In this document: positions 1 through 64,000 of the stretch, one piece after another
How the letters are laid out: every line of letters starts with the position of its first letter
Numbering within the stretch: the stretch's first letter is position 1
Source of the DNA: a virus
Virus genome (UHGV): UHGV-1451962
Length of the DNA stretch: 64,000 nt
Reading direction: 5' to 3' (one strand)
Notes under the pieces: generated by a model
Seen by the model: only the letters and a program-made list of their open reading frames with translations
Told to the model about the DNA's origin: nothing
The model's database searches: none
Program-made: the position numbers and the translations under genes

Positions 1-133
1 CTGTTGTTTCAAATTCTTGTCCAGCAACGTAAGATGTACGGTTTGGTGGAGTAGTAACTTCAATAGAGTGGAGTGCTATTGAGCTTCCGCCACCTTTTCC
101 GCCTTGTTCAGTTAAAATGCATTTAACAGGCAA
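1..133 (-). CDS. hypothetical protein, N-terminal part only (gene runs off window start)
   Basis: Minus-strand frame open to the window edge; TTG start at 131-133 with AAGGAGGT RBS at 143-150; N-terminus MPVKCILTEQGGKGGG; product unknown. Confidence 0.3.
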   Translation of the reverse strand, partial: MPVKCILTEQGGKGGGSSIALHSIEVTTPPNRTSYVAGQEFETT

Positions 134-251
134 GGTATAAGACCTCCTTATCAAGAATTATTATTAGAGTTTTAAAACTCCATCATTATTTATAGAATAA
201 AGTACACCTTTTAGATTAATTGGGAACGTACTTTCCATAAAAAATGTAAAA

Positions 252-285
252 TTGGGAAAAGGATATAAAAATATCCTTTTCCCAA
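252..285. promoter_or_regulatory. perfect inverted repeat TTGGGAAAAGGATAT-N4-ATATCCTTTTCCCAA in divergent promoter region
   Basis: 15-bp arms read directly from sequence; lies between divergent genes (1-133 minus, 425-2170 plus); operator-like, function unproven. Confidence 0.35.
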
Positions 286-424
286 TATAAAAATATATTC
301 TAAAAGTTTGGATATCTTATCCTTTTCATCTATACTTAAAGATTATTTTAATTAATTTTCCTTAGATTGACCAATGTTTCATAAGGTGTACTTTTTAAAC
401 TTATATTTTGAAAGGAGTTTTTAA

Positions 425-2170
425 ATGGCTGTTCAATGTGTACTTGTCGGAAAAGGCAAGGATGATGTATTTACTGCTGTTTATGGCGAAACTACATTTG
501 ATAAAGTGTTAAAAGCTTATAATGAAAATAAAGTAGTTCAAGTGATTTATCAAAATCGTATTTATTATTTAGATAATACTACTGTTGTAGATTCTCCTGA
601 AGCATTTTCTTTTATTTCTGCTTTTAGTAATCAAAATGATGAAGCTGGTGAAATAAAGCATTATGTAATAAGTTTAATGACAGGAGATAGTTGGTCTGGG
701 CCTTTCTTACAGAAATCTACTCCAGCAACTCACGCGAATACTCATAGTAAAAATGGTGATGATCCACTTACCCCCGCAGATATTGGAGCTATGGAATTAT
801 CAGAAAATGTTCTTAAACAATCAAATGAAGATATTACTTCTCAAGTAGCGCAAGCTTTATTTGGGGATTTAGTTCCTTTTAGCGGTGGAACCATGACTGG
901 TTTGTTAAATGTTCTTACTCCTGTTAGAGATAGTAATGCTACTACTAAAAAGTATGTAGATGATGCTTTGAGTGAGAAAATTGGAATGGATGGCATTGGC
1001 GATTTGCATGTATGGAAGAAGACTATAATAACAAAACAGGAGATTCCAGCAAGTTTTACTTTAGGTGATGTACACTCTGGTTCGTTTCGTTTTGTTAGTG
1101 GTGAAACTAATGTGTTGTTAGTAGGTACTCCTAAAGTTAATGAGAGTGGTGTCGTTACCTTAACAAACTCTGCGCAGTATAATTTTAATTATAATTCTTC
1201 ATCTCCTAGTATATCTGATCTGCGAGGACAGTATTGCATGTTTACCATGATAGCCGATCAATTTTCTAGTTTTACTGCCAATAAAGTTTTTTATATACCC
1301 ACTGATGCAAACTATATTTCTTTATCAAGTTCTAAAAATATTACTAAATATCAAGATGTTAATGGTACACCTAAAATTCCTGCCGAAGTAACTACTACCT
1401 ATCCCGCATCTACTAATCCCAATGCGTATCAAGAGGGGAGCGATGCAAAACCAGCAGGATATGTACTTGGTAATGTGATAACAGGTTCATTTTGTATTGG
1501 TAATACAACAGCACCTACGAGAGCTGCTTATTATGTCGCATCTGATATTTCTGTATCTGATAATGGTGTTTTATCTATTTCAACACAAACAAATATAACT
1601 ATTGGTGGTAATTTTTTTGTATCTAGCCGTGATTTAATTGCTGGTAAATTTATACAAATTTATAATAAAGGGTCTATGTCTTCTGTTTTATCTGAACCAT
1701 TCACAACAGTACCAGGCCCAATTATTTATATTCCGAATGATGTAAACTTAACGTCTGGCGGTGATGGAAATTTAAATTTATATATTGATCGCTACCAACC
1801 TATTACTGGCTACGCTGCTATCCCCGCAGGCACCACTATTGAATATCTGGGGAAGTTGGGAGATAAGACTAGGGTAATAATTGGCTCGTATATTGGGACA
1901 GGGGTCTGCGGGGCAGAGAATCCGACCAAAATAAAAACGAGTTTTTTACCGAAACTTGTAGCAATAAATGGAGTAGGAAATACCGGCAGTACGGGCATTA
2001 TTCTGTTTTTTCGAGATATGAACTATGCGTTCTCAGAAATCGGCTCAAGTACCAACTTTAACTTTACTAATATAACCTGGTTATCAGACGGAGTACATTG
2101 GTATTCTAGCAAAGTCCTTATGCAGGGGAATAAGCAGGGGGCAATTTATAAATACATTGTTATCGGTTAA
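425..2170 (+). CDS. tail fibre protein
   Basis: 581-aa ORF, ATG after GAAAGGAG RBS; tail-fibre signature SGGTMTGLLNV...ATTKKYVDDAL and HANTHSKNGDDPLTPADIGA. Confidence 0.7.
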   Translation: MAVQCVLVGKGKDDVFTAVYGETTFDKVLKAYNENKVVQVIYQNRIYYLDNTTVVDSPEAFSFISAFSNQNDEAGEIKHYVISLMTGDSWSGPFLQKSTPATHANTHSKNGDDPLTPADIGAMELSENVLKQSNEDITSQVAQALFGDLVPFSGGTMTGLLNVLTPVRDSNATTKKYVDDALSEKIGMDGIGDLHVWKKTIITKQEIPASFTLGDVHSGSFRFVSGETNVLLVGTPKVNESGVVTLTNSAQYNFNYNSSSPSISDLRGQYCMFTMIADQFSSFTANKVFYIPTDANYISLSSSKNITKYQDVNGTPKIPAEVTTTYPASTNPNAYQEGSDAKPAGYVLGNVITGSFCIGNTTAPTRAAYYVASDISVSDNGVLSISTQTNITIGGNFFVSSRDLIAGKFIQIYNKGSMSSVLSEPFTTVPGPIIYIPNDVNLTSGGDGNLNLYIDRYQPITGYAAIPAGTTIEYLGKLGDKTRVIIGSYIGTGVCGAENPTKIKTSFLPKLVAINGVGNTGSTGIILFFRDMNYAFSEIGSSTNFNFTNITWLSDGVHWYSSKVLMQGNKQGAIYKYIVIG

Positions 2171-2222
2171 AAAAAGAATTTTAATGTACTACATCAACAA
2201 CCAAAAGGAGGAAATAAATTAA

Positions 2223-2534
2223 ATGTTTTATATTAATTCAATAAAACAAAATAATAATTATGGTAATCCTATGGGTCAATATTTTAAAGACTCAATACAA
2301 TTACCAGATGAATTATTAAACAATTATCTTGAAACAAAAGGATTTTGTAATTTTGAAATTCAAGATAATATTATTACAAAAATAATTGTAAATCAAAATG
2401 ATTTAGATGATTATAATAATAACCATCTAGAGGTTAAACCAGAACCATCAGCAGAGCAAGATATAAATGCAATGTTAGTAGACCAAGAATATAGAATAAC
2501 ATTACTAGAATTAGGTATGAAAGGAGATTCCTAA
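2223..2534 (+). CDS. hypothetical protein (tail-fibre associated)
   Basis: 103-aa ORF with AAAAGGAGG RBS, between tail fibre and XkdX-like gene. Confidence 0.55.
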   Translation: MFYINSIKQNNNYGNPMGQYFKDSIQLPDELLNNYLETKGFCNFEIQDNIITKIIVNQNDLDDYNNNHLEVKPEPSAEQDINAMLVDQEYRITLLELGMKGDS

Positions 2535-2668
2535 TGTTATATAGAGTTTTAAAAAGAATGATTGAAGCAGGTCAAACAGAAGGCCTGCAAGAAAAAATAG
2601 ATATTTTCTTTGCGGCTGGCCGCATTACCGCAGACCAATACACTGAACTCACTAAATTATTATCATAA
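2534..2668 (+). CDS. XkdX-family small phage protein
   Basis: 44-aa ORF MLYRVLKRMIEAGQTEGLQEKIDIFFAAGRITADQYTELTKLLS, start overlaps upstream stop (TAATG); C-terminal GRITADQYTELT resembles the XkdX motif; below the ORF-track size cutoff. Confidence 0.5.
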   Translation: MLYRVLKRMIEAGQTEGLQEKIDIFFAAGRITADQYTELTKLLS

Positions 2669-2689
2669 TTCCCAAAATTTTTGGGAATT
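2667..2689. promoter_or_regulatory. 23-bp perfect palindrome AATTCCCAAAA-T-TTTTGGGAATT (terminator-like hairpin or protein-binding site)
   Basis: Read directly; begins at the XkdX-like stop codon and precedes the serine recombinase gene; shares a TTGGGAA core with palindromes at 252-285 and 3892-3901. Confidence 0.35.
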
Positions 2690-2739
2690 TTAGATTAATC
2701 GTCTACTAATAATTTTCTTATATAGTAGAGGTGAAAAAG

Positions 2740-3357
2740 GTGTTATATGGTTATGCAAGAGTTTCTTCCCGCGACCAAAATATAGATAGACAAATAATTG
2801 CATTAAAAGAGGTCGGCGTAGAAGAAGAAAATATCTTCATAGATAAACAATCAGGTAAAGATTTTAATAGACCTTCTTATCAAGAATTATTAGAAACAAT
2901 TAAAACAGGAGATATGGTAATTATAAAATCCATAGATAGATTAGGTCGAAATTATTCAGAAATTTTAGAACAGTGGAGAATTATTACTAAAGTTCTGAAT
3001 GTAGATATTAAAGTTATTGATATGCCGTTACTCGATACCTCCTACGGGGATGGTACATTAAATAACTTTATAGCTGATTTAGTTTTACAAATTCTCTCTT
3101 TTCAGGCAGAACAAGAGAGAATTTGTATTAAACAGCGACAAGCAGAAGGAATAGCTGCTGCAAAACAAAAAGGAGTTAAATTTGGCCGACCCCGCAAACA
3201 GCTTCCTTCTAATTTTGAAGATTTATATTATAGATATTTAAATAATGAACCAGTGGATAGATTATCAAAAGATTGTAAAGGATTATCTAAATCTACTTTG
3301 CGGTTGCGACTACAAGAACGTCATTCTAAAGATAAAGCATTGGGTGTAATTATTTAA
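2740..3357 (+). CDS. small serine recombinase (resolvase/invertase family)
   Basis: YARVSSRDQ catalytic-serine motif at N-terminus, about 205 aa; GTG start at 2740 (or GTG 2731) after AGAGGTG. Confidence 0.8.
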   Translation: MLYGYARVSSRDQNIDRQIIALKEVGVEEENIFIDKQSGKDFNRPSYQELLETIKTGDMVIIKSIDRLGRNYSEILEQWRIITKVLNVDIKVIDMPLLDTSYGDGTLNNFIADLVLQILSFQAEQERICIKQRQAEGIAAAKQKGVKFGRPRKQLPSNFEDLYYRYLNNEPVDRLSKDCKGLSKSTLRLRLQERHSKDKALGVII

Positions 3358-3414
3358 TCTTTCTATTGTTTATTTTAATTATAATGAAACTAATATAGAA
3401 AGTAGGTCTATAAT

Positions 3415-3819
3415 ATGAATTATTATGAATTATGGACACAAATTTGGCAGATTTGTTTAGTCCCCTTATTTGCGGCTTTAACTGCTTTTGTTGTTAAATA
3501 TTTAAATGCTAAAAGTCAAGAAGTTTCTAAAAATATAAATAATGCAACTGCTGAAAAATATATAGAAATGATTAATAATACTGTTACAAAATGTGTTATT
3601 GCTACAAATCAAACTTATGTTAATAGTCTTAAAGAGCAAGGTAAGTTTGATGTAGAAGCTCAAAAGAAAGCTTTTAAACAAACTTATGAAGCAGTTATAA
3701 GTATTTTAAGTGAAGATGCAAAACAATATATTAAAGAAACAACCAATGATTTAAATACGTATTTAACACAGTTAATAGAAGCAGAGGTAAATAAACGTAG
3801 ATTAGAACCAGAAAAATAA
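3415..3819 (+). CDS. holin-like small membrane protein (possibly LL-H-type holin)
   Basis: 134 aa, single N-terminal hydrophobic helix (ICLVPLFAALTAFVV) then charged helical tail; follows the tail-fibre/XkdX block as in PBSX-like lysis modules. Confidence 0.4.
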   Translation: MNYYELWTQIWQICLVPLFAALTAFVVKYLNAKSQEVSKNINNATAEKYIEMINNTVTKCVIATNQTYVNSLKEQGKFDVEAQKKAFKQTYEAVISILSEDAKQYIKETTNDLNTYLTQLIEAEVNKRRLEPEK

Positions 3820-3824
3820 TTAAA

Positions 3825-3862
3825 GGCTCCCTTAGTTTTTCGCTAAGGGAGCCTTTTTTTTT
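3825..3862 (+). terminator. rho-independent terminator
   Basis: GGCTCCCTTAG...CTAAGGGAGCC stem followed by a T9 run. Confidence 0.65.
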
Positions 3863-3891
3863 GTCAAAATTTTTTCCAAATTTTTTGACAA
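3861..3891. promoter_or_regulatory. inverted repeat TTGTCAAAATTTTTT-CC-AAATTTTTTGACAA overlapping a TTGACA -35-like hexamer
   Basis: Read directly; immediately followed by AATTGGGAAA (3892-3901); upstream of gene at 3973. Confidence 0.3.
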
Positions 3892-3972
3892 AATTGGGAA
3901 ATCGTATGGGAATAAAATTTATATATGTATGGAAGGTAAAGGAAATAAAAAAATTTTTAGAAAGGAAAAATT

Positions 3973-4410
3973 ATGTATCCATACAATAACAATAATTATT
4001 ACCCACAGCAAACAATGCGTCAGCCGCAAACATATATCAATCCAACTCCGCAGATAATGGCGCCTCCGGGGTTGAAAGGACGTATGGTTTCTTCATTAGA
4101 AGAAGCAAGGGCAACAAGTATTGATTTTGATGGCTCTGTTTTTTATTTTCCAGATTTAGCGAATAAGAAAATTTATACAAAGCAAATTAATATGGATGGT
4201 ACTGCTACATTAAATATGTATGAGTTAAAAGAAGGCCCAACTTCTAATAATTCTACTTATGTAACAAGAGAAGAATTTAATAATGCTTTGAATAAAATTC
4301 AAATGAACTTTAATTTGTTAAATAATCAGCAAGAACCACCTGTGGCGCAAGTTCCTCCTCCTGAACCTGCTCCAGAAGAAACGCAAAATGCGCCTACATA
4401 TAAATTTTAA
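3973..4410 (+). CDS. hypothetical protein, Q/N/Y/P-rich termini
   Basis: 145-aa ORF with GAAAGGAAAAATT RBS; low-complexity N- and C-termini; no recognised motif. Confidence 0.55.
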   Translation: MYPYNNNNYYPQQTMRQPQTYINPTPQIMAPPGLKGRMVSSLEEARATSIDFDGSVFYFPDLANKKIYTKQINMDGTATLNMYELKEGPTSNNSTYVTREEFNNALNKIQMNFNLLNNQQEPPVAQVPPPEPAPEETQNAPTYKF

Positions 4411-4421
4411 GGAGGAAAATA

Positions 4422-4664
4422 ATGCAAGCAAATCCAATGCAAATTTTATCAATGATTAAAGGAGGTAAAAATCCTCAACAATTAGTGATGAATATTTTAG
4501 AGCAGCAAGCACAAAATAATCCTATGGGTGCTAACTTATTACAGCTAGTTAAAGATAATAAGACTGCGGATATTGAACAAATTGTTAGAAATTATGCCAA
4601 AGGTCAAGGCATAGATTTCGACAAAGAATTTAATGCTTTTAAACAAATGTTAGGCATTAAATAA
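4422..4664 (+). CDS. hypothetical protein
   Basis: 80-aa ORF with AAGGAGGAAAA RBS, tightly packed in plus-strand operon. Confidence 0.55.
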   Translation: MQANPMQILSMIKGGKNPQQLVMNILEQQAQNNPMGANLLQLVKDNKTADIEQIVRNYAKGQGIDFDKEFNAFKQMLGIK

Positions 4665-4692
4665 TTTTATAAAACAAAAGGAGAATAAAAAA

Positions 4693-5529
4693 ATGTTTAA
4701 TACTGCAAATTCTAGCTATTCTTTAGCTGATATCGCCGCAGCTACCGGCGGTAATCGTTGTAATGATGATGGTTTTGGTGGAGGCAATGGCTGGTGGGTC
4801 ATCCTTCTGTTCTTATTCATGATGAATGGATGGGGCTGGGGTGAAAACGGCTATGGTCGTAGCGTGTCACCAATGGGAGGTACAACTACCCGTGAAGAAA
4901 TTGCATATGGCTTTGATATGAATGGCTTGGAGAACTCTGTTCGTGGTATTCAAAATGGCCTATGTGATGGTTTTTATGCTCTTAACAATAGTCTTTTAAC
5001 CGGTTTTGGCAATCAAGCTTTGAATACTCAGCAAGGTTTTGCTAGTACCGATAATGCTATTTGTACTCTTGGTTATCAGACTGCTCAGTTGGCTAATGGT
5101 ATCACTTCTGATATGAACCAGAATACTAATACTATTACTCTTGGTATGAATAATGGTTTTAATGGTGTTACTGCTGGTTTAACTGCTTTGGGTACACAGT
5201 TACAGTCTTGTTGCTGTGAAACCGGGCGTGCTATTGAGCGTGGTTTTAGTGACTTAAACTATAACTTAGCTACTCAGTCTTGCGACACTCGTAGAGCTGT
5301 TCAAGATAGCACTCGTGAAATCTTAGATTTCTTAACTCAGGATAAGATTGCTTCCTTACAGTCCGAGAATCAGACTTTGAAATTTGCGGCTTCTCAGCAA
5401 GCCCAAAATGCTTATCTGGTTAGCGAACTTGGTCAGAAAGCTCCTATCCCCGCTTATGTAGTGGCTAATCCTTATTGCAACTGCGGTTCCGCAAATTCTT
5501 GCAATAGCTGCTGCTCTAGCATTTATTAA
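4693..5529 (+). CDS. Cys-rich protein with Gly/Trp-rich hydrophobic segment
   Basis: 278 aa; GWWVILLFLFMMNGWGWG hydrophobic segment, CCC triplet, C-terminal CNCGSANSCNSCCSSIY; AAAAGGAG RBS. Confidence 0.55.
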   Translation: MFNTANSSYSLADIAAATGGNRCNDDGFGGGNGWWVILLFLFMMNGWGWGENGYGRSVSPMGGTTTREEIAYGFDMNGLENSVRGIQNGLCDGFYALNNSLLTGFGNQALNTQQGFASTDNAICTLGYQTAQLANGITSDMNQNTNTITLGMNNGFNGVTAGLTALGTQLQSCCCETGRAIERGFSDLNYNLATQSCDTRRAVQDSTREILDFLTQDKIASLQSENQTLKFAASQQAQNAYLVSELGQKAPIPAYVVANPYCNCGSANSCNSCCSSIY

Positions 5530-5553
5530 TTAAATTTGGAGGATAACTAATTT

Positions 5554-5976
5554 ATGGAAATTACAGCCAATGCTGCTCAATCAGTTGCAGCCAATCAAAA
5601 TGTTCTTATGACTGATACAGTAGTTGGTGGAAGTTGTTCAATGGTTCATCGTAATGGTAGTGGATTAGTTACTTTGCGCGGCCTGGCTAGCACCCAGTGC
5701 CGCGCTCGTTTTAGAGTAACTTTTGGCGCTAATATAGCTGTTCCTACTGGTGGAACCGCAGGTGCTATTTCTTTAGCTATTGCTATTAACGGCGAACCTG
5801 TTGCTACAACAACCATGACAACTACTCCAGCCGCAGTCGATCAGTACAATAACGTGTTTAGTAGTATCTTTTTAGATGTTCCTAAAGGTTGTTGTTCTCA
5901 GATTAGTATAAAAAATATTAGCACTCAAACAGTTAGCGTTCAAAATGCTAATCTAATTGTTGAACGTGTTGCTTAA
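5554..5976 (+). CDS. hypothetical protein (possibly beta-sandwich C1q/TNF-like decoration or receptor-binding protein)
   Basis: 140 aa, Thr/Ala/Val-rich beta-strand-like composition with GCCSQ; assignment is compositional only. Confidence 0.5.
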   Translation: MEITANAAQSVAANQNVLMTDTVVGGSCSMVHRNGSGLVTLRGLASTQCRARFRVTFGANIAVPTGGTAGAISLAIAINGEPVATTTMTTTPAAVDQYNNVFSSIFLDVPKGCCSQISIKNISTQTVSVQNANLIVERVA

Positions 5977-5990
5977 TTTGGAGGTACAGT

Positions 5991-6545
5991 ATGGAAAGAC
6001 TAAAAAATATGAGAAATTGTTTAATGGCTTGTGTTGAAGGGGAATTGGCCCATCTTGATACTGTTGATGCTCATGAATTAGGTGAAGCAGTAGATATGAT
6101 AAAAGATTGTGAAGAAGCGATGTATTATCATACTATTAGAAAAGCTATGGAAGAGTCTGATTATAATATTAATAATAGAGATATGGATAAACATCATGGT
6201 AGAATGTATTATCCTACTCCTAGAATGTATTATACGATTGATCCTAAAATGAAGAAACATATAAAAGATGAGGATGATTATGTATATTATGATGATATGT
6301 ACATGATGCCTTATAAGCCTTTAGAAAAAATGCGGGATAAGCGTGAAGGTCGTAGTCCTATAAGCCGCAAAACTTATATGGAATCAAAAGAAATGCACAA
6401 AGATAAGCCCACTCAGCTAAAAGAGTTAGAACACTATATGCAGGAATTAGCTAGTGATATAGTGGAAATGATAGAAGGTGCATCTCCCGAAGAAAAACAA
6501 ATGATACAACAACGCATTAATTCTATTTCCGCTAAAATACAATAA
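5991..6545 (+). CDS. hypothetical protein
   Basis: 184-aa ORF with GGAGGT RBS, rich in Y/M/D/K; no recognised motif. Confidence 0.55.
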   Translation: MERLKNMRNCLMACVEGELAHLDTVDAHELGEAVDMIKDCEEAMYYHTIRKAMEESDYNINNRDMDKHHGRMYYPTPRMYYTIDPKMKKHIKDEDDYVYYDDMYMMPYKPLEKMRDKREGRSPISRKTYMESKEMHKDKPTQLKELEHYMQELASDIVEMIEGASPEEKQMIQQRINSISAKIQ

Positions 6546-6877
6546 TGTATACAGTAAATGTAAATGGTGAAACATGGACAATAGAATTTGTTTCTTCTTC
6601 TAATTATAATTTAATGAGAAGTGATGGAACTTATACTATTGGAGTTTGTGATGATGAAACTAAAACCATTTATATAGATAAAAATTTAAATAATAGTTAT
6701 TTGCAAAAAGTTTTGTGCCATGAGATAACCCATGCTGCAATGTTTAGCTATGATATAAATTTATCCCTTGAACAAGAAGAATTATTAGCTGATTTATTAG
6801 CAACATATGGAGAAGAAGTAGTACAAAAAGCAAATATATTATTTAAACGTATAAAAGAAAATAGGGGAAGCTATTAA
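6545..6877 (+). CDS. putative zinc metallopeptidase (HExxH, ImmA/IrrE-like)
   Basis: 110 aa with LCHEITHAAMF (HExxH) motif; start overlaps upstream stop. Confidence 0.5.
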   Translation: MYTVNVNGETWTIEFVSSSNYNLMRSDGTYTIGVCDDETKTIYIDKNLNNSYLQKVLCHEITHAAMFSYDINLSLEQEELLADLLATYGEEVVQKANILFKRIKENRGSY

Positions 6878-6897
6878 ATTAGCTTCCCCTATTTTTT
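6863..6897. terminator. bidirectional rho-independent terminator
   Basis: AGGGGAAGCT...AGCTTCCCCT stem flanked by A-run and T-run, between convergent genes. Confidence 0.6.
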
Positions 6898-7308
6898 ACT
6901 TTCTATATCACGAATCGGCAATTCACAAACTCGTTCATAAAAATCCTGTCCTCGACCATTGCCTTTTAATCCTTCATGGTAAGTTTTCCACATAGCAGTA
7001 AGTGCAGAAAATTCATCAGACGTCAAATAACCTCTTTCTAAGTATTCTCGACAAAGATTTATTAGTCTTTCACTATAATCTTCTTTTAACGCTTCAAATT
7101 TCTTATTCTCTATATCAATCTGTTCTTGAAGAGGATTCAATTTTTCTTCTATTGTTTCATCTAATTTATTTTCATTTAATTTTTCAAATGCTTCTTTATA
7201 CTGCTGAAATTTTTTATCTAAATTTCTAAAATAAGCTAATAAACCAGCAGAAATCAAACCAAAAATAATTTCAAACCAATGTTCGACAAAGAAGGCGCCT
7301 GTTATCAT
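6889..7308 (-). CDS. membrane protein, unknown function
   Basis: Start moved to internal ATG (MITGAFF...) 12 nt after AAGGAGG; N-terminal TM helix then coiled-coil-like region. Confidence 0.5.
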   Translation of the reverse strand: MITGAFFVEHWFEIIFGLISAGLLAYFRNLDKKFQQYKEAFEKLNENKLDETIEEKLNPLQEQIDIENKKFEALKEDYSERLINLCREYLERGYLTSDEFSALTAMWKTYHEGLKGNGRGQDFYERVCELPIRDIESKK

Positions 7309-7381
7309 AAGATTTTTCAACCTCCTTAAATTGTTCATTACATTTAAAAATAGTTTGAAATTAATTAATATATTTTGTCCT

Positions 7382-7891
7382 TTAAGACCAATCAAATCCT
7401 CTATTTAAAGCATGATAACCAATACAAATTGCATCAGCTTCATCTTGCGTAGGTTTTATTTTGTATTTATTAATTACAAAAGCCTGCGCGTTTTTTTTCT
7501 GCTCATTTCTAATTTTCCCAGTTACACCGCAAGTTTTTTTCCAAGCAGAAGAAGAAACAACATCATATTTAATGTTTTCTTTTTCCAATAAACTTAATAA
7601 TGCTCCTTGTACATGGGCAAGTTTTTTATAAGTAACTACTCCAAAATCTTTCGCTTTTATCTTTTTGCCATTTGGTTCATATTCTTGTAGTTGTATATCT
7701 TCAATAATAACTTCTACATCCCCATTTAGAGTATCAATTATATTCTCTAACCAATCTCTTAATTTAGAAATTCTTAGCATATATTCTCCTTCTGGATGAA
7801 TATGACCATAAGTAATTAACTCTTGGCCTTTAAATACAGCATATCCAGTAATGGCTGTACTTTGATCTAAGGCCAAGAGAAATTTAGACAT
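7382..7891 (-). CDS. ruvC: RuvC-like Holliday junction resolvase
   Basis: LALDQSTAITGYAVF N-terminal motif and DEADAICIG acidic motif, 169 aa. Confidence 0.7.
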   Translation of the reverse strand: MSKFLLALDQSTAITGYAVFKGQELITYGHIHPEGEYMLRISKLRDWLENIIDTLNGDVEVIIEDIQLQEYEPNGKKIKAKDFGVVTYKKLAHVQGALLSLLEKENIKYDVVSSSAWKKTCGVTGKIRNEQKKNAQAFVINKYKIKPTQDEADAICIGYHALNRGFDWS

Positions 7892-8433
7892 TATCTACCA
7901 GTTGAACCGTATCCACCAATGCGTTCATTTTCACTTTTATCATCATCTGTTACAGAATAATTATGAATTACACCTTGGCCAATACGATCACCTTTTTTTA
8001 ATTCAATAGCAAAAGGACTTAAATTAATCATTTGAAAGAAAATTTCTCCATCATTTTCAGGATTACCTGCGTAGTCAGCATCTACAATACCCGGCGCATT
8101 GCCTTGAATCAACCAGTATTTAAGAGGAGTTGAGCTACGAACCGCCAACTGCAAATACTGATTAGGTTCCATATAACATTTTACACCAGTAGAAACAAGA
8201 GTAGGTTTAGCTTTCGTGGCTTTTGTAATCTTTTCCATCTGTTCTAAAGTAATAATATTATCATCAGAAACTTGAACAGAATTCTTCAAAAGATTCATTG
8301 TATGAGTTTCAAGTGGTGGAATTATAATATTTTCCGCAACATACATATCATAACCTGCGGAATACTTGGTACCTCTCTTCGGCATTTGAATATCTACATT
8401 TTCAAAACGCTTTACTTTTTCAAACTTAATCAA
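7891..8433 (-). CDS. dut: dUTP diphosphatase (trimeric dUTPase)
   Basis: All five dUTPase motifs visible: SAGYDMY, RSSTP, GIVDADYAG, RIGQ, GGYGSTGR. Confidence 0.85.
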   Translation of the reverse strand: MIKFEKVKRFENVDIQMPKRGTKYSAGYDMYVAENIIIPPLETHTMNLLKNSVQVSDDNIITLEQMEKITKATKAKPTLVSTGVKCYMEPNQYLQLAVRSSTPLKYWLIQGNAPGIVDADYAGNPENDGEIFFQMINLSPFAIELKKGDRIGQGVIHNYSVTDDDKSENERIGGYGSTGR

Positions 8434-8683
8434 TATCTACATCCTCCTTATAGCCATAAAAAGCATCAACATTACTTTCAGGATTCTTTTCATCATTAAA
8501 ACTTATTGTAGCTTTAACAACTTGATATTCTTCATCTGTTGCTTTAACGTATTTAGTAGTATAGCTAAAGCTAGTTAATTCACCATAATTATTTTTAGAA
8601 AGCTCCTCACGCAAAGCAAGAGCATCATAAACAGTAGGAACTCTATAAACATTAGTGACTTTAATTAAATTTTTATTAATCAT
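8426..8683 (-). CDS. hypothetical protein
   Basis: 85-aa ORF, operon-packed, overlapping start/stop with neighbours. Confidence 0.45.
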   Translation of the reverse strand: MINKNLIKVTNVYRVPTVYDALALREELSKNNYGELTSFSYTTKYVKATDEEYQVVKATISFNDEKNPESNVDAFYGYKEDVDID

Positions 8684-8685
8684 TT

Positions 8686-8946
8686 TTAAACATCCTCAAT
8701 CACAATATTTTTATTCATATATTCATTATTTGAATTAATATAATTTTTTACCTCTGAAGCAATAGCGTAAGGAGCATGAATTTTAACATTATAAATCTGC
8801 TCTGCTTCAACAATGCTCATAATTTGATCTGCCATATCTTTAGGGTTAGAACTCACTCTAAATTTTTTGCTAGTATTAGTAATAAAAACTTCAGAATTAA
8901 TTACGCCAGGATCATAAACAACAAAAATATCTTTTTTAATACTCAA
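8686..8946 (-). CDS. hypothetical protein
   Basis: 86-aa ORF in same operon. Confidence 0.45.
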   Translation of the reverse strand: MSIKKDIFVVYDPGVINSEVFITNTSKKFRVSSNPKDMADQIMSIVEAEQIYNVKIHAPYAIASEVKNYINSNNEYMNKNIVIEDV

Positions 8947-9293
8947 ATTTCAACTACTCCTTTCGCATAATCAAAGAAATAAAAAACTTTAATACCATTA
9001 TAATCAATCCAAAATTCTAGTGCATTTCCATCTTCTGCTGTTTCAATAGATTTAACTGGGCCTAAAGCCTTTACAATATCAATAATTTCATCTGTCATTG
9101 TCTTAAACAAATAACTATCTGTAAAAGTATACAAAGTATAGTATCGAGATTCATTATTTAACATCATATAATAAGAAGAAGGATGGGTTTTTAAAAAATT
9201 ACAAATAAACTTTTTAGAGTTTTCAAGCTCTTCATCTGTCATATTAGGAAGAGAGTTATATCCCATTTTTTCAAAATCATATTTATCAATCAT
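8943..9293 (-). CDS. hypothetical protein
   Basis: 116-aa ORF, 4-nt overlap with downstream gene. Confidence 0.45.
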   Translation of the reverse strand: MIDKYDFEKMGYNSLPNMTDEELENSKKFICNFLKTHPSSYYMMLNNESRYYTLYTFTDSYLFKTMTDEIIDIVKALGPVKSIETAEDGNALEFWIDYNGIKVFYFFDYAKGVVEI

Positions 9294-9341
9294 TTAAGAA
9301 CTCCTTAATTTATTTCTTTAAATAATTATAACATATATTAT

Positions 9342-9815
9342 TTATTTTTTCAAGTAAATAATATTTTGATTGCGGGAACCTCGCCATTTTAAAGTAATAT
9401 CTCTTTGCGAATTAATGTAAGGCCCATCCACCAATATATCTAAATAAGGAAAAATTTCTTCTTTTATTTCCTTATTTTTAACTAATTCATCATAATAATA
9501 ACCAGACCATAAATAAATTTTAGTTTCTGGATATTTTTCTTTTACTTGTTGAATAATATATTTAGTAATAGGAATATTTTCTGGACAGAGCGGTTCTCCG
9601 CCCAGAATACTTAAATTTCTATTTATTCCATTTGCTTTTAATGCTTTAAAAAGATTATTTAATGTATCTTTTGTAAATTCTTTACCGCCAGTAAATGACC
9701 AAGTTTCAGGATTTTGACAATCTTTACAATGATTTTTACAACCTTGTACCCAAAAAGAAACATTTACTCCTGGGCCATTTGCAATGTCATTTTCTTTTAT
9801 AGCTGCATATCTCAT
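9342..9815 (-). CDS. nrdG: anaerobic ribonucleotide reductase activating protein (radical SAM)
   Basis: DIANGPGVNVSFWVQGCKNHCKDCQNPETW (CX3CX2C); start at ATG after GGGAGA RBS; encoded near nrdD. Confidence 0.8.
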   Translation of the reverse strand: MRYAAIKENDIANGPGVNVSFWVQGCKNHCKDCQNPETWSFTGGKEFTKDTLNNLFKALKANGINRNLSILGGEPLCPENIPITKYIIQQVKEKYPETKIYLWSGYYYDELVKNKEIKEEIFPYLDILVDGPYINSQRDITLKWRGSRNQNIIYLKK

Positions 9816-10159
9816 TTCATTATCTCCCAAGAACAACAATAATTAGCACAGCAAGGAAGTATTATTATTTTTAAAACTTCATAATTGTTATAGTTTTTAG
9901 ATATTTTAACTTTATAAAATCTATAACCTCTAAAACCTTCTGACATTGGATGCCATATCCAATGTTCATTATTTTCTTGCCATTCTATAAAATTTTTTTG
10001 CATTTTAGCAATAGAAAGATTATTTTTATTTAAATAATTAATTACTTCTTGCTTATCTTCTGTAATATATACACATGTAACAATTTGGTTACTAACTGGA
10101 TATCTTCGGCCTTCTTGTTTATTAAAATAACAAGCATATTTTTTTAATAAATTGTTCAT
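9812..10159 (-). CDS. hypothetical protein
   Basis: 115-aa ORF, stop overlaps nrdG start (ATGA). Confidence 0.45.
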   Translation of the reverse strand: MNNLLKKYACYFNKQEGRRYPVSNQIVTCVYITEDKQEVINYLNKNNLSIAKMQKNFIEWQENNEHWIWHPMSEGFRGYRFYKVKISKNYNNYEVLKIIILPCCANYCCSWEIMK

Positions 10160-10172
10160 ACTCTTCTAACCT

Positions 10173-10523
10173 TTATACTGTGATTGTATGCTCATTGAAC
10201 TCAAGTATAATATTTTTAGAAAAATAGTCTTGTAAATGTTCCATCTCATTTTCTTTCACAATGATACAATCAGCATTATCAGATGCATGTCCCCAAATAT
10301 AGTTACAATTTTTTCCATGTATAGTATAGTAAGCAGAACTAATATTATCTAATTTAACTAAGTAATTGAAAGCATCACTACTTTCTTTATTAGAATCACT
10401 GCCTTCTTTAGTAAGAGCGTAGCCACCCCTTGCTCTTACTTTACCAACAACAGTACCGCATGCCCTATCTACAACATATGTATTTGAAATGCGAACTCTG
10501 TCTCCATAATAAAACTTAGACAT
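10173..10523 (-). CDS. hypothetical protein
   Basis: Start moved to ATG (MSKFYYG...) after AAAAGGAGAAAA RBS. Confidence 0.45.
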   Translation of the reverse strand: MSKFYYGDRVRISNTYVVDRACGTVVGKVRARGGYALTKEGSDSNKESSDAFNYLVKLDNISSAYYTIHGKNCNYIWGHASDNADCIIVKENEMEHLQDYFSKNIILEFNEHTITV

Positions 10524-10717
10524 ATATTTTCTCCTTTTGCTACTGATTATCAAATATTTTTGTCTTATTTGCCATTTTAGAAATCTATTCTTCTCCAGTA
10601 CAAACTTTTGCCTCAGCAGTTAAGCGCTTTGTGCTCGCATCAACTAAAATTTGCTTAAATCTTTTAATCAAAAAAACATACCACACATTTTCCACATAAA
10701 TGTTTGCCTTATATAGT

Positions 10718-12973
10718 TTATAAATGTTTTACTCTCATAGAGACTTCTTGCTGTTTACCTAGATTAAATGCAGTTTTATAATCTCCTGTTAAATAACCGG
10801 TTACTCTTCTTAATTGTTGAATATGACTACTGCCACATTCAGGACAATTATCATTAAATTCATCACAATATCCGCACTCTAAACAAGTATCATTAGGTAC
10901 ATTAATTGCAAAATAAGGGATATCTTTATCCATAGCATAATTTACTATAATTTCTAATGCTTCTAAATTATTTTTTACTGTTGAATCTAATTCAATATAT
11001 GTAATACAACCAGCACTTGAATATCCTGTTAATTGAGATTCTATATCAATTTTTTCAAAAGGAGACATTTCCTTCCAAACAGGAACATGTATGCTATTTG
11101 TAAAGAAATCTTTATCTGAAACATTAGGAATAATACCATATTTTTCTTTAAATTTTTCCATTGCTGTATAAGCTAAATTTTCTGCGGGAGTGTAGTAAAC
11201 ACCAAAATTTAACTTATAATATTCTTTAAATTCTGCACAACGCTTTTTAAATAAAGATTCAATTTTTTTTGCTAATTCCATTCCTTCTGGAGTGGTGTGA
11301 TCCTGCCCAATTAGAATTTGAAGAGTTTCAGCAAGACCAATTTGACCCAAAGCTAAAGTCCCATGCTTCAGAGCACTACGGATACCTTCTTCTGGAATAT
11401 ATCCTGCCATAACATTATTTTCATACATGAATTTAGCTGACTCAGGAGATTGAGAACAAATCCATTCAAAGCGTTCAATTAACATATCTTTTGCTTCATT
11501 AATTTTTTGATCTAATTTATAAATAAATCTATCAATTAAAATTTGATTGCTATCGAAAGAATGATGATTTCTTACATCTTCCTCAAAATTAATTTTACAT
11601 TCCATCGCCAAAGTAGGCATAATAATAGTTACAGGACAAATATTTCCACGTCCATCTTTACGTTGTCCTAGGCCATTAATGTCCCATCCATTAGCCGTTC
11701 TACACCCCATCGTCGAGAAATATGTACACGGATCGTCTGGATTATAACCTTCATTTCCACTCCAATCAACATTTGCGTAATTAGGATATAATCTTTGAGC
11801 GGTTGATTTCAATGCTAATTGATATAAATCATAATTTGGATCTCCAGGTTTACGATTTATATTTTTCATCATTTGGAAAATTCCGCAAGGGAAAATACTT
11901 GTTTTATGTAATTTTCCAATTCCTTTTATTGAAACATCAAGAAGAGCTTTAGTTACTAAACGTCCTTCTGGCAGTACACAAGTGCCATAGTTAATTGATG
12001 TAAAAGGTAATTGATTCCCAGAGCGTGATTGTAGTGTATTAAGATTGTGGTACATTCCTTCAACAGCTTGATAGATTTCTTTTATTGTCATATCCATAGC
12101 ATATTTATATGGTCTATTTCCAATTCCTATCTGTGTTAAAAATTCAATATTATTTATAGAACAATTTTCTTTTAAAAGATTTATTTTCATTTCTGCGCAG
12201 CTACTATCAGACCAATCGCAAAAATATTTTAATCCATCACAATAATGTTTATAAAAACTTTTTCTTACATAAGGTACCATTGTCCAATCTAAGTGAGTTG
12301 CGCTCACGCCGCCAAACTGCTGCAAAGATTGTAGCTGAAAAATAACTGCGACAAGTTGAAAGGCGGTATTAACACTTTGAGCTGGTCTTACATCTGTTTG
12401 GCGTGTATTAAAACCATTAGCAAGCAAATCGTCAAAAGGAATAGATAAACAATTATGACTACCTACATAATAACTACCCAAATCATGAATATAAATTTCA
12501 TTATTTAAATGATTTTTTCTTGCCATAGGCGAAACAATATAATCCAAAGCTAATTGTTTTGTAACTATATCACTTGCTTCTCCAGTTCTTCCACCAAAAG
12601 AAGATTCATCAACATTTGCATTTTGATTTTGAATATTGGAAGCATCAAGTTTTTCTCTAATAGCATTAATAAAATCATTTTTCTTTTCTCTTGCTACTTC
12701 TTTTTTATATCTAAAACGAATATAAGCTCTAGCTACATCTCTTCGATAAGATTGCATTAAAAAATCTTCAACCCAATCTTGAATATCTTCAACGCCAATA
12801 CTACCATCAGGATAATGCTGCATTTTTTTTTCAATTTCATTTGCTATATCTTTTGCGGTATCATCCTCATATAATTGTCCATCTACTTCAATGAAAGCTT
12901 TATTAATTGCATTAATAATTTTATTTTTATTAAAAACCGCGATTGAACCATCGCGTTTAATTAAGTCAAACAT
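10718..12973 (-). CDS. nrdD: anaerobic ribonucleoside-triphosphate reductase
   Basis: 751 aa; C-terminal CxxC...CxxC zinc ribbon (CLECGYC...CPECG) and glycyl-radical motif RVTGYL. Confidence 0.85.
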   Translation of the reverse strand: MFDLIKRDGSIAVFNKNKIINAINKAFIEVDGQLYEDDTAKDIANEIEKKMQHYPDGSIGVEDIQDWVEDFLMQSYRRDVARAYIRFRYKKEVAREKKNDFINAIREKLDASNIQNQNANVDESSFGGRTGEASDIVTKQLALDYIVSPMARKNHLNNEIYIHDLGSYYVGSHNCLSIPFDDLLANGFNTRQTDVRPAQSVNTAFQLVAVIFQLQSLQQFGGVSATHLDWTMVPYVRKSFYKHYCDGLKYFCDWSDSSCAEMKINLLKENCSINNIEFLTQIGIGNRPYKYAMDMTIKEIYQAVEGMYHNLNTLQSRSGNQLPFTSINYGTCVLPEGRLVTKALLDVSIKGIGKLHKTSIFPCGIFQMMKNINRKPGDPNYDLYQLALKSTAQRLYPNYANVDWSGNEGYNPDDPCTYFSTMGCRTANGWDINGLGQRKDGRGNICPVTIIMPTLAMECKINFEEDVRNHHSFDSNQILIDRFIYKLDQKINEAKDMLIERFEWICSQSPESAKFMYENNVMAGYIPEEGIRSALKHGTLALGQIGLAETLQILIGQDHTTPEGMELAKKIESLFKKRCAEFKEYYKLNFGVYYTPAENLAYTAMEKFKEKYGIIPNVSDKDFFTNSIHVPVWKEMSPFEKIDIESQLTGYSSAGCITYIELDSTVKNNLEALEIIVNYAMDKDIPYFAINVPNDTCLECGYCDEFNDNCPECGSSHIQQLRRVTGYLTGDYKTAFNLGKQQEVSMRVKHL

Positions 12974-13035
12974 TATTACACCTCTATATATATTTTATTG
13001 ATACATATTATATATACAAATTGTAGTATTTTTAT

Positions 13036-13596
13036 TTAAAAGATTTGTCCAGCAATACGTTGCACGCTAGTTGTAAAATCTTTTCTAGTTAAATTTTTTA
13101 AAACTTCACAATTAAATTCTGAAACAAAACTTCTAAAATCTTTTTCATCTGTCTCATATCTACGGATAATTTCTTCAATATTAGGTTCTTTTTCTCTATT
13201 GAGTTGTCTTATCAATCTCTCCTTATTTGATACATCTATATAAAAAATCTTTAAAATAATATTTGGATTATCTTTCAAAATTTCTAAACCTTCTGGATTA
13301 AAAACCCCAATATTAATTTTATCTGTATCAAGAGTAGAATAAGAAGTTCCATAACACCACCCGTTAAATGAAGTAGCTTCTAGCATGTCTCCATTTAAAA
13401 GTTTAACCGCAAATTCTTCATTGGTAAGATAATGATAATCTTTTCCTTCTGTTTCATTATCTCTTTTAGGTCTAGTAGTACAAGAAATAATTGGATTTAA
13501 TTGCGGATTAAGCTTAATGGCGGAGGAAAGAATAGAATCTTTCCCCGCACCACTTTTTCCTGCAATTGCAATAATTTTAATCTTCTTCATCTTCAA
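13036..13596 (-). CDS. guanylate kinase-like nucleoside monophosphate kinase
   Basis: P-loop GKSGAGKDS and guanylate-kinase motif SCTTRPKR...EGKDYHYL. Confidence 0.65.
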   Translation of the reverse strand: MKMKKIKIIAIAGKSGAGKDSILSSAIKLNPQLNPIISCTTRPKRDNETEGKDYHYLTNEEFAVKLLNGDMLEATSFNGWCYGTSYSTLDTDKINIGVFNPEGLEILKDNPNIILKIFYIDVSNKERLIRQLNREKEPNIEEIIRRYETDEKDFRSFVSEFNCEVLKNLTRKDFTTSVQRIAGQIF

Positions 13597-16500
13597 TATC
13601 TCCCTGAAGTCTTGTATGTCTTAAAATTAAATCTCCATGTTCATCAATATTATCAATATGATATAATCGATGAGAAATACTAGAAGCATATTTTTTACTA
13701 ACAAATTCGTCCCCCCGACGAATACCCTGAATTAAAATCATATTACCTCTATTAAACCAACTCTTTTCAATCACTTTCTTAGTTCCATCTGATTGACGTT
13801 CAGAAATTTGTTTATCAAAAACAGCGAAATGTTCCTTTCTTAACTTTACTGGTACTACTCCAGTAGTAGTTAAAAGATAAACAATTCCTTTTGGTTTATT
13901 TTTTGCAATACAAGTTCCGCAAATTTTATGCAGTTTATAAATAGGAATTTGAATAGCACCTTTTTTGAAAAACTTTTCTACTTCTGGTTCAGCAGGTAAT
14001 TGCTCAAAATCAACAATACCATATTTGTTCTTATTAACATTAATCAATTCATGCGGATGATAATAAAAACATAAAGCTTCCATTTCCCAAGAAGATAAAT
14101 TACCAGAAGCATATTTTTCCCAATCTTTCATAAAAATACTTGTATTTAACTTATTTAAAATATTTTGTTTATCTTGATTAATCCAATTTCTAAAAACATC
14201 CATCCAAGTTTGATAAATGTTTTTATCCCAAATTTTCTTATTTAAGAAATAATTATTTTCAATCCAATGTCCATAATCCATTTCATAAATAAAATTTAAA
14301 GCTCTTTCATCAAGTTTATAATATTCATTGTCATATTTACATTCATTTTTTAAATATCTGTTAAATTCATAAATTTTTCTTGCGGTTATTTGTTCTTCTG
14401 TTTCTTCTGGCAAAATTTTATGTCTAATTAATCCTGGAAGATTCTGTAAAGTTAATCTTGATTTTTTATCACAAGTAAGCCACAAATAAGTAATCATTGT
14501 GTCATATCTAGGAGACAAATTATCAAAAGCACCGCCTTTAATCAAAGTAATCATTGCTTGTTTATTAGGTCTAACTCGATTGTAAAAATCTATCATAGAA
14601 TTATAAGGACGTTTAGCAATAATATCTTTAATTAAATCATCTCCGACATTAAGCAAACTTTTTAAACCCATCCAAATTAAATTCTGTTTTTCATCAGGAA
14701 CAAAATTATATTGTGAATTATTAATATCTACAAGAGAAATTTTAATATTTGCTTTTTGCATTTTTCCTAAAGCAGTAGCAATTTTGTTATAATCAGTGCT
14801 TCCATCTTCTCCACCTGCATCATTAATAAGACAAGCGCAATTCCAATAAACAATAGGAAATTTAAAAGCTAAATTCATTTCTTGAACAGCAATGATAGAA
14901 TAGGCAAGCGTATGAGATAGATTAAATCCATATCCTCGACTAGTTGCAATTAACACATTCCAAACATAATTACAAAGATTTTGACTTAAACTTTTTTCTT
15001 TTACTTCTGTAAAATACTTTTTAGTAAGTTCATCATATGCAGCAGGATTTTTCTTTGCAATAGCTTTTCGCAAACTATCAGCAAAAGTCAAATCAAAACC
15101 ACCGCACTCTGGAATTTGAACTAATTGCATAAATCCTTCCTGACTCTCACATATACCATAACTACCAGAAAGATATGGTTTAAGTAATTCTTGCTCTTGT
15201 TGAGTTAATCCATAGTTTTCCATTTCTTGATACCACAAATTAATATTTGCTTTAAAGCGAGCATATTTATTTAAAGGTTGTTCTCCACCTTTTTCCTGAG
15301 CCATTAATCGAATAATTGAATTTAAGTGGGCTAAATCTTCAACTGATTTAGGGTGAGTTAATGCAATGCCTTGTATTCCACTTTGTTTTTCCATTTGGAA
15401 TAAAGATTGAATTTCATGGTTATTAACCATTTTCCACATTTCAGAATCATTGCGTTCAATATTATATACACCTAAAATTTCTTCATAAGTTTCTCTTAAA
15501 GAACCTTTATCTTGAATTTTATTTGCTGCAAGTAAAAGATCGAGACAATTATGCATTTTATCCATAGCTTCAACGGATAATAGATCATACTTGATAAGAC
15601 TTACATCTTCAGCCCGATGTAGATCATAACCTGTTACTATTGTTCCATCAGGAGCACGCATTAAAGAAGCGGACTCAGTAAAAGGTTCATCCACAAAAAT
15701 AACTCCGCCTGCATGAATACCAGAACGACAAATCAAACCTTCAATTTTATGAGCTACATCCCACAATTCAGGATATTCTTTCATTTTATCAACAAAAGGT
15801 CTAATGATAGGATAACCATTTTCTTTATCACCATAATAACATTGAGATAAAGTGCGAATTAATCCTCTATCTGCGGGAATAAGAGACGCAATATATTGAG
15901 CTTCATCTACATCAATACCTAAACCTCTACAAGCTGTTAAAATAGCACTTTTAGAAGTTTCTTTACCAAAAGTGATAACATTTGCAACTCTATCTTCACC
16001 ATAAACTTCTCTTAGGTGAGAAAGAACTTGCGCTCTTTTAGATCCTTCAATATCTACATCTACATCCAAAACAGAAACTCGACTAGGGTTAAGAAATCTC
16101 CAACTAAAAGTTTGAACAGTTTCTCGCAAAGGATTAATTTGCGTTATATCTAAAAGATATAACAAAATAAAACCAACACCTGAACCACGACCTGGGCCAA
16201 CTAAACTGCCAGCCTCCCAACAGCAATCAATAATTTTTTGAAGATTTAAATAATAAGCACTCCAATGAGTTTTATTTACTATTGATGATTCCCAAGTTTT
16301 ATCCAAACAATCATTAATTGCTTCATAAGTCTTTTGATTTCTTAAAGTTTCATCTTTTTCTAATCGTTCAATAATAGCTTTAGCCAATTCTACATCACCA
16401 ATATAATCAGATTCAATAAATTCCTTCAAAAGAGGAATATCATTTACCCAATCATATAAATTACTTTTTGGATTAAAAATTTTCCAAGGCAATTGTGGAA

Positions 16501-17416
16501 TTTTTAGAGATTTCCGCAAATCATAATCTTCACATTGCGAAGCAATATAATTAATATTTTTATATGCTTCATCAAGAGAAAAATCAAAATGAGATTCAAG
16601 TTCTTCAGTAGTCATCATATAAGTTGTAGCATAAAAAGCATCAACTTCTCTCTCACCATCTTGAGAATTAAGATATGCTTTATGAATTGGTCGATCTTCT
16701 AATCGAGCATAATGTGAATCTGTAGTTACAATCCAAGGAATATTTAATTCTTTTGCAATTTTTAATAGCTGTTGATTAGCTAAGTATTGTTCATTATCTT
16801 TTTTCTCAGGTGGCTGCAATTCAATATAAAAATTACCTTCTCCAAATAATTTTACCATTGATTTACACCATTTAATAAGATGATTTTTTCTTTCTTCATC
16901 TGGATTTTCAACTAACTTTAAACATTCTGAGGACAAAAAACCACCCAAACAAGCGCTTGATGCAATAAGATGACCTTTATTATTATCAATAATATCAATT
17001 AAATCTTGATAATAAGTGGGGACTCTTCGCATTTTACCTGTTTTATAACTTCTTAACCATGCGCGAGTAGAAATTTCTCTAAGTTGTTTATGACCTTCTT
17101 TATCTTTTGCTAATAAGATAAAATGATAATAACTATCTTCTCCTGAAATAAAATTATCTTGATTTAATCCATTTCGACAAAGATAAATCTCATTACCTAA
17201 AATTAGTTTAAAATCAGGATTATCTTTTTTAATCTTTTCATAATAAGATAAGGCAGATAAATGTCCTGATAAACAATCATGGTCAGTAATAGCTAATACT
17301 TTATGCCCCAAAGAAACAGCTGTATCAATTAAATTTTCTACTTTTATGATACAATCGCGTAGACGAATATTACTGAACTCCGAGTGATTATGTACACTAC
17401 CTGGAAATTTCAACAA
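13577..17416 (-). CDS. DNA polymerase III alpha-type replicative polymerase with N-terminal PHP domain
   Basis: 1279 aa; PHP motifs HNHSEFS and ITDHDCLSGH; polymerase-core region GPGRGSGVGFILLYLLDITQINPL. Confidence 0.85.
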   Translation of the reverse strand: MLKFPGSVHNHSEFSNIRLRDCIIKVENLIDTAVSLGHKVLAITDHDCLSGHLSALSYYEKIKKDNPDFKLILGNEIYLCRNGLNQDNFISGEDSYYHFILLAKDKEGHKQLREISTRAWLRSYKTGKMRRVPTYYQDLIDIIDNNKGHLIASSACLGGFLSSECLKLVENPDEERKNHLIKWCKSMVKLFGEGNFYIELQPPEKKDNEQYLANQQLLKIAKELNIPWIVTTDSHYARLEDRPIHKAYLNSQDGEREVDAFYATTYMMTTEELESHFDFSLDEAYKNINYIASQCEDYDLRKSLKIPQLPWKIFNPKSNLYDWVNDIPLLKEFIESDYIGDVELAKAIIERLEKDETLRNQKTYEAINDCLDKTWESSIVNKTHWSAYYLNLQKIIDCCWEAGSLVGPGRGSGVGFILLYLLDITQINPLRETVQTFSWRFLNPSRVSVLDVDVDIEGSKRAQVLSHLREVYGEDRVANVITFGKETSKSAILTACRGLGIDVDEAQYIASLIPADRGLIRTLSQCYYGDKENGYPIIRPFVDKMKEYPELWDVAHKIEGLICRSGIHAGGVIFVDEPFTESASLMRAPDGTIVTGYDLHRAEDVSLIKYDLLSVEAMDKMHNCLDLLLAANKIQDKGSLRETYEEILGVYNIERNDSEMWKMVNNHEIQSLFQMEKQSGIQGIALTHPKSVEDLAHLNSIIRLMAQEKGGEQPLNKYARFKANINLWYQEMENYGLTQQEQELLKPYLSGSYGICESQEGFMQLVQIPECGGFDLTFADSLRKAIAKKNPAAYDELTKKYFTEVKEKSLSQNLCNYVWNVLIATSRGYGFNLSHTLAYSIIAVQEMNLAFKFPIVYWNCACLINDAGGEDGSTDYNKIATALGKMQKANIKISLVDINNSQYNFVPDEKQNLIWMGLKSLLNVGDDLIKDIIAKRPYNSMIDFYNRVRPNKQAMITLIKGGAFDNLSPRYDTMITYLWLTCDKKSRLTLQNLPGLIRHKILPEETEEQITARKIYEFNRYLKNECKYDNEYYKLDERALNFIYEMDYGHWIENNYFLNKKIWDKNIYQTWMDVFRNWINQDKQNILNKLNTSIFMKDWEKYASGNLSSWEMEALCFYYHPHELINVNKNKYGIVDFEQLPAEPEVEKFFKKGAIQIPIYKLHKICGTCIAKNKPKGIVYLLTTTGVVPVKLRKEHFAVFDKQISERQSDGTKKVIEKSWFNRGNMILIQGIRRGDEFVSKKYASSISHRLYHIDNIDEHGDLILRHTRLQGDIEDEED

Positions 17417-17454
17417 ATTATCACACCTTTCTTATTATATTATATCATATTTTT

Positions 17455-18624
17455 TTAATTTTTTAAAACAAGAGTAAGTTTTTCAGATGCACGAGTCACT
17501 AAAGTATATAAATATCTTTTATGTTCTTCTTGTTTAAAAGGAAAGTTTTCTTCAATACCTAATACCTTTTGATATTCGCTGCCTTGTGCTTTCCAACAAG
17601 TAATTGCATAACCATAGTCAAAACTTTGAAGTTTGTAATTTTTAGGTAAAAGATAATAATTATCTTGAGTAACACTTGGCGTATGATTTACTAATTGATT
17701 ATAATCTACATTATTCATAGAAAATAATCCTAAAAGATTTTCATCATCGTATTCTTCTGGCATAAAATCTAATTTAAGAATATTATCTTTTAAATTTTTA
17801 TCATATAAAACCTTATAATTTTTGATAGTTCCAATTGCACCATTAATAAGTGGGTCTTCCAAAGAATTTAATTTTTTCCAATCATTATGCAGACAAATAA
17901 TTTTATCTCCAACAACAGGAAGAGCACCTGAATCAACGCCCCAGAATAATTTGCGGCAAACATCATTTAAGTAATATCTAGTATCATTTTTAGCACAGAT
18001 AATCTGATCTGCCCAAGCTAGCATACCTTGATTTAAATCAGAAGCACAAACTACATTTACCTCTTTTCCTTTAAAAGGTTTAATAAGTTTGCCATTTCTA
18101 ATATCCATGCTTAACCTAATAATTTCACTTTCTTGCGCTTGTCGCATAATTTCATCAAGAAAAACATGTGGATTATTTAGAATATCTGTTCCTTCTGTTA
18201 AAGCAGGTAACTGACCAGGGTCACCAGTTGCTAGAACAGGAATGTGATGGGAGAGAAGAAGTTCCCACATTTTTTTAGGTAACATGGAAATTTCATCTAC
18301 CACAATAAGTTTATAATCATCAATAGTCAATTTAGGATAAAATCTATATGTTCCATTAGGATTTTTTACAGCTTTATAAAGTAACTTATGAGCAGTCATT
18401 GCATTTTTATTACCTTTTGATTTTAAAACTTTAGCGGCTTTACCTGTATAAGCAATAAAAGCTACATCATTTTCTTTATCTAAATTTAAAGCATCAATAA
18501 TAAAACCTACTAATGTGCTTTTGCCAGCTCCAGCGTATCCCGAAATTACAGTATATGGTTCTTTAGATCTATATCTTTGTACTGCAATCTGCAATCCTTG
18601 GTATTGTTTATCAGTTAGAGTCAT
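17455..18624 (-). CDS. RecD/PIF1-like ATP-dependent DNA helicase
   Basis: Walker A GYAGAGKST, Walker B VVDEISML, CWKAQGSEY helicase motif; start at ATG after GGAGGATAAAA. Confidence 0.65.
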   Translation of the reverse strand: MTLTDKQYQGLQIAVQRYRSKEPYTVISGYAGAGKSTLVGFIIDALNLDKENDVAFIAYTGKAAKVLKSKGNKNAMTAHKLLYKAVKNPNGTYRFYPKLTIDDYKLIVVDEISMLPKKMWELLLSHHIPVLATGDPGQLPALTEGTDILNNPHVFLDEIMRQAQESEIIRLSMDIRNGKLIKPFKGKEVNVVCASDLNQGMLAWADQIICAKNDTRYYLNDVCRKLFWGVDSGALPVVGDKIICLHNDWKKLNSLEDPLINGAIGTIKNYKVLYDKNLKDNILKLDFMPEEYDDENLLGLFSMNNVDYNQLVNHTPSVTQDNYYLLPKNYKLQSFDYGYAITCWKAQGSEYQKVLGIEENFPFKQEEHKRYLYTLVTRASEKLTLVLKN

Positions 18625-18847
18625 TTTTATCCTCCAAAAGGTTTTCTCTAAGAATATCAAAGAAACGTAAACAATCTCTTCTCGCTAAATTCATTCGTGT
18701 TTCAAATTCTTGGCCATTTTTAACTTCATAAATAGCTAACATCATTCTTGCGTATTTATATCTTAAACACAAACTGTCAAAAACATATTCTTTAATTTTC
18801 ATATCTTTTTCTTCAAAAACTTCTTGCAACTTATAAATATCATCCAT
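18611..18847 (-). CDS. hypothetical protein
   Basis: 78-aa ORF with AGGAGAAAAATT RBS. Confidence 0.45.
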   Translation of the reverse strand: MDDIYKLQEVFEEKDMKIKEYVFDSLCLRYKYARMMLAIYEVKNGQEFETRMNLARRDCLRFFDILRENLLEDKNDSN

Positions 18848-18941
18848 TTTAATTTTTCTCCTATTTACTTTAAAAATTACTAAACTCCATTTTAATTCAT
18901 CGTCTCCGCGCCGATGAGCTTCCAGCTAAAACTTTCAAAAA

Positions 18942-20678
18942 TCAAAAGAAATAATCTTGATGAGATACAATTTCATAATCTTGAATAATTAATTGCGGAT
19001 TAATGTTCCCGCAATATTCATTTATCTCACACTTACAAAGAATATCTATAATTACACAACCTTGTTCAGTATATAAGTTATTATATTCTTCTTCTCCTGA
19101 TTTAAACTTAATTGCTTTTATATTATCTTTTAAATCAATTTTTAATGTAGGATTTCTATCTTTTGCCATAAGGTGAAGATTATTTGCAGTTACTCGAATT
19201 CCTTTTATAACTATCAAAGCTTCTTCTACGTCTTTTCCCCAAAGATGTTTTAAATTACCAATATCTAAAATGTTTTTAGCCAAAATATCAGAATATTGCC
19301 ATATAAAATCTACTCTATAATCAGGAGTAAATTCCACATTTTTTAATTCTTGATTGCAATAATCTATAAATTTCGATAAATTTTCATCTGAAATAGATAA
19401 ACCATGAGCATTAGCATGTCCTTGCGCCCAATTAATTAAATTAGATTTTTGTTCAAAGGTTTGTAAATCTTTTAATTGAGATTTTTCATACCCTCTTGCT
19501 GAACCTTCCCAAATTATTTTATTGTCTATATTATATTCATTTAAAATAATAACAGGACGCTGGTACTCTGAAACCAGTCGATTTGCAATTAATCCAGAAA
19601 TAGATCTATTAATTGGCTCTTCTGGAGTTGATTGAATTATTAAAATTTTATTTTTTAATAAATCTTTTTCTTCAATTTGATTACTAATAATCTCAATGTT
19701 TTCATCTCTAATTTTATTTTGATGATTTTTAATATTATTACTCATTCTAACCGCTTGAGTAACAATTGCTTCCATTTGTCCTTTGCATCCTCGTTTAGTA
19801 GAAGGAATTTGATTTAAAGCTTTCCAATTAAGCATTGCTTCAAATAATATTTTCTTTTCTTCTTTTGTCCCCAATCTAGCAACTGCATTAATATAAGGTA
19901 CAATATAAAAAGCAACTCCTATGGATGTAATATTGGTACCTAATTGATAACTATTTTTTTCTACCATTTCTCGCATAAAAGGATTTTGAATATTTTCTAA
20001 TCCTTTTCTAGTTAAATAAGATGTTTCTAAATCTCTTAAACTCATAACGTCTCCTGTTAAACCAAGAGACACTAAATCAAGAAAATTATCTGCGTAATCG
20101 AAGTTAAGTAAATTATCAATATACTTACAAAATTTATATACCATACCTGCACCGGATAATGATTTAGTTGGATAATCACAGAGTTGATTGTTTATCACAC
20201 AGGCGAAAGGACTAACTTTATCTGCTTTATGATGGTCAATTACTAAAACATCAATTCCTTTATTGGATAATTGTTCATGTATATCATACTCATTACTACT
20301 AGAGTCTAAAGCTATAACCAATTTAGTTTCTTGCGGAATTTGGTCTAACCAAATACCATGAGCTTTATGCGGGTGAAAATCATAAATAATATTTGCTTCT
20401 ACTATTGATGGAACAATTTTATATAAATAATTTAAAAAAATAGCAGCAGAAGTAAATCCATCATCATCATCATCTACAATTAAATAAATTAAATCTTTTC
20501 CTAAGTGACGAAAAAGCATTTCTACTCCTTGCTGCATATTATTTATTAAATTTGGATTATAAATAACAGAATCATTTGGATTCAAATAAGTTTGTATATC
20601 TTGAATCCCTCTGTTATTTAAAATTTGTTCCACTATTGATTTATTTGAATCAATAGGATTAATTAATTTATAGTTCAT
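18942..20678 (-). CDS. DHH-family phosphoesterase, RecJ-like ssDNA exonuclease
   Basis: DHH motifs LIVDDDDDGFTSAAI and VLVIDHHKAD; 578 aa. Confidence 0.65.
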   Translation of the reverse strand: MNYKLINPIDSNKSIVEQILNNRGIQDIQTYLNPNDSVIYNPNLINNMQQGVEMLFRHLGKDLIYLIVDDDDDGFTSAAIFLNYLYKIVPSIVEANIIYDFHPHKAHGIWLDQIPQETKLVIALDSSSNEYDIHEQLSNKGIDVLVIDHHKADKVSPFACVINNQLCDYPTKSLSGAGMVYKFCKYIDNLLNFDYADNFLDLVSLGLTGDVMSLRDLETSYLTRKGLENIQNPFMREMVEKNSYQLGTNITSIGVAFYIVPYINAVARLGTKEEKKILFEAMLNWKALNQIPSTKRGCKGQMEAIVTQAVRMSNNIKNHQNKIRDENIEIISNQIEEKDLLKNKILIIQSTPEEPINRSISGLIANRLVSEYQRPVIILNEYNIDNKIIWEGSARGYEKSQLKDLQTFEQKSNLINWAQGHANAHGLSISDENLSKFIDYCNQELKNVEFTPDYRVDFIWQYSDILAKNILDIGNLKHLWGKDVEEALIVIKGIRVTANNLHLMAKDRNPTLKIDLKDNIKAIKFKSGEEEYNNLYTEQGCVIIDILCKCEINEYCGNINPQLIIQDYEIVSHQDYFF

Positions 20679-20715
20679 AGTGTTAATCTCCTTTCATGCG
20701 GAGATCACCACTACT

Positions 20716-21813
20716 TTATTTTGGAATAATTCTTTCAGATAATAATTTTTCAAATATGTCCCTCCCCATATCACTTGGACTAGATTTATAAGGAGTAATC
20801 ATATTTTTATCAAAAATTGCTGTTATCTGAATTAAATTTCCATATTTTCTATTTAAATTAATTAATTTATTCTTTAATCTTTGAAATTCATTATCACCTA
20901 TTTCTTTAAACTGCCTATCAAAAGCAATGATAATTTCCTTTACCCCTAATTTTTCTAATAAATATATTTGGTAGCTTGAAATATTACTACCACAACACGC
21001 TACTGAAATATTATTTTCAAAGCCATAAAAAGTTTGTAATTGAAGAGTGCTTTTTTCAGATTCAAAAATAATTGCGGTCTTACTAGCTTTAATATTTTCT
21101 TTACTATTGTTTAAATTATATAAATTCATACTTAAAGGATGACTATATATAATATTATTAATTTGCAGAGGTCTGTATTTGCCAAATCTCTCTGCATTTT
21201 CTTGAATTAAAGCTCTACCTCTAATTCCAATTAATCTATTGTTTATATCGAAATGCGGAATTGTTATTTGTTCTCCTGCTGGAAAATAACCAATTAAATT
21301 TTTTAAATTAATTTGATGTGAAATTCCTTCTTGCTCCCAATCAAAAATTCTTGGATAAGAAAAATTCTCTAAAATTTTTGGATTATATTCTTTTAAAATT
21401 GGATTTTGTTTTAAAGAAGGTAATGAAAAATCATGTCTCTTAAAAACTACCCATTGTTCAGAATTGTTATTTTGGTTTGGGCGTTCCGCTTCTCCCAAAC
21501 CAAAATAACTAGCAATATAAACCATTGCATCATATAATTCCCATTCATAACCTTTTTGAATTTTCATAGCTTTAATTACTAATTCAAAAACATCAAAAGT
21601 AGAATCACAATCTGTGAAACATTTAAACAAATGAGAATTTTGATAATAGTATAATTTTCTGGAACCTTCACCTGGATAATTATGACAAATAGTCTGCGAA
21701 ATAAGTCCAGTCTCTACATATTCTGGTTCTCCTCCTAGTTCTGCGACTAAATCATAAATATTTTCTAAATCTAGCTGTTCTTTTAGAGAATCTTTATTGT
21801 AATAACCGGCCAT
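20716..21813 (-). CDS. DNA primase (zinc-finger plus TOPRIM-like)
   Basis: CHC2-type pattern CHNYPGEG...FKCFTDC; acidic TOPRIM-like segments (IFESEKS, IAFDRQ); sits in replication module. Confidence 0.55.
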   Translation of the reverse strand: MAGYYNKDSLKEQLDLENIYDLVAELGGEPEYVETGLISQTICHNYPGEGSRKLYYYQNSHLFKCFTDCDSTFDVFELVIKAMKIQKGYEWELYDAMVYIASYFGLGEAERPNQNNNSEQWVVFKRHDFSLPSLKQNPILKEYNPKILENFSYPRIFDWEQEGISHQINLKNLIGYFPAGEQITIPHFDINNRLIGIRGRALIQENAERFGKYRPLQINNIIYSHPLSMNLYNLNNSKENIKASKTAIIFESEKSTLQLQTFYGFENNISVACCGSNISSYQIYLLEKLGVKEIIIAFDRQFKEIGDNEFQRLKNKLINLNRKYGNLIQITAIFDKNMITPYKSSPSDMGRDIFEKLLSERIIPK

Positions 21814-21815
21814 AA

Positions 21816-22022
21816 TTAATATGTAATTACATTAACAACTTTACCTCTCAGACCAAATTCATTATTAACAATTTTAGTAACATATTCATAAGGATTCATT
21901 CGCTTCTCTTCCTTATTGCGAGTCTTCAATAAACCCTCAAACATAGAGATAGGCATCTTATAATCAATTTTCTTTTCATTCTTCACCGCGGGCATATGAG
22001 AGTTAGCATAATAAATAGTCAT
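21816..22022 (-). CDS. hypothetical protein
   Basis: 68-aa ORF between primase and helicase genes. Confidence 0.4.
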   Translation of the reverse strand: MTIYYANSHMPAVKNEKKIDYKMPISMFEGLLKTRNKEEKRMNPYEYVTKIVNNEFGLRGKVVNVITY

Positions 22023-22036
22023 TAATATTCTCCTTT

Positions 22037-23566
22037 TTAAAATGCGGAAGGTTCATCTTCCATAATAATTTTTATATCTTCAATAGGAACTAAATCGTAG
22101 TTCCATTTTGTAACAAATTGTGGTTGAATTCTACAAATACCTAAATCAGAAGCACACCATAAATAAACCCCTTTATAAGAACCTCTTCTGTTTTTATAAA
22201 CTGAAATCTTTTTATCAGGAATTTGAAAATTATTTGTAGACAAAATTGGCTTTAATGTTTCTAAATCCTCTTCTGTTACATCCAAAATAATTTCACCTAT
22301 ATCCACCTTATCTGCTAAGCTTTTTGCACCTCTTAGCAAACTTTGGTCAGGAGTATCAGTATTGCGGAAATCACCTGAAAGCTGTGTTGCAGTAATAAGA
22401 AAAATGCCATACTCATTACAAATATCTTTAAGTCTAACGCTTAACATAAAAAGAATATTGTCTTCTCTTAATCTTACTCCACCACTTCGTCTTGTAACTT
22501 CCTCAAGAATCTTCATTGTACTTTGAATGTAGTCGAAACAAACATAAGCTATATCATGTTCTCTGATATTTCTTTTAACAGTATTCTCTACATCCATTAA
22601 AGAATAATCAGGCAATAATTCTACCCAAATAGGTGATTCAGATAAAATCTTTCCTGCTTCAATAACTCGTTCTTCTTCTCCTGCTTTGTATTCACCTCTA
22701 AGAATATGGTCTTCATTTACCGCAGAAAGAAAAGCCAGCATCATAGTTTGAATTTCTTCTTTATCTTGTTCAGTACCAATAAATAAAGTTGGTAAAGAAG
22801 CTCCATTTTTAATCCACATACCAAAATTAGTATCATAAATTTTATTACAAGCAAAATTACAAGCATCTGCAATTAAAGCTCTAGTTTTACCTGCACCAGT
22901 AGCAGCGGATCTAAGATATAATTTTCTAAGTCTTGCACCTCTAGTAACGGTATTAACCAGTCTCCCATAAAGTGGAGCACCAACTTCAGGATTCTTTTTA
23001 AAATTTTCAATTAATTCTAAAATTCCTTCTCCTGCTTGATATCCTCCAATAACATTATTATCAATATATTTGACTTTAATATCATCAATTCGTTTGTCAA
23101 TAATATCAGCTATTTCAATAAGAGAAGTAGAATCCAGCCAGTCTTCTTGCTTTTGTTTCTTTTTTAAATCTAAAATATTATTAGTATCATATAGAAAAGA
23201 AACATCTACTCCAAATTTATCATAAGCTCTTAATAAAGTAAATTTTTTTAATCGACTATAATAATATTTAAAAGTATCTCTAGTGGCTAATTCTGCGGCT
23301 TTAGTTACATACTCTAAACCACCATTTGCTTTAAACACAGCTTCATATTTGGGTCTAACTGCCAAATAATCAACAATAGTATCTAAAGTAATTGCTGATT
23401 TTGCTTCATGTATATTGTACATAGACCCAAAAATAATTTTGTGAACTTCTTCTGTAAAATCTTCTTCAAAAATAGGAAATTCATCAGGTGCATCTAAAAT
23501 TGAATTATCATTAAAAACACAACCAATAACTTGGGCTACTGCCGTTAAATCTATATATTTACTCAT
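22037..23566 (-). CDS. DnaB-like replicative helicase
   Basis: 509 aa with Walker A SAATGAGKT in RecA-like C-terminal half; adjacent to primase. Confidence 0.55.
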   Translation of the reverse strand: MSKYIDLTAVAQVIGCVFNDNSILDAPDEFPIFEEDFTEEVHKIIFGSMYNIHEAKSAITLDTIVDYLAVRPKYEAVFKANGGLEYVTKAAELATRDTFKYYYSRLKKFTLLRAYDKFGVDVSFLYDTNNILDLKKKQKQEDWLDSTSLIEIADIIDKRIDDIKVKYIDNNVIGGYQAGEGILELIENFKKNPEVGAPLYGRLVNTVTRGARLRKLYLRSAATGAGKTRALIADACNFACNKIYDTNFGMWIKNGASLPTLFIGTEQDKEEIQTMMLAFLSAVNEDHILRGEYKAGEEERVIEAGKILSESPIWVELLPDYSLMDVENTVKRNIREHDIAYVCFDYIQSTMKILEEVTRRSGGVRLREDNILFMLSVRLKDICNEYGIFLITATQLSGDFRNTDTPDQSLLRGAKSLADKVDIGEIILDVTEEDLETLKPILSTNNFQIPDKKISVYKNRRGSYKGVYLWCASDLGICRIQPQFVTKWNYDLVPIEDIKIIMEDEPSAF

Positions 23567-24140
23567 TCATATCTTCCTCCAAAAAAGTAAAAAATCTTTT
23601 CCTTTTTCTCATTGGCTCTCTTGTTTTAGGGGGAGTGATATGAATTTCTTCTGTAGGCAGAATAAAATTTTCTATTTCTTTATTTTCATTTCTTTGCTGA
23701 TTTTCCCAAATTGTATAATAATAATTTCTAGCATTTTCATACTGATAAGGGACAATTCCAATTCTGCCTTGAGCCTTTCCTAAATCTCCACCTTTTACTT
23801 CAAAATGATATTTTAAAGTTTTTAAAATACCAGAATAAGTATAATGATTTTCATTTACATAGTCTTTAATTTGTTTATAAACTACTTTAGGAATTATATC
23901 ATAATTAAAAAGTTGTTTAATATATTCTTCTAAAGCAATCCGGTTTTTTTCTTCTTCTGCAATATTTTGACTATATCTTTCATAACATAACTTATGTGCA
24001 TATCTTCTTTTATTAGGAATTGGTATACATTCTTCTTTGTCTCGGTCAAATGTACTTCCGCACACAAAACATTTTACTTTATGTGCAATTTTTATCACTT
24101 CCTTTTTTAATATTATAACATATATTTGAACAAAAGTCAA
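23559..24140 (-). CDS. zinc-finger protein, unknown function (true start uncertain, probably near 24089)
   Basis: CFVCGSTFDRDKEEC...HKLCYERY Cys/His cluster; annotated 5' end overlaps terminator hairpin 24136-24158 and a TATAAT/SD sequence, so the N-terminal ~17 codons are probably not translated. Confidence 0.4.
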   Translation of the reverse strand: MTFVQIYVIILKKEVIKIAHKVKCFVCGSTFDRDKEECIPIPNKRRYAHKLCYERYSQNIAEEEKNRIALEEYIKQLFNYDIIPKVVYKQIKDYVNENHYTYSGILKTLKYHFEVKGGDLGKAQGRIGIVPYQYENARNYYYTIWENQQRNENKEIENFILPTEEIHITPPKTREPMRKRKRFFTFLEEDMNE

Positions 24141-24158
24141 GAGGATTATCCTCTTGAC
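24136..24158 (-). terminator. rho-independent terminator
   Basis: GTCAAGAGGAT-TAT-CCTCTTGAC stem with T-run on minus strand, downstream of gene 24179-25150. Confidence 0.5.
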
Positions 24159-24178
24159 TTTTGTTATTATTGCTATAA

Positions 24179-25150
24179 TTAATTCATTAAATCTTTCAAA
24201 TCATGTACAATCAAATCCAACTGTTCAGACTGATCAGGAGTACATTCACCGACTTTCTTACCCTTACCCAAATACTTATCAGTAATTGCGGTAATCTTAA
24301 CTGCATTTGTTTGATTGCTAGACATCAACTGTCCAACCAAATCCTGAAACTCATTCATCAAACCATCAAAATCATATTCAGTATCCTTAGAAACAACCTG
24401 TGTAGGTTTATCTGTAATATATTGACCATTTGTTTGCTGAGACTGCTTATCAATAGCTTCAGCAATAGCATTTACTAGATTATCATAACTGAAATTAATA
24501 TAATCAGGAATATAAGCAAATCGACTACCTGCAACAAATCTAGGAGTACCTCTCATATACAAACGAGTTTTAACTCCATCTTCTGTATTCACAGCAGTAG
24601 AATAACCAATAATATCACAAGTTCTTTCACAAATCAAGCGGCCTCTCTTATCAAGAGTAGGAACAATCTGATTAAATTCTGCTCCCGATTCATCCTTAAA
24701 GACTTTATCTGTGGCATGAGAAATAAGGACAAGACCATAATTTAGCTGTAAAATCTTTCTAATAGACTCATCAAATTCATTGCCAACCATTGCATATCCC
24801 TTGCCGTATGCAAGATCAGCAATTGTATCTACACCTTCACGACTACAGATATAACGCTCACAATAACTATAAGCAATATCCGCTGTATCAATTACAATAG
24901 TTGAAAACTTTTCCTGCACTTCAGAATTTTTTAATTCCTGCAAAGTTTTCTTAAACTCACCCCAAGAATTAATGGGCTGGGCGTAAACACCAGGCAATGC
25001 ATTATAACCTTTCTCGAAAGCTAACAAAAGTGAACCTGGGAATCTAGAAGCGACAGTCGTTTTACCACTCTTAGGTGCTCCGTAGAAAAGAACTGAATAT
25101 CCCCGCAGATCTCTCGAAACTTCATGCGGCTTAATATCAAGCAAACCCAT
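24179..25150 (-). CDS. AAA_24-type (Sak4-like) RecA-fold ATPase
   Basis: Walker A YGAPKSGKTT near N-terminus, 323 aa, in recombination/replication context. Confidence 0.6.
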   Translation of the reverse strand: MGLLDIKPHEVSRDLRGYSVLFYGAPKSGKTTVASRFPGSLLLAFEKGYNALPGVYAQPINSWGEFKKTLQELKNSEVQEKFSTIVIDTADIAYSYCERYICSREGVDTIADLAYGKGYAMVGNEFDESIRKILQLNYGLVLISHATDKVFKDESGAEFNQIVPTLDKRGRLICERTCDIIGYSTAVNTEDGVKTRLYMRGTPRFVAGSRFAYIPDYINFSYDNLVNAIAEAIDKQSQQTNGQYITDKPTQVVSKDTEYDFDGLMNEFQDLVGQLMSSNQTNAVKITAITDKYLGKGKKVGECTPDQSEQLDLIVHDLKDLMN

Positions 25151-25194
25151 AAAACAATCTCCTTTTTAAATAAAATAATTTTAAAGAAAAATAT

Positions 25195-25218
25195 GAATGA
25201 GCTTTTTAAAGCTCATTC
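25195..25218 (-). terminator. rho-independent terminator
   Basis: GAATGAGC-TTTTTAAA-GCTCATTC stem in AT-rich intergenic region. Confidence 0.5.
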
Positions 25219-25232
25219 ATATAAAATTTTAA

Positions 25233-26189
25233 TTAAAAATCATAATCATTCTTACTAGAATTAACTGTAACTCCAGTTCCGCCACTAATAGCATTATTAT
25301 TTGCTTTATTCTGATAATCAAGCTGATTCTTCTTAATAGTTGCAAGAGCAATCTCTCGTGCTGCAACATAATCCTGAAGCTCAGAAGCAAGAATAGTATC
25401 TTCACTATCCCATTCATAAGGAGTTTGCTGCGCCCAATTAACTACATAATCCTTATAAGACTGAGGGGTTTCTCTTACAATTGCTTCGCCAAAAGCAGAC
25501 TCTTCCTCAATCTTCTTTACCACAGTCTGAGAAATAATCTTACCCTGAATACGAGTAAAAACTGGATTCTTAGGACTTGCTTCCAGTCCCTCAAAATAAT
25601 CCATCGCCGCAGGATTTACAGCAGTAAATTCAACAGGAAGCAATGCCTTACGGAAATCAAAAACTGCGCCCTTAATAACAACACGCTCAGGCTTACCTCT
25701 CTCATCATCTGCCTCATAATGCACACAATTATTAATCACAATATCTTCATTGAAGGTTGCACTCTTAGATTCATCAATTCCCTCTTCGGGACAAACCTCA
25801 AGATGAATAAAACCACCTTCAAGACGTCGATTACTTACCAGCTTTTCCATATCATTCTTATCATAAAATTCATTCAAAGCAATAGCAGTATCAATTCTTA
25901 CATACGCTGCATTGTCCTTGCCATTATCCATGACATTACCCAGATCATTATTCAAAATTCGCTCAAGAATATTATAAGTATCATTAGTACCACGAGCAGT
26001 AACCGCAGTCACATATCTAAAATGAACAGTAACAACATTCAAACACTTATTATCTGTTGCAATATTAACGTCACCGCGAATATACTCAGTACCAGGATTC
26101 TTAGAAGCACTGCCAGAAACCTTCTTTTCAAGCTTGTGACTATGAACAAAACCATTCAAATGTACTGCATTAATAAACTTCTTACTCAT
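25233..26189 (-). CDS. hypothetical protein (possible ssDNA-binding/annealing partner of the AAA_24 ATPase)
   Basis: 318-aa ORF directly upstream of AAA_24 gene; function inferred from synteny only. Confidence 0.4.
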   Translation of the reverse strand: MSKKFINAVHLNGFVHSHKLEKKVSGSASKNPGTEYIRGDVNIATDNKCLNVVTVHFRYVTAVTARGTNDTYNILERILNNDLGNVMDNGKDNAAYVRIDTAIALNEFYDKNDMEKLVSNRRLEGGFIHLEVCPEEGIDESKSATFNEDIVINNCVHYEADDERGKPERVVIKGAVFDFRKALLPVEFTAVNPAAMDYFEGLEASPKNPVFTRIQGKIISQTVVKKIEEESAFGEAIVRETPQSYKDYVVNWAQQTPYEWDSEDTILASELQDYVAAREIALATIKKNQLDYQNKANNNAISGGTGVTVNSSKNDYDF

Positions 26190-26281
26190 TATTTTCTCCT
26201 TTTGATTTAATTATTTTTTATTGCCACTTCTGAAAAGAGGCTTTTCTTTTTATTTTCTATAAATATTGTATAATATTTTTT

Positions 26282-26941
26282 TTAATTTTTCAATTTACCG
26301 CAAGAATGCTTCTCGGTACATTTGCCGAAATATTGACATTTAGGAATAAATAAGTGATCTACCAAATATTTCCATTCTTCTGAGTAAATAGCAAGTGCTT
26401 TTTTTATATCCTGCATAACATTTTGATATTCCCAATAAGCACGTTTACACATTCTTTGATGGGACATATCAACTAAATTCCGCAAATTAGTTCTTACTAC
26501 TACTTTTGTTTCCATACCAAGAGGAAGTAAAAGACTAGCATCTTCAATTGGCATCCCCATATCAACTAATACTTTATAATTCTGAGCAATCGACTGCATA
26601 CTTTCTTCATATTTTTGTTTCATTTCTTTAGAAGTAAAAGAAGGAGAAACAAAAGAAAAAGAATCATAGTTGATATAGCGAGTTGATGCCTGTAGTCGTG
26701 TGGGGCCACCTGAAATATGAGTATAAAATTCTCTTAAAGTTTTTGCGCTATATCCTTCAAGGATCATATAAACTTGTGGAAATTCCATAACTCTTCCATG
26801 CCCAGATTCAATACATTCTTTAGCTCTTTTGATATTATTATATTTATTTGTGATTTTTGCGTTCCAACATACTCCAGCTTCAACGCCGATAAGATGAAGA
26901 GGATTCTTAGTAGTTGCAGATTGGATAATAACTTTGCCCAA
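26282..26941 (-). CDS. thyX: flavin-dependent thymidylate synthase
   Basis: 219 aa with ThyX-like SxRY segment (RLQASTRYINY) and HGRVMEF region; canonical RHR is not exact. Confidence 0.6.
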   Translation of the reverse strand: MGKVIIQSATTKNPLHLIGVEAGVCWNAKITNKYNNIKRAKECIESGHGRVMEFPQVYMILEGYSAKTLREFYTHISGGPTRLQASTRYINYDSFSFVSPSFTSKEMKQKYEESMQSIAQNYKVLVDMGMPIEDASLLLPLGMETKVVVRTNLRNLVDMSHQRMCKRAYWEYQNVMQDIKKALAIYSEEWKYLVDHLFIPKCQYFGKCTEKHSCGKLKN

Positions 26942-26969
26942 TTTTATTACACCTCTTTAAGAGAAATAA

Positions 26970-26995
26970 AAGGAGGACAAAAGCCCTCCTTTTAC
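26970..26995 (-). terminator. rho-independent terminator
   Basis: AAGGAGG...CCTCCTT stem downstream of gene 27004-27270. Confidence 0.5.
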
Positions 26996-27003
26996 ATTAA
27001 TTA

Positions 27004-27270
27004 TCAATCATCAATATCGTCAGGGGTAAAGTTCATACCTTCCTCGGTCAACTGAAGCAGTTTAATAGCCTTATGAGTACCATCAGGTAGCTCAACCTCA
27101 GCGGGAACACGAATGCCATAACCCTTACGCTGAATAGCGGAAGTAAAAATACCATCGACCTGACGCTTCTCCAAACCTAGTGCGCCAGCCACATCAGCAC
27201 TTGTCATATCAGTACCAGCGTTATTCTTCAAATACTCAAAAACCTTCTTAGAATTGTCGGACATTGCCAT
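27004..27270 (-). CDS. hypothetical protein
   Basis: 88-aa ORF, acidic C-terminus. Confidence 0.45.
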   Translation of the reverse strand: MAMSDNSKKVFEYLKNNAGTDMTSADVAGALGLEKRQVDGIFTSAIQRKGYGIRVPAEVELPDGTHKAIKLLQLTEEGMNFTPDDIDD

Positions 27271-27384
27271 AATTAATTATCTCCTTTTATTTAAATATTT
27301 TTTTTAATTTATATAATAATCTATGAGTATTATTTCTTTCATAGTTATTAACTTAATTTATGTATATATTATATCAAAAAAATT

Positions 27385-27594
27385 TTAATTTTTCAAATTC
27401 TTTTGAATAATTTCATCAATTTCTGCCATAACTTCAAAGCCTTGACCATGCGGCAACCGCATAATCATTTCTGTTAATTGCATAATACGCTTTTCAGCCT
27501 TAGCAATTTGATCTTGACTACTGTCTCCATCATTATGGATTTTTTCTAATGCAGTCATTTCAGATGCAATTTTTTTAATTTGTTTTTTTGTCAT
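27385..27594 (-). CDS. hypothetical protein
   Basis: 69-aa ORF, helical/coiled-coil-like composition. Confidence 0.4.
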   Translation of the reverse strand: MTKKQIKKIASEMTALEKIHNDGDSSQDQIAKAEKRIMQLTEMIMRLPHGQGFEVMAEIDEIIQKNLKN

Positions 27595-27649
27595 TATTTT
27601 TTCCTTAACCTTTATTGTATTTATATTATATTATATTTTTTTAAAAAAA

Positions 27650-28747
27650 TCAAGAAAAAATTTCTTCTATTAAACAATCTTTTGCTGGTTTATCTTCTCT
27701 GATTTTAATAAAATGAGGATGCCGCAGAGTGTGTTCATTTTTATCAATTTGCATACAATCAATACTGACAACATGATTTAAAAATTCTTCTGGATTTTTA
27801 AGAATTAGATTTTTATCTTCATCTGTTAAGCCAGAAGAAACTGTTCCAATTTTAACTAATTTTCCTGTATTGTCATAGGCTCCTACCTCTAGTGCAGTTT
27901 TCCAACCAAAAAAATAAGGTTTAGTAATAGGAGTATAGTTGTCTTTATCTTTAATCCAGTTTATATAATAACGTCCTTCTTGCAAACCATCAGGAGTTTC
28001 CCAATACTCCCATGTCTCTAAATCTTTTCCTGTATATTTTTTGGTAGCAGGACAAAAACCAATACAGACTAAATCCACACTATCTGTACGTTTAATTTTA
28101 ATAGTAGACCAAGCAGGACGTTTATCAGGATAATACGGCAAATTTTTCTTTTTTAAAACAAGTCCTTCTCCGCCCACTTTTAAAATAATATCAAGACGTT
28201 CTTGAATTTTTGTATCAAAAGCAAAAGCCAATTTAAGAAAATTAAACTGACCTAAATAATGTTTATCCCAAATTGCTTTTAAAATTTTATACCTATCCCA
28301 AGCAGGACAATTAACTAAATTACATCCATCATATTGAATAATATCATGGATATAATAATGAATAAGGTTATTCTTTTGTCTTTTGATTGCGGTAGCTGGT
28401 AAACACCCCATAATAGTTGTTACTTCTTTTGAAGTTTTTCCTGGATAAAAAATTTCTCCAATTAAAGTAGTGTTAGGAGGAAGACAACTATCTAAAGCCT
28501 TCATAATATGAGGTACATTTTCACCCTTTTCAGAATAATATCCAGTTGTTTTAGAAATATTTCTACTAAAAAGATAGGAATAATGTTCTGTTTTTTCATA
28601 CTGATACCAATAACCATCAATTTTTTCTTCAGCAAAATACTCTTTAGAATTTAAAATTTCTGGAAGTTTATATGCTTCCATATCAGAAGGAATTTTCCAG
28701 ATTTTCATTGGCGGAATCATTTTAGCTTCTGGATACAATAATATCAC
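27650..28747 (-). CDS. ATP-dependent DNA ligase
   Basis: Ligase motifs KIDG (motif I), IGEIF, EGLVLK, WSTIKIK and C-terminal OB-like RHPHFIKIREDK; exact start ambiguous (TTG/ATG within first 10 codons). Confidence 0.7.
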   Translation of the reverse strand: MILLYPEAKMIPPMKIWKIPSDMEAYKLPEILNSKEYFAEEKIDGYWYQYEKTEHYSYLFSRNISKTTGYYSEKGENVPHIMKALDSCLPPNTTLIGEIFYPGKTSKEVTTIMGCLPATAIKRQKNNLIHYYIHDIIQYDGCNLVNCPAWDRYKILKAIWDKHYLGQFNFLKLAFAFDTKIQERLDIILKVGGEGLVLKKKNLPYYPDKRPAWSTIKIKRTDSVDLVCIGFCPATKKYTGKDLETWEYWETPDGLQEGRYYINWIKDKDNYTPITKPYFFGWKTALEVGAYDNTGKLVKIGTVSSGLTDEDKNLILKNPEEFLNHVVSIDCMQIDKNEHTLRHPHFIKIREDKPAKDCLIEEIFS

Positions 28748-31119
28748 TCCTCAATTTTAGATACCGAATTTATTTTATTATTATTCTTAATAATTTTTAC
28801 CCCTTGTGCAACTTTACTTCCTAATGTCAATTCTTTTGCTGAAATTTTAATAGTAGATTTATCTCCCACAATCAATAAATTATTACTATTATTAATTAAA
28901 CAACAGCCCGCAATAATTCCTCGATAGCCATAAGTACCTCTTCCACCTCTTTTTTGCAATACAAATTCTTTTAATAAAACTTGTTTGCCATTGCCATCTT
29001 CGCTAATAAAAGCTAGATTATTTTTATTATTTGTAACTGGTAAACAGGTAAATACACTATCTCCTTCGCGCAAATTAATTCCTTTTACTCCTTGCGCAAT
29101 CCGAGAAGAAATTGGCATATCTTTTGAATCAAAATGTAAAACAGTACCATTCTTGGTAATTAATAGCATTGTCTCTTCTTCAATAAAAGTTACAGCTCTA
29201 AGTGCATCATTTTCTTTTAAAGAGATTGCTACAACGCCCGTATTTCTTTTAGTATTATTAAATTCCTCTAAAGCAACCTTTTTAATAATACCATTCTTAG
29301 TTACAAAAAAAACATACTTTGCATTTGTTCCTTGATGTAAAGAAGCAAAAGCCATAGGAAATTCATTTTTATCAAACTTAATTAAAGTATTTAAATTACT
29401 TCCTTTGGAAGAGTTAGTCCCTTCTGGGATATTGTTCACCAGCAAACGATACATTTTCCCCTTAGAAGAAAAAACCATTAAAGTATCAATAGTATTAGTA
29501 TCACAAATATAAGAAATAATATCATCATTATTTTTAATACCTACACCATTGCGCTTTTGTGTTTTATAATTTTTGTTAGGAATGCGTTTAATATTACCAG
29601 ATTTAGTAATAGATACAACGCAATTTTCAGGAACAATATCAGGAACTATTGCTTCAATATTATTATCTTCTAAATTTAATAGTTTAGTTCTTCTCTTATC
29701 TCCATATTTATCTTTTAATTCAGTAATAATATTAATTAAAGTATTATCGCGAATTTCTTTATTGGTTAAAATACCAATACAATATTCAATAAACTTCTTT
29801 TTATCTTCCAATTCTTGAATTAATTCATTTTTGTTAATTTTACTTAATTTGCCGAGTTTCATGTCTAAAACTGCATTTGCCTGAACTTCATCAATAGAAA
29901 GAAAAGCCATCAAACTTTCTTTTGCCATTTGATTATTTTCAGATTGCTTAATAATTTTAATTACTTCATCAATTTTATCTACCGCGGTAATAAGACCTTC
30001 CAAAATATGAACTCTAGCTTCTGCTTTCTCTTTGTCAAAAGTAGTAGAATTAATTAACATGTTTTCTTGATGTAAAACATAATTCTTAATTAAATCTAAC
30101 ATAGAACAAAGTTTAGGAGTACCATTAACAATAAAGTTCATATTATAAGAAAGGGTAGTCTGCAAATCAGTTAATTTAAATAATCTATTTAAAGCAATTT
30201 GTGGATTTACATTTTTCTTAACGTAAAAGATTAACTTATTTTGTCCAACATTGGATTCATCATCAAAATCCTCAATTACTTCTGCCAAAACATCTACATT
30301 TTTTTCAATCTGTTCTTTAATTTTATTTCGATAGGTTCTATAAGGAATGGTCGTAAAGATAATTTTATTATCTTTAATCTCATAATCTCCTTGAATCTTT
30401 AAAGAAACAGAGGAATGACCAGTATTAAAAGCAGTATAAATATCTTTGATATTAATAATAGTACCGCCTAATGGAAAATCTGGCCCAGGTAAATATTTAA
30501 GCAGATCGTTAGTATTGGAAATTTTTTTCTGAATAAACGCGATTACAGTTTCACATACTTCTGTTAGATTATGTGGGCTACTATTATGGCTCATAGATAC
30601 ACCAATAGCCTGTCTACCATTGCAAATTGCGTTAGGAAAAAGTGAAGGAAGAATAACTGGTTCCATAAATTCACCATTATATGTCTCTTTTGTTGGGACA
30701 ATATTCTTTTTAAAATCCTTCATCATCAAATCTGCATAAATACTAGGTTTAGCTTCTGTATATCTAGCAGAAGCCACCATATCATTATTCTCTTGCGTAC
30801 CCAATGAACCCTGTCCCGCAATTAGAGGATACCGCATAAGATAATCCTGAGACATTTTACATAAAACTCCATAGCAACTAACATCACCATGAAAATAGCT
30901 AGTTGCTAATGTACTTCCCACAATAGCGTTACACTTTTTTGTTTTACTTTTGTTATTCATTTTAAGATAATCTTCCATAGTCCAAAGAATTTTTCTTTGT
31001 GCGGAAAGAAGACCATCTTCAATTGAAGGAATAGCTCTATCTGTCAAAACTTCCGAACTGTAAGTTAAAAAGTTTTCTTTGGCTTCATCAAGAATATCAA
31101 CTTCTGTAATTAAACTCAT
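28744..31119 (-). CDS. type II DNA topoisomerase, A (breakage-reunion) subunit
   Basis: 791 aa; active-site Tyr region SARYTEAKPSIYADLM and N-terminal LSAQRKILW resemble GyrA/ParC/T4 gp52. Confidence 0.8.
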   Translation of the reverse strand: MSLITEVDILDEAKENFLTYSSEVLTDRAIPSIEDGLLSAQRKILWTMEDYLKMNNKSKTKKCNAIVGSTLATSYFHGDVSCYGVLCKMSQDYLMRYPLIAGQGSLGTQENNDMVASARYTEAKPSIYADLMMKDFKKNIVPTKETYNGEFMEPVILPSLFPNAICNGRQAIGVSMSHNSSPHNLTEVCETVIAFIQKKISNTNDLLKYLPGPDFPLGGTIINIKDIYTAFNTGHSSVSLKIQGDYEIKDNKIIFTTIPYRTYRNKIKEQIEKNVDVLAEVIEDFDDESNVGQNKLIFYVKKNVNPQIALNRLFKLTDLQTTLSYNMNFIVNGTPKLCSMLDLIKNYVLHQENMLINSTTFDKEKAEARVHILEGLITAVDKIDEVIKIIKQSENNQMAKESLMAFLSIDEVQANAVLDMKLGKLSKINKNELIQELEDKKKFIEYCIGILTNKEIRDNTLINIITELKDKYGDKRRTKLLNLEDNNIEAIVPDIVPENCVVSITKSGNIKRIPNKNYKTQKRNGVGIKNNDDIISYICDTNTIDTLMVFSSKGKMYRLLVNNIPEGTNSSKGSNLNTLIKFDKNEFPMAFASLHQGTNAKYVFFVTKNGIIKKVALEEFNNTKRNTGVVAISLKENDALRAVTFIEEETMLLITKNGTVLHFDSKDMPISSRIAQGVKGINLREGDSVFTCLPVTNNKNNLAFISEDGNGKQVLLKEFVLQKRGGRGTYGYRGIIAGCCLINNSNNLLIVGDKSTIKISAKELTLGSKVAQGVKIIKNNNKINSVSKIEE

Positions 31120-31131
31120 TCTTTTCCTCCT

Positions 31132-33012
31132 TTAATCAAAAGTAAAACCAAGCTCGGTAGCATTTTCATAAATATATTGTTTGCGGGGTTCTACTTTAAC
31201 TCCCATTAAAATTTCAAGTAATTCATCTGCTTTTTCTGCATCACTAATAGTAATTCTTTTATAGCGTTCTTGCTCAAAACAAACTTTCTGAAGATCACGT
31301 GCGTTTAACTCGCCCAAACCTTTCGCTCTCACTAGCTCATAAGTGCCTTGATGCTGAGTTTTCCACTCTTCAAGTTCTTCATCAGTATAAGCATAGTATT
31401 CATTATTCTTCTGACGAATAATGTACAAAGGAGTAACTGCTCTATAAAGTTTTCCTGCTTCGACTAAAGGCCGCATATAAGTAAAAAAGAATGTAGTTAA
31501 AAGTAATTCAATACTAGCTCCATCAGAATCTGCATCCGAAGTAATTACGATTTTATCAAATTGCATTTTATCTACATCAAAAGTTTTATCAAAACCTCCA
31601 CCAATTACTTTAATAATATCAGAAATTTCTTGATTAGCAAGAATTTTTTCAACAGATTGTTTTCTAGGGCTAATAGTTTTACCTTTTAACATATAAATAC
31701 AATCTGTTTTGGGATTCCGTGCTTCAACGGCAGATGATCCTGCGCTTAAACCCTCGACTAGCAGTAGATTACGCTGGCTTGGATTCTTATTTGTGCAATC
31801 AATAAATTTATTACTTAGGGCGATTTTGGCTTTAAGACCAGTTTCTTTTTTACCCTTATCCCTAACAGCTTCTCTAGCTTTTCGAGCTGCTTCTCTAGCT
31901 TTTCGAGCATTGATCGCCTTATCTGCGATTTTCTTTATTTCTTTTTCATTTGCTTCAAACCAATATTGTAATTCTTGTGCAATGATTCCTGCAAAAGGGT
32001 GCATATCAATTTTAACAATTCTACTTTTGGTCTGAGCGTCATAAGCTATACCAGGAGCAGTAATATTAAAAACTAAATATAATCCTTCTTGACAATCATC
32101 GCCAGATAAATTGCTATCCTTTTCTTTCAACCAAGCTTTATCTCTAAAAAACTTATTCATTTCTCTTGTTAGAATAGTTTTAATTTGAGTAATATGCGGG
32201 CCAGTATCAGTAAGTCCTGTATTAACATAAGGAACAATAGTAGAAGAATATTTATCAGTATAAGTTAATACTAAATTTAATTCATTCTTATTATCTTTAA
32301 AATCAATTTTAAGTCTATTTTTAATAATTTCGCTATTTTTATCTACAGTAGAATCAACCAAATCAGTTAATCCATTCTTAGAGAAAAAAGTTTTTTCATT
32401 TAAAGTGATAGTTAAACCTGGACATAAACAAACTAAAACTTCAAAAAGATTATTAATAATTTTTAAATCTACTTCTGGGTGAGTAAAAAATTCTTCACTT
32501 GCTTGCCAAGTAACAACAGTACCGGATTCTTTATCATTTTTTACTTTACCAGTTTTGCGGTTTTTGAAAATTCCTTCTTCAAAAGAAACTTCTTCAAAAT
32601 TTCCTTTTTGATAACTAAGTACCTTTGTCCAATGACTTAAAAATACAACTAGCTTACTGCCGATTCCGTTTAGACCTAACGCGGTACCTTCATAAACACC
32701 ATCTTCAGTATATTTACCAGAAGTGTTAAGCACACTAAAAGCAGCTTCAAGAATTGTTTTTCCGTCTTCTCTAGTGGAATTAATTAAAAAACCTTGCCCA
32801 TTATCTTTAACTGTGATTACATTATTATCTGAAATAGTTACATTAATTTCAGTGCAATGACCTGCTTTAAACTCGTCAACTGCATTAGAAACAATCTCAA
32901 TCAATAGCTGAGTTGAATATTCAGTAGAACCAACATATACTCCAGGTCTAAGTCTTGTAAATTCTAGTGGAGTAAGACTTTGAATTGAATCTTTATTATA
33001 TAAATTATTCAC
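31132..33012 (-). CDS. type II DNA topoisomerase, B (ATPase/TOPRIM) subunit
   Basis: 626 aa; TOPRIM motifs LLLVEGLSAGSSA and VITSDADSDGASI. Confidence 0.8.
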   Translation of the reverse strand: MNNLYNKDSIQSLTPLEFTRLRPGVYVGSTEYSTQLLIEIVSNAVDEFKAGHCTEINVTISDNNVITVKDNGQGFLINSTREDGKTILEAAFSVLNTSGKYTEDGVYEGTALGLNGIGSKLVVFLSHWTKVLSYQKGNFEEVSFEEGIFKNRKTGKVKNDKESGTVVTWQASEEFFTHPEVDLKIINNLFEVLVCLCPGLTITLNEKTFFSKNGLTDLVDSTVDKNSEIIKNRLKIDFKDNKNELNLVLTYTDKYSSTIVPYVNTGLTDTGPHITQIKTILTREMNKFFRDKAWLKEKDSNLSGDDCQEGLYLVFNITAPGIAYDAQTKSRIVKIDMHPFAGIIAQELQYWFEANEKEIKKIADKAINARKAREAARKAREAVRDKGKKETGLKAKIALSNKFIDCTNKNPSQRNLLLVEGLSAGSSAVEARNPKTDCIYMLKGKTISPRKQSVEKILANQEISDIIKVIGGGFDKTFDVDKMQFDKIVITSDADSDGASIELLLTTFFFTYMRPLVEAGKLYRAVTPLYIIRQKNNEYYAYTDEELEEWKTQHQGTYELVRAKGLGELNARDLQKVCFEQERYKRITISDAEKADELLEILMGVKVEPRKQYIYENATELGFTFD

Positions 33013-33499
33013 CCAATACCTCCTTAACAGTCACTCTACCAGTAGCTAAATCATCAGCAAGTTCATTGCCTTCAATACCAGCATGACCTTTAATTTTTCT
33101 TAAATCAATCTTTCTATGCCATTTATTATATATTATATCATAAAATTTTATTAAATCCAAATTTTCAGGAGTTGATTTATCTGCTTTTCGCCAGTTATTA
33201 TTTTTCCACCTGTACATCCAATCATTGAAAGTATTTACACAATATAAAGAATCTGTATAAACAATAGGATAAGTAAAAGAATCTGCCGAAACCCCATAAT
33301 TGTACAAAGCCCAAAGAATAGCTTTCATTTCTTCTCTATTGTTTGTAGTTCCAATAGTTTGACAAGCAAAAGCATCTACTAAATGTAGGTTTTTAGGGTC
33401 TTTAACATACTTATAAACAACTACCCCATAACCACCAGAAGCATCTTTACTACCATTCTTCAAAGTTGAGCCATCAGTATAAATAACAGTACCTATGAT
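33005..33499 (-). CDS. rnhA: ribonuclease H, probably initiating at a non-AUG (AUC/AUA) codon
   Basis: GHAGIEGNELADDLA motif; conserved N-terminal IYTDGS (catalytic Asp) lies upstream of the only ATG/GTG/TTG codon; in-frame ATC/ATA sit 6/9 nt after AAAGGAGAG, preceded by an in-frame TAA. Confidence 0.65.
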   Translation of the reverse strand: MIGTVIYTDGSTLKNGSKDASGGYGVVVYKYVKDPKNLHLVDAFACQTIGTTNNREEMKAILWALYNYGVSADSFTYPIVYTDSLYCVNTFNDWMYRWKNNNWRKADKSTPENLDLIKFYDIIYNKWHRKIDLRKIKGHAGIEGNELADDLATGRVTVKEVLGE

Positions 33500-33616
33500 T
33501 TAACTCTCCTTTCTTTGATTTTCTTAAATAAAAGTAGTATAATATTAATAATAAATCAATCAATCTTTTATTCTTTAATAATATTATATCATTTTTTTAA
33601 AATAAAAACAAATAAA

Positions 33617-33651
33617 GGGTTATAAACTCACCAAAGGTGAGTTTATAACCC
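33617..33651 (-). terminator. rho-independent terminator
   Basis: GGGTTATAAACTCACC-AAA-GGTGAGTTTATAACCC 16-bp stem downstream of holin gene; near-identical copy at 63407-63441. Confidence 0.55.
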
Positions 33652-33660
33652 ATATAATCT

Positions 33661-34002
33661 TCAAATCGGCCCAAAGACGTCCGGTTCATCGGAAGAGGTG
33701 GGCGTTTGTGGCGTCAGATTATTCATCACAGTTTCATATTTTATGCCATTTTTAGTATTCTCACGAGTGGCTTTATTATAATAAAAAGCTTGACTAACTG
33801 CATAAGCAGCCCAAGGTAAACTGGCTTCCGCGGCTAACCAAGGCAAAGAACCAGTAAATCCTTCGTGAATGCAATAAAATGCTAGAATAATATGAGCGAG
33901 AGAATGAACCCATATTAAAGCAGATTCTTGAGCTAAAAGAACTTTTGAAAATTCTTTTTTCTTTTTTCTTTTGTTTCTATTCTTTTTAACGAAGTTTATC
34001 AT
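33661..34002 (-). CDS. putative holin
   Basis: 113 aa, two hydrophobic helices (LIWVHSLAHIILAFYCI, LPWAAYAVSQAFYY); overlaps the end of the endolysin gene. Confidence 0.4.
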   Translation of the reverse strand: MINFVKKNRNKRKKKKEFSKVLLAQESALIWVHSLAHIILAFYCIHEGFTGSLPWLAAEASLPWAAYAVSQAFYYNKATRENTKNGIKYETVMNNLTPQTPTSSDEPDVFGPI

Positions 34003-34783
34003 ATAATCTCTTCATTATAGTGACGCCTTCTAGTCTGGTTAAAAACTTATTAGGCATTAATTTGCCAGTTTCGTCACCTTTAATTAGTCCCATAGAAACT
34101 GCCCAATTTAATTCATCTTTGCCCCAATCAGCATTTTGTTTAGCTAATTGAACTAAATAATTATTCATCATTTCATTAAATTTTTCTTGAGTCATGTCTT
34201 CATCCTCCTCTTGTTTAATTGTAGGTTTATTATTATTATTTGTTTTAGGTTTTTCAATTATAAAATAATATTTTACTTGTTGTTTGAAAAGACTATAATT
34301 ACCTCTAGTGCGTGCGGTTTTTGTGCTGTTAGGGTCATTAATATAAATAGTGTTTCCTTGAATATTCCACACTAAAATGAAATGACCACTACTTGTCCAT
34401 AATCCTTTGCCCATACAAGCTATAACTAAATTACCTTTATCAATTTCAGCTTTTGCTAAATTATGATATTTACTAGAACTATTACCATAAATATTTGCAC
34501 CATTCAGCATATAGGCTGTTAAACCGTATCGTGCAGCAGCAGGTTTAAAATATCCATAATAAGTTCCTTGGTGAGGAGCTTTATAACCATGCGCTAAAGC
34601 CCAGGCACATTCAGTTTTTGGAGTAACTTTTTTATCTGCCCATGTAGCTAAAACCATAGACATTGCGGTGGGACCGCAGCCAGAAGCGCCGATTGTAGTT
34701 GATTCACCTTTTGCTGAATAGCTAATATTTTTCCATCTTGCGTCTGTTTGTAAATAAGATACAGGCTGTGTATTCATATACAT
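33986..34783 (-). CDS. endolysin: papain-like (C39-type) cysteine peptidase with C-terminal SLH-like cell-wall-binding domain
   Basis: Q...GASGCGPTAMSMVLA Cys motif; C-terminal NWAVSMGLIKGD...LMPNKFLTRLEGVTIMKRL resembles SLH repeat. Confidence 0.5.
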   Translation of the reverse strand: MYMNTQPVSYLQTDARWKNISYSAKGESTTIGASGCGPTAMSMVLATWADKKVTPKTECAWALAHGYKAPHQGTYYGYFKPAAARYGLTAYMLNGANIYGNSSSKYHNLAKAEIDKGNLVIACMGKGLWTSSGHFILVWNIQGNTIYINDPNSTKTARTRGNYSLFKQQVKYYFIIEKPKTNNNNKPTIKQEEDEDMTQEKFNEMMNNYLVQLAKQNADWGKDELNWAVSMGLIKGDETGKLMPNKFLTRLEGVTIMKRLYDKLR

Positions 34784-34807
34784 TCTTCTTTCTTTTGTTT
34801 TAAAAAA

Positions 34808-34832
34808 AGAGCTAGGATAAAATCCTAGCTCT
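34808..34832 (-). terminator. rho-independent terminator
   Basis: AGAGCTAGGA-TAAAA-TCCTAGCTCT stem with T-run on minus strand downstream of PhoH exon 2. Confidence 0.5.
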
Positions 34833-34851
34833 TTGATTATTATTATTATTA

Positions 34852-35280
34852 TTAAATTAATTCTGCGAGTTCTGCTATTTTAGATCTATGGATATTATTT
34901 AAAGTTACTTCTCCATAAATATCAGAACCTCTAAAAATTTTAGACATTCTTCTCATGCCATTGTTATTACCAGAATAAGCTAATGAGTCAACTTGCGTTT
35001 TAGCATCACCATCAATAATACAAATACAATCTTCACCAATACGTTGAAGAGCTAATTTAATTAAAGTTCTGTCTAAATTTTGTGCTTCTGTTATATAAAT
35101 ACCTGCGTTCATTCCGCTAGTATCATAACCTCTAATATCGCTAAAAGGCAATAAAACTAATTTATCTTCTTCCATCATACGAAGAACACCTTCTTTACCG
35201 CCCAATTTGGCGGAAAGCATATTACCAATTTGTGAGTCAAGTAATTTATCGTCTTTTGTACCTGGGTAAACATTAAACAT
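34852..35280 (-). CDS. phoH: PhoH2-like ATPase, 3' exon (C-terminal part)
   Basis: PhoH C-terminal motifs LPFSDIRGYD, ITEAQNL, IIDGDAKTQVDS; continues the P-loop domain that ends at 36547; exact splice junction not determined. Confidence 0.55.
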   Translation of the reverse strand: MFNVYPGTKDDKLLDSQIGNMLSAKLGGKEGVLRMMEEDKLVLLPFSDIRGYDTSGMNAGIYITEAQNLDRTLIKLALQRIGEDCICIIDGDAKTQVDSLAYSGNNNGMRRMSKIFRGSDIYGEVTLNNIHRSKIAELAELI

Positions 35281-36546
35281 TATAGCTTTCGCTATAAACC
35301 TGACTATATCTTATTTCAAACTATTTTTTAAACTAATATATTTATCATATTTTCTTTTTAAAAATCTTGGATTATTATCATAAAGAGTATTTAAAATATT
35401 TAATACTTGTATTCTACCTCTCCATTGTGTATGCCACGCGGTAGTATAAAAATTTTTGTTTTTTTTATCTGATTGTATTAGAAGGTTTATTATATTTTGA
35501 AAATCTTCAACTTCTGTCTCACAATAAGCTGTATAACTTAATGTTACATCTGTGCTAAAATTTTTACTATATGAAAGACCGCCATCACCATCAAATAAAC
35601 CTAAAGCATAAGCTGATAAATATTCTTTAGGGATTTTTTCATAAGGAATATGTGTTATTTTATAAGTTTTATTTGGCACTATATTATATTTTGCTAAGTC
35701 ATTATAAATTTGTTCATCTACAAATTCAACTGAACAACAAGTGCTATTTGGACGAATATCATAGATAATTTTACTATCTATTTGAATATCATTTTTAAAT
35801 TTTTCAAGAAGTTCTATATCTTGTTCTTGAATTTGTAATCTAATTCGCCCAGTTTTTCGATAATGGTCTACACTTCCATCTGTAAATAAAAATCCTAGCC
35901 AATATGCTTTAATAGGAGAGTCGATAATTGAAAAATAATCACTTTTAATTCTCCTATTAATTTTATTTGTATTTGTAACTTTGATATTTAATTCTTTTAA
36001 CCTTTTCTTCGTTGTTTCAACATCCAAATTACAATATTTAGCAATTTCTTTAAGAAAAGCTCCTTCTTTAATCATTTTTTTAATAGTAATAATTTGTTCA
36101 TCAGATAAATTTTTCTTTTTTCTTCCACCTCTTATTACAACATTATTATCTGTAAGAAGTTTTGTTAAATTACGTCTATTATAAGAAGGATATTTTAAAA
36201 GTAATTTAGTTATTGACTGACCTTCTAAATACTCTTGTACAATTTGTTTTTCCATAAACTATCTCCTTTATTTTAATATTATATATTATTTTTATTAAAG
36301 ATAGTTTTTCTTTGTTTGTCCAAAATTTTTCAGTTTGAAATCCATGCGCTTCGGAATTTTACTTCCTACTCTACTCCCTTACTATAGTTTCGATAGTCGA
36401 TGAGCCTTCCTCTATTCGAGGCTTGGTTGCTGATTGTCCAATCTATATTATTTTTAAACGTTCACGCTTAGATTTATTTCATTCTTACGTTGTAGTTAAT
36501 ATAGCTCTAAGGATGTTCCAGCAGTTCACATGGTTTTACTTGAGCC
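35281..36546 (-). mobile_element. group I intron (ORF-containing) interrupting PhoH2-like gene
   Basis: About 1.27 kb separates the two PhoH halves; 290-nt GC-elevated non-coding segment (36256-36546) with stem-loops, plus a free-standing LAGLIDADG ORF; GNRA hairpin TATAGC-GAAA-GCTATA just before exon 2. Confidence 0.55.
35311..36255 (-). CDS. LAGLIDADG homing endonuclease (intron-encoded)
   Basis: Two LAGLIDADG motifs (AYWLGFLFTDGS, AYALGLFDGDGG); own RBS AAGGAGA; 314 aa. Confidence 0.8.
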   Translation of the reverse strand: MEKQIVQEYLEGQSITKLLLKYPSYNRRNLTKLLTDNNVVIRGGRKKKNLSDEQIITIKKMIKEGAFLKEIAKYCNLDVETTKKRLKELNIKVTNTNKINRRIKSDYFSIIDSPIKAYWLGFLFTDGSVDHYRKTGRIRLQIQEQDIELLEKFKNDIQIDSKIIYDIRPNSTCCSVEFVDEQIYNDLAKYNIVPNKTYKITHIPYEKIPKEYLSAYALGLFDGDGGLSYSKNFSTDVTLSYTAYCETEVEDFQNIINLLIQSDKKNKNFYTTAWHTQWRGRIQVLNILNTLYDNNPRFLKRKYDKYISLKNSLK

Positions 36547-37416
36547 TTACCCTATTTTAATTAACCCAAGTCTTGCGGAATTAATAGTTGCCACTGTATT
36601 ACAAAAGATTATAATTTTATCTATTCTATTTTTTTCTAACATATACATTAAAAAAGCTAGAGAAATGTAAGATTTTCCTACTCCTGCTGGGCCTTGTAAC
36701 AAAGTAATTTTATTATTAGCTAAACTATCAAAAGCACATTTTTGATATATGTCTCCTTGATATGGTTGTACTTTTCCAAACCAGGTAGAATCAAAAGTAG
36801 GAAATTTTAAGTAACGATAAGTTTCTCCTGACCAAACCCGCACATCTATAAGTTCATCAAAATTATCAGGATTTTTTAAAAGTAGATATTCTCCTTTTTT
36901 AAGATTAAAATGATTATAGTTAGGATTTTCATAAAATTTAGAAATTAATTCTTCACTAGCAGTAATTTCTGCAATTCCACTATAAGTATCTAAATCTTCC
37001 TCAATAGAAGAAACATTTTCTTTGGGAAACAAACATAAAGCAATATGTTTTAAACTTAAATCATTAGTTATAAATTCTAAACATTTATTTGTTTCAAACT
37101 CATTCCAAGCATCAGACAAAATTCTAGCATCATCATTAATATCAAAATTCATTTTATCTAAAATGTATTCATAATTTATTTGATGAATTTTAACAGAATA
37201 ATTATTTGGATATTTTTCAAATAAATGAAGCAAAAGTCTTGCGGAATATTTTATATCAGAATCTTTATTTGCCGCAGTTTTAATTCTTTCTAATTCTTTT
37301 AAAGTAATAGAAGAAATGATAAATTTCTCATCATCTTCAAAAGCTGATTCTCCGGCTAATAAAAGACTACAAGTATCGTAGAATTTAATAATAATTTCCA
37401 CTCTCCTATTGTTCAA
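36547..37416 (-). CDS. phoH: PhoH2-like protein, 5' exon (PIN-like N-terminal domain plus Walker A of PhoH domain)
   Basis: N-terminal PIN-like region (YDTCSLLL); C-terminal LLQGPAGVGKSYISLAF P-loop; ORF ends ~6 codons past the point where PhoH homology stops. Confidence 0.55.
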   Translation of the reverse strand: MNNRRVEIIIKFYDTCSLLLAGESAFEDDEKFIISSITLKELERIKTAANKDSDIKYSARLLLHLFEKYPNNYSVKIHQINYEYILDKMNFDINDDARILSDAWNEFETNKCLEFITNDLSLKHIALCLFPKENVSSIEEDLDTYSGIAEITASEELISKFYENPNYNHFNLKKGEYLLLKNPDNFDELIDVRVWSGETYRYLKFPTFDSTWFGKVQPYQGDIYQKCAFDSLANNKITLLQGPAGVGKSYISLAFLMYMLEKNRIDKIIIFCNTVATINSARLGLIKIG

Positions 37417-37469
37417 ATAAGATAAAATAAATTATCTTTCTTTATTAGATTAAAAAATAAATAAAATAA

Positions 37470-37907
37470 TTAATTATTTATGGCCTTTCTTTGTCTTTTT
37501 AGAGAAGTAATTACTTTACTTTGAGCTTTTAAATATGTATTTAATTCTTTTTCTTCTGTTTTAATATAATCCAAATACTTATTAATTTGCTGTTTTAGTC
37601 TTACTATTTCTTTAATGACAATGATATACTCACATTTTTTATTTTCTCTTAAAATATCGTTATAAAATCTTTTTACAGCATTGTATTCAATATTAGTTTT
37701 TTCTTTAATATCTTTTAAAGCATTAATAATTGCTCTTTTGTGAGCTATTGTTTGACCTACTTTGGTTGAGAAAAAGTCCATATCATCAGAATGACAAGTA
37801 GCAGTCCCAGTATAGTATTTTCGTTCATAATAAACTATTGCCTCAATTGAATTATTTGTGTAATTAAATTCTACGGGTAAAAGATTAATTGTTTTTCTTA
37901 GACTCAT
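37470..37907 (-). CDS. hypothetical protein
   Basis: 145-aa ORF with AGGAGAATTTTA RBS; coiled-coil-like C-terminal half. Confidence 0.45.
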   Translation of the reverse strand: MSLRKTINLLPVEFNYTNNSIEAIVYYERKYYTGTATCHSDDMDFFSTKVGQTIAHKRAIINALKDIKEKTNIEYNAVKRFYNDILRENKKCEYIIVIKEIVRLKQQINKYLDYIKTEEKELNTYLKAQSKVITSLKRQRKAINN

Positions 37908-37989
37908 TAAAATTCTCCTATCTTATTTTATATTATAATTATATCATAAATTCTGAGAAAAATAAAATTCTTGGTATTTGCGTAAAAAA

Positions 37990-38075
37990 TTGCTAGAGGC
38001 GCGAAAATTCGGCGACACGGGCTGCCACGAGTATGCACGAAGACCCTAGAGCAAAAGTACTCTAGGGTCTTTAAT
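37990..38075. other. GC-rich non-coding island with terminal hairpin (candidate small RNA or protein-binding element)
   Basis: GCTAGAGGCGCGAAAATTCGGCGACACGGGCTGCCACGAGTATGCACG then hairpin AGACCCTAGAG...CTCTAGGGTCT; GC far above local background. Confidence 0.3.
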
Positions 38076-38078
38076 TTA

Positions 38079-38621
38079 TTACTTAATTCTATTTTTAATA
38101 TCCTTAATAATCAAATCAATAGAAACAGGGAAATTATTATGAGCATCTAATTCTACATGATAAATAAGACCTTTATCCCAATCCGCAAAAGCGTCCTGAC
38201 TATGAGAGTGTCCGCACAAACTAATCATTCTTGCTTTAAGAGGTTTCTCATTATCAAAATTACTACAAAGTGTAGGATAATGGCTTAAATAAAAATGATA
38301 TTTACCATATCTTAAAAATTGACCTTCAGTTACTTTAATAATATTATTACAATTATTATATAAATTTACACGAACTTCACTATCATGGTTTCCTCTAACT
38401 ACATAAATTTGTCCTTTTAACTGTTTAATTTTTTCAATTCCTGCTTCATTATCATTTAGCATCAAATCACCAAGCACATAAACTTTATCATTAGGACGAA
38501 TAATTTTATTCCAATTTTCAATAATTGCGTTATCATGTTCTTGGATATTCTTAAATCCTCTTGGTTCATAAAGAAAGGGCTTATTATGGCCTAGATGAAG
38601 ATCACTGGTAAACCAAACCAT
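38079..38621 (-). CDS. calcineurin-like metallophosphoesterase
   Basis: Motifs DLHLGH, GDLMLN, GNHD, HSH; 180 aa. Confidence 0.75.
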   Translation of the reverse strand: MVWFTSDLHLGHNKPFLYEPRGFKNIQEHDNAIIENWNKIIRPNDKVYVLGDLMLNDNEAGIEKIKQLKGQIYVVRGNHDSEVRVNLYNNCNNIIKVTEGQFLRYGKYHFYLSHYPTLCSNFDNEKPLKARMISLCGHSHSQDAFADWDKGLIYHVELDAHNNFPVSIDLIIKDIKNRIK

Positions 38622-38623
38622 TA

Positions 38624-39136
38624 TTACACCTCCTCAGGATAATGCAAAATAGTATTCACATTATGAAAACCCCAATCAAAATATTTATTCATTTCATCCT
38701 TAGAAGGAATAGAAGATTTAAAATAAAAATTTTTTATTGCTTCTTCTGGGACTTTAGCGAAACCTTCTCTTTCAGAATTTCTTCTTAAAGCAACATCTAA
38801 AAGAATAGGAAAATAATCAAAAGTAAGATTAATATTATTCTTATCTTTCAGATCAAAAAAATTGTTTAAAAGTTTAGCTCTTGAAGAAATATCAATATGA
38901 GTCGCATCTATATAAATATTTTCTACATTTTCTTTAATCGCGATTTTAATATTTGCAATCATTTCTTTATATACCTGTTTTTCTTTACTAAAATAATTTT
39001 TTCCAGGATTTTCGTCTACATAATTCTTGCGGATTTCATCTCTTGAGATAATCTTACCATTCTGCTGTTTTGCCCAAGTAGATTTGCCGGAAGCAGGAAT
39101 ACCACAAAGAATATGCAAATTAATCATAAATACCAA
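38624..39136 (-). CDS. P-loop kinase, polynucleotide-kinase-like (AAA_33-type)
   Basis: Walker A CGIPASGKST at N-terminus, 170 aa; directly upstream of the metallophosphoesterase. Confidence 0.5.
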   Translation of the reverse strand: MVFMINLHILCGIPASGKSTWAKQQNGKIISRDEIRKNYVDENPGKNYFSKEKQVYKEMIANIKIAIKENVENIYIDATHIDISSRAKLLNNFFDLKDKNNINLTFDYFPILLDVALRRNSEREGFAKVPEEAIKNFYFKSSIPSKDEMNKYFDWGFHNVNTILHYPEEV

Positions 39137-39395
39137 ACTCCTTTACATAAGAAATACTATTTTGTGCTTCTTCTTTAAAAAGTCCTTCTTCAAAATCTAG
39201 TTTAAAATTATATGCTTCTTCATCATTTCTACATTCTACCATATTAACAGTTTCTTTACAATGGGGACAATACATAACTTTCTTATGCCCAACTTCTCTA
39301 AAACGTCCTCTTAATCGAGGAATTGACATTGACTTCTTTCCGCAATTCATACAATAAAAATCGTGCATTTCATATTTTCTAGGGTCTTTAGACAT
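39120..39395 (-). CDS. zinc-ribbon protein
   Basis: CMNCGKK...CPHCKE pattern; start at ATG after GAGGAG RBS. Confidence 0.45.
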   Translation of the reverse strand: MSKDPRKYEMHDFYCMNCGKKSMSIPRLRGRFREVGHKKVMYCPHCKETVNMVECRNDEEAYNFKLDFEEGLFKEEAQNSISYVKEFGIYD

Positions 39396-39567
39396 TTTTA
39401 TCAAACTCCTCAATTTGTTTTTTTACAATTTCAAAATATTCTTTAAGCTCTTTATTTTCTTTACTTTTGTTTATTCTTTTAATTTCTGTTTTTTTCCAAA
39501 ATTTATATTTTAATGTTTCTATATAATTTGTAAAAATAATATGTATATTGTTATCTTTTAAATATTT

Positions 39568-39795
39568 TTATGTATAAAGAGGTTTTAAAAAAACAACTGA
39601 ATGTTCCTGTAAATTATAAATTTCTGGATCTAAATTATAAAAAGAAACAAAATCTTTTAATTTTAAAATTATATATTTATGTGTTTTTGTAATTTTGCGG
39701 TCTGTTCTATAATTATCATATTGACATATAATATAAAATCCTATGAAAGGTAACGCTAATCCTAATATTAATTTTGCCATAATTATTTCCTCCAT
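39568..39795 (-). CDS. small membrane protein
   Basis: 75 aa with one hydrophobic helix (LILGLALPFIGFYIIC). Confidence 0.4.
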   Translation of the reverse strand: MEEIIMAKLILGLALPFIGFYIICQYDNYRTDRKITKTHKYIILKLKDFVSFYNLDPEIYNLQEHSVVFLKPLYT

Positions 39796-40508
39796 TAAAT
39801 AGAAAAGATATGTTCATCAAAAGTATTTAAATCAAAAAGAATAATTTGTTTACTCCAATGAGTATCTAAATCAAGATTAACCTTTTGATTATTATTATAC
39901 CAACAAGCTCCACCTTCATATTTAGGAGGATTGCGAAATTCTCCTATATCTTCTATCATTAGAGGAATTGGGGTATGGCCATGAACAATTAATTCATTTG
40001 GATTAATTAAACATCTAAATTTATAATGTAATCTATTCCAAAGAAAATCAAATTCATCACCAGAAATATTATTAGGAGAAAAACCTGCATGACTTAAATG
40101 AATTTTAATTCCATTTTTATTAGTGTATTGTTCATAAACTGGAAGTTTATTAATTACATTTAAATACTCAATAGCATTTTTTTCTTTAGACCAATCTAAT
40201 AAAGTAGATAAACCTCCATTGTTCATATGAAGATAAATATCATCTCCATATAAACATTTTTCATTTTTTAGAAATTCTCTTCCAGAATTTACTAACATTT
40301 GTTCATGGTTTCCTTTAAGAAGGATAAATCTATCATCTTTTAAAATTTCTTTAAGGATTTTCCAACCTTCTGTCCCTCTGTCAATTACATCACCCAACAC
40401 AAATACTTTATCTTCTGCTTGAATGAAATTTTTAATCTGCTTAAACAAATTTGAATTGCCATGAAGGTCAGTAAAACAATAAACTTTACCCTTATTCATA
40501 AACATCAA
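39795..40508 (-). CDS. metallophosphoesterase (PPP/ApaH-like phosphatase)
   Basis: Motifs DLHGN, GDVIDRG, GNHE; 237 aa. Confidence 0.7.
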   Translation of the reverse strand: MMFMNKGKVYCFTDLHGNSNLFKQIKNFIQAEDKVFVLGDVIDRGTEGWKILKEILKDDRFILLKGNHEQMLVNSGREFLKNEKCLYGDDIYLHMNNGGLSTLLDWSKEKNAIEYLNVINKLPVYEQYTNKNGIKIHLSHAGFSPNNISGDEFDFLWNRLHYKFRCLINPNELIVHGHTPIPLMIEDIGEFRNPPKYEGGACWYNNNQKVNLDLDTHWSKQIILFDLNTFDEHIFSI

Positions 40509-40524
40509 TTCCTTTCTTAATTTC

Positions 40525-40560
40525 TATATATATTATATAATATTTTTTTAAAAAAATAAA
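40525..40560 (-). promoter_or_regulatory. promoter-leader cassette (TATAAT -10 plus conserved AGAAA(G/T)TAAG..AGG leader)
   Basis: Minus-strand TATAAT at 40532-40537, about 25 nt upstream of start codon; same cassette recurs at many minus-strand gene starts. Confidence 0.4.
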
Positions 40561-40562
40561 TT

Positions 40563-40591
40563 AAGGGCAAAAGATCTTAATCTTTGCCCTT
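40563..40591 (-). terminator. rho-independent terminator
   Basis: AAGGGCAAA...TTTGCCCTT stem downstream of gene 40599-40817. Confidence 0.55.
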
Positions 40592-40598
40592 AATTCTT

Positions 40599-40817
40599 TT
40601 AATCTTCAATTTCTTCTATTTCACCATTAATAATTCTTTTACAATATTCTTCTTCACAAATATCATCTAAATTATGAATTGTATCAAAAGAATAATATAA
40701 ATTAATATAATCTTCTTTCGTTGCGTAAGGATTTGCAAACATAAAATTGTCAAAATCCTTATCTACCATAGCACGAATATATTCCATAAAATCTTTTTTA
40801 TCAATTACAATTTTCAA
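40599..40817 (-). CDS. hypothetical acidic protein
   Basis: 72-aa ORF. Confidence 0.4.
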   Translation of the reverse strand: MKIVIDKKDFMEYIRAMVDKDFDNFMFANPYATKEDYINLYYSFDTIHNLDDICEEEYCKRIINGEIEEIED

Positions 40818-40994
40818 AGAATAAAGCCTCCGAGCCGCAAGATTTCAAAAATAAACCAAAATACACAAAAAAGAAACCAGAAAATACGCATTTTCTTTTC
40901 TTGACATCTATTGTGTAAAATTGTTTCGCATAGCAAAACTCCATTAATACACATTAAAATGCCCCAAATAATCGTCATTATTAAATGAAACATA

Positions 40995-41444
40995 TTAGGT
41001 CATTACCTCCGATACAATTTGATTAACAATTTTCATATCTGCCTTACCCTTAAAAACAGGAGCAAAAAGTTTCATTGCTCTACCTTTGTTTGCCTTAGTT
41101 GCATCAAGTTCATTTTCGGCAAGCATTTTTTCAATTTGAGTTTTAATTGTTTCTTTATCGGTAAGAAGCTGTGGTGCATACTGCTTTACAACAGCCATAT
41201 CAAGATTATATTGAATAAATAACTCTTTGCGGTTTTCTGGACAAGTATCAATCATTTCTTGAATCATCTTTTGATACTTAATTAAAGTATTATTAACAAG
41301 CTCTTCGGTAATTTCAATTCTGCCTTTTGGCGTAATTGCTGCTTTTTGTACTTCACCAATCATATTGGAAAGTACATTCTTCTTTTGAGTATCACCATTC
41401 TTCAAAGCCTGCATCATATCATTGTGCATAATTTCTAAAGTCAT
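40995..41444 (-). CDS. GatB/YqeY-domain protein
   Basis: 149 aa; colinear with bacterial YqeY proteins (N-terminal MTLEIMHNDMMQALKNGD..KKNVLSNMIGEVQK, C-terminal KGKADMKIVNQIVSEVM). Confidence 0.65.
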   Translation of the reverse strand: MTLEIMHNDMMQALKNGDTQKKNVLSNMIGEVQKAAITPKGRIEITEELVNNTLIKYQKMIQEMIDTCPENRKELFIQYNLDMAVVKQYAPQLLTDKETIKTQIEKMLAENELDATKANKGRAMKLFAPVFKGKADMKIVNQIVSEVMT

Positions 41445-41446
41445 AT

Positions 41447-42724
41447 TTAAACCTCCTGTGCTTCTTCCATATCGGGCTGGGTTTCAGTATCTTTAACTAG
41501 ACCTTCAAGAACTTTAAATTCCCAGGTTTTTTGTTTTAATGCAGTAAAAGTACGTCTATTAGCGATTCTAACCACTACACCTTCTTTAACATGAGTTAAA
41601 CCAATTGGGTCAACAATATCTTCAAAATATTTGTCAATTTTAGCGAGCAAGTCATCAATAGTAGTAAACTCAAAATCCTCAATGATAGGAACACGATTAA
41701 AACCATATTCATTGCACCAAGTAGTAATTTCCTCTGGAGAATATTCATATTCACCATTATGAGAAGTAATTCTATAAATCCACATTGCAGAATGACCAGG
41801 AGTACAACCATAAGAAAAAGTAGTATATTTACCAAACTTTTTCATAAATTTCTTGTCATTGATTTTACTATTATCTACAATTGGCATAATAGTTTCATTT
41901 TCTTTTGCTCCATACCAACCAACTACTTCATAAAAAACCTCCATACCTTCATTAAGATAAGGTTTCAAAGCTTCATGGTGACTAAATCTAAATTTGTCAT
42001 TACCATAATAACCTGCTCCATCAGTGGTAACAACAGTTCTACGAGTACCTAAAACATACTGCAACTTTCTCTTAGGTTTCATGTGAAATAGCTTTCTAAA
42101 CCAAGACATAGGATATTCTGCCCAAGTATATGCACTACGTTGGCTAGTACCATGCATTTTAAGGGTTAGATTAATTTTATCTCCAGGTCTAAAGATTCCA
42201 AGATTATAAGCTAATTGGGCAGTATTAATATGCATGGCAAAATCAGGATACTTAATTCCAGCTGCTTTACGACCTTTATAAGAAGTTTTAGGAGTAGTGC
42301 GAGGAGTAGCCGAAGGTTTAGGAATATATTTATAACAAAATAGCTTATTATTAATTTCAGTGACTTGATCGCCATCTTTCCAATTTTGCTCACCAAAATG
42401 CTCAACAATAGTAGAATAAGAAATAACAATACCAGAAGATTCATTACCTCTTAGCTTAATTGCTCTAATATGAGCATTATTTTCCAAATAACCACCTTGT
42501 GCGGTACCATCTAAATTCTTGCGGAAAAGCTTAAACTCATCACCAAACCAACGCTCAATAGCTCCATCAGTAGGAAGATAAAGAACTAATTCATCTTCCT
42601 TCATATCAGGGCCTACAATAACTCCTTCTCTAAAACAATCTGCTAAATAGAGTCTATCAGAATTAGGGTCTTTTCTTACATTTTCAATTTTAGTTACTAA
42701 ACCATAGTACGCCATAAATGTCAA
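41447..42724 (-). CDS. RNA ligase-like nucleotidyltransferase (Rnl2/Rnl5-like with N-terminal extension)
   Basis: Candidate motif I KMHGTS (KxHG, as in T4 Rnl2 KIHG), downstream FYEVVGWYG and LKQK motifs; 425 aa. Confidence 0.45.
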   Translation of the reverse strand: MTFMAYYGLVTKIENVRKDPNSDRLYLADCFREGVIVGPDMKEDELVLYLPTDGAIERWFGDEFKLFRKNLDGTAQGGYLENNAHIRAIKLRGNESSGIVISYSTIVEHFGEQNWKDGDQVTEINNKLFCYKYIPKPSATPRTTPKTSYKGRKAAGIKYPDFAMHINTAQLAYNLGIFRPGDKINLTLKMHGTSQRSAYTWAEYPMSWFRKLFHMKPKRKLQYVLGTRRTVVTTDGAGYYGNDKFRFSHHEALKPYLNEGMEVFYEVVGWYGAKENETIMPIVDNSKINDKKFMKKFGKYTTFSYGCTPGHSAMWIYRITSHNGEYEYSPEEITTWCNEYGFNRVPIIEDFEFTTIDDLLAKIDKYFEDIVDPIGLTHVKEGVVVRIANRRTFTALKQKTWEFKVLEGLVKDTETQPDMEEAQEV

Positions 42725-42734
42725 ACTCCTTTAT

Positions 42735-43004
42735 TTAAATTTCATAACCTTGCACCTCCATAACTGCTAAAGATTTATAGACCATTTTACCACTTTTACT
42801 TTTAGCTTTTGTTACCATACCCATTTCAATCAAATGCCCAAGAATCCTAGCCATTTTTTGAGTGGAAACACCTGTTAATTGAATACTATTCTTTTTAATT
42901 TCATCTATTGTCATGGCTTCTGCTGATTGAGCAAGAATAACCGCAGTTTCACCTTGCCAAATTGCAGTCTGATCTTTACTATATTTGCTTTTTCTATAAG
43001 TCAT
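42735..43004 (-). CDS. hypothetical protein
   Basis: Start moved to ATG (MTYRKSK...) after GAGGAG RBS. Confidence 0.45.
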   Translation of the reverse strand: MTYRKSKYSKDQTAIWQGETAVILAQSAEAMTIDEIKKNSIQLTGVSTQKMARILGHLIEMGMVTKAKSKSGKMVYKSLAVMEVQGYEI

Positions 43005-43017
43005 AAAATTCAACTCC

Positions 43018-43848
43018 TCAATTTTTAATAAACCATTCTTTGCCAAAGTAAGTAGTATGATGAGTAATACATGAAGTTAATTTTTTTTCAATTGCAGAAA
43101 TGGTAGTTCGGTTCTTTTCTTTAACCATTAAATTATAAATTGCTTCAACAGCAGTTTTTTTATCAAAAAAATAACCACTACAATTTGTTTTTTTACAGTT
43201 AGAGTTTTTAAAATATACTACTCCTTGCGGGACATCTTTTAAAGCTGTTTTCTTTTTAATAATTTTTTTATCTTCTTCTTCAATTTCAATAAAATCCATA
43301 ATTGGAAAAAGAAAATTTCTAGCTGCGTTCCAATTAAAATCTTTTTGAGTTTCCACAGCAATATTATATAACATAATAGCATCATCTAAACTATTATGAT
43401 TCTGTAAATTATCATATTTATTTAAATAAGAATAAAATTTAGTTAGTTTAATATTGTCGATTTTTAATTTTTTACAAATTTTTCTTGAAAAATCTCTAAT
43501 AGAACCACTCATATATCCTAAAATAGAACGTGCTTTTAAAGAGTTAGTTCTTTTAAATGTATGTCGAATATATTCTACATCACAACTACCCCAAGTATAA
43601 AATTCAGGAAAATTATCCTCCAATTTATTAAAAACCCAATCATATAACTTTTCAAAAACTTCTTCGGAATTTGGAGCGTTATTTAATTTTTCTTTTGTTA
43701 AACCAGTTAATTCAATAAGAGCGTTAGTAATTTTTCCTTCTTTAGGTTTTACAAGAGAATAAAAAGTTTTTCCATCTTCTCTTACAACACCTACTGAAAT
43801 AATTTCCTCAACATATTTTGCAGCTTCAAAGTCAATATAGTATTTCAT
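43018..43848 (-). CDS. DnaQ-like 3'-5' exonuclease (DEDDh)
   Basis: Exo I YIDFEA (DxE) near N-terminus and exo III HNSLDDAIMLYN. Confidence 0.6.
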   Translation of the reverse strand: MKYYIDFEAAKYVEEIISVGVVREDGKTFYSLVKPKEGKITNALIELTGLTKEKLNNAPNSEEVFEKLYDWVFNKLEDNFPEFYTWGSCDVEYIRHTFKRTNSLKARSILGYMSGSIRDFSRKICKKLKIDNIKLTKFYSYLNKYDNLQNHNSLDDAIMLYNIAVETQKDFNWNAARNFLFPIMDFIEIEEEDKKIIKKKTALKDVPQGVVYFKNSNCKKTNCSGYFFDKKTAVEAIYNLMVKEKNRTTISAIEKKLTSCITHHTTYFGKEWFIKN

Positions 43849-43927
43849 AAAACTTCAACCTCTTTCTTATTTATTTATTCCTTAACTTTCTATATATATT
43901 ATATAATATTTTTTTAAAAAAATAAAT

Positions 43928-43957
43928 TAAGGACAAAACTTTTAAAAGTTTTGTCCT
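43928..43957 (-). terminator. rho-independent terminator
   Basis: AAGGACAAAACTTTT-AAA-AGTTTTGTCCTT stem downstream of gene 43980-44498. Confidence 0.55.
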
Positions 43958-43979
43958 TAAATTTAAAATAAATTTCTTT

Positions 43980-44498
43980 TTAACTAGAACATTCATTTAC
44001 AGAATCTTCGATAGCATTTTTATTACTTATTGCTTCAATACAGTAATCCAATGCCTTTTCAGTAAAAACACCAATTCCAATCATTGCTTTTACTTGTTCT
44101 TTACTGAGATAACGCGCAGTCATTTTCTCATTTACTTTCATTTTTTTGCTGCCATTATAGAAACAATGGTAGCCATAGTCATATCGTGTAGCATAGTCAG
44201 AGTTATTATCAAAAATCCTTTCGCCAGGAGTAAAAATAACCTTATAAAAACGATTCATTTCTTCTCCTGTAAATACTTGACGGCTGATGCTTGAGTTGTA
44301 TAAAAATGTGATAGTTTCATCAGGATTATTTCGATCGGGCATTTTGCGGGCACCCATAGCTAAAGTGCTTCCACCAGTATGACAATTACATACAATCAAC
44401 AATTCTTTATCAGCTTTGATGGCATCTTCTAAATCTTTGCTTTTGTAAAACGCGATACGTCCATTGGGGAAAATTCGTGCTTCATATTTATTAGTCAT
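43980..44498 (-). CDS. hypothetical protein
   Basis: 172-aa ORF; LIVCNCHTGGSTLAMG segment, no firm family assignment. Confidence 0.45.
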   Translation of the reverse strand: MTNKYEARIFPNGRIAFYKSKDLEDAIKADKELLIVCNCHTGGSTLAMGARKMPDRNNPDETITFLYNSSISRQVFTGEEMNRFYKVIFTPGERIFDNNSDYATRYDYGYHCFYNGSKKMKVNEKMTARYLSKEQVKAMIGIGVFTEKALDYCIEAISNKNAIEDSVNECSS

Positions 44499-44500
44499 TA

Positions 44501-44830
44501 TTATTTCTCCCTTAAAGTAATTGTATAAATTTTTCCATCTACTTTTAGTATTTCATAATCTTTATATAATTCATTAACTGAAACAGAATCATTTATAATA
44601 ACATCATAACGACAAGGAGAAGAATCATCAGATTTTAAATAAAAAGCAGCTAATAAACCAATCGTTACTCCCCATATAAGAGGTACTAAATTTCCTTCAG
44701 GTGTCATATCAAACCAAAGCATTTTAACTAAAAAGAAAAACAATATACCAGTTAAAATACTAAGAATAATAATTAAACTTGCATCCAAAGTAAAATCATA
44801 TTGTTTTAAAACTGTAACGCCATCAATCAT
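44501..44830 (-). CDS. small membrane protein
   Basis: 109 aa with two hydrophobic helices. Confidence 0.4.
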   Translation of the reverse strand: MIDGVTVLKQYDFTLDASLIIILSILTGILFFFLVKMLWFDMTPEGNLVPLIWGVTIGLLAAFYLKSDDSSPCRYDVIINDSVSVNELYKDYEILKVDGKIYTITLREK

Positions 44831-45569
44831 TAATTAAATCCTCTAAATTATAAATATTTTCAAATAACATATATCTACCATCATAGTAATCTGTATTTGC
44901 GTGAAAATGTCCCCAGAACCAATTATTCCAAGAAAACTTATCTTTTAAATCATTCATCCAAATTTCCATAGTATTGTCAATAGTAGATTGATCAATTCCA
45001 GGAAGAAATAAAGCAGTAGGACGCCAATCAAAAGGACAAGTATGAGATAGAACTAAATCATAATGATGATTAATCACTTTATTGTTAATATCTAACATCT
45101 CTTGCTGTGTTAATTGTTCATCAGGAAACCAACCAGTCCAATCATCGGTACGATTCAAAGTAGCCTGCATTAATCTATAATGTTTATCAACCGAATAAGC
45201 ACCACCAAGAACAATAGCAGAATGACCATTAAAGTAGTAAGTATTTCCGTCAATCAAATATTTAAGGTTAGGAAAATCCGGTTGAGTATAAATCCAACCT
45301 TGAATTTCTGCATCCCAAATTTCTTGAATATTAGGTAAATTTTTAGGATGCTCTTCATGGTTTCCCCGCACACAATAAATTGAATATCCTAAATCATTTA
45401 CTCTTTTCTTCCACTTTTGCTCTTTTTTATCTAACCAAAAATTAAATCCTGCATCTCCAAGAATAATAAGAGAAGAATTTTTAGGAGAGCAAGAATATTG
45501 TTCAATCATTTGACAAATACGTTGATAATTTTTACCGTGCGTATCTCCAGTAATAAAGTACTGTTTCAC
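44823..45569 (-). CDS. metallophosphoesterase
   Basis: Motifs GDTHG, GDAGFN, GNHE; 248 aa. Confidence 0.7.
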   Translation of the reverse strand: MKQYFITGDTHGKNYQRICQMIEQYSCSPKNSSLIILGDAGFNFWLDKKEQKWKKRVNDLGYSIYCVRGNHEEHPKNLPNIQEIWDAEIQGWIYTQPDFPNLKYLIDGNTYYFNGHSAIVLGGAYSVDKHYRLMQATLNRTDDWTGWFPDEQLTQQEMLDINNKVINHHYDLVLSHTCPFDWRPTALFLPGIDQSTIDNTMEIWMNDLKDKFSWNNWFWGHFHANTDYYDGRYMLFENIYNLEDLIND

Positions 45570-45581
45570 TAGAATTCCTCC

Positions 45582-46478
45582 TTAAAAAGTAGTAGGTTGA
45601 AAATATGAGCATAAATAACTTTCAATGATATTTAATAATACTTCATCCATGTAATTAGAAATTTCTACATTAATAGAATAATTTTTTCTTTCATTACTTA
45701 ATCGCTCATACTGATTCTTTACCCATTCTTGCTGATCTTCAACAAAAATTTTTACAAAACTTAAATCTTCATATCCATTTTTATAAAAGATTAATCTTTC
45801 TCTCCAAAAACTATCATAACACTTTAAACAAATAGAATAAGAATCATTCAAGTAACAACTATAAAATAATCTAAGTCTATTTAAATGGCTAAAGCACTTT
45901 GGGTCATAACCAAATTTTTCTACAACTTCTTTTCGACTCTCTGTTGGTTTAAACATGCGATTAATCTCATTTTGCATCATGCCAAGCATACTATTTAAAG
46001 CTCTAAACTCATCATAATGAGCAATTTCATCTCTTTTATAAATTAATTTATTCCAAAAAGATTGATATTTTGGATTTACATAATAGTAATCAGTGTATAA
46101 AATTTCTAAAAAATTAATATTCTGTTTGCGGAATTCATTCATATAAAGCCGCACATCTTTAAAATCAATGTGTTCATTATTATCTAAAACATGAGTATAA
46201 CTCACTGGTTTTTTATTAAAAGCCAAATCTTCAATAGTAGGAATAATAAGACATTTAGTATCAACATCCGAATTTGCTGTATCAAGACCATAATTAGCGG
46301 CACCTTGATAAAAAATACCAAGAATATTTTCTTCAGAAAAAATTTTTAAAGCTTCTTGGTAATGCTCCATTACTCTTGTTTGAATTTCAATATAAGAATG
46401 ATAATTGGTAGATTTTTCCTCTTGCTTTTGAATATAAATAGTTTTAATAATATTATATAAATTTTGATAATTATTCAT
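45582..46478 (-). CDS. Pol-beta-superfamily nucleotidyltransferase
   Basis: Minimal NTase signature GAANYGLDTANSDVDT (G[SA]x9-13 DxD); 298 aa. Confidence 0.5.
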   Translation of the reverse strand: MNNYQNLYNIIKTIYIQKQEEKSTNYHSYIEIQTRVMEHYQEALKIFSEENILGIFYQGAANYGLDTANSDVDTKCLIIPTIEDLAFNKKPVSYTHVLDNNEHIDFKDVRLYMNEFRKQNINFLEILYTDYYYVNPKYQSFWNKLIYKRDEIAHYDEFRALNSMLGMMQNEINRMFKPTESRKEVVEKFGYDPKCFSHLNRLRLFYSCYLNDSYSICLKCYDSFWRERLIFYKNGYEDLSFVKIFVEDQQEWVKNQYERLSNERKNYSINVEISNYMDEVLLNIIESYLCSYFQPTTF

Positions 46479-46479
46479 A

Positions 46480-46824
46480 TTAAATCTCCTCCCAATGATT
46501 ATGCTGAATAATTCTTCTCATATTTTGAACTCCCACAGGATTTTGGGAATGAAGATGAAATTTACAAGAAAGAGGCCAAGCAAAAGCATTTTGAACTCTC
46601 TCTAACCAATTTAAAATTTCAATATAATCGCCACCATCAGAAGCAAAATCTCCAGCATCATAGTCGAGAGATATTAAATCAAGAAAAATATCATCAGTTA
46701 ATCCAATTAAAAAACCATTTTGAGCAAAAGAAATCATAGTTTTCGCTTGTTCGACAGATTTAGCCCAAATATAACCAGTAGGCGCAGGTCGAATATCATC
46801 CACCCATAATTTCATAAACATCAA
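46480..46824 (-). CDS. hypothetical protein
   Basis: 114-aa ORF, 2-nt gap to upstream gene. Confidence 0.4.
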   Translation of the reverse strand: MMFMKLWVDDIRPAPTGYIWAKSVEQAKTMISFAQNGFLIGLTDDIFLDLISLDYDAGDFASDGGDYIEILNWLERVQNAFAWPLSCKFHLHSQNPVGVQNMRRIIQHNHWEEI

Positions 46825-46874
46825 TTCCTTTCTTAATTTCTATATATTATATAATAATTTTTTAAAAAAATAAA

Positions 46875-46897
46875 AAGGGAGTCAAAATGACTCCCTT
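46875..46897 (-). terminator. rho-independent terminator
   Basis: AAGGGAGTC-AAAA-TGACTCCCTT stem downstream of gene 46902-47963. Confidence 0.55.
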
Positions 46898-46901
46898 AAA
46901 A

Positions 46902-47963
46902 TTATTTTATAATATTTTTAAAACGCTCTAACATAACTGCCATTTGCTCTCTAGTTAAATAAGCTTTGGGTAAAAGATAGCCTTTATCATCACCTTGAAG
47001 AATACCTGTACTAACAGCCCATTCAACACTTGCTTTAGCCCAATTAGAAATATCATTTTTATCTTTAAATTTATCTAATGTATTCATATTTGTCCTCCCA
47101 ATATTATAATATTTATCAATATCAATAGAATTTGGTTCAGGTAAAATTACCGCACCAAATCCTGTTTTTGGATCAATTCCCTTATCGCCTATATCTTTAC
47201 AATTATCTTTGAAGAATTGAATCATTCCTTCTCTTGTTAGAGGTAATCCTTTTTTATCAATAAAGAAATCATCTACCAGACAGCTCATTCCACATAACCA
47301 AGGTGTAGAAAAAGAAGTGCCAGAATTGGAATAAGTTGCTGCGTCTGGTTTTGTAGCTTGCGGATTTAAATAAATCATACTAGGCGCAGAAAAGTCTACA
47401 TAATTACTAATACTAGAATAATAAGCAGGATTTACTGTACCATCTACCATTAAAGTATAAGCAGCTACGCCGATTACTTCTTCAATTTCCATAATTGGAT
47501 TATATTTTTTAGAAGAATCATTTCCTGCGCTCCAAAAGGGTTTAAAATTAGGATGTTTAATATACCAATTTTTTAAATCTTCAAAAAATTTGGTATGTCT
47601 ACTACAATTTAAAGAGGTAAACATATTGGTAATATTATATTTTTCAATAATTTCTACTGATTCATTAAAAAATTTAGAGTTATAATTATCTCCACCGCCA
47701 TAACTGCCATCAATGGAATAAAGCATAAATAAATGAGCTTTTGGAGCTACTTGGAAAAATGTTGCCGCGGTATTTATTGGATGTTCATTTGACATTTGTT
47801 TATCTTTTAAACAATTTCTTACTAAATTATCTGGATTATATCTATTAATATCCCAGGTTTCTCCACTTGCAGCATTTACTCTTTCTCCAAAATAGCCCGC
47901 ATTATGGAAACGAGTTACACCTGTAAAGTTTCTATGTCTATTATCATCATTTAATAATATCAT
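46902..47963 (-). CDS. subtilisin-like (S8) serine peptidase-like protein with C-terminal SLH-like domain
   Basis: SAGNDS and SNSGTSFSTPWLCGM resemble subtilisin Asn and Ser motifs; C-terminal NWAKASVEWAVSTGILQGDDKGYLLPKAYLTREQMAVML resembles SLH. Confidence 0.45.
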   Translation of the reverse strand: MILLNDDNRHRNFTGVTRFHNAGYFGERVNAASGETWDINRYNPDNLVRNCLKDKQMSNEHPINTAATFFQVAPKAHLFMLYSIDGSYGGGDNYNSKFFNESVEIIEKYNITNMFTSLNCSRHTKFFEDLKNWYIKHPNFKPFWSAGNDSSKKYNPIMEIEEVIGVAAYTLMVDGTVNPAYYSSISNYVDFSAPSMIYLNPQATKPDAATYSNSGTSFSTPWLCGMSCLVDDFFIDKKGLPLTREGMIQFFKDNCKDIGDKGIDPKTGFGAVILPEPNSIDIDKYYNIGRTNMNTLDKFKDKNDISNWAKASVEWAVSTGILQGDDKGYLLPKAYLTREQMAVMLERFKNIIK

Positions 47964-47984
47964 TTTAATCCTCCTTATAAAAAA

Positions 47985-48010
47985 AGAGAGGTAAAATTAC
48001 CTCTCTCTTA
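47985..48010 (-). terminator. rho-independent terminator
   Basis: AGAGAGGTAA-AATT-ACCTCTCTCT stem downstream of gene 48020-49543. Confidence 0.5.
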
Positions 48011-48019
48011 AAATACTAT

Positions 48020-49543
48020 TTACTTAATTACTTCATATCTTTTGCTATTCAGCTTTTCCAATACCAAGTCAAGACCAGTCTTGCCAGTCATTAACATTTC
48101 ATAAGTTACCGCAGAGTAACCAGAAATAAAAGTAATACCATCTTTCATCTTCATGGGAATATTATCATTTCGAGCATCAACATTCCAAAAAATCAAGTGC
48201 GGAGTAGTGTAACCATGAGAGTTCCAAACCTGCATAATCTTTTCCATTTCAGACTTGTATTCATCCCTATTATAGTAGCCAGTGCAATAATCAAATTCCA
48301 TATCACTAATGATTACAATGTTTTTAGGCATTTCTTCATTAGGAATATTATATTTAATAGCATTACTTAATAGCAAATCAAAAATACTTTGAATATTAGT
48401 GTTCTCACAGAGATTCTTTTGATAAATTCGACGTACTTTATCAACAAAATCAATACCTTCAATAGGCACCAATCTTGCAGTCCGAGAAAAAGTAATATAA
48501 TGTCCATACCAGGGAGAATTGGGATTACACTTCTCAGCACAATACATACCAAGAGAAATAGCTACATCAATAGGCGCGATAGTTTTCTCACTACCATAAA
48601 AACCACACATAGAACTAGAAGTATCAACGACAGCAACACCGTCAAAAACAGCATTATTAAAATAATCCTTTAGATTATCCCAATACTTATTGAGTGCAGC
48701 TCTCTCCACATCAGTTCCATTAAAATTTCCTCTATAATAAGGAAATTTAGAAACAACAGCATAAACTACATCCGCGGGATTCAAAGTATCAGCATTGACC
48801 TTAGTATTAGAATCCTTTACAAACTCTTCATAAGTTACCTTATTAGACTTTTCTCTTTCAATATCGTGCTTTGCAAAAGCATTGCGATACTTTAGACCTG
48901 CCTTAGAAGGAATCTTATCAAATTCAATTTCATCCCAACGGTTTTCACTCATCAGTCTTTCCAAAACTCTAATTCTTTCACGAAGAATAGAGAGAGTTTT
49001 GCGATACTGCTTAGGAGACATATTAAAAGCCATTCTAGTTTTAGTTCCAAGCATACGAGATTCCACAGAAGAAGTGTTCTCAGACTTCAACCACTTAGCC
49101 AAAAGAGAGGGAGTTTTACATTGAACATCAAGAGCAAGTTGATGATACATAGTCTTAAAAGCATCTGCCTCAAGTGGAGTATCAACAAAAGCATACAAAT
49201 CATCCCAGCGACCGTACTCAGGAACATACTTCAGATTTCTGCGCATTTCCTCAGTATGGTTAATGGCCAACCAAGAAGTTACAACCTTAAAAAATCTGCG
49301 TTCTCCCTGTCCACCGCGTACGTCTCGCAAATAAAAGAGACACTTCAAAGCATAAGAAATATCTTCTTCAAAAGCCTTCTTAAAAAGAAAAATACAATCA
49401 TCATCTGAGCGATTTCGATAAGCGCCACCAAGAGCAAACAAATCCATAATTCCATTCATAGTAGAATTATAAGTCAAACCACCATTCTCAGTGATAGAAT
49501 GAGTATTCTTTTCCTTCAAAATATTAAGCATCTTATTTTCCAT
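48020..49543 (-). CDS. TROVE/DUF2828-like protein with C-terminal vWA (MIDAS DxSxS) domain; Ro60-like architecture
   Basis: 507 aa; N-terminal TENGGLTYNSTMNGIMDLFALGG; VAVVDTSSSM MIDAS-like motif around residue 305; AAAAGGAGAAAG RBS; family call is from recalled patterns only. Confidence 0.4.
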   Translation of the reverse strand: MENKMLNILKEKNTHSITENGGLTYNSTMNGIMDLFALGGAYRNRSDDDCIFLFKKAFEEDISYALKCLFYLRDVRGGQGERRFFKVVTSWLAINHTEEMRRNLKYVPEYGRWDDLYAFVDTPLEADAFKTMYHQLALDVQCKTPSLLAKWLKSENTSSVESRMLGTKTRMAFNMSPKQYRKTLSILRERIRVLERLMSENRWDEIEFDKIPSKAGLKYRNAFAKHDIEREKSNKVTYEEFVKDSNTKVNADTLNPADVVYAVVSKFPYYRGNFNGTDVERAALNKYWDNLKDYFNNAVFDGVAVVDTSSSMCGFYGSEKTIAPIDVAISLGMYCAEKCNPNSPWYGHYITFSRTARLVPIEGIDFVDKVRRIYQKNLCENTNIQSIFDLLLSNAIKYNIPNEEMPKNIVIISDMEFDYCTGYYNRDEYKSEMEKIMQVWNSHGYTTPHLIFWNVDARNDNIPMKMKDGITFISGYSAVTYEMLMTGKTGLDLVLEKLNSKRYEVIK

Positions 49544-49598
49544 AATAACTTTCTCCTTTTGTTTTTTAGTTTTCTCTCTTAGGCAAGAGAGATATTAA

Positions 49599-49682
49599 TG
49601 GTACCAGAAGCGGGACTCGAACCCGCACGCATAAAGCGAAAGTTTTTGAGACTTCTTTGTCTACCAATTCCAACATTCTGGC
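49599..49682 (-). tRNA. tRNA-Leu (anticodon CAA)
   Basis: Cloverleaf by eye: acceptor GCCAGAA/TTCTGGT, anticodon loop CTCAAAA, long variable arm, T-loop TTCGAGT, encoded CCA. Confidence 0.8.
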
Positions 49683-50059
49683 AAATAAGGTTTTCCCTTG
49701 TAAGGAGGATAACCTAAAACCCAAGCTAGCTTTAGTCCTTTTTTAATCAGAGGTTGACCATTCTCATTAGCATTTCTCAGAAGCCTTGATTTTCTACTTC
49801 TCGTAGTAGAAGGAGTGGAGATGAGTAATGCTCCGCCGTCTCTCCTATATAACACCTTGCATTTTAATGACGCAAAGAAACATTTTACTATGCGGCTATC
49901 AACCTGTTTACCCATAGCTAACGACTTAGGTCGCCCTTATGTCTGGTCACGCAGTATCGTCGCTTCAACAGTTGCCAGACTAATTCTCCCGATACCCGGA
50001 TACCCAGTTCAGCATTATCTGGGGTACTCATTTATTTTACGTCTGTATGATAAGACTAA
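49683..50059 (-). ncRNA. candidate structured non-coding RNA (unassigned 377-nt GC-elevated spacer in tRNA island)
   Basis: No tRNA fold found; GC clearly above flanks; only low-plausibility ORFs that overlap tRNAs; next to TROVE/vWA gene. Confidence 0.25.
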
Positions 50060-50135
50060 TGGTGGCTCGCCTGGGATTTGAACCCAGCACATCTTGCTTA
50101 AAAGGCAAGTGTTCTACCTAATGAACTAGCGAACC
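50060..50135 (-). tRNA. tRNA-Lys (anticodon TTT)
   Basis: Acceptor GGTTCGC/GCGAGCC, anticodon loop CTTTTAA, T-arm CTGGG-TTCAAAT-CCCAG, encoded CCA. Confidence 0.85.
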
Positions 50136-50137
50136 AT

Positions 50138-50213
50138 TGGAGCTAGCGAAAAGACTTGAACTTTTAACCTGCGGTTTACAAGGCCGCTGCACTACCTATT
50201 GTGCTACACTAGC
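50138..50213 (-). tRNA. tRNA-Thr (anticodon TGT)
   Basis: Acceptor GCTAGTG/CGCTAGC, anticodon loop CTTGTAA, T-loop TTCAAGT, encoded CCA; 2-nt gap to tRNA-Lys. Confidence 0.75.
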
Positions 50214-50273
50214 AAATACAAGATACTTTTTTTTGATTAAAAGTCAAAAAATAAATTGCTATGAGTATCTTTA

Positions 50274-50347
50274 TGGAGCAAGTAACGGGAATCAAACCCG
50301 CATCGCTGGAGTGGAAGTCCAGAGTTCTATCATTAAACTATACCTGC
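50274..50347 (-). tRNA. tRNA-Gly (anticodon TCC)
   Basis: Acceptor GCAGGTA/TACTTGC, anticodon stem-loop CTGGA-CTTCCAC-TCCAG, T-loop TTTGATT, encoded CCA. Confidence 0.75.
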
Positions 50348-50408
50348 TTATTGTTGATAGTTTTAGTAAAAACAGTATCACCACGTGAAGGTAACTATCT
50401 TGATACCG

Positions 50409-50497
50409 CGGGGCAAACTGGATTTGAACCAGTGAAACTATTGCTAGTTTGCTTGTTTTCAAGACAAGTGCAATAAGCCAAACTCTGCCATTGCCCC
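50409..50497 (-). tRNA. tRNA-Ser (anticodon TGA)
   Basis: Acceptor GGGGCAA/TTGCCCC, anticodon loop CTTGAAA, long variable arm, T-arm ACTGG-TTCAAAT-CCAGT; CCA not encoded. Confidence 0.8.
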
Positions 50498-50682
50498 ATA
50501 TTAAGGAAGGTGGAGGTAGGGCCTCACCTATAGCTGCTCCTCAATTATTCCCCTACTTTTCTGACTCTACACCCGCAGGCACGATACGTATTATACATCC
50601 GTTCAAAGTTTATTGTCATGTCAGCAAGACAAGATGCCTTTCACATCAGCTATTTCCTTTTGTTATCTATTATAATTCTGCT

Positions 50683-50759
50683 TGGTACGCCTGAAGGGAC
50701 TCGAACCCCTGGCTTACTGCTTAGAAGACAGTTACTCTATCCAGTTGAGTTACAGACGC
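50683..50759 (-). tRNA. tRNA-Arg (anticodon TCT)
   Basis: Acceptor GCGTCTG/CAGGCGT, D-arm ACTC-AACTGGATA-GAGT, anticodon loop CTTCTAA, T-loop TTCGAGT, encoded CCA. Confidence 0.85.
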
Positions 50760-50824
50760 GTATCAGTAAACTCAAGTTTATTGTTATCTTTAAAACTAAT
50801 AGTAAAGAGTATCAATTTTAAAGA

Positions 50825-50910
50825 TGGTGTGGGCGATGGGACTCGAACCCACAAGCTAGATTAGCAGCGCATTTTAAGTGCGATATGTTTTCCTATTTCA
50901 TCACGCCCAC
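50825..50910 (-). tRNA. tRNA-Leu (anticodon TAA)
   Basis: Acceptor GTGGGCG/CGCCCAC, anticodon loop CTTAAAA, long variable arm, T-arm GTGGG-TTCGAGT-CCCAT, encoded CCA. Confidence 0.8.
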
Positions 50911-51023
50911 ATGAATATTTAAGCAAGACTCATTTTTCTTCTTGATTACCAGTCAAGTGCTTTTAAGCTTTATTTGCTGTATAAGTCTTTTCTTAAATAT
51001 TATATCATATTTTTTTTAAATTT

Positions 51024-51218
51024 TCAATTTTTTCTTTTCAGTCCAAAATACTGATCTGCACGAGGAGAACCCAAATGAAATACATCCTGAGTACCAATAA
51101 GAACCAAAATATTGGCAGTATAAGGATTAATGGAATTTTTACGGATAAAATTAAGGGCCTGCTGTCTAGTTCTAAAAGTCATAGTCCAATTCTTAGCTTT
51201 AAAAATAATCTTATTCAT
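51024..51218 (-). CDS. hypothetical small protein
   Basis: 64-aa ORF with GAAAGGAGAAAATTT RBS and sigma-A-type promoter at 51248-51276. Confidence 0.4.
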   Translation of the reverse strand: MNKIIFKAKNWTMTFRTRQQALNFIRKNSINPYTANILVLIGTQDVFHLGSPRADQYFGLKRKN

Positions 51219-51247
51219 AAATTTTCTCCTTTCTTAACTTTCTATAT

Positions 51248-51276
51248 ATTATATCATTTATTTTTTAAATTTTCAA
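51248..51276 (-). promoter_or_regulatory. sigma-A-type promoter (-35 TTGAAA, 17-nt spacer, -10 TATAAT)
   Basis: Minus strand: TTGAAA (51276-51271), 17-nt spacer, TATAAT (51253-51248); about 30 nt upstream of ATG 51218; second tandem copy at about 51305-51360. Confidence 0.5.
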
Positions 51277-51361
51277 ATTAATTTATTTTGTTCAAGAAAT
51301 TTTTATTACTCTTTCCTTAACTTTCTATATATATTATAATATATTTTTATTAAATTTTCAA

Positions 51362-52009
51362 TTATTGTCCACTTGTACAAGAAGGAGGATCGGCACACGA
51401 AGTGCTTGAATTTCTTTGACAACCAGAATTACATCTTCCACAATTACCTCTATTACATTTTTCACAACCTCTATCGCAGCTTTCACAAGTATCACAAGTA
51501 ACATCACAATTTGCATTACATTTATTACATTGATCTTTTTTATATTTTAATGTATTTGCCGCAGTCTCTAAACCAGAAAAATAAGAACCTAAAAGATCAT
51601 CTCCTGGAGAAACATTAGATGCAGTACCACTATGGCCGCCTAAACCATTTAATGCTCTACTAACTGCATTAAAATCTCTTGCTCTCATAGAAGATTGAGT
51701 AATTCCACCACTACTGATACCAGGACTTCCACCATTTTTTTTAGTACCTTTAGCATAAGCATTACAAATAAATTTATAAATACTATTCCATGTACTTAAT
51801 GTAAAAAATTGTTGTCCTCTTGCAGTACAAGCTCCCCAACTAAAACTACCTACCCTTTGATGGCTATCTTCACAAAAAGATTGACAATCATTACAGCCGG
51901 AGCATTTATCACCTTTCATACAACCAGAATCACATTTTTCACAAGAATCACATGATTCGCAACTATTGCAAGATTGACATCCTGAATTACATTTTTCACA
52001 ACCCAATAG
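51362..52009 (-). CDS. Cys-rich repeat protein, putative substrate of adjacent radical-SAM/SPASM enzyme
   Basis: About 214 aa from TTG after AAGGTGGTG SD; N-terminal 45 and C-terminal 55 residues are C-x2-C/C-x3-C repeats with Cys followed by D/E/N/Q in most positions; start overlaps rSAM stop by 14 nt. Confidence 0.65.
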   Translation of the reverse strand, partial: LLGCEKCNSGCQSCNSCESCDSCEKCDSGCMKGDKCSGCNDCQSFCEDSHQRVGSFSWGACTARGQQFFTLSTWNSIYKFICNAYAKGTKKNGGSPGISSGGITQSSMRARDFNAVSRALNGLGGHSGTASNVSPGDDLLGSYFSGLETAANTLKYKKDQCNKCNANCDVTCDTCESCDRGCEKCNRGNCGRCNSGCQRNSSTSCADPPSCTSGQ

Positions 52010-53240
52010 ATTCACCACCTTCTAATTTATAATCTAAATATTCTTTAAAAAATTGATTTTTCTCTTGCTCGACAAGAATTTTCATCATTAAAATTCCACC
52101 TTCAAGAAGAATTTGATTGTAAATACAATCAATAGAAGGTCTAATAAAAAAGTCATTAAACATATCACGCGAAACAGAAGGACAAACTTTATGAATACAA
52201 GCTTGTCGTAGCTTACAATTACTACATAATTCTTTTTTAGAACTAATTATAGTTATTGCTTCATTATAATCAGTCAGCATTTTCTTATGTTTTTCTATAT
52301 TGATACCATTAAAAATATCACCAATATAAAAATAATCATTTTCATCTCTTGAATCTTGCTCTTGACAACCATAAATTTTACCATCATAAGCAATAGAAAT
52401 AGAACCAGTTCCTAAACCACATCTGCGAACTCCGCGAGAAGGGGATAGATCAGAAAAATTTTTAGTATAAGTTTGAAGGTCTATATCAATAATATCATCA
52501 AAAGCACTATCTAAATTAGAATAAAGAATGGGAATTTTTCCTTCAATGTAATTCATAGTCGTATAAGTAATAATTTTTCCAATTTCTTCTCTTAAAATTT
52601 TAATATTTTCTTCTGACCATTCTTCTCTAGCATTTGGACACATAAAAATTTGTCTAAAACCACACTTTTCTGCGAACAAAAATGATTCAAACATTTTATC
52701 TATTGTTGGCTGGTAAAGAGTGGAGCGAAAAGTAGTATTAGGAAAATATTTAAGAATAATAGGAATATTCTTTTCAACTAAATCAAAACTACTTAAATTT
52801 GTATCTCGACAAGGTCGATTATAATCCTGTACTTCTTTTATTCCATCAATAGAAAGAAGAAGTTTAATATTATTATCATAACAAAATTTAACTCTTTCTT
52901 CATTTAGAAGAGTTCCATTTGTCGTCATATCAAAATGAAAAGTATCAGGATATTTCTCTTTAGTATATTTAACAATAGGAACAATAATCTGTTCCCATAA
53001 AAGAGTCGGCTCACCGCCAAAAAATGTTACTTCATTCTTTTGATTTTCTCTTCCAGTAAGCTCTTTGTATTTTACTAAATTTTTGGCTAAAAAATCTATC
53101 GCATTTTTAGCCATTTCTACATCCATATAATGCGGCTTTTGATGTACAAAGCAATATCTACATTGTAGATTACAATTATCTGTTAAATTTAAACACGCAT
53201 TAATAGGATACTTAAAAGTTTCATCATAATTATAACTCAT
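51996..53240 (-). CDS. radical SAM enzyme with C-terminal SPASM-like Cys cluster (peptide/protein maturase-like)
   Basis: CNLQCRYC (CX3CX2C) at residues 16-23, FFGGEPTL motif, C-terminal CSNCKLRQACIHKVCPS...IDC auxiliary-cluster cysteines; AGGAGGGAG RBS. Confidence 0.8.
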   Translation of the reverse strand: MSYNYDETFKYPINACLNLTDNCNLQCRYCFVHQKPHYMDVEMAKNAIDFLAKNLVKYKELTGRENQKNEVTFFGGEPTLLWEQIIVPIVKYTKEKYPDTFHFDMTTNGTLLNEERVKFCYDNNIKLLLSIDGIKEVQDYNRPCRDTNLSSFDLVEKNIPIILKYFPNTTFRSTLYQPTIDKMFESFLFAEKCGFRQIFMCPNAREEWSEENIKILREEIGKIITYTTMNYIEGKIPILYSNLDSAFDDIIDIDLQTYTKNFSDLSPSRGVRRCGLGTGSISIAYDGKIYGCQEQDSRDENDYFYIGDIFNGINIEKHKKMLTDYNEAITIISSKKELCSNCKLRQACIHKVCPSVSRDMFNDFFIRPSIDCIYNQILLEGGILMMKILVEQEKNQFFKEYLDYKLEGGESIGL

Positions 53241-53264
53241 AATTTTTCTGAAACTCCCTCCTAT

Positions 53265-53603
53265 TTACATATTATCTTCAATCGCTGCAAGGATATCCAT
53301 GCAAGCATCATATTCGCCCATGCTTTTATTGAAATAATCCTTCATTTTATTCATAAACTTTTCTGCTTCTTCAACCTTAGAATTTGCATTTGCAAATTTC
53401 TCTTTTGCAGTTTTAAGTCTCTTAGCTGCGATTTTCGCATCACATCGAGCAATAGCAAGGCCAATTCCCTTTTCCAAGTCAAAAACATCTCCACCCTTAA
53501 TATCACATCGTGCTACACCTCTAACAGGTTGCTTAGCAAAAGTGGATTCCGCAATCACCATATCAGTGTAATTACTAAAAATCTTATACCGACCATACTT
53601 CAT
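53265..53603 (-). CDS. hypothetical protein, first gene of rSAM operon
   Basis: Start moved to ATG (MKYGRYKIF...) after AAGGAGAT RBS; upstream part of annotated ORF reads through the promoter cassette; 112 aa. Confidence 0.5.
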   Translation of the reverse strand: MKYGRYKIFSNYTDMVIAESTFAKQPVRGVARCDIKGGDVFDLEKGIGLAIARCDAKIAAKRLKTAKEKFANANSKVEEAEKFMNKMKDYFNKSMGEYDACMDILAAIEDNM

Positions 53604-53677
53604 ATTTATTATCTCCTTTTTTAATTTTCTATATATATTATAATATAAATTTTTAAAAAATTCCAATAATAAAAAAA

Positions 53678-53704
53678 TGGGTAGAAGATTAAACCTTCTA
53701 CCCA
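53678..53704 (-). terminator. rho-independent terminator
   Basis: TGGGTAGAAG-ATTAAAC-CTTCTACCCA stem with T-run on minus strand, downstream of tail-fibre gene 53710-54180. Confidence 0.55.
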
Positions 53705-53709
53705 TTAAA

Positions 53710-54180
53710 TTAATTTAATAAATCTGAAATTCTGCCCCACGTTGATTCAGCACTAGAATCTGCCCAAGTGCCATCGCCACGAAGAAATTTAGAAATATCA
53801 GTTTTAGTAGGTGCTGGAACTAAACCTTTAGTACCGTTTGTAGAGGAGGTCGCTCCAGTCATAGTATCCACATTATTTTGAACCACTGTCCAATCACTTG
53901 CTTTGTAGTTTGAGCTATAATCACTAACACAAATTATCATATCTCCTGCTTCTATTTTACCAATAGAAGTAATTGTAAAATCCGCATTTGCTTTATAAGT
54001 CCAACCAATTTTATAATTTTTTAACCCAGTGATTCCGGCAGCACTTGATATTACACCTTTGAAAACTAATGAAGAAGCAACTGCGGTTTGCAATGTAGAA
54101 ACCGCAGCTCTAATTTCTTCATCTTTAAGGTAGTAAATGGCGCCACCGACATTGACTTTAGAAATCAACTTGTTTGCCAT
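53710..54180 (-). CDS. tail fibre-like protein
   Basis: C-terminal GTKGLVPAPTKTDISKFLRGDGTWA motif typical of phage tail fibre/collar proteins. Confidence 0.6.
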   Translation of the reverse strand: MANKLISKVNVGGAIYYLKDEEIRAAVSTLQTAVASSLVFKGVISSAAGITGLKNYKIGWTYKANADFTITSIGKIEAGDMIICVSDYSSNYKASDWTVVQNNVDTMTGATSSTNGTKGLVPAPTKTDISKFLRGDGTWADSSAESTWGRISDLLN

Positions 54181-54206
54181 TTACTCACCATCCTTTTAAA
54201 AATTAA

Positions 54207-55418
54207 TTACTGGACAGTAACATCCTTGGCGGCAACTACAATATCATCAACATCCAATTCCATAGTAGTACCAATAAACTTAGTCGTAGAGGTATCAACA
54301 GTAGCCTTATCGTAATTAACACCAGAAACCACAGAGGTTTTCTCACCAGCAAAAGTAGCAGTAATATCAGCAGAAGCACCAGTGAAGGAAGCTGCAAACT
54401 TATCGCCAGTGAACACAGGAGCAGAAGCCTCTGCACTCTTAACACCAGTCATAACAGTGGTGCCTTTAGTGGCCAATTCAGGAAGTGTACCTGCATAGAA
54501 AGTACCTTCAGTGTAAGAAGCCTTTGCGCCCTGAATAAAGGTAGGCAGAGTGTTAGCAGTAAAGCTAAAGCTCAAAGTTTCAGAAGCATCATCAACTTTA
54601 GCGCTCCAAATAGCTTGAGAACCAGCAGTAAAGATGTCATCACCGTTAGGAGTAAAGGTGTCAGCATCCTTGGTAGGTAAAGTACCAACAGAAGTAACCT
54701 TCTTAATGCTGTCAGTATCAGGAGTAATAGTCACAGTAGGAGCAGAAACGCTACCAGAAATCTGAGTACCATTATTAGCATCCTTAGTAATGCTAACAGA
54801 ACCAGCAGCAGTCACACTACCAGTAACATTACCAGAAGGAGTATAATCATTTTTAGTTAAAGTAGCAGCAGTAGAAGTCTGGGTTAAACCAACCTCAATA
54901 CTACCAGCAGAAGTACCAGTAGCCTTAACACCAGTAATAGTTTGACCAGCAACAATACCAGTAGCAGAATTCTTATCAGCTAAAGTGCCAAGACCTAAAT
55001 CAGTCTTTAAAGTATCCAAAGAGAAAATACCGGAAAGATCCTGAGTACCAATCTTAAAGGTCTTCAAAGCATACAAGGTCTCATCACCAAGCTCATGCCA
55101 ATTATTATTAGCATAGACATACTCTTTAACATCAACAATAACAACATCGCCATCTTTAGCAGTCAGAGGTAAAGTTTCCTCAACACCAACGAAGTGCATA
55201 GCACTAGTCAAATTGGCAATAGCGGCTTGAACCTGAGCGCCAGTAACCAAGCCCTGCTCTTCAGCAGAAACACTAGCGGCAACATCTTTCTGAGCAGCCT
55301 CACCAAGAGTCTTTAATAGATCACGAACTTCAGCGTCCTTTAAGTAATAGGTCTTATTATCAATAGTCAACTTAGAAATAACAGGAATATTCACAGGGTT
55401 GAAAATTTTTGTAGCCAT
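54207..55418 (-). CDS. tail fibre/structural protein
   Basis: 403 aa, Thr/Ala/Gly/Ser-rich; N-terminus (KTYYLKDAEVR) parallels that of the 53710-54180 protein. Confidence 0.55.
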   Translation of the reverse strand: MATKIFNPVNIPVISKLTIDNKTYYLKDAEVRDLLKTLGEAAQKDVAASVSAEEQGLVTGAQVQAAIANLTSAMHFVGVEETLPLTAKDGDVVIVDVKEYVYANNNWHELGDETLYALKTFKIGTQDLSGIFSLDTLKTDLGLGTLADKNSATGIVAGQTITGVKATGTSAGSIEVGLTQTSTAATLTKNDYTPSGNVTGSVTAAGSVSITKDANNGTQISGSVSAPTVTITPDTDSIKKVTSVGTLPTKDADTFTPNGDDIFTAGSQAIWSAKVDDASETLSFSFTANTLPTFIQGAKASYTEGTFYAGTLPELATKGTTVMTGVKSAEASAPVFTGDKFAASFTGASADITATFAGEKTSVVSGVNYDKATVDTSTTKFIGTTMELDVDDIVVAAKDVTVQ

Positions 55419-55439
55419 AAATTTTATTTCCTCCTATAA

Positions 55440-63492: not shown

Positions 63493-64000
63493 TCAATTTT
63501 TTTCTGTCAAACTAATATATTCATTCATTTTATTAGAAATTAAAATTGCGTTTCTACATAAATGACAAGAAATATCTGGTTCTTGACATCTCTGTCCGCA
63601 ATTCAATCTGTTTGAACAAAAACTATTTGCAATATAAATATTATTAGTTGGTAAATTTAGTTGTCTAATTAAATTATTTAAATCAAAAGGAAAAATCTTT
63701 CTTTTATAAATATTGAATAAAGTTTCTTCTGCATCTTTGCTGTTATCTCTAAAGTCTAAAATATCTATATATTTAGAATAATTATCTATATCTTCTGGTC
63801 GAATATAAAAAGAATTTTCATTATCTGAAGATGCCCATTGCGCGTTTGGCGACATATGCGGAGTGACCCTAATCTTTATTTTTCCTTTTGCTTTTCCAAT
63901 TTTTTCCATTTGGAATCCTAAAGCTCCGTCAATATAAATATCTGAAACTCCAATATTTTTTAAATTATTAAAAGTTTCCCAATCTGAAACCGGCAAATCT
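63493..64000 (-). CDS. hypothetical protein, 5' end outside window (possible U32-like C-terminal Cys motif)
   Basis: Frame open to window edge; C-terminal IANSFCSNRLNCGQRC loosely resembles the U32-family Cys signature. Confidence 0.4.
   Translation of the reverse strand, partial: DLPVSDWETFNNLKNIGVSDIYIDGALGFQMEKIGKAKGKIKIRVTPHMSPNAQWASSDNENSFYIRPEDIDNYSKYIDILDFRDNSKDAEETLFNIYKRKIFPFDLNNLIRQLNLPTNNIYIANSFCSNRLNCGQRCQEPDISCHLCRNAILISNKMNEYISLTEKN

Follow-up and report, generated by a model that had tools for sequence, protein, structure and literature searches.

The window, meaning the whole 64-kb stretch of DNA that was analysed, represents about half of a 137-kb phage genome. The locus under study holds the following features:

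1-135, minus strand: 5' end of the left fibre-like gene, with a TTG start at 135-133 (MPVKCILTEQGGKGGGSS...)
199-210, plus strand: left inverted repeat IR-L (AAAGT-AC-ACCTT), a proposed crossover site, with AC as its central dinucleotide (204-205)
211-382, no strand: invertible non-coding segment; 172 bp lie between the repeats, whose centres are 184 bp apart
220-238, no strand: small dyad TTGGGAA-CGTAC-TTTCCAT, conserved block 2 of the alignment, just inside IR-L
251-286 (arms 252-285), minus strand: palindrome P1, an intrinsic-terminator-like hairpin with a U-run on the minus strand only
311-336, plus strand: conserved GGATATCTTATCC hairpin with TTTTCATCTATAC, from the alignment, likeness judged by eye
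367-374, plus strand: conserved TTGACCAA block, just inside IR-R, invariant or near-invariant in the alignment
383-394, plus strand: right inverted repeat IR-R (AAGGT-GT-ACTTT), a proposed crossover site, with GT as its central dinucleotide (388-389)
425-2170, plus strand: right fibre-like gene, 581 aa
2223-2668, plus strand: two small right-operon genes with products of 103 and 44 aa
2667-2689, no strand: palindrome P2, a head-to-head pair of half-sites (TTCCCAAAA-T-TTTTGGGAA) with starts 12 bp apart, weak hairpin
2740-3357, plus strand: rec, a small serine recombinase, Sin/plasmid-resolvase-like, 205 aa, proposed invertase
3415-3819, plus strand: holin-like gene (PHROG 13712, 2.9e-32)
3822-3856: strong terminator after the holin-like gene (terminator scan and fold)
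3861-3912, no strand: palindrome P3 region, five 12-bp-phased half-site-like heptamers ahead of the operon at 3973

The segment at 211-382 sits between two divergent fibre-like genes, one encoding a Big_3 protein read leftward and the other a 581-aa fibre read rightward. Gene calls and Pfam searches on identical contigs (L118-L120) gave a full-length left product of 587 aa with Big_3 Ig-like domains, and Big_3 was also matched in the L010 homologue of this gene (E = 6.8e-13). The right product is hypervariable, ranging from 570 to 627 aa among near-identical genomes with an identical holin. Its 'tail fibre' label, given in an earlier note on this DNA, draws on one weak PHROG match (5.8e-4), the hypervariability and the context. 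The 44-aa product, 'XkdX-like' in that note, matched only PHROG 2310 (1.2e-14), a family of unknown function, and nothing in Pfam or NCBIfam. When the left and right fibre-like proteins were compared, no similarity was seen past the first ~7 residues. Context and weak matches point to a fibre role for both, and they would be alternative receptor binders.

Annotation of 2740-3357 as a resolvase/invertase-type recombinase of roughly 205 aa was confirmed. The rec product carries the N-terminal catalytic domain of Pfam Resolvase (PF00239; E = 3.1e-30, with 105.6 bits where the cut-off is 23.3) and matches PHROG 125, 'DNA invertase' (E = 7.5e-51). A GTG start at 2740 agrees with a GAGGTG ribosome site and gives 205 aa, the product also given by public gene calls on identical contigs. 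Among PDB structures Sin was the closest (E = 7.3e-36, against 2.5e-14 for Gin), and its nearest annotated relatives are genes on plasmids, labelled 'recombinase family', with ~50% identity. By homology rec is of the Sin/plasmid resolvase type and not of the Gin/Cin/Hin type, contrary to the Gin/Cin-like host-range invertase that had been suggested. Its catalytic motifs, YARVSSRDQ (with the Ser and Arg) and SIDRLGRN, are intact, as they are in most relatives, and the protein looks active. In the C-terminal part the alignment to Sin reaches residue 187 and a segment S-x-S-T-L-R-L-R is kept in relatives; a Pfam search gave no HTH model match there. The gene is syntenic in all relatives compared and is the sole serine recombinase seen among the matches listed for the window.

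IR-L and IR-R, of 12 bp each, are exact reverse complements, and they are the only two near-perfect copies of this repeat in 64 kb. Between lineages they covary (CC/GG versus CT/AG). The window carries the segment in the majority orientation, the unflipped junction being present in 32 IMG/VR contigs and in L118-L121, L133 and L134; a search of IMG/VR for the flipped-junction pattern returned none (32 unflipped versus 0). Three metagenome contigs (L115, L116 and L117), belonging to two sub-lineages, carry the segment flipped. The interior of L116 agrees with the reverse complement of that of L016 in 154 of 155 bases, the flanks being collinear, and IR-L and IR-R form the boundary of the inversion in the relatives. 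The segment inverts, with exact boundaries at the repeats, and both orientations occur naturally, in relatives. In the window's own lineage all four switch-spanning contigs are oriented as the window is, flips being documented in relatives only. Several ~145 kb contigs terminate at the switch and one contig (L124) has its first base exactly at IR-R; such ends are suggestive of samples with both orientations.

The general idea of the earlier note, a serine recombinase next to fibre genes accompanied by DNA inversion, was borne out insofar as both orientations occur beside the fibre gene in public assemblies, but nothing inside the fibre coding region inverts. Nor do the TTGGGAA palindromes act as the crossover sites, which appear instead to be the 12-bp pair at 199-210 and 383-394 that it had missed.

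A core like that of the repeats recurs near homologous recombinase genes. Palindromes consisting of AAAAGT-AY-ACTTTT with an outer motif on either side lie ~50-330 bp from at least nine such genes (49-59% identity), on plasmids of E. faecalis, Peribacillus, Metabacillus and Paenibacillus and on phage contigs L033, L041, L044/L048, L047 and L055. At the level of sequence, this shows an AGT-AY-ACT-type core to be tied family-wide to Sin-type recombinase. Since the core of IR-L and IR-R matches these palindromes, it would belong to the family of rec; within the window the crossover-type core is confined to the two inverted repeats. Compared with the homologues' sites, the repeats are without the outer half-site motif that borders the core, and they lie 2.3 kb from rec, against at most ~330 bp in the homologues. 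The locus has the marks of a regulatory inverton, namely short inverted repeats, a short non-coding segment, adjoining genes and a nearby recombinase whose family uses such sites.

Within the segment, the 15-nt arms of P1 are perfect and enclose a 4-nt loop, with a fold of -22.4 kcal/mol (z = -6.5). The hairpin with AAUUUUUU is conserved in all five other lineages tested, where changes in the arms are coordinated, and a strong hairpin with a one-sided U-run was found in six lineages. In the flipped contigs L115 and L116 a terminator scan scored P1 as a plus-strand terminator. P1 is predicted to be a one-way terminator hairpin, carried as cargo of the invertible segment. Its conservation tracks the stem and not the heptamer, which reads TTCCCTT in the L010 type, suggesting that P1 shares TTGGGAA with the other palindromes largely by coincidence. 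At the dyad at 220-238, for which relatives carry TGGGAAAAATACTCCCA, there is possibly an accessory binding site. The element at 311-336 resembles, by eye, the sequences preceding rec and preceding the operon at 3973, and a weak sigma-70-like match lies at 309-336; it is a candidate rightward late-promoter element. Sigma-70-like matches occurred at chance level, with no promoter confidently placed, and one recurring match would yield only a short transcript stopping at P1.

Palindrome P2 has 11-nt arms around one base (fold z = -2.5). Its position and half-sites are kept upstream of rec in 32 of 32 relatives, as TTGCCAA/TTGGCAA with a third copy downstream. It corresponds to the outer half-site of the recombinase family without the AGT-AY-ACT crossover core, and the L055 site (TCCCAAAAAGTATACTTTTTGGGA) joins a P2-type outer motif to a core. 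The P3 region contains the heptamers TTGTCAA (3861), TTTCCAA (3873), TTGACAA (3885), TTGGGAA (3894) and ATGGGAA (3906). Its place and register are kept in relatives (TTTTCAA-N5-TTGGCAA-N5-TTGGCAA), direct-repeat half-sites are confined to it, and the 9-nt arms of P3 (TTGTCAAAA/TTTTGACAA) form no significant hairpin (z = -0.46).

The earlier description of three palindromes sharing a TTGGGAA core was thus right in part. All three sequences are present, but the TTGGGAA of P3 lies outside the palindrome, the likeness of P1 is largely coincidental, and the heptamer is not enriched across the window (17 found versus 12.6 expected). In P2 and P3 the motif is, by comparison with the homologues' sites, a recombinase-family half-site. 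Six of the 25 TTGGSAA copies fall within 513 bp of three intergenic regions, these regions having been picked after the fact. With their non-crossover spacing around rec and the holin gene, P2 and P3 probably represent regulatory arrays, and we propose that P2 is a regulatory or accessory binding site. The fallback offered for the palindromes, that they might be terminators or operators, fits well, with P1 as a predicted terminator hairpin and P2 and P3 resembling protein-binding arrays.

Two lineages have lost the right operon. In L003 and L004, which are two independent assemblies, it is gone and rec reads YACVSS, with Cys for the catalytic Arg, in an intact frame. L134 is without the right operon and has kept almost nothing of rec; its deletion begins at the centre of IR-R, and its segment is in the majority orientation. 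Loss of the right fibre is accompanied in these lineages by loss of rec or by substitution of its predicted catalytic Arg with Cys.

L134 appears to be a living phage, though without rec and the right fibre and locked in the majority orientation. Unless the phage can do without the left gene, this gene is therefore not simply silent in the majority orientation.

We consider it somewhat likelier to be right than wrong that the locus is a regulatory inverton, in a family of ~75-150 kb gut Clostridia phages, in which rec flips the segment and thereby chooses the fibre-like gene. The recombinase would cut IR-L and IR-R at the central AC/GT dinucleotide and rejoin them with the segment turned around. 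As the segment would bear a one-way terminator (P1) and, probably, a promoter-like element of opposite direction, a flip would alter which fibre-like gene is transcribable across or out of it, and this choice would determine the receptor-binding or adhesin protein found on the progeny. The phage probably chooses its gene by turning the terminator and not, as Mu does, by rewriting the fibre gene. The same protein most likely binds at P2, ahead of rec, and at P3, beyond the holin gene, and would there regulate rec and the neighbouring operon or assist synapsis. We infer both that rec is the catalyst of the inversion and that orientation switches expression of the fibre genes. More tentatively, a plasmid-type Sin-family resolvase may have turned invertase in large gut phages, flipping a 184-bp terminator/promoter cassette between complete, unrelated, divergent receptor-binding genes, with the invertase made only late in infection in TAG-recoded members and the half-site arrays coupling the switch to recombinase level and lysis-module expression; this fuller account is slightly likelier to fail than to hold.

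With Sin as its best structural relative, plasmid genes as its nearest annotated relatives and half-site arrays directly upstream like those of plasmid res sites, rec could instead be an ordinary resolvase, acting like Sin on multimers of the replicated circular genome at a res made up of P2 and its neighbours, and the inversion could be the work of another enzyme or a side reaction. We think this quite unlikely, because P2 lacks the AGT-AY-ACT core of the homologues' sites, found in the window only at the inverted repeats, and because rec is deleted or Arg-substituted in just those lineages that lost the right fibre operon, which is unexpected for a genome-maintenance enzyme. Pol III alpha, gyrase, DnaB and similar proteins are also encoded by the genome, and the window families listed include none for plasmid partition. 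It is possible, though we rather doubt it, that rec is mainly a DNA-binding regulator, repressing itself at P2 and controlling the 3973-6877 operon at P3, with inversion secondary, a role that overlaps with the proposed switch. In relatives, half-sites precede both rec and the downstream operon with a common register, lying 30 and 42 bp upstream of a shared TTTTCAtATAc element; these intergenic regions, picked after the fact, are enriched in the heptamer; and the frame in L003 and L004 is intact despite the Arg-to-Cys change. However, the binding is putative, another phage regulator could recognise the motif, which is short and set in AT-rich DNA, and the observed inversion would be left unexplained.

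That the flipped contigs arose as artefacts of assembly, or by rare RecA-type exchange at short repeats without a dedicated enzyme, seems very improbable. There are only three of them and all of the evidence is from assemblies, but the repeats (12-13 bp) are shorter than assembler k-mers, identical exact boundaries recur in three independent data sets from two sub-lineages, and the repeat core is the cognate-site core of the adjacent enzyme's family. We give almost no credence to host-range switching of the Mu/P1 type, in which inversion of a coding segment swaps fibre C-termini, even though the recombinase adjoins fibre-like genes and its PHROG family is named 'DNA invertase'. Within 425-2700 there is no pair of inverted repeats and no opposite-strand ORF longer than 62 aa; no 26-bp gix/hix-type repeat pair of the Gin/Cin/Hin kind surrounds coding sequence, all relatives are collinear over the fibre region, and the Gin match is far weaker than that to Sin. 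Such fibre shuffling was rejected as far as the sequence goes, there being no inverted fibre cassettes.

In sequence rec is closest to Sin of S. aureus plasmids and the beta recombinase of pSM19035, the latter of which inverts as well as resolves. Homologues of rec share a GT-AY-AC crossover core bordered by A/T tracts. The direct-repeat half-sites of P3, 12 bp apart, recall Sin site II (PMC2428073). No adjacent site II was found at a fixed distance from the core sites here, and the res layout of Sin and beta is absent. Those enzymes have one res or six site per replicon, beside the gene, with crossover site I followed at a fixed distance by accessory site II in direct repeat, and they resolve dimers with a need for HU or IHF, whereas here two inverted core sites lie far from the gene.

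Mpi of Bacteroides fragilis is a serine invertase that flips ~170-230 bp non-coding segments with short inverted repeats, switching surface structures on and off. Our system is similar in its serine-type enzyme, its short inverted repeats and a short non-coding segment of similar size. It differs in that rec scored 54.7 bits against the NCBIfam Mpi equivalog, below the cut-off of 272 and so outside the Mpi family, and in being a single switch between two divergent genes in a phage and not on a chromosome. Promoter invertons as a general class have been described (PMC13501310, PMC9881135). The proposed switch resembles cwpV of Clostridioides difficile, where the formation of an intrinsic terminator before a surface-protein gene depends on how a short segment is oriented. 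RecV, which acts at cwpV, is a tyrosine recombinase, the terminator there is made from sequence that spans a repeat, and a single gene is controlled; the phage locus has a serine recombinase, a segment between two genes and a terminator carried inside that segment.

In the Hin/H segment system of Salmonella fljBA, which underlies flagellar phase variation, the regulatory content of a segment inverted by a small serine recombinase picks one of two surface-protein genes. Crossover there takes place at imperfect palindromes whose central dinucleotide is asymmetric. The proposed phage switch would be like it in these respects. The H segment is ~1 kb, contains hin and needs Fis and an enhancer inside hin, whereas the segment here is 184 bp and non-coding, with a distant gene for a Sin-like and not a Hin/Gin-like enzyme. 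With Mu Gin/G and P1 Cin/C it shares a phage serine recombinase beside tail-fibre genes and, likely, mixed progeny with different host recognition. In Mu and P1, coding C-termini and chaperones are swapped within a segment of 3-4 kb; here coding sequence stays in place, and the genes that point away from the flipping regulatory segment are both complete and unrelated to each other. If the proposed switch is real, the phage would reach alternative host recognition by regulation, unlike Mu and P1, which shuffle coding sequence.

The 64-kb window derives from a low-GC phage genome, and a metagenome scaffold of 137,488 bp contains an identical region. Almost all of its genes are on the minus strand, with products for replication and nucleotide metabolism (Pol III alpha, gyrase A/B, DnaB, ligase, NrdD, ThyX and dUTPase), and 17 tRNA genes are present. 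The locus of interest falls in a small plus-strand island (425-6877), bordered on the left by the divergent intergenic region 136-424 and on the right by a bidirectional terminator (6856-6897). Its features are:

start at 135, minus: left gene, 587-aa product with Big_3 Ig-like domains
199-210: left inverted repeat (IR-L)
251-286: palindrome P1
383-394: right inverted repeat (IR-R)
425-2170, plus: right gene, fibre-like, 581 aa, heading the right operon
2667-2689: palindrome P2
2740-3357, plus: serine recombinase gene (rec), 205 aa
3861-3912: palindrome P3
3973-6877, plus: six-gene operon

An earlier note had placed a recombinase of about 205 aa at 2740-3357, and this was borne out by matches to Pfam Resolvase (E = 3.1e-30) and PHROG 125 (7.5e-51) and by the GTG start at 2740, which is consistent with a GAGGTG ribosome-binding site and equals public gene calls. 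The enzyme retains intact YARVSS and DRLGR catalytic motifs. Among solved structures Sin was the best match by far (7.3e-36), followed by gamma-delta resolvase (5e-23) and Gin (2.5e-14), and the protein fell below every NCBIfam equivalog cut-off, Mpi included. Its closest annotated relatives are “recombinase family” genes of Firmicutes plasmids (~50% identity), the best identity to cultured-phage proteins being only ~41%. No other serine recombinase occurs in the window, and among the families listed in a Pfam overview of the minus-strand genes, which in one batch were 25 of 44, there was no second recombinase. The gene downstream is holin-like (2.9e-32). Both neighbors of the switch, the non-coding segment between IR-L and IR-R, are fibre-like; the fibre label of the earlier note stands weakly for the 581-aa protein, which has only a weak match to “virion structural protein,” and its XkdX-like label is weak too, the 44-aa product having a match only to a PHROG without known function and none in Pfam or NCBIfam.

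Programmed phage inversions that rewrite fibre genes are well known from Mu and P1, and switching of that style had been proposed here. No opposite-strand ORF longer than 62 aa was found beneath the fibre genes, no inverted or direct repeat pair able to bound fibre cassettes was found in 1-6000 or in the whole window, and the check for crossover repeats gave no inverted-repeat pair around or inside the fibre genes. As far as the sequence can tell, the absence of such ORFs and repeat pairs rules out Mu-type shuffling of fibre-coding sequence. The inversion idea was nevertheless right in kind, as a segment next to the fibre genes does invert, and wrong as to crossover sites, inversion target and enzyme subfamily.

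Within the divergent region, AAAGTACACCTT at 199-210 has its exact reverse complement at 383-394. Each repeat is an imperfect palindrome, with AAAGT and AAGGT halves about an asymmetric AC, so that the pair stands in inverted orientation, as in invertase sites; together they enclose 172 bp, including P1. Flipped junctions in relatives were sought with CCGAGAAAAAGTACAC joined to the reverse-complemented far end. IMG/VR yielded 32 unflipped and no flipped junctions, and the metagenome collection yielded three flipped contigs, which represent two sub-lineages and come from three data sets. In two of these (L115 and L116) both flipped junctions can be seen, with no change in the orientation of the flanking genes, and the interior of L116 is the reverse complement of that of the related contig L016 at 154 of 155 positions. 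Four contigs of the window's own lineage share its orientation and a fifth starts exactly at IR-R; several contigs of ~145 kb also end at the switch. Assemblers break at mixed-orientation sites, and these ends are only suggestive of mixed orientation. When 185-430 is folded as RNA the two repeats pair as a closing stem; this reading was set aside because DNA inversion accounts for the paired changes in the repeats.

The inverting segment carries a candidate terminator. In six lineages P1 has folding energies of -12 to -22 kcal/mol, with coordinated changes in its arms (GGGAAAG/CTTTCCC in L003 vs GGGAAAAG/CTTTTCCC elsewhere), which were compared on per-sequence folds because automatic alignment misaligned them. 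AAUUUUUU always follows P1, on the strand that is minus in the majority orientation, and in flipped contigs P1 scores as a plus-strand terminator. Since P1 resembles a one-way terminator, leftward transcription would be blocked and rightward transcription free in the window orientation, and a flip would reverse this. On the right-hand side of P1 there is a small conserved hairpin with TTTTCAnnTATAC; it resembles an element that precedes both rec and the 3973 operon and may be a late promoter directed away from P1. Near IR-R a sigma-70-like match recurs, at chance frequency; it aims at P1 and would yield a transcript of only ~90 nt. Promoter consensus scans in both orientations gave matches at chance level, and the TTTTCAnATATAc element is not a general motif of the window.

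Elsewhere, genes homologous to rec lie near palindromes that share the centre of IR-L and IR-R:

E. faecalis plasmid: TTTCAAAAAGT-AT-ACTTTTTGACA
Peribacillus: GTTCATAAAAGT-AC-ACATTTACGAAC
Metabacillus: CGTTCGCAAAAGT-AC-ACTTTTCCGAACG, with more CGTTCG copies towards the gene
Paenibacillus: GTCCCTAAAGGT-AT-ACCTTTAGGGC
phage contig L055: TCCCAAAAAGT-AT-ACTTTTTGGGA
further phage contigs with a same-centre palindrome: L033, L041, L047 and L044/L048

These suggest a family crossover-type site made up of an outer specificity motif, A-tract, GT, central dinucleotide, AC, T-tract and outer motif, of which IR-L and IR-R would be the inner 12 bp. The distant homologues (L033-L080) share no common palindrome in the 160 bp upstream, their sites being mostly downstream of the recombinase gene. 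A CAAAAAGTATACTTTTTG palindrome occurs twice, 130–140 bp apart, in L055 (4282-4445), L044 (8597-8750) and also L048, just downstream of the recombinase gene and upstream of the next, in direct order in L055; IMG/VR held no flipped junctions of the L055-type or L044-type pairs.

P1, P2 and P3 are present in the window as first described. P1 is very stable (-22.4 kcal/mol, z -6.5) and P2 modestly so (z -2.5), and P3 is not significant as a hairpin. The shared TTGGGAA core once proposed for them survives for P2 and P3, which carry family half-sites, and not for P1, whose conservation tracks its stem; a single site family of three was dropped on these grounds. An intermediate view, that P1 is unrelated because P2 and P3 of relatives read TTGCCAA, was superseded. 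The TTGGGAA heptamer has no overall enrichment across the window. As the presumed recognition helix (S-x-S-T-L-R-L-R) is identical in the recombinases of the window and its relatives, the half-site is probably better written TTGGSAA, 6 of whose 25 window copies lie within 513 bp of three intergenic regions picked post hoc.

Every relative has a P2 equivalent, with head-to-head heptamers 12 bp apart just upstream of rec (TTGCCAA or TTACCAA with TTGGCAA; TTCCCAA with TTGGGAA in the window), and a third copy ~23 bp downstream of the relatives' pair. After the holin terminator, the relatives' P3 equivalent reads TTTTCAA-N5-TTGGCAA-N5-TTGGCAA, and P3 of the window holds five heptamers in 12-bp phase. 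The P2 and P3 arrays are in the same register relative to a common TTTTCAtATAc element, which lies 30 and 42 bp downstream of them (read by eye). The M-/M+ pair that precedes rec in relatives consists of the same halves (GGCAAAGT, ACTTTGCC), set 10 bp apart vs 2 bp in the L055-type site, and P2 would correspond to the outer motif of that site minus the central AGTATAC. Spacings of the P2 type resemble accessory sites in resolvase res sites, and the 12-bp direct repeats of P3 recall Sin site II (PMC2428073). Both are best read as putative binding arrays for the recombinase that would serve autoregulation, regulate the operon downstream or assist synapsis.

Natural deletions support the link between recombinase and switch. 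The contig L134 lacks the right fibre operon and all of rec save ~12 nt, and its deletion starts at the centre of IR-R, the breakpoint lying ~180 bp past IR-L in the reverse-complemented locus. In that contig (CALWOP010000177.1) the deletion runs from AAAGTGTA|... to ~12 nt before the rec stop, and the switch is fused to the holin gene. In L003 and L004, from two different samples, the right operon is gone beyond its first five codons (MAVKC); rec is kept, but Cys replaces the active-site Arg (YACVSS), a residue essential in Tn3 and gamma-delta resolvase. There (L003 1790-2140, and L004) MAVKC is fused to a P2-like site with its left half-site inverted (TTGGCAA-N5-TGGGCAA, direct).

In IMG/VR, 32 contigs of up to 148 kb encode a recombinase 68–74% identical to rec. 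The order rec, holin, six genes and three minus-strand genes is kept in a single orientation in 32/32, and the stretch upstream of rec is variable. Among genomes with an identical holin the right gene is swapped for variants of 570–627 aa (570, 581, 594, 610 and 627 aa in L118-L124, one with DUF6273), which points to rapid turnover of whatever gene lies between the switch and the gene for the 103-aa product. The 3973-6877 operon, whose products (PHROGs 16490, 20016 and others) are of no known function, is dispensable, because L025 has lost all of it (at about 9150) and L016 part (3790-3860); loss in L025 via a half-site was rejected, the join being a GTCAA microhomology. Many relatives have in-frame TAG where the window has Gln (CAA or CAG), rec included, and neither the window nor L003 has any; TAG was seen in rec, holin and fibre genes of L001, L005, L010, L012 and L019 (compare window 2740-4410). 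This indicates TAG-to-Gln recoding of late genes in relatives. No suppressor was found among the window's 17 tRNAs. Two family MAG contigs were binned with Eubacterium and Oscillospiraceae, which is weak as host evidence.

The left and right proteins are unrelated except for a common start, M-x-x-[KQ]-C-[IV]-L, found at both divergent genes in all lineages (window 133-115, minus, and 425-446, plus; equivalents in L005/L010). Codons 4–7 of the window's right gene (AATGTGTACTTG, 435-446) amount to one more copy of the repeat core, its third, in degenerate form, and outside both repeats the flanks have TTTAAAA(A)CTCC in common at about equal distance. The common starts and shared flanks suggest a possible old inverted duplication. 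A 23/24-nt direct repeat, AGACCT(C/T)CTTATCAAGAATTATTA, lies at 140-163, spanning the left gene's ribosome-binding region (opposite strand), and within rec at 2869-2892 (codons RPSYQELL), so that the leader of the left gene's transcript would be complementary to rec mRNA. The repeat is confined to the window lineage, being in L118 and L121 and absent from 70%-identity relatives.

Elsewhere, ARAGORN predicted a tRNA with a four-base anticodon (tgaa) at 58844-58919 (minus) in a tRNA cluster at 49.6–60.3 kb, and TTAATAAACCTTATAGAAATATATTTACTATA occurs in three tandem copies (39–42 nt period) between tRNA genes at 58225-58337. At least 9–11 intergenic copies of a 50–70-nt family, TTGAAAATTT...TATGATATAATATATAGAAAG, lie on the minus strand over 17.4–63.5 kb, for example:

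40521-40585, minus
43887-43951, minus
51292-51361, minus
60813-60882, minus

These are predicted near-consensus sigma-70 promoters of the replication-gene block, with zero copies in the plus-strand island. An Rfam scan of 1-7000 gave nothing but sub-threshold chance matches.

Regulatory invertons are textbook elements of gut bacteria. Most economically, the locus is read as a regulatory inverton carried by a phage, which the nearby Sin-family recombinase flips and which would alter the expression of two alternative fibre/adhesin genes: turning of the switch would change expression of the left gene vs the right. L134, which is fixed in the majority orientation with the right operon gone, appears viable, and this argues against a simple “left off” state. 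If confirmed, the locus would offer a simple, testable model of host/receptor hedging by uncultured gut phages, a Sin-type resolvase acting as an invertase on minimal 12-bp cores, and a compact flip-terminator part for synthetic biology; it would also urge caution, as in assemblies of such phages a single orientation is fixed and contigs tend to end at the switch. We found no description of a switch between divergent fibre genes in the open-access papers searched; a 2026 methods paper describes putative viral invertons of its own, which it calls the first in viral genomes assembled from human-gut metagenomes (PMC13501310). A regulatory inverton between alternative fibre/adhesin genes of a phage would join the Mu/P1 and gut-bacterial themes. 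Phage fibre inversions known so far change coding sequence (PMC9881135), whereas here it is the segment between two fibre-like genes that turns.

Follow-up and report, generated by a model that had tools for sequence, protein, structure and literature searches.

We have identified a short intergenic element that is repeated in the genome of a 137-kb uncultured gut phage. The element is real, strand-specific and family-wide, and joins a GC-rich core to an AT-rich box holding a -10-like hexamer and a conserved anchor that ends in a T-run. We tentatively read it as a promoter without a -35 sequence that would depend on a phage-encoded factor. If it marks transcription units that are not read by sigma-A, its signature (GC box, nARAAT, TTAGnAATTTTT) would allow operons and expression classes to be annotated straight from metagenomic contigs. 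Should it turn out to be a leader RNA or termination signal instead, it would still be a conserved regulatory punctuation mark of the family.

The phage (~137 kb) has been assembled repeatedly from human gut metagenomes (dozens of assemblies), and related phages are frequent in viromes of gut and rumen. The window, by which we mean the whole stretch analysed (64,000 nucleotides of UHGV virus genome UHGV-1451962), has a GC content of 30%, and its minus strand carries all genes from 6.9 to 64 kb. The replication module is ordered DnaB, primase, RecJ-like protein, Dda-like helicase and PolIII alpha. The helicase is 42-43% identical to those of ~140-kb Enterococcus phages, and PolIII alpha is 38-39% identical to that of SPbeta. 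Just upstream of window position 1 (L110 4541-9709) are genes for an RVT_1 reverse transcriptase (418 aa), a DUF4376 protein and a 587-aa Big_3 protein, a cassette that looks like a diversity-generating retroelement beside tail-fibre-like genes. A DNA invertase of the serine recombinase type (window 2731-3357, plus strand; PHROG 125, E 7.5e-51) is encoded among virion and holin genes. Perfect or near-perfect palindromes (TTCCCAAAATTTTTGGGAA / TTGGGAAAAGGATAT-ATATCCTTTTCCCAA) lie near it at 252-286, 2669-2687 and ~3861-3901, and invertase and palindromes may together form an invertible segment controlling a virion or host-range gene. The PhoH-like gene (window 34852-37416, minus strand) is divided into parts at 36547-37416 and 34852-35280 by a LAGLIDADG homing-endonuclease ORF (35311-36255), which suggests an intron or intein-type insertion. 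The host may be a Bacillota species with an S-layer, as hinted at by a C39-like peptidase with a C-terminal S-layer-homology (SLH) domain (window 33986-34783, minus strand). There are 17 tRNA genes in the window, including tRNA-Ile(TAT) and one tRNA with an 8-nt anticodon loop ('tgaa' by ARAGORN).

Copies of the element and their genomic setting

Copy 1 (minus strand 18913..18872) reads CGGCGCGGAGACG-ATGA-ATTAAAATGGAGTTTAGTAATTTTT, and copy 2 (minus strand 58037..57995) reads CGGCGCGGACACG-GGCAA-ATTAAAATGGAGTTTAGTAATTTTT (Table 1). Within these blocks of ~43 nt, the GC cores are alike at 12 of 13 positions, the linkers are 4-5 nt long, and the 25-nt boxes are identical throughout (25/25); the flanks beyond the blocks have no mutual similarity. 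The box has exactly two matches in the window with up to three mismatches, and the core exactly two with up to two mismatches, compared with an expectation of 0.00 for each in dinucleotide shuffles. This confirms the original prediction that a GC core and an AT-rich box are shared between two distant sites. The rarity of GC-rich islands that had been claimed along with it was borne out for intergenic DNA: 27 islands with at least 12 of 16 GC occur in the window, the majority of them within coding sequence or tRNA genes.

Table 1 Positions of the element and adjoining features in the window
Feature	Position	Strand	Source or remark
Copy 1 GC core CGGCGCGGAGACG	18901..18913	-	near-invariant in 10 strain contigs, one CGG>CAG variant
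Copy 1 25-nt box ATTAAAATGGAGTTTAGTAATTTTT	18872..18896	-	repeat search
Copy 1 -10-like TAAAAT	18889-18894	-	inside 25-nt box
Copy 1 anchor TTAGTAATTTTT	18872-18883	-	inside 25-nt box
Upstream block TTTGAAAGTTTTAGCT	18924..18939	-	common to copies 1 and 3
TG-extended -10 TGATATAAT of canonical sigma-70-type promoter after fourth member	37938..37946	-	also in L038, L079, L052
Looser fourth member: 64%-GC segment, then CTAGCAATTTTTT	37985..38036	-	gene-strand layout
Bidirectional intrinsic terminator directly upstream (gene strand) of fourth member	38039..38075	.	13-14 bp stem, z -3.4 and -4.3
Leader, copy 2 to ATG of 89-aa gene	57899..57994	-	alignment with relatives; L190-193
Copy 2 25-nt box ATTAAAATGGAGTTTAGTAATTTTT	57995..58019	-	repeat search
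Copy 2 anchor TTAGTAATTTTT	57995-58006	-	inside 25-nt box
Copy 2 -10-like TAAAAT	58012-58017	-	inside 25-nt box
Copy 2 GC core CGGCGCGGACACG	58025..58037	-	repeat search; polymorphic among strains
Intrinsic terminator (hairpin + T-run) after tRNA-Gln, directly upstream of copy 2	58053..58083	-	sequence
8-nt-loop tRNA and tRNA-Ile(TAT)	58844-58919 and 60176-60251	-	ARAGORN

Copy 1 is situated between the stop codon of the RecJ-like gene (18942) and a 78-aa gene that precedes the Dda-like helicase. An AGGAG ribosome-binding site starts 9 nt past its box, and the ATG at 18847 follows 24 nt downstream of the copy. The block upstream of copy 1 is also found after the RecJ stop codon of the relatives L021, L023 and L027, as TTTGAAAG. 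Downstream of copy 2, after 96 nt, comes the ATG (57898) of an 89-aa gene, the first of a tail-like run that extends down to 53.7 kb. The terminator ahead of copy 2 is kept in strains, and relatives have a different hairpin there; within the leader that follows the copy, TTTTTTTCTTGGTCAAAG and TAGAAGGGATAAA are conserved across genera. Three tandem ~40-nt repeats of TTAATAAACCTTATAGAAATATATTTACTATA (family D13) occur directly upstream of tRNA-Gln, at window 58225-58337 in plus-strand coordinates.

There are two further members, a divergent copy 3 beyond the end of the window and a looser member at 38 kb. Copy 3 (L112 9051-9093, equivalent to window ~64291-64333) is on the same strand, ~330 nt past the window end, and reads CGGGGCGGAGACG-TGCGA-ATAAAAATGGCTTTAACAAATTTTT, with 12 of 13 core positions and 19 of 25 box positions retained. 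It comes after a terminator with an 11-bp stem; as at copy 1, AGGAG is found 9 nt further on, followed by the ATG of a 258-aa gene. At 38 kb, the original prediction had placed a third GC core on the plus strand (38010-38025). That core is real, since GACACGGGC at 38014-38022 (plus strand) is an exact 9-mer also present in copy 2, but the strand was wrong and the site is better read on the minus strand. There, TAGCAATTTTT at 37985-37995 follows a 64%-GC segment in the layout of the other copies with the core inverted, and the order along the gene strand is terminator, 64%-GC segment, CTAGCAATTTTTT and sigma-70 promoter. This site has no -10-like pentamer. Of the four TAGNAATTTTT sites in the window, three lie in intergenic DNA on the gene strand, behind a stretch with at least 58% GC (P about 1e-4, on the basis that even 50% GC is reached by only 3.1% of 33-nt windows). 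Because of its layout, its strand and these GC statistics, the 38-kb site is counted as a putative looser member of the family with an inverted core. All four members are intergenic and on the gene strand, intrinsic terminators precede three of the four (copies 2 and 3 and the 38-kb member), and copies 1 and 3 abut a ribosome-binding site.

Neither the window nor 20 kb of flanks contained another strong copy according to a profile made from the clear instances, and scans of IMG/VR for the box and the core gave no extra copies. A degenerate pattern scan recovered only the relatives L114 and L115 plus chance matches, and a metagenome scan returned two small contigs of the same phage along with 51 chance matches. 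A match to a host genome of the attP kind was discarded as a candidate, a scan of bacterial genome representatives having given two chance matches only. Also rejected was a 375-nt, GC-richer non-coding gap (window 49683-50060, minus strand) carrying a core-like GAGACGGCGGAGC, because it lacks the anchor. This gap lies between tRNA-Leu(CAA) and tRNA-Lys and adjoins the gene for a Ro-like RNA-binding protein (48020-49543); it has no Rfam match at E up to 1, and its fold is not significant (z -0.41).

Variation among strains and conservation in relatives

Both copies keep their position in 20+ strain contigs. Copy 1 is almost invariant among strains. At the copy 2 locus, most of the polymorphism of a 250-nt region falls in three parts of the element, namely its GC core, its linker and the 5' half of its box: variants include GGA>GGG in the core, GGGC>GAGC in the linker, and ATT>ATC and ATGG>ATAG/ATAA/ATGA in the 5' half of the box. 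The 3' half of the box is invariant, as is GTTTAGTAATTTTTTTCTTGGTCAAAG at copy 2 in all strain contigs compared. Copy 3 also shows ATGG>ATAG. Contig L189 (protein 87% identical) ends inside the element and has the copy-1 linker at the copy-2 locus, so the copies exchange sequence, and their perfect 25-nt identity does not reflect base-by-base constraint. In contigs L190-193, the T-run block is kept and there is no GC segment. Homing-endonuclease content also varies between the strain variants. The helicase gene of one strain has a LAGLIDADG insertion (L006 3224-5467) and encodes 747 aa instead of 389 aa, and GIY-YIG and PDDEXK_5 genes are gained or lost among strains in the tRNA region upstream of copy 2 (L012-L020).

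The relatives comprised about 90 IMG/VR contigs from 100-200-kb phages with helicases 44-55% identical to that of this phage and a replication module of the SPbeta/Enterococcus-phage type. At the same two genomic positions they have a family layout consisting of a GC-rich segment, N6-7, nA(A/G)AAT, N3-6 and TTAGnAA(A)TTTTT. In the RecJ-helicase interval, the gene strand of many relatives has a GC-rich segment that leads through an A-run to TTAGnAA(A)TTTTT, and weak profile matches cluster in this interval on that strand. The sequence of L084 at this position is TGGAGCGGACACG-ACCAA-AATAAAAAATTGTTTAGGAAATTTTT-GAGG..ATG, and L021-27 and L035 have ~40 GC-rich nt followed by ATTAAAAAAT, CC, TTTAGGAAATTTT, GGAGG and ATG. 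The Shine-Dalgarno sequence comes immediately after the T-run in all of these contigs (L021-27, L035 and L084), so that any transcription start would have to be at or upstream of the anchor. At the tail-operon position, the order in relatives is tRNA-Gln, terminator, GC-rich segment, CCATTAGGAATTTTTTTGGCCAAAAG, conserved leader and a homolog of the 89-aa gene; their GC sequence here, CTCGCTGGCTCCGCAAAGCNCCGAG, is unlike that of this phage. Contigs L178 (tail-operon locus) and L052 (helicase locus) belong to one genome, which has a counterpart of the element at both loci.

In the relatives, 13 occurrences of the anchor TTAGnAA(A)TTTTT were counted on the gene strand, as against 0 on the opposite strand. 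The sequence of the GC core is not conserved between genera. In L038, L079 and L052, a normal sigma-70 promoter is found within ~10-40 nt downstream of the element. Downstream of RecJ, L081, L043 and Enterococcus phage VRE9_3 have a GC core, then a canonical terminator and a sigma-70 promoter, and the element itself is absent from VRE9_3.

Promoter-like features and competing readings

Of 18 distinct instances, 16 have a pentamer A[AG]AAT located 3-7 nt upstream of the anchor, representing about 6 of 8 independent lineages, as compared with background frequencies of 5.8% and 4.0% at T[TA]A[GA] sites; this count covers few lineages, and A-rich pentamers are common in AT-rich DNA. The pentamer takes the form TAAAAT in copies 1 and 2 (5/6 vs TATAAT), AAAAAT in copy 3 and TAGAAT or CAGAAT in relatives. 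It thus resembles a sigma-70/sigma-A -10 hexamer (TATAAT-like, with A at -11 and T at -7). The hexamers at 17-nt spacing, TCATCG in copy 1 and GGCCGG in copy 2, do not resemble a -35, and consensus promoter scans reported no promoter at the elements. There is a TTGAAA sequence upstream of copies 1 and 3, 38-39 nt away from the -10-like hexamer. The interval between terminator and gene at copies 2 and 3 contains no sigma-70-type promoter, and the element is the sole conserved feature there.

Canonical promoters of the form TTGAAA-N17-TGATATAAT number about 20 in the window and correspond to the repeat families D1-D9. None of them is located in 53.7-58.0 kb, and none adjoins copies 1 or 2. The D1-D9 promoters (about 20 sites at 17.4-63.5 kb, minus strand) belong to the early and middle region and have conserved flanks of up to ~60 nt; by analogy with the SPBRE repeat of SPbeta, discussed below, this conservation beyond the hexamers may include an operator. 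The consensus sequences of sigma-H, B, D, ECF and 54 and of SPO1 gp28/gp34, compared by eye, were rejected as none fits all copies.

What has to be explained, then, is a repeat with its strand bias and intergenic position, a -10-like pentamer, conservation in relatives, and the absence of RNA structure. Our favored reading, advanced tentatively, is a factor-dependent promoter without a -35, in which TAAAAT would serve as the -10, transcription would start near TTAG, and the GC box would occupy about -19 to -32. From the sequence we infer promoter activity, start site, factor dependence and timing as follows. The element would be a DNA-level transcription signal that the unaided host polymerase cannot use, and a phage-encoded activator, sigma-like protein or modified polymerase would be required. 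The GC-rich box CGGSGCGGASACG, in the spacer/-35 position (about -19 to -32), would be the recognition site of this factor, followed by the -10-like hexamer TAAAAT (nA[A/G]AAT across the family). Transcription would begin about 7 nt downstream of this hexamer at the conserved TTAGnAA, so that TTAGnAATTTTT would constitute the start and initial transcribed region. The transcript would open with the T-run as a short U-rich leader; the ribosome-binding site would come immediately after it at copies 1 and 3, and a conserved leader of ~85 nt at copy 2. At least three operons would be turned on in this way, namely that of the 78-aa gene and the Dda-like helicase, the tail-fibre-like operon, and the operon encoding proteins of 258, 241 and 434 aa. 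The operons downstream of members are not all late, as they include the helicase operon, the tail operon and an operon without assigned function. A GC box that is alike within the genome and divergent between genera is to be expected if the box and its reader protein co-evolve. Recognition as DNA is favored because there is no RNA fold, negligible covariation and no Rfam family.

Several observations argue against a promoter. The sequence of the GC box changes from genus to genus, and at copy 2 the box varies more among strains than the flanking DNA does. L190-193 have the T-run block and no GC segment, and the 38-kb member has an inverted core and no pentamer. The element is also absent from the plus-strand structural and lysis genes at 0.4-6.9 kb. 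In L038, L079 and L052, where a sigma-70 promoter lies just behind the element, a second promoter would not be strictly needed. The original prediction had proposed a distinct promoter class, for example phage-sigma-dependent, or a regulator site. It gains from the intergenic, gene-strand placement, from the location of three of four members just behind intrinsic terminators, from the element being the sole conserved feature between terminator and gene at copies 2 and 3, from the pentamer in 16/18 instances and from the same positions being used across genera, but its phage sigma was not encountered: among about 60 proteins, covering ~84 of 137 kb, Pfam and PHROG searches revealed no sigma factor, RNA polymerase, MotA/AsiA-like protein or other regulator.

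A different view is that the element acts in RNA, within the 5' leader of the downstream genes, and that the real promoter is further upstream. It could then be where a translational repressor or a stabiliser of the phage binds, or it could be a NusG-type pause site, with a T-rich non-template strand, by which transcription is coupled to translation. We consider this doubtful, although the element lies directly against the ribosome-binding site in copies 1 and 3, L084 and L021-27, and the copy-2 leader is conserved across genera. Copy 1 would moreover be carried on read-through transcripts, as it follows the RecJ-like gene without an intervening terminator, and all 5 sequences of the L021-35 clade retain a predicted pairing between CCUUUAGG and the Shine-Dalgarno GGAGG. 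Yet the folds of the element are no more stable than those of shuffled sequences (z -1.1 to +0.7), and alifold of the L021-35 clade gives three compensatory pairs with a negligible covariation term of only -0.28 kcal/mol. Rfam has no match at the element, returning only tRNAs at the gathering threshold and noise in permissive scans of three regions with E up to 10. Copies 2 and 3 have a strong terminator 20-65 nt upstream with no recognisable promoter in between; in L038, L079, L052 and the 38-kb member, the element is upstream of a sigma-70 promoter and therefore outside the transcript of that promoter. Furthermore, the Shine-Dalgarno-like GGAG motifs within the element are not conserved. Two narrower candidates were rejected separately. 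A structured RNA or DNA hairpin fails in that the CATCG...CGATG stem of copy 1 is lost in copies 2 and 3, with z about 0. A mini-ORF or Shine-Dalgarno reading of ATGGAG is broken by the strain variants ATAG/ATAA/ATGA and by ATGGCT in copy 3, and the mini-ORF also fails because a 1-nt indel in the linker puts the copies in different reading frames.

That the element is instead a termination or insulation signal closing the upstream operons appears unlikely. As a back-up or factor-dependent terminator, its GC-rich segment and T-run would act on read-through or on a phage-modified polymerase. Such a role would suit the layout of GC-rich DNA followed by T5-T7, and the location of three of four members after intrinsic terminators and of the other after the RecJ-like stop codon. 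It would also suit L081, L043 and VRE9_3, where the post-RecJ GC core runs into a canonical terminator and a sigma-70 promoter, and L038, L079 and L052, where the element is directly ahead of a sigma-70 promoter. However, an intrinsic terminator has a hairpin directly before its T-run, and the element has none: its GC core and T-run are 20-25 AT-rich nt apart, and the fold has a z of about 0. Terminator scans place terminators next to the element and none inside it. A terminator would in addition leave the 78-aa/helicase, tail and 258-aa operons promoterless and the -10-like pentamer unexplained. It is very improbable that the copies are recombination-prone repeats or relics of mobile elements with no regulatory role, such as sites of a phage serine recombinase or footprints of the strain-variable homing endonucleases. 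The 25/25 identity of copies 1 and 2 vs their unrelated flanks would fit such an origin, as would the copy-1 linker at the copy-2 locus of L189 with the contig break inside the element, the DNA invertase encoded at 2731-3357, and the gain and loss of homing endonuclease genes near copy 2. Against this, the copies lack dyad symmetry and are repeated in direct orientation at distances of 20-39 kb, and the invertase has its own palindromic sites of type TTCCCAAAATTTTTGGGAA. There are no target-site duplications and no associated ORF, synteny is constant in 20+ strain contigs, and position, strand and layout are kept across genera whose sequence has diverged. A serine-invertase crossover site (hix/gix/cix type, an imperfect ~26-bp dyad present in inverted orientation on either side of the invertible segment) was rejected on account of the direct orientation and the missing dyad.

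Comparison with known phage transcription systems

The middle promoters of T4 consist of a MotA box and a sigma-70 -10 and operate through sigma appropriation by AsiA and MotA; the MotA box, (a/t)(a/t)(a/t)TGCTTtA, is centred at -30. Similar to these promoters, the element has a good -10-like hexamer without a -35 and a phage-specific box in the -35/spacer region, and it would serve a subset of operons that includes replication genes, often past early terminators or in tandem with ordinary promoters. In contrast to T4, the -19 to -32 box of this phage is the GC-rich CGGSGCGGASACG, which does not match the MotA box, the start region TTAGnAATTTTT is conserved here and not in T4 middle promoters, and the host would be of Gram-positive type. 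The late promoter A3 of phi29 also has no -35 and is activated by protein p4 through upstream A-tract or inverted-repeat sites, and at lambda pRE the cII sites (TTGC-N6-TTGC) flank the -35. The likeness in both cases is a dependence on a phage activator for want of a usable -35; the activator sites are different, and no homologous activators were found in the ~84 kb searched.

SPbeta is among the closest cultured relatives by replication genes, with PolIII alpha 38-39% identical, and offers two comparisons. SPBRE is a short repeat in SPbeta that is bound by the phage-encoded MrpR/YopR repressor and acts as an operator for the control of lysogeny (PMC10516654). It resembles the element as a short repeat in intergenic promoter regions of several operons in a large Bacillota phage. 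It differs in that the SPbeta motif derived from six target regions is the AT-rich AAAAAATATGTATATAA, which overlaps sigma-A -10 regions, and in that the part of this phage examined contains no lysogeny module. An SPBRE/MrpR operator (15-bp motif) was rejected as a candidate, since the derived AAAAAATATGTATATAA has no similarity to the element.

The second comparison is with the late promoter P_YonO, which has no published consensus and serves the single-chain RNA polymerase YonO (Forrest et al. 2017, PMC5467207). This phage enzyme transcribes the late structural genes of SPbeta from a signal that is not recognized by sigma-A, and its start site lies in the yonN-yonK gap together with an 'unannotated non-coding RNA' (PMC5467207). 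The gap is 1.7 kb of unannotated sequence (L109 9153-10834), and the region of the start site (L109 about 10360-10550) has no clear similarity to the element. SPbeta has one such promoter, unlike this phage, which has at least 3-4 elements that are not found only before late genes. A tblastn search with SPbeta YonO, which is of low sensitivity, gave no match in the window, 20 kb of its flanks or Enterococcus phage VRE9_3. A link to YonO is attractive but without support from the searches run. We consider it quite unlikely that the element is the promoter of an unrecognised phage-encoded transcription system of a widespread family of 100-200-kb gut and rumen Bacillota phages, based on a highly divergent YonO-like polymerase or on sigma appropriation of the MotA/AsiA kind. 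In such a system, the GC box of each genus would evolve together with the protein that reads it, and TTAGnAATTTTT would be a conserved region of initiation. The element would supply 45-60 bp of DNA as a concrete bait for the phage factor that reads it, and its value would rise if it led to a transcription factor or polymerase of an uncultured phage family. It would be a candidate for the type of promoter behind phage-specific transcription in SPbeta-like phages.

Follow-up and report, generated by a model that had tools for sequence, protein, structure and literature searches.

The RNase HI gene of an SPbeta-like gut phage is very probably translated from a near-cognate AUH codon (likeliest AUA, possibly AUC) that lies behind a strong Shine-Dalgarno (SD) sequence, an arrangement that would act as a built-in translational attenuation. 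The gene is found in the stretch of 64,000 nucleotides from the virus genome UHGV-1451962 that was analysed here (the window). The phage is ~137 kb, encodes a DnaB that is 37% identical to SPbeta YorI, and carries YorF- and YorH-family genes. Initiation of its RNase H gene at AUC or AUA, and not at AUG, GUG or UUG, had been suggested by a sequence-only reading of the window, and is supported by the conservation of the site, by purifying selection on the codons that follow, by the rank of the SD and by a rival TTG that lacks an SD.

The gene is encoded on the minus strand (the sequence-only reading had left the strand unstated), where it reads AAAGAAAGGAGAGT TAA ATC ATA GGT ACT GTT ATT TAT ACT GAT GGC TCA ACT TTG. 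In a longer read, AATCAAAGAAAGGAGAGT stands directly 5′ of TAA ATC ATA, and AAG directly 3′ of the TTG. The TAA (33502-33500) opens a stop-to-stop frame of 164 codons (33005-33499) and is adjoined by the two candidate non-canonical starts, ATC (33499-33497) and ATA (33496-33494), neither of which varies among the window and 13 contigs of relatives. From the favoured ATA, the predicted coding sequence spans 33005-33496 (163 codons plus stop), or 164 codons if it begins with ATC 33499; its assignment draws on the Pfam match, the alignment with E. coli RNase HI and dN/dS. From the upstream stop to the catalytic Asp, this frame has no ATG, GTG or TTG codon. The GAT codon of the first catalytic Asp (33473-33475, minus strand), part of the IYTDGS motif, thus lies 5′ of every canonical start, the first of which in frame is the TTG at 33461-33463. 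Both points had been made from the letters of the window, namely that the N-terminus with the catalytic Asp precedes the first canonical codon and that a start at the TTG would delete this residue, and both are borne out by the read and by the alignment of IYTDGS on E. coli IFTDGS. The description of this TTG as annotated does not apply to the window, which carries no annotation, but it does fit public gene calls, which begin at the TTG (152 aa) or further 3′.

Upstream of the gene, a predicted intrinsic-terminator hairpin with a 16-bp stem and a T-run (33617-33651, minus strand) closes the lysis module, so that a new transcription unit begins with RNase H. The lysis module comprises a 113-aa ORF (33661-34002) and a Peptidase_C39_2/SLH lysin. 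In the lysin (33986-34783, minus strand), a Peptidase_C39_2 domain is joined to an S-layer-homology (SLH) domain, which suggests a Firmicute host with an S-layer. A promoter-like TTGATT-16-TATACT, recognized by its match to the consensus, occupies 33536-33563 (minus strand), and a second extended -10, TGATATAAT, was picked out by eye at 33591-33583. A 4-nt duplication that is private to the window lies inside the putative -35 region (33556-33563, minus strand), with TTGATTGATT where the relatives read TTGATT. At the other end of the gene, the RNase H stop codon and the GTG at which gyrB begins (33012) overlap in the directly read sequence GTGAATAA (33005-33012, minus strand), and gyrA comes next, which points to co-transcription of RNase H with gyrB and gyrA in a replication operon.

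The frame is predicted to encode a complete, ordinary type 1 RNase H with a full catalytic complement. Residues 4-153 match the Pfam RNase_H profile (PF00075; positions 4-137 of 141) with 92.5 bits against a cut-off of 25.8 and an E-value of 3.5e-26. Alignment with E. coli RNase HI pairs IYTDGS with IFTDGS, TTNNREEM with TTNNRMEL, VYTDS with LSTDS and NELADDLA with NERCDELA, so that the motifs of all four catalytic carboxylates are present (Asp10, Glu48, Asp70 and Asp134 in E. coli RNase HI numbering). The domain and its Asp/Glu/Asp/Asp motifs are those of the type 1 RNases H of large phages. No closer relative with more than 47% identity was found among GenBank phages and IMG/VR. In a collection of 5.8 billion proteins, the nearest three homologues (92-99% identity) are all short calls of 139, 127 and 107 aa, while homologues that share 50-63% identity have the full length and start M-x-x-I-Y-T-D-G. 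Among the best 120 homologues, the catalytic Asp is missing only in the three representatives of this clade. Relatives outside the clade have an ordinary ATG start, unlike the RNase H of the window. One of them, L018, is 58% identical and syntenic, with RNase H beside gyrB and gyrA as in the window. In L018 (3830-4003), the RNase H ATG shares bases with the TGA that ends an upstream ORF of ~58 codons (ATGA), which suggests translational coupling rather than a weak-start design; a 98-aa ORF is located between RNase H and gyrB in this relative.

The ATC-ATA pair is common to the window and the 13 relatives' contigs, which come from independent samples, runs and assemblers and represent nine distinct gene sequences in four lineages. 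After a TAA or TGA, all 13 contigs read ATC ATA GGT ACT ATT ATT TAY ACT GAT. In L011, the upstream TAA has become AAA, which lengthens the frame by eight codons with no start gained. No canonical start 5′ of the catalytic Asp was found in the four lineages, in 14 sequences or in 35 clustered gene calls. Taken alone, the fact that the third bases of ATC and ATA do not vary over only four lineages would be weak evidence. Across the four lineages, the whole gene shows a dN/dS of 0.07-0.13 at a dS of 0.2-0.37, and all 164 codons are intact in nine of nine distinct sequences. The 57 codons 5′ of the first ATG show a dN/dS of 0.05-0.16, compared with 0.03-0.12 for the remainder, and the 12 codons before the TTG differ by three synonymous changes (four when the TTG/TTA codon is counted) and one conservative Val/Ile change. 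The same purifying selection upstream as downstream implies that the N-terminal region is translated in this frame and functionally constrained.

The SD preceding the two candidate starts, AGAAAGGAG (33506-33514, minus strand), pairs without mismatch over 9 nt with a Firmicute-type 16S 3′ end. Its duplex energy of -13.7 kcal/mol ranks fifth among 77 genes, in a comparison that was biased against RNase H, as every other gene was given its best canonical candidate. The relatives carry either the same AGAAAGGAG or AGAAGGGAG, which contains one G-U wobble. The sequence-only reading had located a strong SD 6 nt before ATC and 9 nt before ATA; these distances hold when counted from the end of GGAG (33506), but become 4 and 7 when counted from the end of AAAGGAGAG. 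No Rfam leader was found at the RNase H start, as Rfam gave only tRNA matches, and the start region, taken as 96 nt, is no more stably folded than shuffled sequence (z = +0.88), meaning that it is unstructured.

Between the two codons, the spacing favours ATA. Aligned spacing from the SD is 5 for ATC and 8 for ATA, and among those ATG-started genes of the phage that have a clear SD, spacings of 5, 6, 7, 8 and 9 nt are found in 2, 12, 7, 6 and 4 genes, respectively. ATA is therefore the likelier start, as its spacing of 8 falls within the preferred range of 6-8, with ATC at a still acceptable 5. This accords with ribosomes of the S. aureus type, which prefer spacings 2-3 nt longer than those of E. 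coli and choose the optimally spaced of two competing starts (PMC13009471). The index of the catalytic Asp would be 7 from ATA, as in 7 of the 120 homologues, and 8 from ATC, as in 2 of them (the mode is 5-6). On this basis, ATA is probably the start, ATC is a possible but distinctly less probable one, and use of both codons, or of another one, appears unlikely. The N-terminal peptide expected from initiation at ATA or ATC is MGTVIYTDGSTLK or MIGTVIYTDGSTLK. Homologues of ~60% identity have an N-terminus of the form 'MI...', which could equally mean that ATC-ATA is descended from ATG-ATH, with ATC derived from an ancestral ATG. A search for an intermediate lineage or prophage that would reveal the ancestral codon or the host returned none, with genome contigs reaching at most 41% identity and metagenome contigs at most 52%.

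In the mechanism that we propose, the strong, unstructured 9-nt SD would hold the 30S subunit at AUA or AUC, where the initiator fMet-tRNA would pair with only two of the three codon bases, so that fMet is presumably the first residue. Such two-base pairing is disfavoured by IF3, which should make initiation inefficient. The strong SD would offset the slow codon recognition and fix the reading frame. As a result, little full-length RNase H would be made, while the co-transcribed gyrase genes would use their own efficient GTG and ATG starts. A low dosage of RNase H may be what selection maintains, one possibility being that it spares RNA primers or R-loops. It is also conceivable, though we consider it unlikely, that the phage uses start-codon fidelity as a coordinated switch, by which this gene and the others with such starts discussed below would be near-silent until infection lowers initiation stringency. 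Triggers of such a switch could be a lower IF3-to-ribosome ratio, a change in ppGpp or nutrients, or some phage factor.

The best-surviving alternative on the position of the start, itself very unlikely, is initiation at the sixth codon, ATT (33484-33482), giving a protein that starts M-Y-T-D-G-S. AUU is the best-documented non-canonical start in bacteria, the homologue P0031 has been called as MYTDGS, and a weak AGGT is located 7 nt upstream. However, the SD available to this codon amounts to only -3.8 kcal/mol (rank 70 of 77), with the strong SD 20 nt off. Starting here would also lose most of the first beta-strand, which is kept in 96 of the 120 homologues (Asp index 5-6), and the codons before the ATT have undergone only synonymous or conservative changes.

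Translation from a downstream canonical codon (the TTG at 33463 in the window, or a GTG, TTG or ATG further 3′ in relatives), yielding a truncated protein without the first Asp, is what gene callers have assumed. Their products of 70-152 aa include the GenBank entry DAQ93863.1, which is the 107-aa call of this RNase H. The 35 clustered homologues (three 90% clusters, >70 contigs) have been called at 70, 81, 107, 125, 127, 139 or 152 aa, and never at 163-164 aa. The called position thus differs among lineages, giving seven lengths. No SD precedes the TTG (-2.4 kcal/mol, rank 73 of 77), and most relatives (L005-L017) have TTA at this codon, so that gene callers picked differing, arbitrary downstream starts. 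The resulting products would all lack Asp10, and the 107-aa form Glu48 as well, whereas the codons 5′ of the canonical starts are under the strong purifying selection described above (dN/dS 0.05-0.16). A genuine start within the downstream part of the gene is therefore highly improbable. Because standard gene callers accept only ATG, GTG and TTG, every public copy of this RNase H is called too short, with one or two catalytic residues missing.

Recoding is scarcely credible, whether by a canonical start in another frame followed by a frameshift or by a special phage initiator tRNA that reads AUA or AUC. The window does hold a TTG-initiated ORF in another frame that crosses the SD, but this TTG arises from the window-private 4-nt duplication, and the ORF that it creates is seen in no relative. 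Moreover, the ten-contig group of L005 has no ATG, GTG or TTG in either other frame 5′ of the Asp. As for the tRNAs, the phage encodes 17, including tRNA-Ile(UAU) and a tRNA(CAU), but both of these have a paired 1:72 position and are without the three G:C anticodon-stem pairs of bacterial initiators. A frameshift from an upstream ORF was also considered and rejected, because a three-frame comparison over the lineages gave no conserved alternative-frame ORF with a canonical start.

A decaying pseudogene after loss of an ATG (a common first step of decay) or a sequencing or assembly artefact, of the kind that metagenome assemblies do carry and that the sequence-only reading had raised, has a next to negligible chance of being correct, as the site is identical in the independent assemblies of 13 relatives' contigs, with no ATG and no frameshift, the 164 codons are intact in nine sequences, dN/dS stays at ~0.1 at dS up to 0.37, and the SD is conserved. 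Initiation at AUA or AUC behind the strong SD is thus the reading that we retain for RNase H.

A second gene of the window shows a comparable arrangement. The sequence-only reading had proposed that a zinc-finger gene, noted at 23559-24140, might start at an ATT behind an SD. This proposal gained support: the YorH-family zinc-finger gene is predicted to span 23559-24089 on the minus strand (176 codons), starting at ATT 24089-24087, and initiation at AUU 24089 is supported by both its homologues and its SD. The minus strand reads TTGACTTTTGTTCAAATATATGTTATAATATTAAAAAAGGAAGTGATAAAA and then ATT GCA CAT AAA GTA AAA TGT TTT GTG TGC. Homologues with 45-56% identity start M-A-H-K-V-K-C, M-P-H-Y-V-K-C or M-G-H-K-V-K-C, placing their Met on the Ile of I-A-H-K-V-K-C in the window, and the ATT is kept in L020-L022. 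The extended SD, AAAGGAAGTGAT (24094-24105, minus strand), matches the anti-SD at 11 of 12 positions, the best among the matches listed by the scan, with an aligned spacing of 8 to the ATT and a duplex energy of -12.9 kcal/mol (rank 8 of 77). Upstream of it lies TTGACT-17-TATAAT (24112-24140, minus strand), which has an extended-10 TG and, at 11 of 12, is the best promoter match in the area. The canonical codons nearby fit poorly with a role as starts. An in-frame GTG (24098) sits inside the SD and lacks a usable one for itself (rank 71 of 77), and TTG 24140, the start chosen by gene callers, is part of the -35 hexamer and also falls in the 3′ arm of a 17-bp hairpin. This TTG is disconnected from the zinc-finger gene in L021 and L022 (98% identical) by one inserted nucleotide and an in-frame TAA. 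The putative family membership comes from a precomputed match to PF26927 (SPbeta YorH family) for the identical 193-aa protein and at least 90 homologues; our own hmmscan against the copy of Pfam used here gave no match.

Further candidates were sought by scanning both strands of the 64-kb window for ATT, ATC, ATA or CTG codons that begin an ORF of 60 or more codons and follow an SD whose duplex energy is -11 kcal/mol or lower. Fifteen codons passed, nine of which adjoin a properly spaced canonical start. The other six fall into three loci: the two RNase H codons, the ATT of the YorH-family gene and three consecutive ATT codons (37395-37387) at the head of a PIN/PhoH gene. The arrangement at RNase H is hence no product of chance. 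At the zinc-finger and PIN/PhoH loci, the sole nearby canonical codon is a GTG within the SD itself.

The PIN/PhoH gene reads AGGAG-AGTGGAA-ATT ATT ATT AAA TTC TAC GAT, and its candidate start is the first ATT (37393-37395, minus strand), 7 nt after AGGAG (37407-37403), with an SD of -11.1 kcal/mol. The orthologous site of L015 (260-345) reads AGGAG-AGTGAAA-ATG ATT TAT AAA TTT TAT GAT and has an ATG exactly at the position of the first ATT. The PIN_4 match sets in at residue 7 of the protein counted from ATT 37395. Two codons 5′ of the ATT there is an in-frame GTG, which lies inside the SD, 1 nt after GGAG, and is a poor, formal alternative start. Judging from this comparison, the gene probably starts at AUU 37395. 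The PhoH-like gene is split in the window, with PIN and the N-terminal part of PhoH at 36547-37395 and the C-terminal part at 34852-35280 (both minus strand), by a 314-aa LAGLIDADG/HTH ORF (35311-36255, minus strand). It is intact, at 418 aa, in L005-L011, and the insertion is shared by L012 and L013. In L015 and L016, gyrB is interrupted by GIY-YIG ORFs. The PhoH and gyrB interruptions resemble insertions of mobile homing endonucleases or introns that differ from strain to strain.

Taken together, a weak AUH start combined with a strong SD at the RNase H, YorH-like and probably PIN/PhoH genes looks like a recurring expression strategy of the replication module. The candidates amount to 3 of ~78 genes in the window (~4%), all in the replication/nucleotide-metabolism module and at least two behind a promoter of their own. 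Genomes of E. coli and S. aureus are known to have a few such starts each, far below this apparent share.

The closest parallels are found in S. aureus, where infC (AUA), ccpN (AUA), cvfC1 (AUU) and citZ (AUA) combine a conserved non-canonical start with an extended SD (PMC13009471). Start-site profiling and reporters showed that these AUH starts give ~10% of the output of AUG, with values of up to 30% in certain media (PMC13009471). As in the phage, the setting is of the Firmicute type, with conserved AUH codons, strong SDs and Firmicute-type spacing, and cvfC1 is a small zinc-finger protein, like the product of the YorH-like gene. There are differences as well: the S. aureus cases are cellular and were established by ribosome profiling and reporters, whereas the phage cases are known here from sequence alone. 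In addition, the extension of the RNase H SD lies at the 5′ side, whereas the S. aureus study stresses start-proximal extension, and AUC, one of the phage RNase H candidates, is absent from the S. aureus cases.

In E. coli, infC and pcnB (AUU) likewise have a near-cognate AUH codon that limits expression, with the same expected two-of-three pairing opposed by IF3. However, infC is autoregulatory, its product being IF3, while the phage RNase H gives no sign of feedback, and the host lineage and SD rules differ from those of the phage. AUA, AUC and AUU initiate at ~1-2% of AUG in E. coli, and an AUC-initiated product was shown to carry an N-terminal Met (10.1101/063800). Such very low efficiencies would count against initiation of RNase H at AUH. 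Non-AUG starts are also described as sensitive to IF3, ppGpp and nutrient state (PMC5499595). The Firmicute gene ebpA of E. faecalis shows the same pattern as the phage genes, with an annotated ATG 3′ of the true, attenuating ATT; unlike them, it is a cellular pilus gene and was tested experimentally (PMC4447247).

Among phages, a search of the open-access literature for AUH starts found no phage-specific study. An internal AUU start is a feature of gene 26 of phage T4. As far as can be judged from sequence comparison, the start arrangement belongs to the near-cognate class of infC, pcnB, ccpN, cvfC1 and ebpA and involves no new mechanism. What would be new is the phage setting, the possible use of AUC, the presence of three such genes in 64 kb, and the ATG/ATT swap between sister lineages. 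Attenuation by a weak AUH start and a very strong SD, demonstrated in S. aureus, would thereby extend to a widespread lineage of human-gut phages. The YorH-like and PhoH genes, like RNase H, would have been given wrong N-termini by gene callers. The practical worth lies mainly in better annotation and in a convenient test case, as the ATG/ATT swap and the several AUH genes in one genome could serve to examine the evolution of near-cognate starts and their expression cost.

Some further features of the window deserve mention. Its 17 tRNA genes form two arrays (49599-50910 and 58135-60251, minus strand), and the tRNA-Ile(UAU) among them reads AUA. The tRNA at 58844-58919 has an 8-nt anticodon loop ('tgaa') according to ARAGORN, yet reaches an Rfam tRNA score of 48 bits. 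Rfam reported neither tRNA-Met(CAU) (58948-59020) nor tRNA-Ser(GCU) (58632-58725) at the gathering score. A 65-nt AT-rich intergenic cassette that includes a TATAAT-like box and a run of A/T is present in three copies, at 40521-40585, 43887-43951 and 46835-46899, with 65-89% identity, and the genes starting at 40499 and 46815 share an identical 22-nt ribosome-binding region, ATTAAGAAAGGAATTGATGTTT. The cassettes and this shared region are probably repeated promoter/RBS modules.

Follow-up and report, generated by a model that had tools for sequence, protein, structure and literature searches.

In the 64,000-nt stretch of viral DNA analyzed here (UHGV virus genome UHGV-1451962, hereafter the window), the minus-strand gene phoH2 contains an insertion of 1,293 nt (35271-36563) that is very probably a mobile group I intron, of a putative phage IA2-like type, homed into a conserved codon of this gut-phage gene. 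The element type is well known and the intron leaves the current understanding of group I introns unchanged; it adds phoH2, where it occupies a highly conserved motif, to the phage genes colonized by such introns. The first-pass annotation of this DNA had called a phoH location less usual for a group I intron, which is in line with our searches, as no earlier report of a group I intron in phoH2 was found in the searchable literature and the best 80 PhoH2 loci in IMG/VR were all uninterrupted (80/80).

From its domain content, the interrupted gene can be assigned to the PhoH2/YlaK type, in which an N-terminal PIN domain is fused to a PhoH-type P-loop ATPase. Exon 1 (36564-37416, minus strand) encodes the PIN domain and an N-terminal portion of the PhoH ATPase that contains the Walker A motif GPAGVGKS, and exon 2 (34852-35270, minus strand), whose first 7 nt are UUUACCC, carries the remainder of the ATPase domain. 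The start of exon 1 is placed at a GTG (37401) by the gene callers and at a TTG (37416) in the longest ORF, and a 284-aa gene is called for exon 1 in the relatives. In Pfam searches, the 5′ ORF (37416-36547, minus strand) matched PIN_4 (24.6 bits) and PhoH (35.1 bits, profile positions 9-67), and the 3′ ORF (35280-34852, minus strand) matched PhoH (42.3 bits, profile positions 92-196). The two phoH2 halves and the insertion lie where they had first been placed. That annotation had also ended the 5′ ORF with Walker A and a few residues; the motif is there, but exon 1 runs ~35 residues past it. Downstream of the phoH2 stop, a terminator scan found an intrinsic-terminator-like hairpin with a 13-bp stem and a U-run (34800-34841, minus strand), the T-run being readable on the minus strand. 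The gene is an RNA-processing gene within an RNA-repair-like cluster.

Excision of the intron keeps the reading frame and yields one continuous PhoH domain. The spliced protein gave a single PhoH match of 88.8 bits (profile positions 9-196, cutoff 27), more than the 35 and 42 bits of the separate halves, together with a PIN_4 match of 23.6 bits (cutoff 21.9), and it matched phrog_2765 over its full length (E = 1.5e-71); its homologues bear the name "predicted ribonuclease YlaK". The exact spliced protein had no match in a collection of 15 billion proteins. Aligned with nine intact homologues, it was gap-free at the junction (...NSARLG-F-YPGTKDDK...). The insertion occupies a conserved codon within the LG-F/Y-YPG motif, downstream of Walker A and ahead of Walker B.

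The intron boundaries are precise relative to the intron-less alleles L001-L004. A blastn comparison with L001 broke at 36564-36565 and 35270, the spliced DNA was collinear with all four intron-less contigs, and the junction matched the uninterrupted allele of the sister phage contigs base for base. The intron begins with UAAUUAAAAU and ends with UUUAAUG, its terminal G being at 35271. This is the sole register in which exon 1 ends in U and the intron in G; a register shifted by one base was rejected, as the intron would then end in U. An internal guide sequence, GGGUAAG-GCUCAAG (36539-36552, minus strand), can be read near the 5′ end. Its GCUCAAG part pairs with the end of exon 1, CUUGGGU (36570-36564), in a 7-bp P1 with a U·G at the splice site, and its GGGUAAG part pairs with the start of exon 2, UUUACCC (35270-35264), in a 7-bp P10 contiguous with the P1 strand. 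The ligated exons are predicted to read AGACUUGGGU followed by UUUACCCAGG, and, read across in the splicing model, the exon-exon junction would be AGACTTGGGT followed by TTTACCCAGG. The exon 1 frame continues for five intron codons and then meets a TAA (36549-36547) inside the guide sequence. The orthologous introns of two IMG/VR phages, L109 and L218, have this same guide sequence and also the U·G P1. The intron-less alleles differ at two of the seven P1 exon positions.

The ribozyme 5′ core (36333-36533; all core elements are on the minus strand) is supported by an Rfam Intron_gpI match, minimum free energy (MFE) folds, homology and covariation. P3 (36533-36527) pairs with P3′ (36348-36342) and P4 (36523-36518) with 36433-36428; the P4 strands enclose an extended P5/P5a-c, and P6 spans 36426-36405. 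The 5′ strand of P7, GACUAU (36398-36393), is complementary to AUAGUC (35307-35302), which would give the P3/P7 pseudoknot; P7 is invariant in the alignment, in which the search anchors fixed it. P8 has 9 bp and spans the ORF, with its 5′ strand AUUUCAAAC at 36341-36333 and its 3′ strand GUUUGAAAU at 35321-35313, where it overlaps the last codons and the stop of the endonuclease gene. J8/7 and the 3′ strand of P7, AAGAUAUAGUC (35312-35302), are identical to the Rfam consensus. As noted at first reading, a GNRA-capped hairpin precedes exon 2: this is P9, UUAUAGC-GAAA-GCUAUAA (35280-35297), followed by 9 nt to the terminal G. MFE folds recovered P3-P6, P8 and P9. They also paired GACUAU with a nearby UAUAGU; this pairing was rejected in favor of P7, which agrees with the homologues, with the J8/7 consensus and with AUAGUC as the 3′ partner. 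A second GATATAGTC at 23977-23969 was discarded as a chance match in ordinary coding sequence without other core elements.

Between P7 and P3′ lies a 43-nt insertion, where P7.1 and P7.2 sit in IA2 introns. P7.2 (36366-36353, GGAA/UUCC) covaries at four of four pairs; P7.1 is vestigial in the window and a real hairpin in L109, L218, phage 812 and SP-15. The intron may be of a phage IA2-like type. P2 is absent, and with P7.1 vestigial, peripheral stabilization may thus be weaker than in Twort-type introns. The 290-nt GC-elevated segment described at first reading was borne out for its first 231 nt (36.4% GC, against 30.2% for the window) but not for the 77 nt before the ORF (15.6% GC).

Rfam Intron_gpI (RF00028) recognized the 5′ core when it was searched alone (25 bits, E = 1.2e-4, 36342-36533, model positions 50-157), giving the same P3, P4, P5 and P6 as the hand assignment. 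A group I match was absent when the whole window was searched at the gathering threshold and when 34700-37600 (2.9 kb) was searched at E ≤ 10, and the partial score of 25 bits is below the family gathering cutoff of 50 bits. The default-threshold miss likely arises because the 945-nt ORF (~1 kb) sits in the P8 loop; annotated ORF-bearing homologues scored 38-39 bits and ORF-less relatives 52-101 bits. Megablast of the region against phage genomes gave no match and the sensitive blastn mode was needed, which found 74-79% identity between the core and introns annotated in phages of Staphylococcus, Bacillus and Enterococcus. These homologous segments lie in annotated split genes (the recombinase of phage 812, the major capsid protein of SP-15, and EF1). 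Gene callers and Rfam defaults both overlook the phoH2 intron. With the intron recognized, the annotation changes from ORFs of 284/289, 314 and 142 aa to one joined phoH2 CDS and an intron-encoded endonuclease.

Covariation was assessed on ORF-excised close relatives (alignment A4) and by anchor-based tests. L008 and L087 were left out of the relatives for a wrong P3′ assignment, and the MAFFT alignments A2 and A3, which took in short-P5 introns or LPJP1 and were misaligned, were not used to build a covariance model. Among 10 relatives, compensatory changes on both sides were found at 40 of the 61 modelled pairs (P3 6/7, P5 2/3, P6 4/6, P8 9/9, P9 7/7); P4 and P7 contribute no covariation support because the search anchors fixed both. 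Paired cells amounted to 89.7%, compared with 70.7% after shuffling, and the observed values were reached by none of 500 shuffles. When partners were slid, 38-41% of cells were paired vs 89.7%, a comparison that favors the structure, as it was derived from the window sequence. Across 100 family members, P8 had a mean of 5.6 contiguous bp vs 3.1 with permuted partners, and independent anchor tests on 100 family members agreed with the covariation result. The boundaries, the Intron_gpI match, the homology to phage introns and the covariation all support the group I reading proposed at the outset.

The spliced phoH2 frame is under strong purifying selection. It is open in all eight intron-containing alleles, with frameshifts or stops in none, and pN/pS among these alleles is ~0.04, the same value as against the intron-less alleles. 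This result bears on two other explanations. Some T-even phage genes are reported to be split by mobile endonuclease genes and their polypeptides to reassemble, and a free-standing endonuclease gene could likewise have divided phoH2 into two separately translated, reassembling polypeptides. Both halves are indeed predicted as ORFs, with an in-frame ATG at 35280 available to the 3′ one, but this ATG forms part of the P9 stem, lies 10 nt short of the junction and lacks a Shine-Dalgarno sequence, and exon 2 has no credible ribosome-binding site. The split point would also fall inside the P-loop NTPase fold, and such a model offers no explanation for ~350 nt of non-coding RNA whose group I fold is conserved and covaries. 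The ribozyme is intact, and the insertion ends follow the U/G splice-site rules. Together with the selection on the spliced frame, this makes such an arrangement highly improbable.

The second explanation is somewhat less remote, though still improbable: a decayed intron, of group I descent, which has lost splicing or depends on a missing protein cofactor, in which case phoH2 would be a pseudogene or would yield only a truncated PIN plus Walker A product. Splicing is predicted here from sequence, the Rfam score is under the family threshold, and the loss of P2 and reduction of P7.1 could be read as decay. Against this stand the low pN/pS across the spliced frame, core helices that are all preserved, with compensatory changes, across three lineages of phoH2 introns, and perfect P1 and P10 pairings, the exon bases of P1 traveling with the intron. 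We therefore retain the reading of a mobile group I intron that is predicted to splice.

The ORF in the P8 loop (35311-36255, minus strand; 945 nt, 314 aa) can be assigned from its sequence to the two-motif LAGLIDADG homing endonucleases, with a presumed activity and target. The first-pass annotation had described a free-standing ORF with two LAGLIDADG motifs; the motifs were confirmed, whereas the ORF is part of the intron. N-terminal helix-turn-helix (HTH) modules (~aa 1-100) precede two LAGLIDADG half-domains, with motif 1, WLGFLFTDG (aa 119-127, 35875-35901, minus strand), containing the putative catalytic D126 and motif 2, ALGLFDGDG (aa 217-225, 35581-35607, minus strand), the putative catalytic D224; both residues are kept in the L109 orthologue. 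The second half-domain matched PF14528 LAGLIDADG_3 (30.2 bits, cutoff 22.5), the first, searched alone, gave 16.9 bits (E = 0.008), and HTH_38 and HTH_7 matched weakly at the N-terminus. The protein also matched phrog_4645, "endonuclease" (E = 2e-49), and is 67% and 76% identical to its L109 and L218 orthologues, respectively, and 26% identical over 96% of its length to the intron-encoded endonucleases of Kayvirus. A PDB sequence search returned N-terminal HTH matches and no LAGLIDADG structure. The gene is a candidate for a new LAGLIDADG specificity, with a likely target readable from the intron-less alleles.

Immediately 5′ of the endonuclease AUG, a hairpin (36256-36307, minus strand) formed by AAACUAUCUUU (36307-36297) and GGAGAUAGUUU (36266-36256) buries the Shine-Dalgarno sequence. 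Its MFE of -12.1 kcal/mol (z = -4.6) was equalled by none of 200 shuffles, and the equivalent hairpin of L109 has 14 bp of different sequence (z = -2.3), which suggests that the structure may have a regulatory role. A promoter scan for the endonuclease gene found 20 sites vs 20.3 expected, which is chance level, and a late promoter was not detectable.

According to the proposed mechanism, the intron RNA would fold into its P3-P9 core after transcription, the guide sequence would pair with the end of exon 1 to form P1, and an external guanosine would attack 3′ of the U in the U·G pair. The guide sequence would then align exon 2 through P10, so that the freed 3′-OH of exon 1 could attack after the terminal G and join the exons into an mRNA for the full 418/423-aa PhoH2. 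In unspliced RNA, the in-frame stop five codons into the intron would keep ribosomes off the core, while the 314-aa LAGLIDADG enzyme would be translated from its own, normally hairpin-held, ribosome-binding site. In a mixed infection, the endonuclease would cut an intron-less phoH2 near the insertion site, and repair from an intron-containing genome would copy the intron along with a few flanking exon bases.

The distribution of the intron shows a presence/absence polymorphism and a co-conversion pattern. The intron was present in at least 12 metagenome contigs (ENA, Logan) and missing from at least four. It is 99.4-100% identical among strains whose exons differ by 2-10%; pS is 0.022 in the endonuclease gene vs 0.26 in the exons, and synonymous divergence is thus ~12-fold lower in the intron. 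Exon markers at -11 to +5 accompany the intron, unlike those farther away. The co-conversion tract extends no more than ~13 nt on the upstream side and ~10 nt on the downstream side, and the exon bases forming P1 were imported together with the intron. All nine uninterrupted cluster members examined have the intron-less marker Lys, and hence there is no evidence of a spliced cDNA or of precise intron loss. Orthologous introns occupy the identical codon in the divergent phages L109 and L218, whose exon 1 protein is only 38-39% identical, compared with 67-76% for the endonuclease. Gut-metagenome strains with and without the intron preserve a natural history of its homing. The guide sequence together with P3 was also searched for in bacterial genomes, with no hits and no clue to the host.

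The window derives from a metagenome assembly, and an assembly chimera or sequencing artefact could in principle produce such a layout. The same architecture recurs, however, in the at least 12 intron-containing contigs, which come from independent samples and assemblers, and two divergent IMG/VR lineages share the arrangement; this independent recurrence refutes the artefact reading, to which we assign next to no weight.

Beyond mobility, it is conceivable, though rather unlikely, that the endonuclease serves as a weapon in competition between co-circulating strains, that splicing efficiency acts as a PhoH2 switch, or both. As a weapon in this abundant gut phage, the enzyme would cut intron-less phoH2 in co-infections and pull linked markers into the progeny. 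As a switch, splicing efficiency would set the ratio of full-length PhoH2 to the truncated PIN plus Walker A product of unspliced RNA. What the data show is the intron polymorphism, a co-conversion tract and a stop codon soon after the 5′ splice site.

The closest known systems were compared with the window intron. The recombinase intron of Kayvirus (phage 812 I-812II, EF136585; I-MsaII in fRuSau02) has a core ~76% identical to nt 27-176 of the window intron and likewise carries P7.1/P7.2 between P7 and P3′ and an ORF looped from P8. Compared with the window, its 9-bp P8, GAAUUGCCU/AGGCAAUUC, shows compensation throughout, and its enzyme is a LAGLIDADG protein of similar length that is only distantly related (26% identity over 96%). 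In this system, the full-length recombinase has been detected by mass spectrometry (PMC5618024). The phage 812 intron differs in its host gene, a RecA-like recombinase rather than phoH2, and in its guide sequence and exon context. It also has P2 as a hairpin and a real P7.1, its P5 insertion is larger, and its 3′ tail extends further.

The self-splicing introns I1-I3 of Twort orf142 (AF132670) share the core elements of the window intron in the same order: J3/4 AAU, the P4-P6 domain, CAACGACUA (P7), the P7.1/P7.2 insertion, P3′, a short P8, GAUAUAGUC, a GNRA-type P9 and the terminal G. The Twort introns have P2 and no ORF and score 64-101 bits in Rfam, whereas P2 is missing from the window intron, in which P5 is extended, the P8 loop measures 1 kb and only the 5′ core scores (25 bits). 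Intron I2 of orf142 is the crystallized IA2 ribozyme. In the td intron of T4, as in the window, the endonuclease ORF is looped from the ribozyme, an early in-frame stop lies past the 5′ splice site, and the ribosome-binding site of I-TevI can be hairpin-held. I-TevI differs from the window endonuclease in being a GIY-YIG enzyme, encoded in P6a rather than in P8, in an intron whose host gene is thymidylate synthase.

Finally, the major capsid protein intron of Bacillus phage SP-15 (KT624200) and the introns of Enterococcus phage EF1 (MF001358) have cores 79% and 74% identical to that of the window, respectively, also with an ORF in the P8 loop and with P3 and P8 compensated. They interrupt other host genes, and their endonucleases, endonuclease-I-like in SP-15 and HNH in EF1, are unrelated to the LAGLIDADG enzyme of the window, which indicates that this ribozyme family and the homing endonuclease genes have been combined independently. 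The same ribozyme family was matched in more than 120 IMG/VR contigs, so similar mis-annotations are probably common.

The phoH2 gene of the window is spread over three consecutive ORFs on the minus strand, with a strong terminator hairpin after them. According to the ORF listing and Pfam, the 289-aa ORF (37416..36547) encodes a PIN domain plus the N-terminal portion of the PhoH ATPase (profile positions 9-67) with its Walker A motif GPAGVGKS, the 314-aa ORF (36255..35311) matches LAGLIDADG_3, and the 142-aa ORF (35280..34852) covers PhoH profile positions 92-196. The first-pass annotation of a phoH gene split by a LAGLIDADG ORF was accurate except in three details, the first being that exon 1 extends ~35 residues past Walker A instead of a few. 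Second, the segment described as GC-elevated is so over its first 231 nt (36.4% vs 30.2% for the window), but the next 77 nt are at 15.6%. The start of phoH2 (37380..37416, minus strand) is uncertain between GTG 37401, which is used by the gene callers and has an AGGAG just 1 nt upstream, and TTG 37416, which has no Shine-Dalgarno sequence.

The predicted intron is 1,293 nt long (36563..35271, minus strand; junction ...CUUGGGU/uaauuaaa...uuuaaug/UUUACCC...), and its removal keeps the frame (...NSARLG-F-YPGTKDDK...). Thousands of uninterrupted PhoH2/YlaK homologues turned up among the 5.8 billion protein clusters searched, and aligning the spliced product with nine uninterrupted homologues, a check proposed at first pass, fixed a gapless junction. 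L001, a 133-kb sister phage contig syntenic with the window, encodes an uninterrupted PhoH2 of 418 aa (P0001) that is 97% identical; its DNA alignment to the window stops at 36565 and picks up at 35270, and this intron-less sequence is collinear with the predicted spliced one. Two registers, one base apart, are possible by sequence comparison alone, and only the chosen one puts a U at the end of exon 1 and a G at the end of the intron. Joined as one spliced protein, the two halves match PhoH once, with 88.8 bits (profile 9-196), where they score 35 and 42 bits separately.

A 14-nt guide stretch (GGGUAAG-GCUCAAG, 36552..36539, minus strand) pairs with both exon ends: its 3′ half forms P1 with the 7 nt that end exon 1, placing a U·G at the cleavage site, and its 5′ half forms P10 with the 7 nt that open exon 2. 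The minimum free energy fold of the ORF-deleted intron contains P3, P4, an extended P5, P6, P8, and P9 (UUAUAGC-GAAA-GCUAUAA, minus strand). The P8 strands (AUUUCAAAC, 36341-36333, and GUUUGAAAU, 35321-35313, minus strand) pair across the ORF, and the endonuclease gene is therefore embedded in the ribozyme, in the P8 loop, rather than free-standing as first described. P7 (GACUAU, 36398-36393, with AUAGUC, 35307-35302, minus strand) would make the P3/P7 pseudoknot, and J8/7 ahead of its 3′ strand reads AAGAUAUAGUC, identical to the Rfam consensus.

Folding against group I models, also suggested at first pass, gave no Intron_gpI match over the whole window at the gathering threshold, nor over 2.9 kb at E ≤ 10. 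The 5′ core alone (36342-36533) matched model positions 50-157 with 25 bits (E = 1.2e-4), with the same P3/P4/P5/P6 pairs as had been assigned by hand. We attribute the sub-threshold score to the ORF, because annotated ORF-bearing homologues also score low (38-39 bits) and ORF-less relatives score higher (52-101 bits).

The hand-built structure was then counted on an alignment of ten ORF-excised family members. Standard pairs filled 89.7% of the cells, compared with 70.7 ± 1.3% in shuffled alignments and 38-41% with the partner strand slid, for a structure derived from the window row. Both sides had changed at 40 of 61 pairs (P3 6/7, P5 2/3, P6 4/6, P7.2 4/4, P8 9/9, P9 7/7), P4 and P7 being invariant as they were fixed by the search anchors, and MAFFT misalignment of P7.1-P8 in some rows lowered these counts rather than raising them. 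The covariation score was 0.51 vs 0.18 and was reached by none of 500 shuffles. In a further, independent test with anchors, covering 100 members, P8 had 5.6 contiguous base pairs vs 3.1 ± 0.1 with partners permuted, and the P3 partners were perfect (7/7) in 67% of members vs 15% with strands swapped; 13 members carried P8-loop inserts of 0.5-1.3 kb.

This ribozyme family is very common in phages. Its core pattern was found at ≥120 IMG/VR loci, and intron nucleotides 27-176 are 74-79% identical to segments of 427 phage records (sensitive blastn). In the matches inspected, the gene is split or interrupted and an endonuclease ORF comes directly after the matching segment. Two are annotated as joined coding sequences: the recombinase gene of phage 812, which has the LAGLIDADG enzyme I-812II, and the major capsid protein gene of Bacillus phage SP-15, with an endonuclease-I-like ORF. 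The ORF of Enterococcus phage EF1 is annotated "HNH homing endonuclease # Phage intron". Kayvirus intron-encoded endonucleases are 26% identical to that of the window over 96% of its length, and the recombinase of Kayvirus fRuSau02 was seen full-length by mass spectrometry (PMC5618024). The three self-splicing introns of Twort orf142 (AF132670) share the element order of the window intron and its P7-P3′ insertion, corresponding to P7.1/P7.2.

Bacillus phage vB_BpuM-BpSp (KT895374) matches the core at seven separate places, best in the B-family DNA polymerase. EF1 (MF001358) has three group I introns in succession (1680-1962, 2028-2252, and 2519-3290; Rfam 52, 88, and 39 bits), the third with the HNH endonuclease gene, in a host gene not annotated as split. 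In Listeria phage LPJP1 (MZ422438), group II intron domains (3823-4466; Rfam D1-D4-5 94 bits, Intron_gpII 56 bits) lie immediately downstream of a group I family member.

The 314-aa protein contains the motifs WLGFLFTDG and ALGLFDGDG, with putative catalytic residues D126 and D224. Its second half-domain is above the Pfam LAGLIDADG_3 threshold, the first by itself is a weak match, and its N-terminal 100 aa show weak similarity to HTH_38/HTH_7; the protein is a member of phrog_4645, "endonuclease" (E = 2e-49), and a PDB sequence search returned HTH matches only. Its AUG follows a good Shine-Dalgarno sequence, AAAGGAG, buried in an 11-bp hairpin (36307..36256, minus strand; z = -4.6). A 14-bp equivalent of different sequence, kept through compensatory changes, occurs in the divergent IMG/VR phage L109 (~1953-2008), and a similar hairpin was seen by eye in a second one, L218, which suggests that translation of the endonuclease may be restrained. 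A scan for promoter-like sites found chance level only.

In L109 (50.6 kb) and L218 (150 kb), phoH2 is interrupted at this very codon by an orthologous intron that shares the guide sequence and has compensated P5a, P7.2, P8, and P9. Identity to the window is 67% and 76% for their endonucleases and just 38-39% for PhoH2 exon 1, a pattern that fits an intron spreading laterally to a conserved target. All eight intron-containing alleles keep the spliced frame open, with a pN/pS of ~0.04, the same among these as against intron-less alleles. This argues that the interrupted phoH2 is still under selection, which would in turn imply exon ligation.

The window has an identical counterpart in a 137-kb human-gut scaffold. 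At least 12 contigs carry the endonuclease gene, every one with a split phoH2, and at least 4 have the uninterrupted allele; the P0001 protein cluster holds 416-418-aa and 284-289-aa members together. Strains that differ by 2-10% in the exons are 99.4-100% identical in the intron, and between the window and L010 the pS is 0.022 for the endonuclease gene and 0.26 for the exons. Positions -13 to +10 about the insertion site are identical across all intron-containing alleles, and intron-less alleles differ at -11, -9, -5, -2, and +5; the differences at -5 and -2 are synonymous, and these bases complete P1. L010 and L015 have the intron with distal markers of the intron-less type, a pattern that homing with a short co-conversion tract would leave.

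The first-pass view of phoH as a less usual location holds: the searchable literature yielded no account of a phoH intron, PhoH is absent from a 2025 survey of Bastillevirinae introns, and none of the best 80 IMG/VR PhoH2 loci is interrupted. The ribozyme type, the ORF looped from a peripheral helix, the LAGLIDADG enzyme, homing into a conserved motif, and the early stop after the 5′ splice site match well-described traits of phage group I introns.

Downstream of phoH2, gyrB is intact in the window (626 aa, 31132..33012 region), 565 aa long in L010 and the sister contig L012, and shortened to 427 aa, with a GIY-YIG ORF behind it, in sister contigs L011 (~7236-8945) and L013 (~5143-6857), and may be a second polymorphic endonuclease/intron insertion site in this phage group. 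By synteny with L001, two metallophosphatases, an AAA_33 kinase, an RNA ligase, and a YqeY-like gene lie upstream of phoH2 (38079..42724, minus strand) and an RNase H downstream, a neighbourhood that resembles a cluster for RNA repair or processing. The window also has 15 tRNA genes (49.6-50.9 and 58.1-60.3 kb) and an anaerobic ribonucleotide reductase NrdD with an ATP-cone (10718..12973, minus strand; 481 bits), consistent with an anaerobic gut host. The remainder is a replication module with DnaB, AAA_24, a RecJ-like nuclease, an SF1 helicase, DNA ligase, and gyrase.

Follow-up and report, generated by a model that had tools for sequence, protein, structure and literature searches.

A predicted Ro60-type protein and its probable YrlA-like RNA partner at a tRNA/RNA-repair junction in a large gut phage

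Bacteria, as well as 22 phages, have Ro60 proteins together with YrlA RNAs (PMC4201824), and in Salmonella the Ro60 protein Rsr and the RNAs YrlA and YrlB are encoded together in the rsr-yrlBA-rtcBA RNA-repair operon (PMC4201824, PMC7790460). Phage RNA repair includes ROT/TROVE proteins, although few of the jumbo phages surveyed, a small subset, have TROVE (Iyer et al. 2021, PMC7824862). The Ro60 of Thermus phage phiLo binds two RNAs, Yrl1 and Yrl2, that are encoded upstream of it (PMC12135203; PDB 9KOP, 9L5Y); a CGAA bulge was the basis on which these RNAs were chosen, and their description does not present them as mimics of tRNA located in tRNA arrays (PMC12135203).

The window analysed here, a stretch of 64,000 nt from a large gut phage, has a Ro60-like gene located between tRNA genes (upstream) and RNA-repair genes (downstream; Table 1). 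Burroughs and Aravind reportedly described, in 2016, RNA-repair systems of phages in which RlaP and cRec accompany a Rot/TROVE scaffold, and the locus appears to share with the Rot/TROVE systems a ligase, a nucleotidyltransferase, a kinase/phosphatase, a scaffold and tRNA provisioning. In the literature searched we found no statement of DUF2828 as a scaffold, nor a description of its RNA. As in bacterial Rsr-YrlA, a predicted ring plus vWA protein is accompanied by an end-paired RNA that copies the two arms of the tRNA elbow, T and D, and an acceptor stem closed by a loop, the RNA is encoded on the strand of the protein gene and, in sister strains, close to it, and predicted RNA ligase and end-healing genes adjoin. 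The phage protein is, however, composed of DUF2828 and DUF7788 and is invisible to the TROVE profile, and the RNA scores 30 bits with the YrlA model, for which the cut-off is 69, and has ACAGCAA instead of GNCGAA. The repair genes encode an ATP-dependent ligase plus kinase, phosphatase and putative RlaP, not RtcB/RtcA, and the locus is inside tRNA arrays with several frame-only hairpins alongside. The structural alignment with phiLo Ro60, which is annotated as a TROVE protein, shows 16-17% identity. The locus is a new variation on the Ro60/Y-RNA and RNA-repair theme and, on balance, we favour the reading that a Ro60-type protein has a YrlA-like RNA partner at this tRNA/RNA-repair junction, with the 377-nt gap in the adjoining tRNA island holding a separate candidate RNA.

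Upstream of the gene, tRNA island 1 is probably co-transcribed with it. In 62 of 71 related loci there are tRNAs within 6 kb upstream, and 386 of 386 such tRNAs are on the strand of the gene. No close relative was found among the INPHARED phage genomes, in which the matches are tRNA-sized only. Strain variants (n = 10) were gathered through two small proteins encoded in the window, and their tRNA islands contain inserted homing-endonuclease genes (PDDEXK_5/NUMOD1, GIY-YIG).

Table 1. Positions of the features discussed, numbered from the first nucleotide of the window.
Feature	Coordinates	Strand	Basis or remark
Metallophos_2	38079-38621	-	
P-loop kinase, polynucleotide-kinase-like	38624-39136	-	
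Metallophos (second)	39795-40508	-	
YqeY	40995-41444	-	
RNA ligase (ATP-dependent)	41447-42724	-	
RNase T-like exonuclease (3'-5')	43018-43848	-	
Metallophos	44823-45569	-	
Remaining RNA-repair block (the seven rows above)	38079-45569	-	
RlaP-family nucleotidyltransferase	45582-46478	-	Pfam E 3e-4, below cut-off
cREC receiver domain protein (cyclic-phosphate processing)	46480-46824	-	Pfam E 5e-19
Ro60-like protein gene	48020-49543	-	DUF2828 + DUF7788; HEAT-repeat ring + vWA domain
tRNA island 1 (Leu-UAA, Arg, Ser, Gly, Thr, Lys, Leu-CAA)	49599-50910	-	ARAGORN, Rfam
tRNA-Leu(CAA)	49599-49682	-	ARAGORN, Rfam
Module A2, 3' 199 nt of the 377-nt gap	49683-49881	-	Non-coding; ends at tRNA-Leu(CAA)
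Module A1, 5' 178 nt of the 377-nt gap	49882-50059	-	Conserved structured RNA candidate
tRNA-Lys(UUU)	50060-50135	-	ARAGORN, Rfam
Frame-only hairpin, Gly-Thr spacer	50215-50272	-	R3 26.5 bits, filters off
Module B, between tRNA-Arg and tRNA-Ser	50498-50682	-	Conserved structured RNA candidate, 185 nt
Frame-only hairpin (AAGACUUAUACAGCAA ... GAGUCUUG), promoter-like site to first tRNA	50920-50990	-	R3 30.2 bits; motif search
Promoter-like site of tRNA island 1	50999-51027		
Frame stem around odd tRNA (58844-58919, 8-nt anticodon loop)	58828-58946	-	R3 39.8 bits; ARAGORN
Frame-only hairpin, tRNA-Glu to tRNA-Met	59026-59094	-	R3 44.9 bits
YrlA-like tRNA-mimic RNA (ya), directly 3' of tRNA-Leu(UAG)	59540-59658	-	Rfam YrlA 30.2 bits

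YrlA-like RNAs of the tRNA arrays

A previous reading of this DNA from its sequence only had proposed a Y-RNA-like partner close to the gene; a YrlA-like RNA is present, but not in the gap that was flagged. In this window the RNA, designated ya, is encoded on the strand of the Ro60-like gene and 10 kb away from it. The Rfam YrlA model (RF02553) aligns to ya from end to end with E 7e-5 in a local search of 281 nt, at a score that is below the gathering cut-off, and it is because they fall below this threshold that ya and the Y-like family to which it belongs are missed by standard annotation. There is a 7-bp terminal stem (UAGACAG/CUGUCUA) in ya, an ACAGCAA motif, a T-arm, an acceptor stem with a 4-nt loop and a D-arm. 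As in the architecture that defines YrlA, the Y-like RNA has the T-arm, the loop-closed acceptor stem and the D-arm in order, with its ends paired; the terminal stem replaces the anticodon arm and the remainder copies the tRNA elbow. The GNCGAA(N)G motif located near the 5'-end of YrlA is absent from the Y-like RNA, in which the conserved motif is AGAC..AUACAGCAA, and this motif, opposite GUCU(A/U)G, is carried by the 7-bp frame stem that joins the two ends.

When a model built from ya was searched, 13 further loci proved to have homologs at E<1e-3. In an alignment of 20 sequences, 96.4% of the cells pair versus 67.8% after shuffling and ~40% in slid controls, with compensatory changes in 18 of the 22 pairs; none of 500 shuffles reached the observed value, and RNAalifold recovers the identical 22 pairs. 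The scores of ya with models R2 and R3, 153 and 119 bits respectively, are high by construction as ya is present in the seed alignments. In the strain variants, ya is conserved in all 10, and six of the 10 sampled also have a second copy, yb, which separates the Ro60-like gene from tRNA-Leu(CAA). In related clades, the counterpart of yb ends ~53 nt ahead of the start codon. This copy has been lost from the window and, as four of the 10 strains are without it, a gene-adjacent yb is dispensable.

A scan of IMG/VR by RNA pattern alone returned at least 120 stretches, and 120 loci with a mean length of 8.7 kb were fetched. A DUF2828 homolog (24-69% identity) is encoded in 44 of these loci, always on the same strand as the RNA, and tRNAs are present in 110. 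All 46 of the RNA-gene pairs are co-oriented. The RNA is located within 2 kb upstream of the gene in 20 pairs, and in a further 11 it begins on the downstream side, no more than 4 kb from the gene start; 13 RNAs end at most 300 nt ahead of the start codon. An RNA that ends 39-53 nt before the start codon recurs in clades with 35-69% protein identity and, in the most divergent clade (24-36% identity), the RNA is just after the gene. Part of this linkage could be indirect, as tRNA islands house both RNA and gene and long blocks of phage genes share one orientation. From the genomic linkage, the YrlA-like RNAs of the same tRNA arrays are the probable partner of the Ro60-like protein. By analogy with Rsr-YrlA and the rsr-yrlBA-rtcBA operon, the Ro60-like ring would bind the terminal stem of the Y-like RNA, the tRNA-like module could then recruit tRNA-handling enzymes or a host exonuclease and the resulting RNP might triage phage and host tRNAs that have been cut by host anticodon nucleases, so that they are either repaired or degraded. 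The 377-nt stretch itself is non-coding and would be an insert that is cut out of the tRNA precursor.

Hairpins that consist of the frame only, without the tRNA-like insert, are scattered between tRNAs, and a generic processing signal fits their presence equally well as a protein-binding site. There is some chance, although we would not expect it, that the DUF2828 ring binds at the AGAC..ACAGCAA/GUCUAG frame stem and that modules A1 and B, described below, are two new classes of structured RNA. The protein would then load at many points along the polycistronic tRNA precursor, as the frame stem recurs between tRNAs with or without an insert. If so, a DUF2828 protein would couple the processing, surveillance and repair of the phage's own tRNAs, a new mode for Ro60, while A1 and B, once freed from tRNA precursors, would act on their own account as catalysts, ligand binders or decoys.

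We consider it unlikely that tRNA arrays give rise to the Y-like elements and frame hairpins as mere by-products, be it junction debris or spacer hairpins that guide RNase processing, with no specific tie to the DUF2828 protein, whose substrates would be others. Such an origin would be consistent with the abundance of tRNAs in the motif loci (110/120), with frame-only hairpins within ordinary inter-tRNA spacers and with the loss of the gene-adjacent copy from four of the 10 strains, and Chen et al. caution that tRNAs in tandem can look like YrlA (PMC4201824). The Y-like RNA is, however, not two tRNAs, as only 4 to ~11 nt form the loop that closes the acceptor stem. The four helices all covary across distant phages, which debris would not, and the RNA recurs at the positions given above, before the start codon in the clades of 35-69% identity and after the gene in the clade of 24-36% identity.

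The 377-nt gap and module B

Exactly 377 nt (49683-50059) separate tRNA-Leu(CAA) from tRNA-Lys(UUU), and the extent, raised GC content and ORF-poverty reported for this stretch by the sequence-only reading are confirmed. The GC content is 41.4%, and 40.5% in the 185-nt gap that constitutes module B, as compared with a window mean of 30.2% and with 13-32% in the spacers of island 1 and 21-31% in the gaps of island 2 that were also tested. The only ORFs, of 84 and 88 aa, both overlap tRNAs, have no PHROG or tblastn match and are interrupted in strain variants, where indels of 1-2 nt occur, which argues against a conserved small protein. The gap is kept in 10 of 10 strains and, within the species, is 97.9% conserved versus 94.8% for the neighbouring CDS, a difference that we do not count as selection because short spacers are equally conserved.

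When Rfam was applied to the whole window at gathering threshold, the flagged region yielded tRNAs only. At E<=10, the models suggested by the sequence-only reading (Y RNA/YrlA, group I intron, RNase P and 6S) had no match in the gaps, nor did those for tmRNA, ROOL and GOLLD. For the 377-nt gap (421 nt searched), this search returned no Rfam match, YrlA and Y_RNA included, and the Y-like model R3 had no match in the gap with filters off. Comparisons by blastn and nhmmer with the first 79 related loci found nothing, and a covariance model (R1) of the whole gap gave no convincing match; homologs of A1 were present among loci beyond these 79 that were fetched afterwards for another purpose. An excess of folding stability, which had been expected, is absent: both gaps are no more stable than their shuffled versions (z = -0.4), and sliding windows of 80 and 120 nt on both strands gave no signal either.

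A1 begins directly after the CCA of tRNA-Lys. It has been seen in four IMG/VR contigs, is flanked by tRNAs in the three other phage contigs, of which two carry the gene in the fetched DNA, and is matched in L112 and L163 with an nhmmer E of 1e-51. In L112, A1 occupies the entire space between tRNA-Tyr and tRNA-Met, ~6.6 kb upstream of the gene. There are 42 predicted pairs, four of which are compensatory, and the covariation score was reached by none of 500 shuffles. Module B has homologs in L212, L163 and L103, and its core motif is present in 12 IMG/VR contigs; RNAalifold predicts 37-44 pairs, 4-5 of them compensatory, with hairpin inserts of variable length at fixed positions. The tRNA neighbours of A1 and B differ from phage to phage, and the ends of both precisely abut tRNA ends, as expected for RNAs freed by RNase P plus RNase Z. 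A1 is a candidate for an independent structured RNA module that is conserved across phages, and B for a second such module. They resemble ROOL, GOLLD, phage tmRNA and the stable RNAs of T4 in being structured RNAs wedged between tRNAs, and ROOL and tmRNA fill equivalent slots in related phages, but A1 and B match no Rfam model, are shorter (~170-180 nt) and are known from four and 12 IMG/VR contigs, respectively.

For A2, no homolog was found outside the phage species and it is absent from every other locus. It contains a hairpin (49855-49877) with one compensatory and three compatible changes. RNAalifold also gives A2 a compensatory long-range helix (pair 207-364), which was rejected as unreliable because its base-pair probability is ~0 in every single sequence.

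It appears improbable that gaps A and B are features of the DNA or of mobile elements, for example promoters, modules for recombination or what is left of homing endonucleases. The tRNA islands of this phage are hot spots for homing endonucleases, as exemplified by the insertions in the strain variants, there is a promoter-like hexamer pair within B, A1 and B shift tRNA neighbours between phages, and short spacers match gap A in conservation within the species. Several helices in both A1 and B do, however, carry compensatory substitutions, the inserts in B vary in length while remaining at fixed positions, its TATAAT is not conserved, both modules abut tRNA ends precisely and there is no ORF or protein similarity. 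A1 and B add two unannotated structured RNA candidates with covariation support, and GC-elevated gaps in AT-rich phage tRNA islands are a productive hunting ground for candidate new RNAs.

The Ro60-like protein and the RNA-repair genes

The Ro60-like ORF, preceded by tRNA-Leu(CAA) with 55 nt between them, encodes 507 aa and contains both motifs, TENGGLTYNSTMNGIMDLFALGG and VVDTSSSM, pointed out in the sequence-only reading. Assignment to a TROVE/DUF2828 class holds for DUF2828 but not for TROVE: in hmmscan searches at E<=10 with the protein and 32 homologs, Pfam TROVE (PF05731) had no match and only DUF2828 and DUF7788 were recognized, apart from weak matches to VWA_2 in 18 of the 33 sequences. 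A MIDAS in the C-terminal half was correctly recognized, with D307-x-S309-x-S311, T382 and D414 each invariant or at least 90% conserved in the 33 sequences, and the predicted structure has the domain order of Ro60, a helical-repeat ring and then a vWA domain. Foldseek with this model, for which confidence is moderate (pLDDT 75), returned 12 matches at E<=5e-4, every one a full-length match to Ro60/TROVE, with the next at E 0.045. Two methods agree on Ro60 as the sole full-length structural match, and the TM-scores are only 0.3-0.5. No PDB sequence was matched in a sequence search, and the PHROG label for the protein family is RNA-binding protein. As modelled, the product is a divergent Ro60-type protein with a helical-repeat ring and a vWA/MIDAS domain.

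There is little likelihood that the protein is instead a vWA/MIDAS adaptor unrelated to RNA, a chaperone cofactor or structural protein, that resembles Ro60 through convergent repeats. The absence of a TROVE sequence signal and the modest TM-scores would be consistent with such an adaptor, and in some phages vWA proteins are paired with MoxR chaperones (PMC7824862), but the full-length structural matches by both methods are to Ro60 only, tRNAs and RNA-repair enzymes are conserved as its syntenic neighbours, the PHROG label points to RNA binding and no MoxR ATPase was detected in Pfam scans of the neighbouring ORFs. That the partner of the protein is the 377-nt stretch itself, as the sequence-only reading proposed, is very improbable, for although this stretch adjoins the gene on the same strand, is GC-elevated, non-coding and retained in all 10 strains, and begins with bases, UUAGUCUUAUCAUACAG, loosely similar to the frame motif UUAGACACAUACAGCAA, it has no Rfam or R3 match and no T-arm, D-arm or closed acceptor stem, A1 is present in only three other IMG/VR contigs, in L112 between unrelated tRNAs far upstream of the gene, and A2 is missing from all other loci.

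With at least 7,999 scored matches in the search, DUF2828/DUF7788 is a very large, functionally unassigned family that is common in large gut phages, and the only literature found on DUF2828 was plant and tardigrade papers. The fold, the synteny and the covarying RNA give this family a testable function under the Ro60/Y-RNA paradigm, which would extend Ro60 biology into the phage-host conflict over tRNA. In the RNA-repair block, the profile matches for the kinase and phosphoesterases are clear; the RlaP match, at 21 bits, is below its cut-off of 23, and the RNA_ligase match, at 27.4, is just above its cut-off of 27. Downstream homologs on the same strand are present for RlaP in 32 loci, for cREC and Metallophos in 22 each, for the RNA ligase in 9 and for the kinase in 8.

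The Ro60-like protein and its neighbourhood

The 507-aa product of ORF 48020-49543 (minus strand) contains both motifs quoted earlier and matches DUF7788 (E 2e-38, aa 302-488) and DUF2828 (E 5e-30) in Pfam and phrog_850, 'RNA-binding protein', in PHROGs (E 8e-113). The sequence-only reading assigned its N-terminal region to the TROVE/DUF2828 class. DUF2828 stands, but the TROVE profile has no match at E<=10 in this protein or 32 homologs, and on the vWA side VWA_2 gives weak matches in 18 of these 33 sequences. By sequence, the protein lies outside the TROVE family, and a PDB sequence search with it found nothing. In an AlphaFold2 model based on the 33 sequences (pLDDT 75, pTM 0.67), the first 300 residues are all-helical and the C-terminal domain is alpha/beta. 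Foldseek comparison of the model with the PDB returned 12 matches at E<=5e-4, all Ro60/TROVE proteins aligned over ~500 columns and including those of phage phiLo, Deinococcus (Rsr), Xenopus and human (Ro60); the best match outside these 12 has an E value of 0.045. The Ro60 domain order originally proposed is recovered in the model, and the MIDAS-like motif noticed in the C-terminal half is conserved (D307, S309, S311, T382, D414). Given the predicted fold and the conserved MIDAS, we accept the designation 'Ro60-like' at the fold level. The DUF2828/DUF7788 family is very large, with at least 7,999 matches; among those listed, the nearest relatives are 98% identical (same phage species) and then 71%.

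The window is part of a 137.7-kb IMG/VR contig and has two tRNA islands, the first separated from the gene by the 55 nt that follow the upstream tRNA-Leu(CAA). Upstream sequence of 3 kb or more was available for 71 related loci; 62 of them have tRNAs within 6 kb upstream, and all 386 tRNAs are on the same strand as the gene. Downstream on the same strand, within the bounds set by flank length, RlaP homologs are found in 32 loci, cREC and Metallophos homologs in 22 each, RNA ligase homologs in 9 and kinase homologs in 8. The order tRNA array, Ro60-like gene, repair block is conserved. The gene neighbourhood is that of the phage RNA-repair 'syntax' already described, where a ROT/TROVE protein figures as a scaffold in occasional cases (PMC7824862). 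The S8/SLH protease has no counterpart in 79 other DUF2828 loci from IMG/VR and, on this comparison, is specific to this phage species. Its SLH domain suggests that the host has an S-layer and is probably a Firmicute.

Features of the Ro60-like gene region and the two tRNA islands
Feature	Position	Strand	Remarks
S8/SLH protease (subtilase)	46902-47963	-	between Ro60-like gene and cREC
cREC_REC	downstream of Ro60-like gene	same as gene	
RlaP	downstream of Ro60-like gene	same as gene	sub-threshold match
Metallophos, two genes	downstream	same as gene	one before exonuclease, one after YqeY
RNase T-like exonuclease	downstream of Ro60-like gene	same as gene	
RNA ligase	downstream of Ro60-like gene	same as gene	
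YqeY	downstream of Ro60-like gene	same as gene	after RNA ligase
AAA_33 kinase	downstream of Ro60-like gene	same as gene	weak Pnkp similarity
Metallophos_2	downstream of Ro60-like gene	same as gene	listed last
tRNA island 1	49599-50910	-	seven tRNAs (ARAGORN, Rfam)
A1	49882-50059		first 178 nt of 377-nt gap
Frame-only hairpin	50215-50272		no tRNA-like insert
Frame-only hairpin	50920-50990		no tRNA-like insert
tRNA island 2	58135-60251	-	ten tRNAs (ARAGORN, Rfam)
Frame around longer insert	58388-58554		
Frame stem AGACUC...GAGUCU	58828-58946	-	encloses tRNA-like gene 58844-58919
Frame-only hairpin	59026-59094		no tRNA-like insert

A YrlA-like RNA family covaries and is linked to the Ro60-like gene

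Exact matches to a 64-aa window protein in human-gut assemblies yielded ten strain variants of this phage. Six of the ten have a 157-nt insert between tRNA-Leu(CAA) and the gene that the window lacks. Read by eye, this insert has the YrlA layout: a T-arm, an acceptor stem closed by an ACCA-containing loop, a UA dinucleotide and a D-arm, with flanks that can pair. The layout recurs in the second tRNA island of the window, where Rfam YrlA aligns end to end at 59542-59657 (minus strand) with 30.2 bits and E 7e-5 for a 281-nt search, the gathering score being 69. This RNA, designated ya, is present in 10/10 strain variants covering the second island. Covariance model R2, for which ya was the sole source, matches 13 more distant loci at E<1e-3; in all of them the RNA lies in a tRNA island on the gene's strand. 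In an alignment of 20 sequences, 96.4% of cells pair, versus 67.8% in shuffles and ~40% in slid controls. Compensatory changes occur in 18 of 22 pairs, and there are double changes in 125 cells versus 38 expected, the observed value being reached by 0/500 shuffles; RNAalifold recovers identical pairs. The conserved sequences are 5′ AGAC..AUACAGCAA and 3′ GUCU(A/U)G; known YrlA RNAs have a GNCGAA motif in their place (PMC4201824). The second-iteration model, R3, also recognises yb, the gene-adjacent copy in some strains, and a yb-type copy in another clade that ends ~53 nt upstream of the start codon.

Scanning IMG/VR by RNA pattern alone (a frame, that is the terminal stem plus ACAGCAA motif, then GGTTCRA, then frame) identified at least 120 stretches, with ~30 expected by chance on a rough estimate. 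Among the matches listed, 110 of 120 loci have tRNAs and 44 of 120 have a DUF2828 homolog (24-69% identity to the query) within the locus stretch, mean 8.7 kb, in which it was sought. All 46 RNA-gene pairs listed are co-oriented. The RNA is upstream in 34, ending within 300 nt of the start codon in 13 of these, and downstream in 12, all with the most divergent proteins and, with one exception ~7 kb away, no more than ~1.5 kb after the gene. Co-orientation in phages is weak evidence of linkage; the recurrence of immediately adjacent RNAs across proteins this divergent carries more weight. There is precedent for phage Ro60 proteins that have Y RNAs and for TROVE proteins encoded in RNA-repair loci. 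As far as the literature searched shows, the tie between DUF2828/DUF7788 and a Y-like RNA family of its own that scores under Rfam's threshold is new, as are the frame-only hairpins and two unannotated candidate structured RNA modules, A1 and B.

In some Y-like RNAs the D-arm is followed by an additional hairpin that resembles an entire anticodon arm (AUCGU-CUGUUAA-ACGAU with anticodon GUU, for instance). Within the frame, such copies come close to complete circularly permuted tRNAs (related loci L035:3792-3923, L016:2223-2355, L012:2073-2205).

Candidate RNA modules and frame hairpins in the tRNA spacers

Exactly 377 nt separate tRNA-Lys from tRNA-Leu(CAA). As first noticed, this gap is clearly GC-richer than its flanks, at 41.4% versus 30.2% for the window and 13-32% for other island 1 spacers tested (21-31% in island 2); the 185-nt gap at 50498-50682, module B, has 40.5%. 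Neither gap is more stably folded than dinucleotide shuffles (z ~-0.4), none of their 80- or 120-nt windows has z below -2, and a covariance-model scan of 49683-50059 matched no Rfam family at any threshold tried. The gap is kept in 10/10 strain variants at 96-100% identity, always flanked by the same two tRNAs and with homing-endonuclease genes variably present around it; this conservation equals that of short spacers and so proves nothing alone. Its ORFs had been judged implausible and, consistent with this, indels of 1-2 nt destroy an 84-aa ORF among the strain variants, so the gap is non-coding.

Gap homologs are absent from the first 79 related loci, and three IMG/VR contigs surfaced once further loci were added, matching the gap HMM over the first ~190 nt only (E 1e-51). 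In one (L112), this segment, A1, exactly occupies the tRNA-Tyr/tRNA-Met interval. The structure predicted by RNAalifold from 11 sequences has 42 pairs, of which four are compensatory (39-55, 128-137, 144-171, 146-169); 99.4% of cells pair versus 25-45% in slid controls, and the covariation score is matched by 0/500 shuffles. The changes represent few independent events, essentially in two clades, and support for A1 as a candidate conserved structured RNA is therefore moderate. The remaining 199 nt, A2, are present in this species only. Within A2, support is confined to the first hairpin (49855-49877; one compensatory and three compatible changes).

Module B has homologs in three other phages (nhmmer, E 1e-25 to 1e-29), and its 29-base core pattern is found in 12 IMG/VR contigs. 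It begins directly after a tRNA CCA end, and in several phages another tRNA follows. In the RNAalifold prediction, a closing helix and a long-range helix accompany several hairpins; 4-5 pairs are compensatory, and hairpin inserts that differ in length are found at two fixed sites. Sigma-70-like hexamers in the window's copy are not conserved in the homologs.

The six exact matches to a loose frame motif in the window are all on the minus strand, and with one mismatch allowed there are 18 matches versus 6.8 expected, a number reached by 0/100 shuffles. The frame-only hairpins are candidates for multiple ring-binding sites and, equally well, for a generic spacer-processing hairpin. The tRNA-like gene enclosed by a frame stem has an 8-nt anticodon loop (ARAGORN 'tRNA-???', anticodon tgaa; Rfam tRNA 48 bits) and may be either a frameshift-suppressor-like tRNA or a further variant of the Y-like RNA. 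Similar four-base-anticodon tRNAs, 'taaa' or 'tgtt', are present in related loci.

Proposed mechanism and additional features of the islands

By analogy with Rsr-YrlA-PNPase and the rsr-yrlBA-rtcBA operon (PMC4201824, PMC7790460) and with phiLo Ro60-Yrl-PNPase (PMC12135203), the ring of the Ro60-like protein would bind the frame stem, the tRNA-like module would recruit tRNA-handling enzymes or an exonuclease, and the RNP would triage tRNAs damaged by host anticodon nucleases to repair or degradation. Repair would fall to the kinase, phosphatase, RlaP and ligase encoded nearby. RNase P and RNase Z would release A1 and B from the same precursor.

Directly upstream of the first island, a radical-SAM enzyme gene (51996-53240, minus strand) overlaps a gene (within 51362-53240) for a 218-aa Cys-rich repeat protein with CxxC/CxxxC runs, the partner being annotated tSAM_targ_Cxxx_rpt (PF27846) in strain variants. 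The pair resembles a RiPP-like maturase and substrate, and has two allelic versions among strains. A promoter-like box of ~45 nt (TTGAAAAATTAAAAATTTTATGATATAATATTTATAG), probably the phage's own promoter consensus, has ~20-25 sites on the minus strand of the window (for example 50989-51030, 51233-51279, 59497-59534, 60473-60503 and 26254-26296) and precedes many genes and both islands. ORF-poor stretches flank the second island (60252-60512 and 57899-58134, minus strand), with GC-richer segments (for example GGUUCAUAGGUGAGGUUCACGGAUGGGUCACAAGGCUACGGC) and a strong terminator-like hairpin at 58055-58089. In both islands, insertion points of homing-endonuclease genes (PDDEXK_5/NUMOD1, GIY-YIG) and a 127-aa ORF differ by strain (L084:5074-5703; L088, L089 and L090 at ~5124-5558; L094-L099 and L102 in the second island), and some strains are without one tRNA (Arg or Thr). 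In related phages, ROOL RNA (299 bits) and a phage tmRNA are present inside tRNA islands upstream of DUF2828 genes (L017:1-516, L017:2946-3256; also L037, L055, L057, L080). A suppressor-type tRNA(CUA) just upstream of the DUF2828 gene in many (L002-L010, L064-L077 and others) hints at TAG recoding. Related phages also have an unusually short tRNA-Leu(CAA) of only 77 nt, and an 87-nt class-II-like 'tRNA-Cys(GCA)' with a long variable arm that adjoins the gene or its yb-type RNA.
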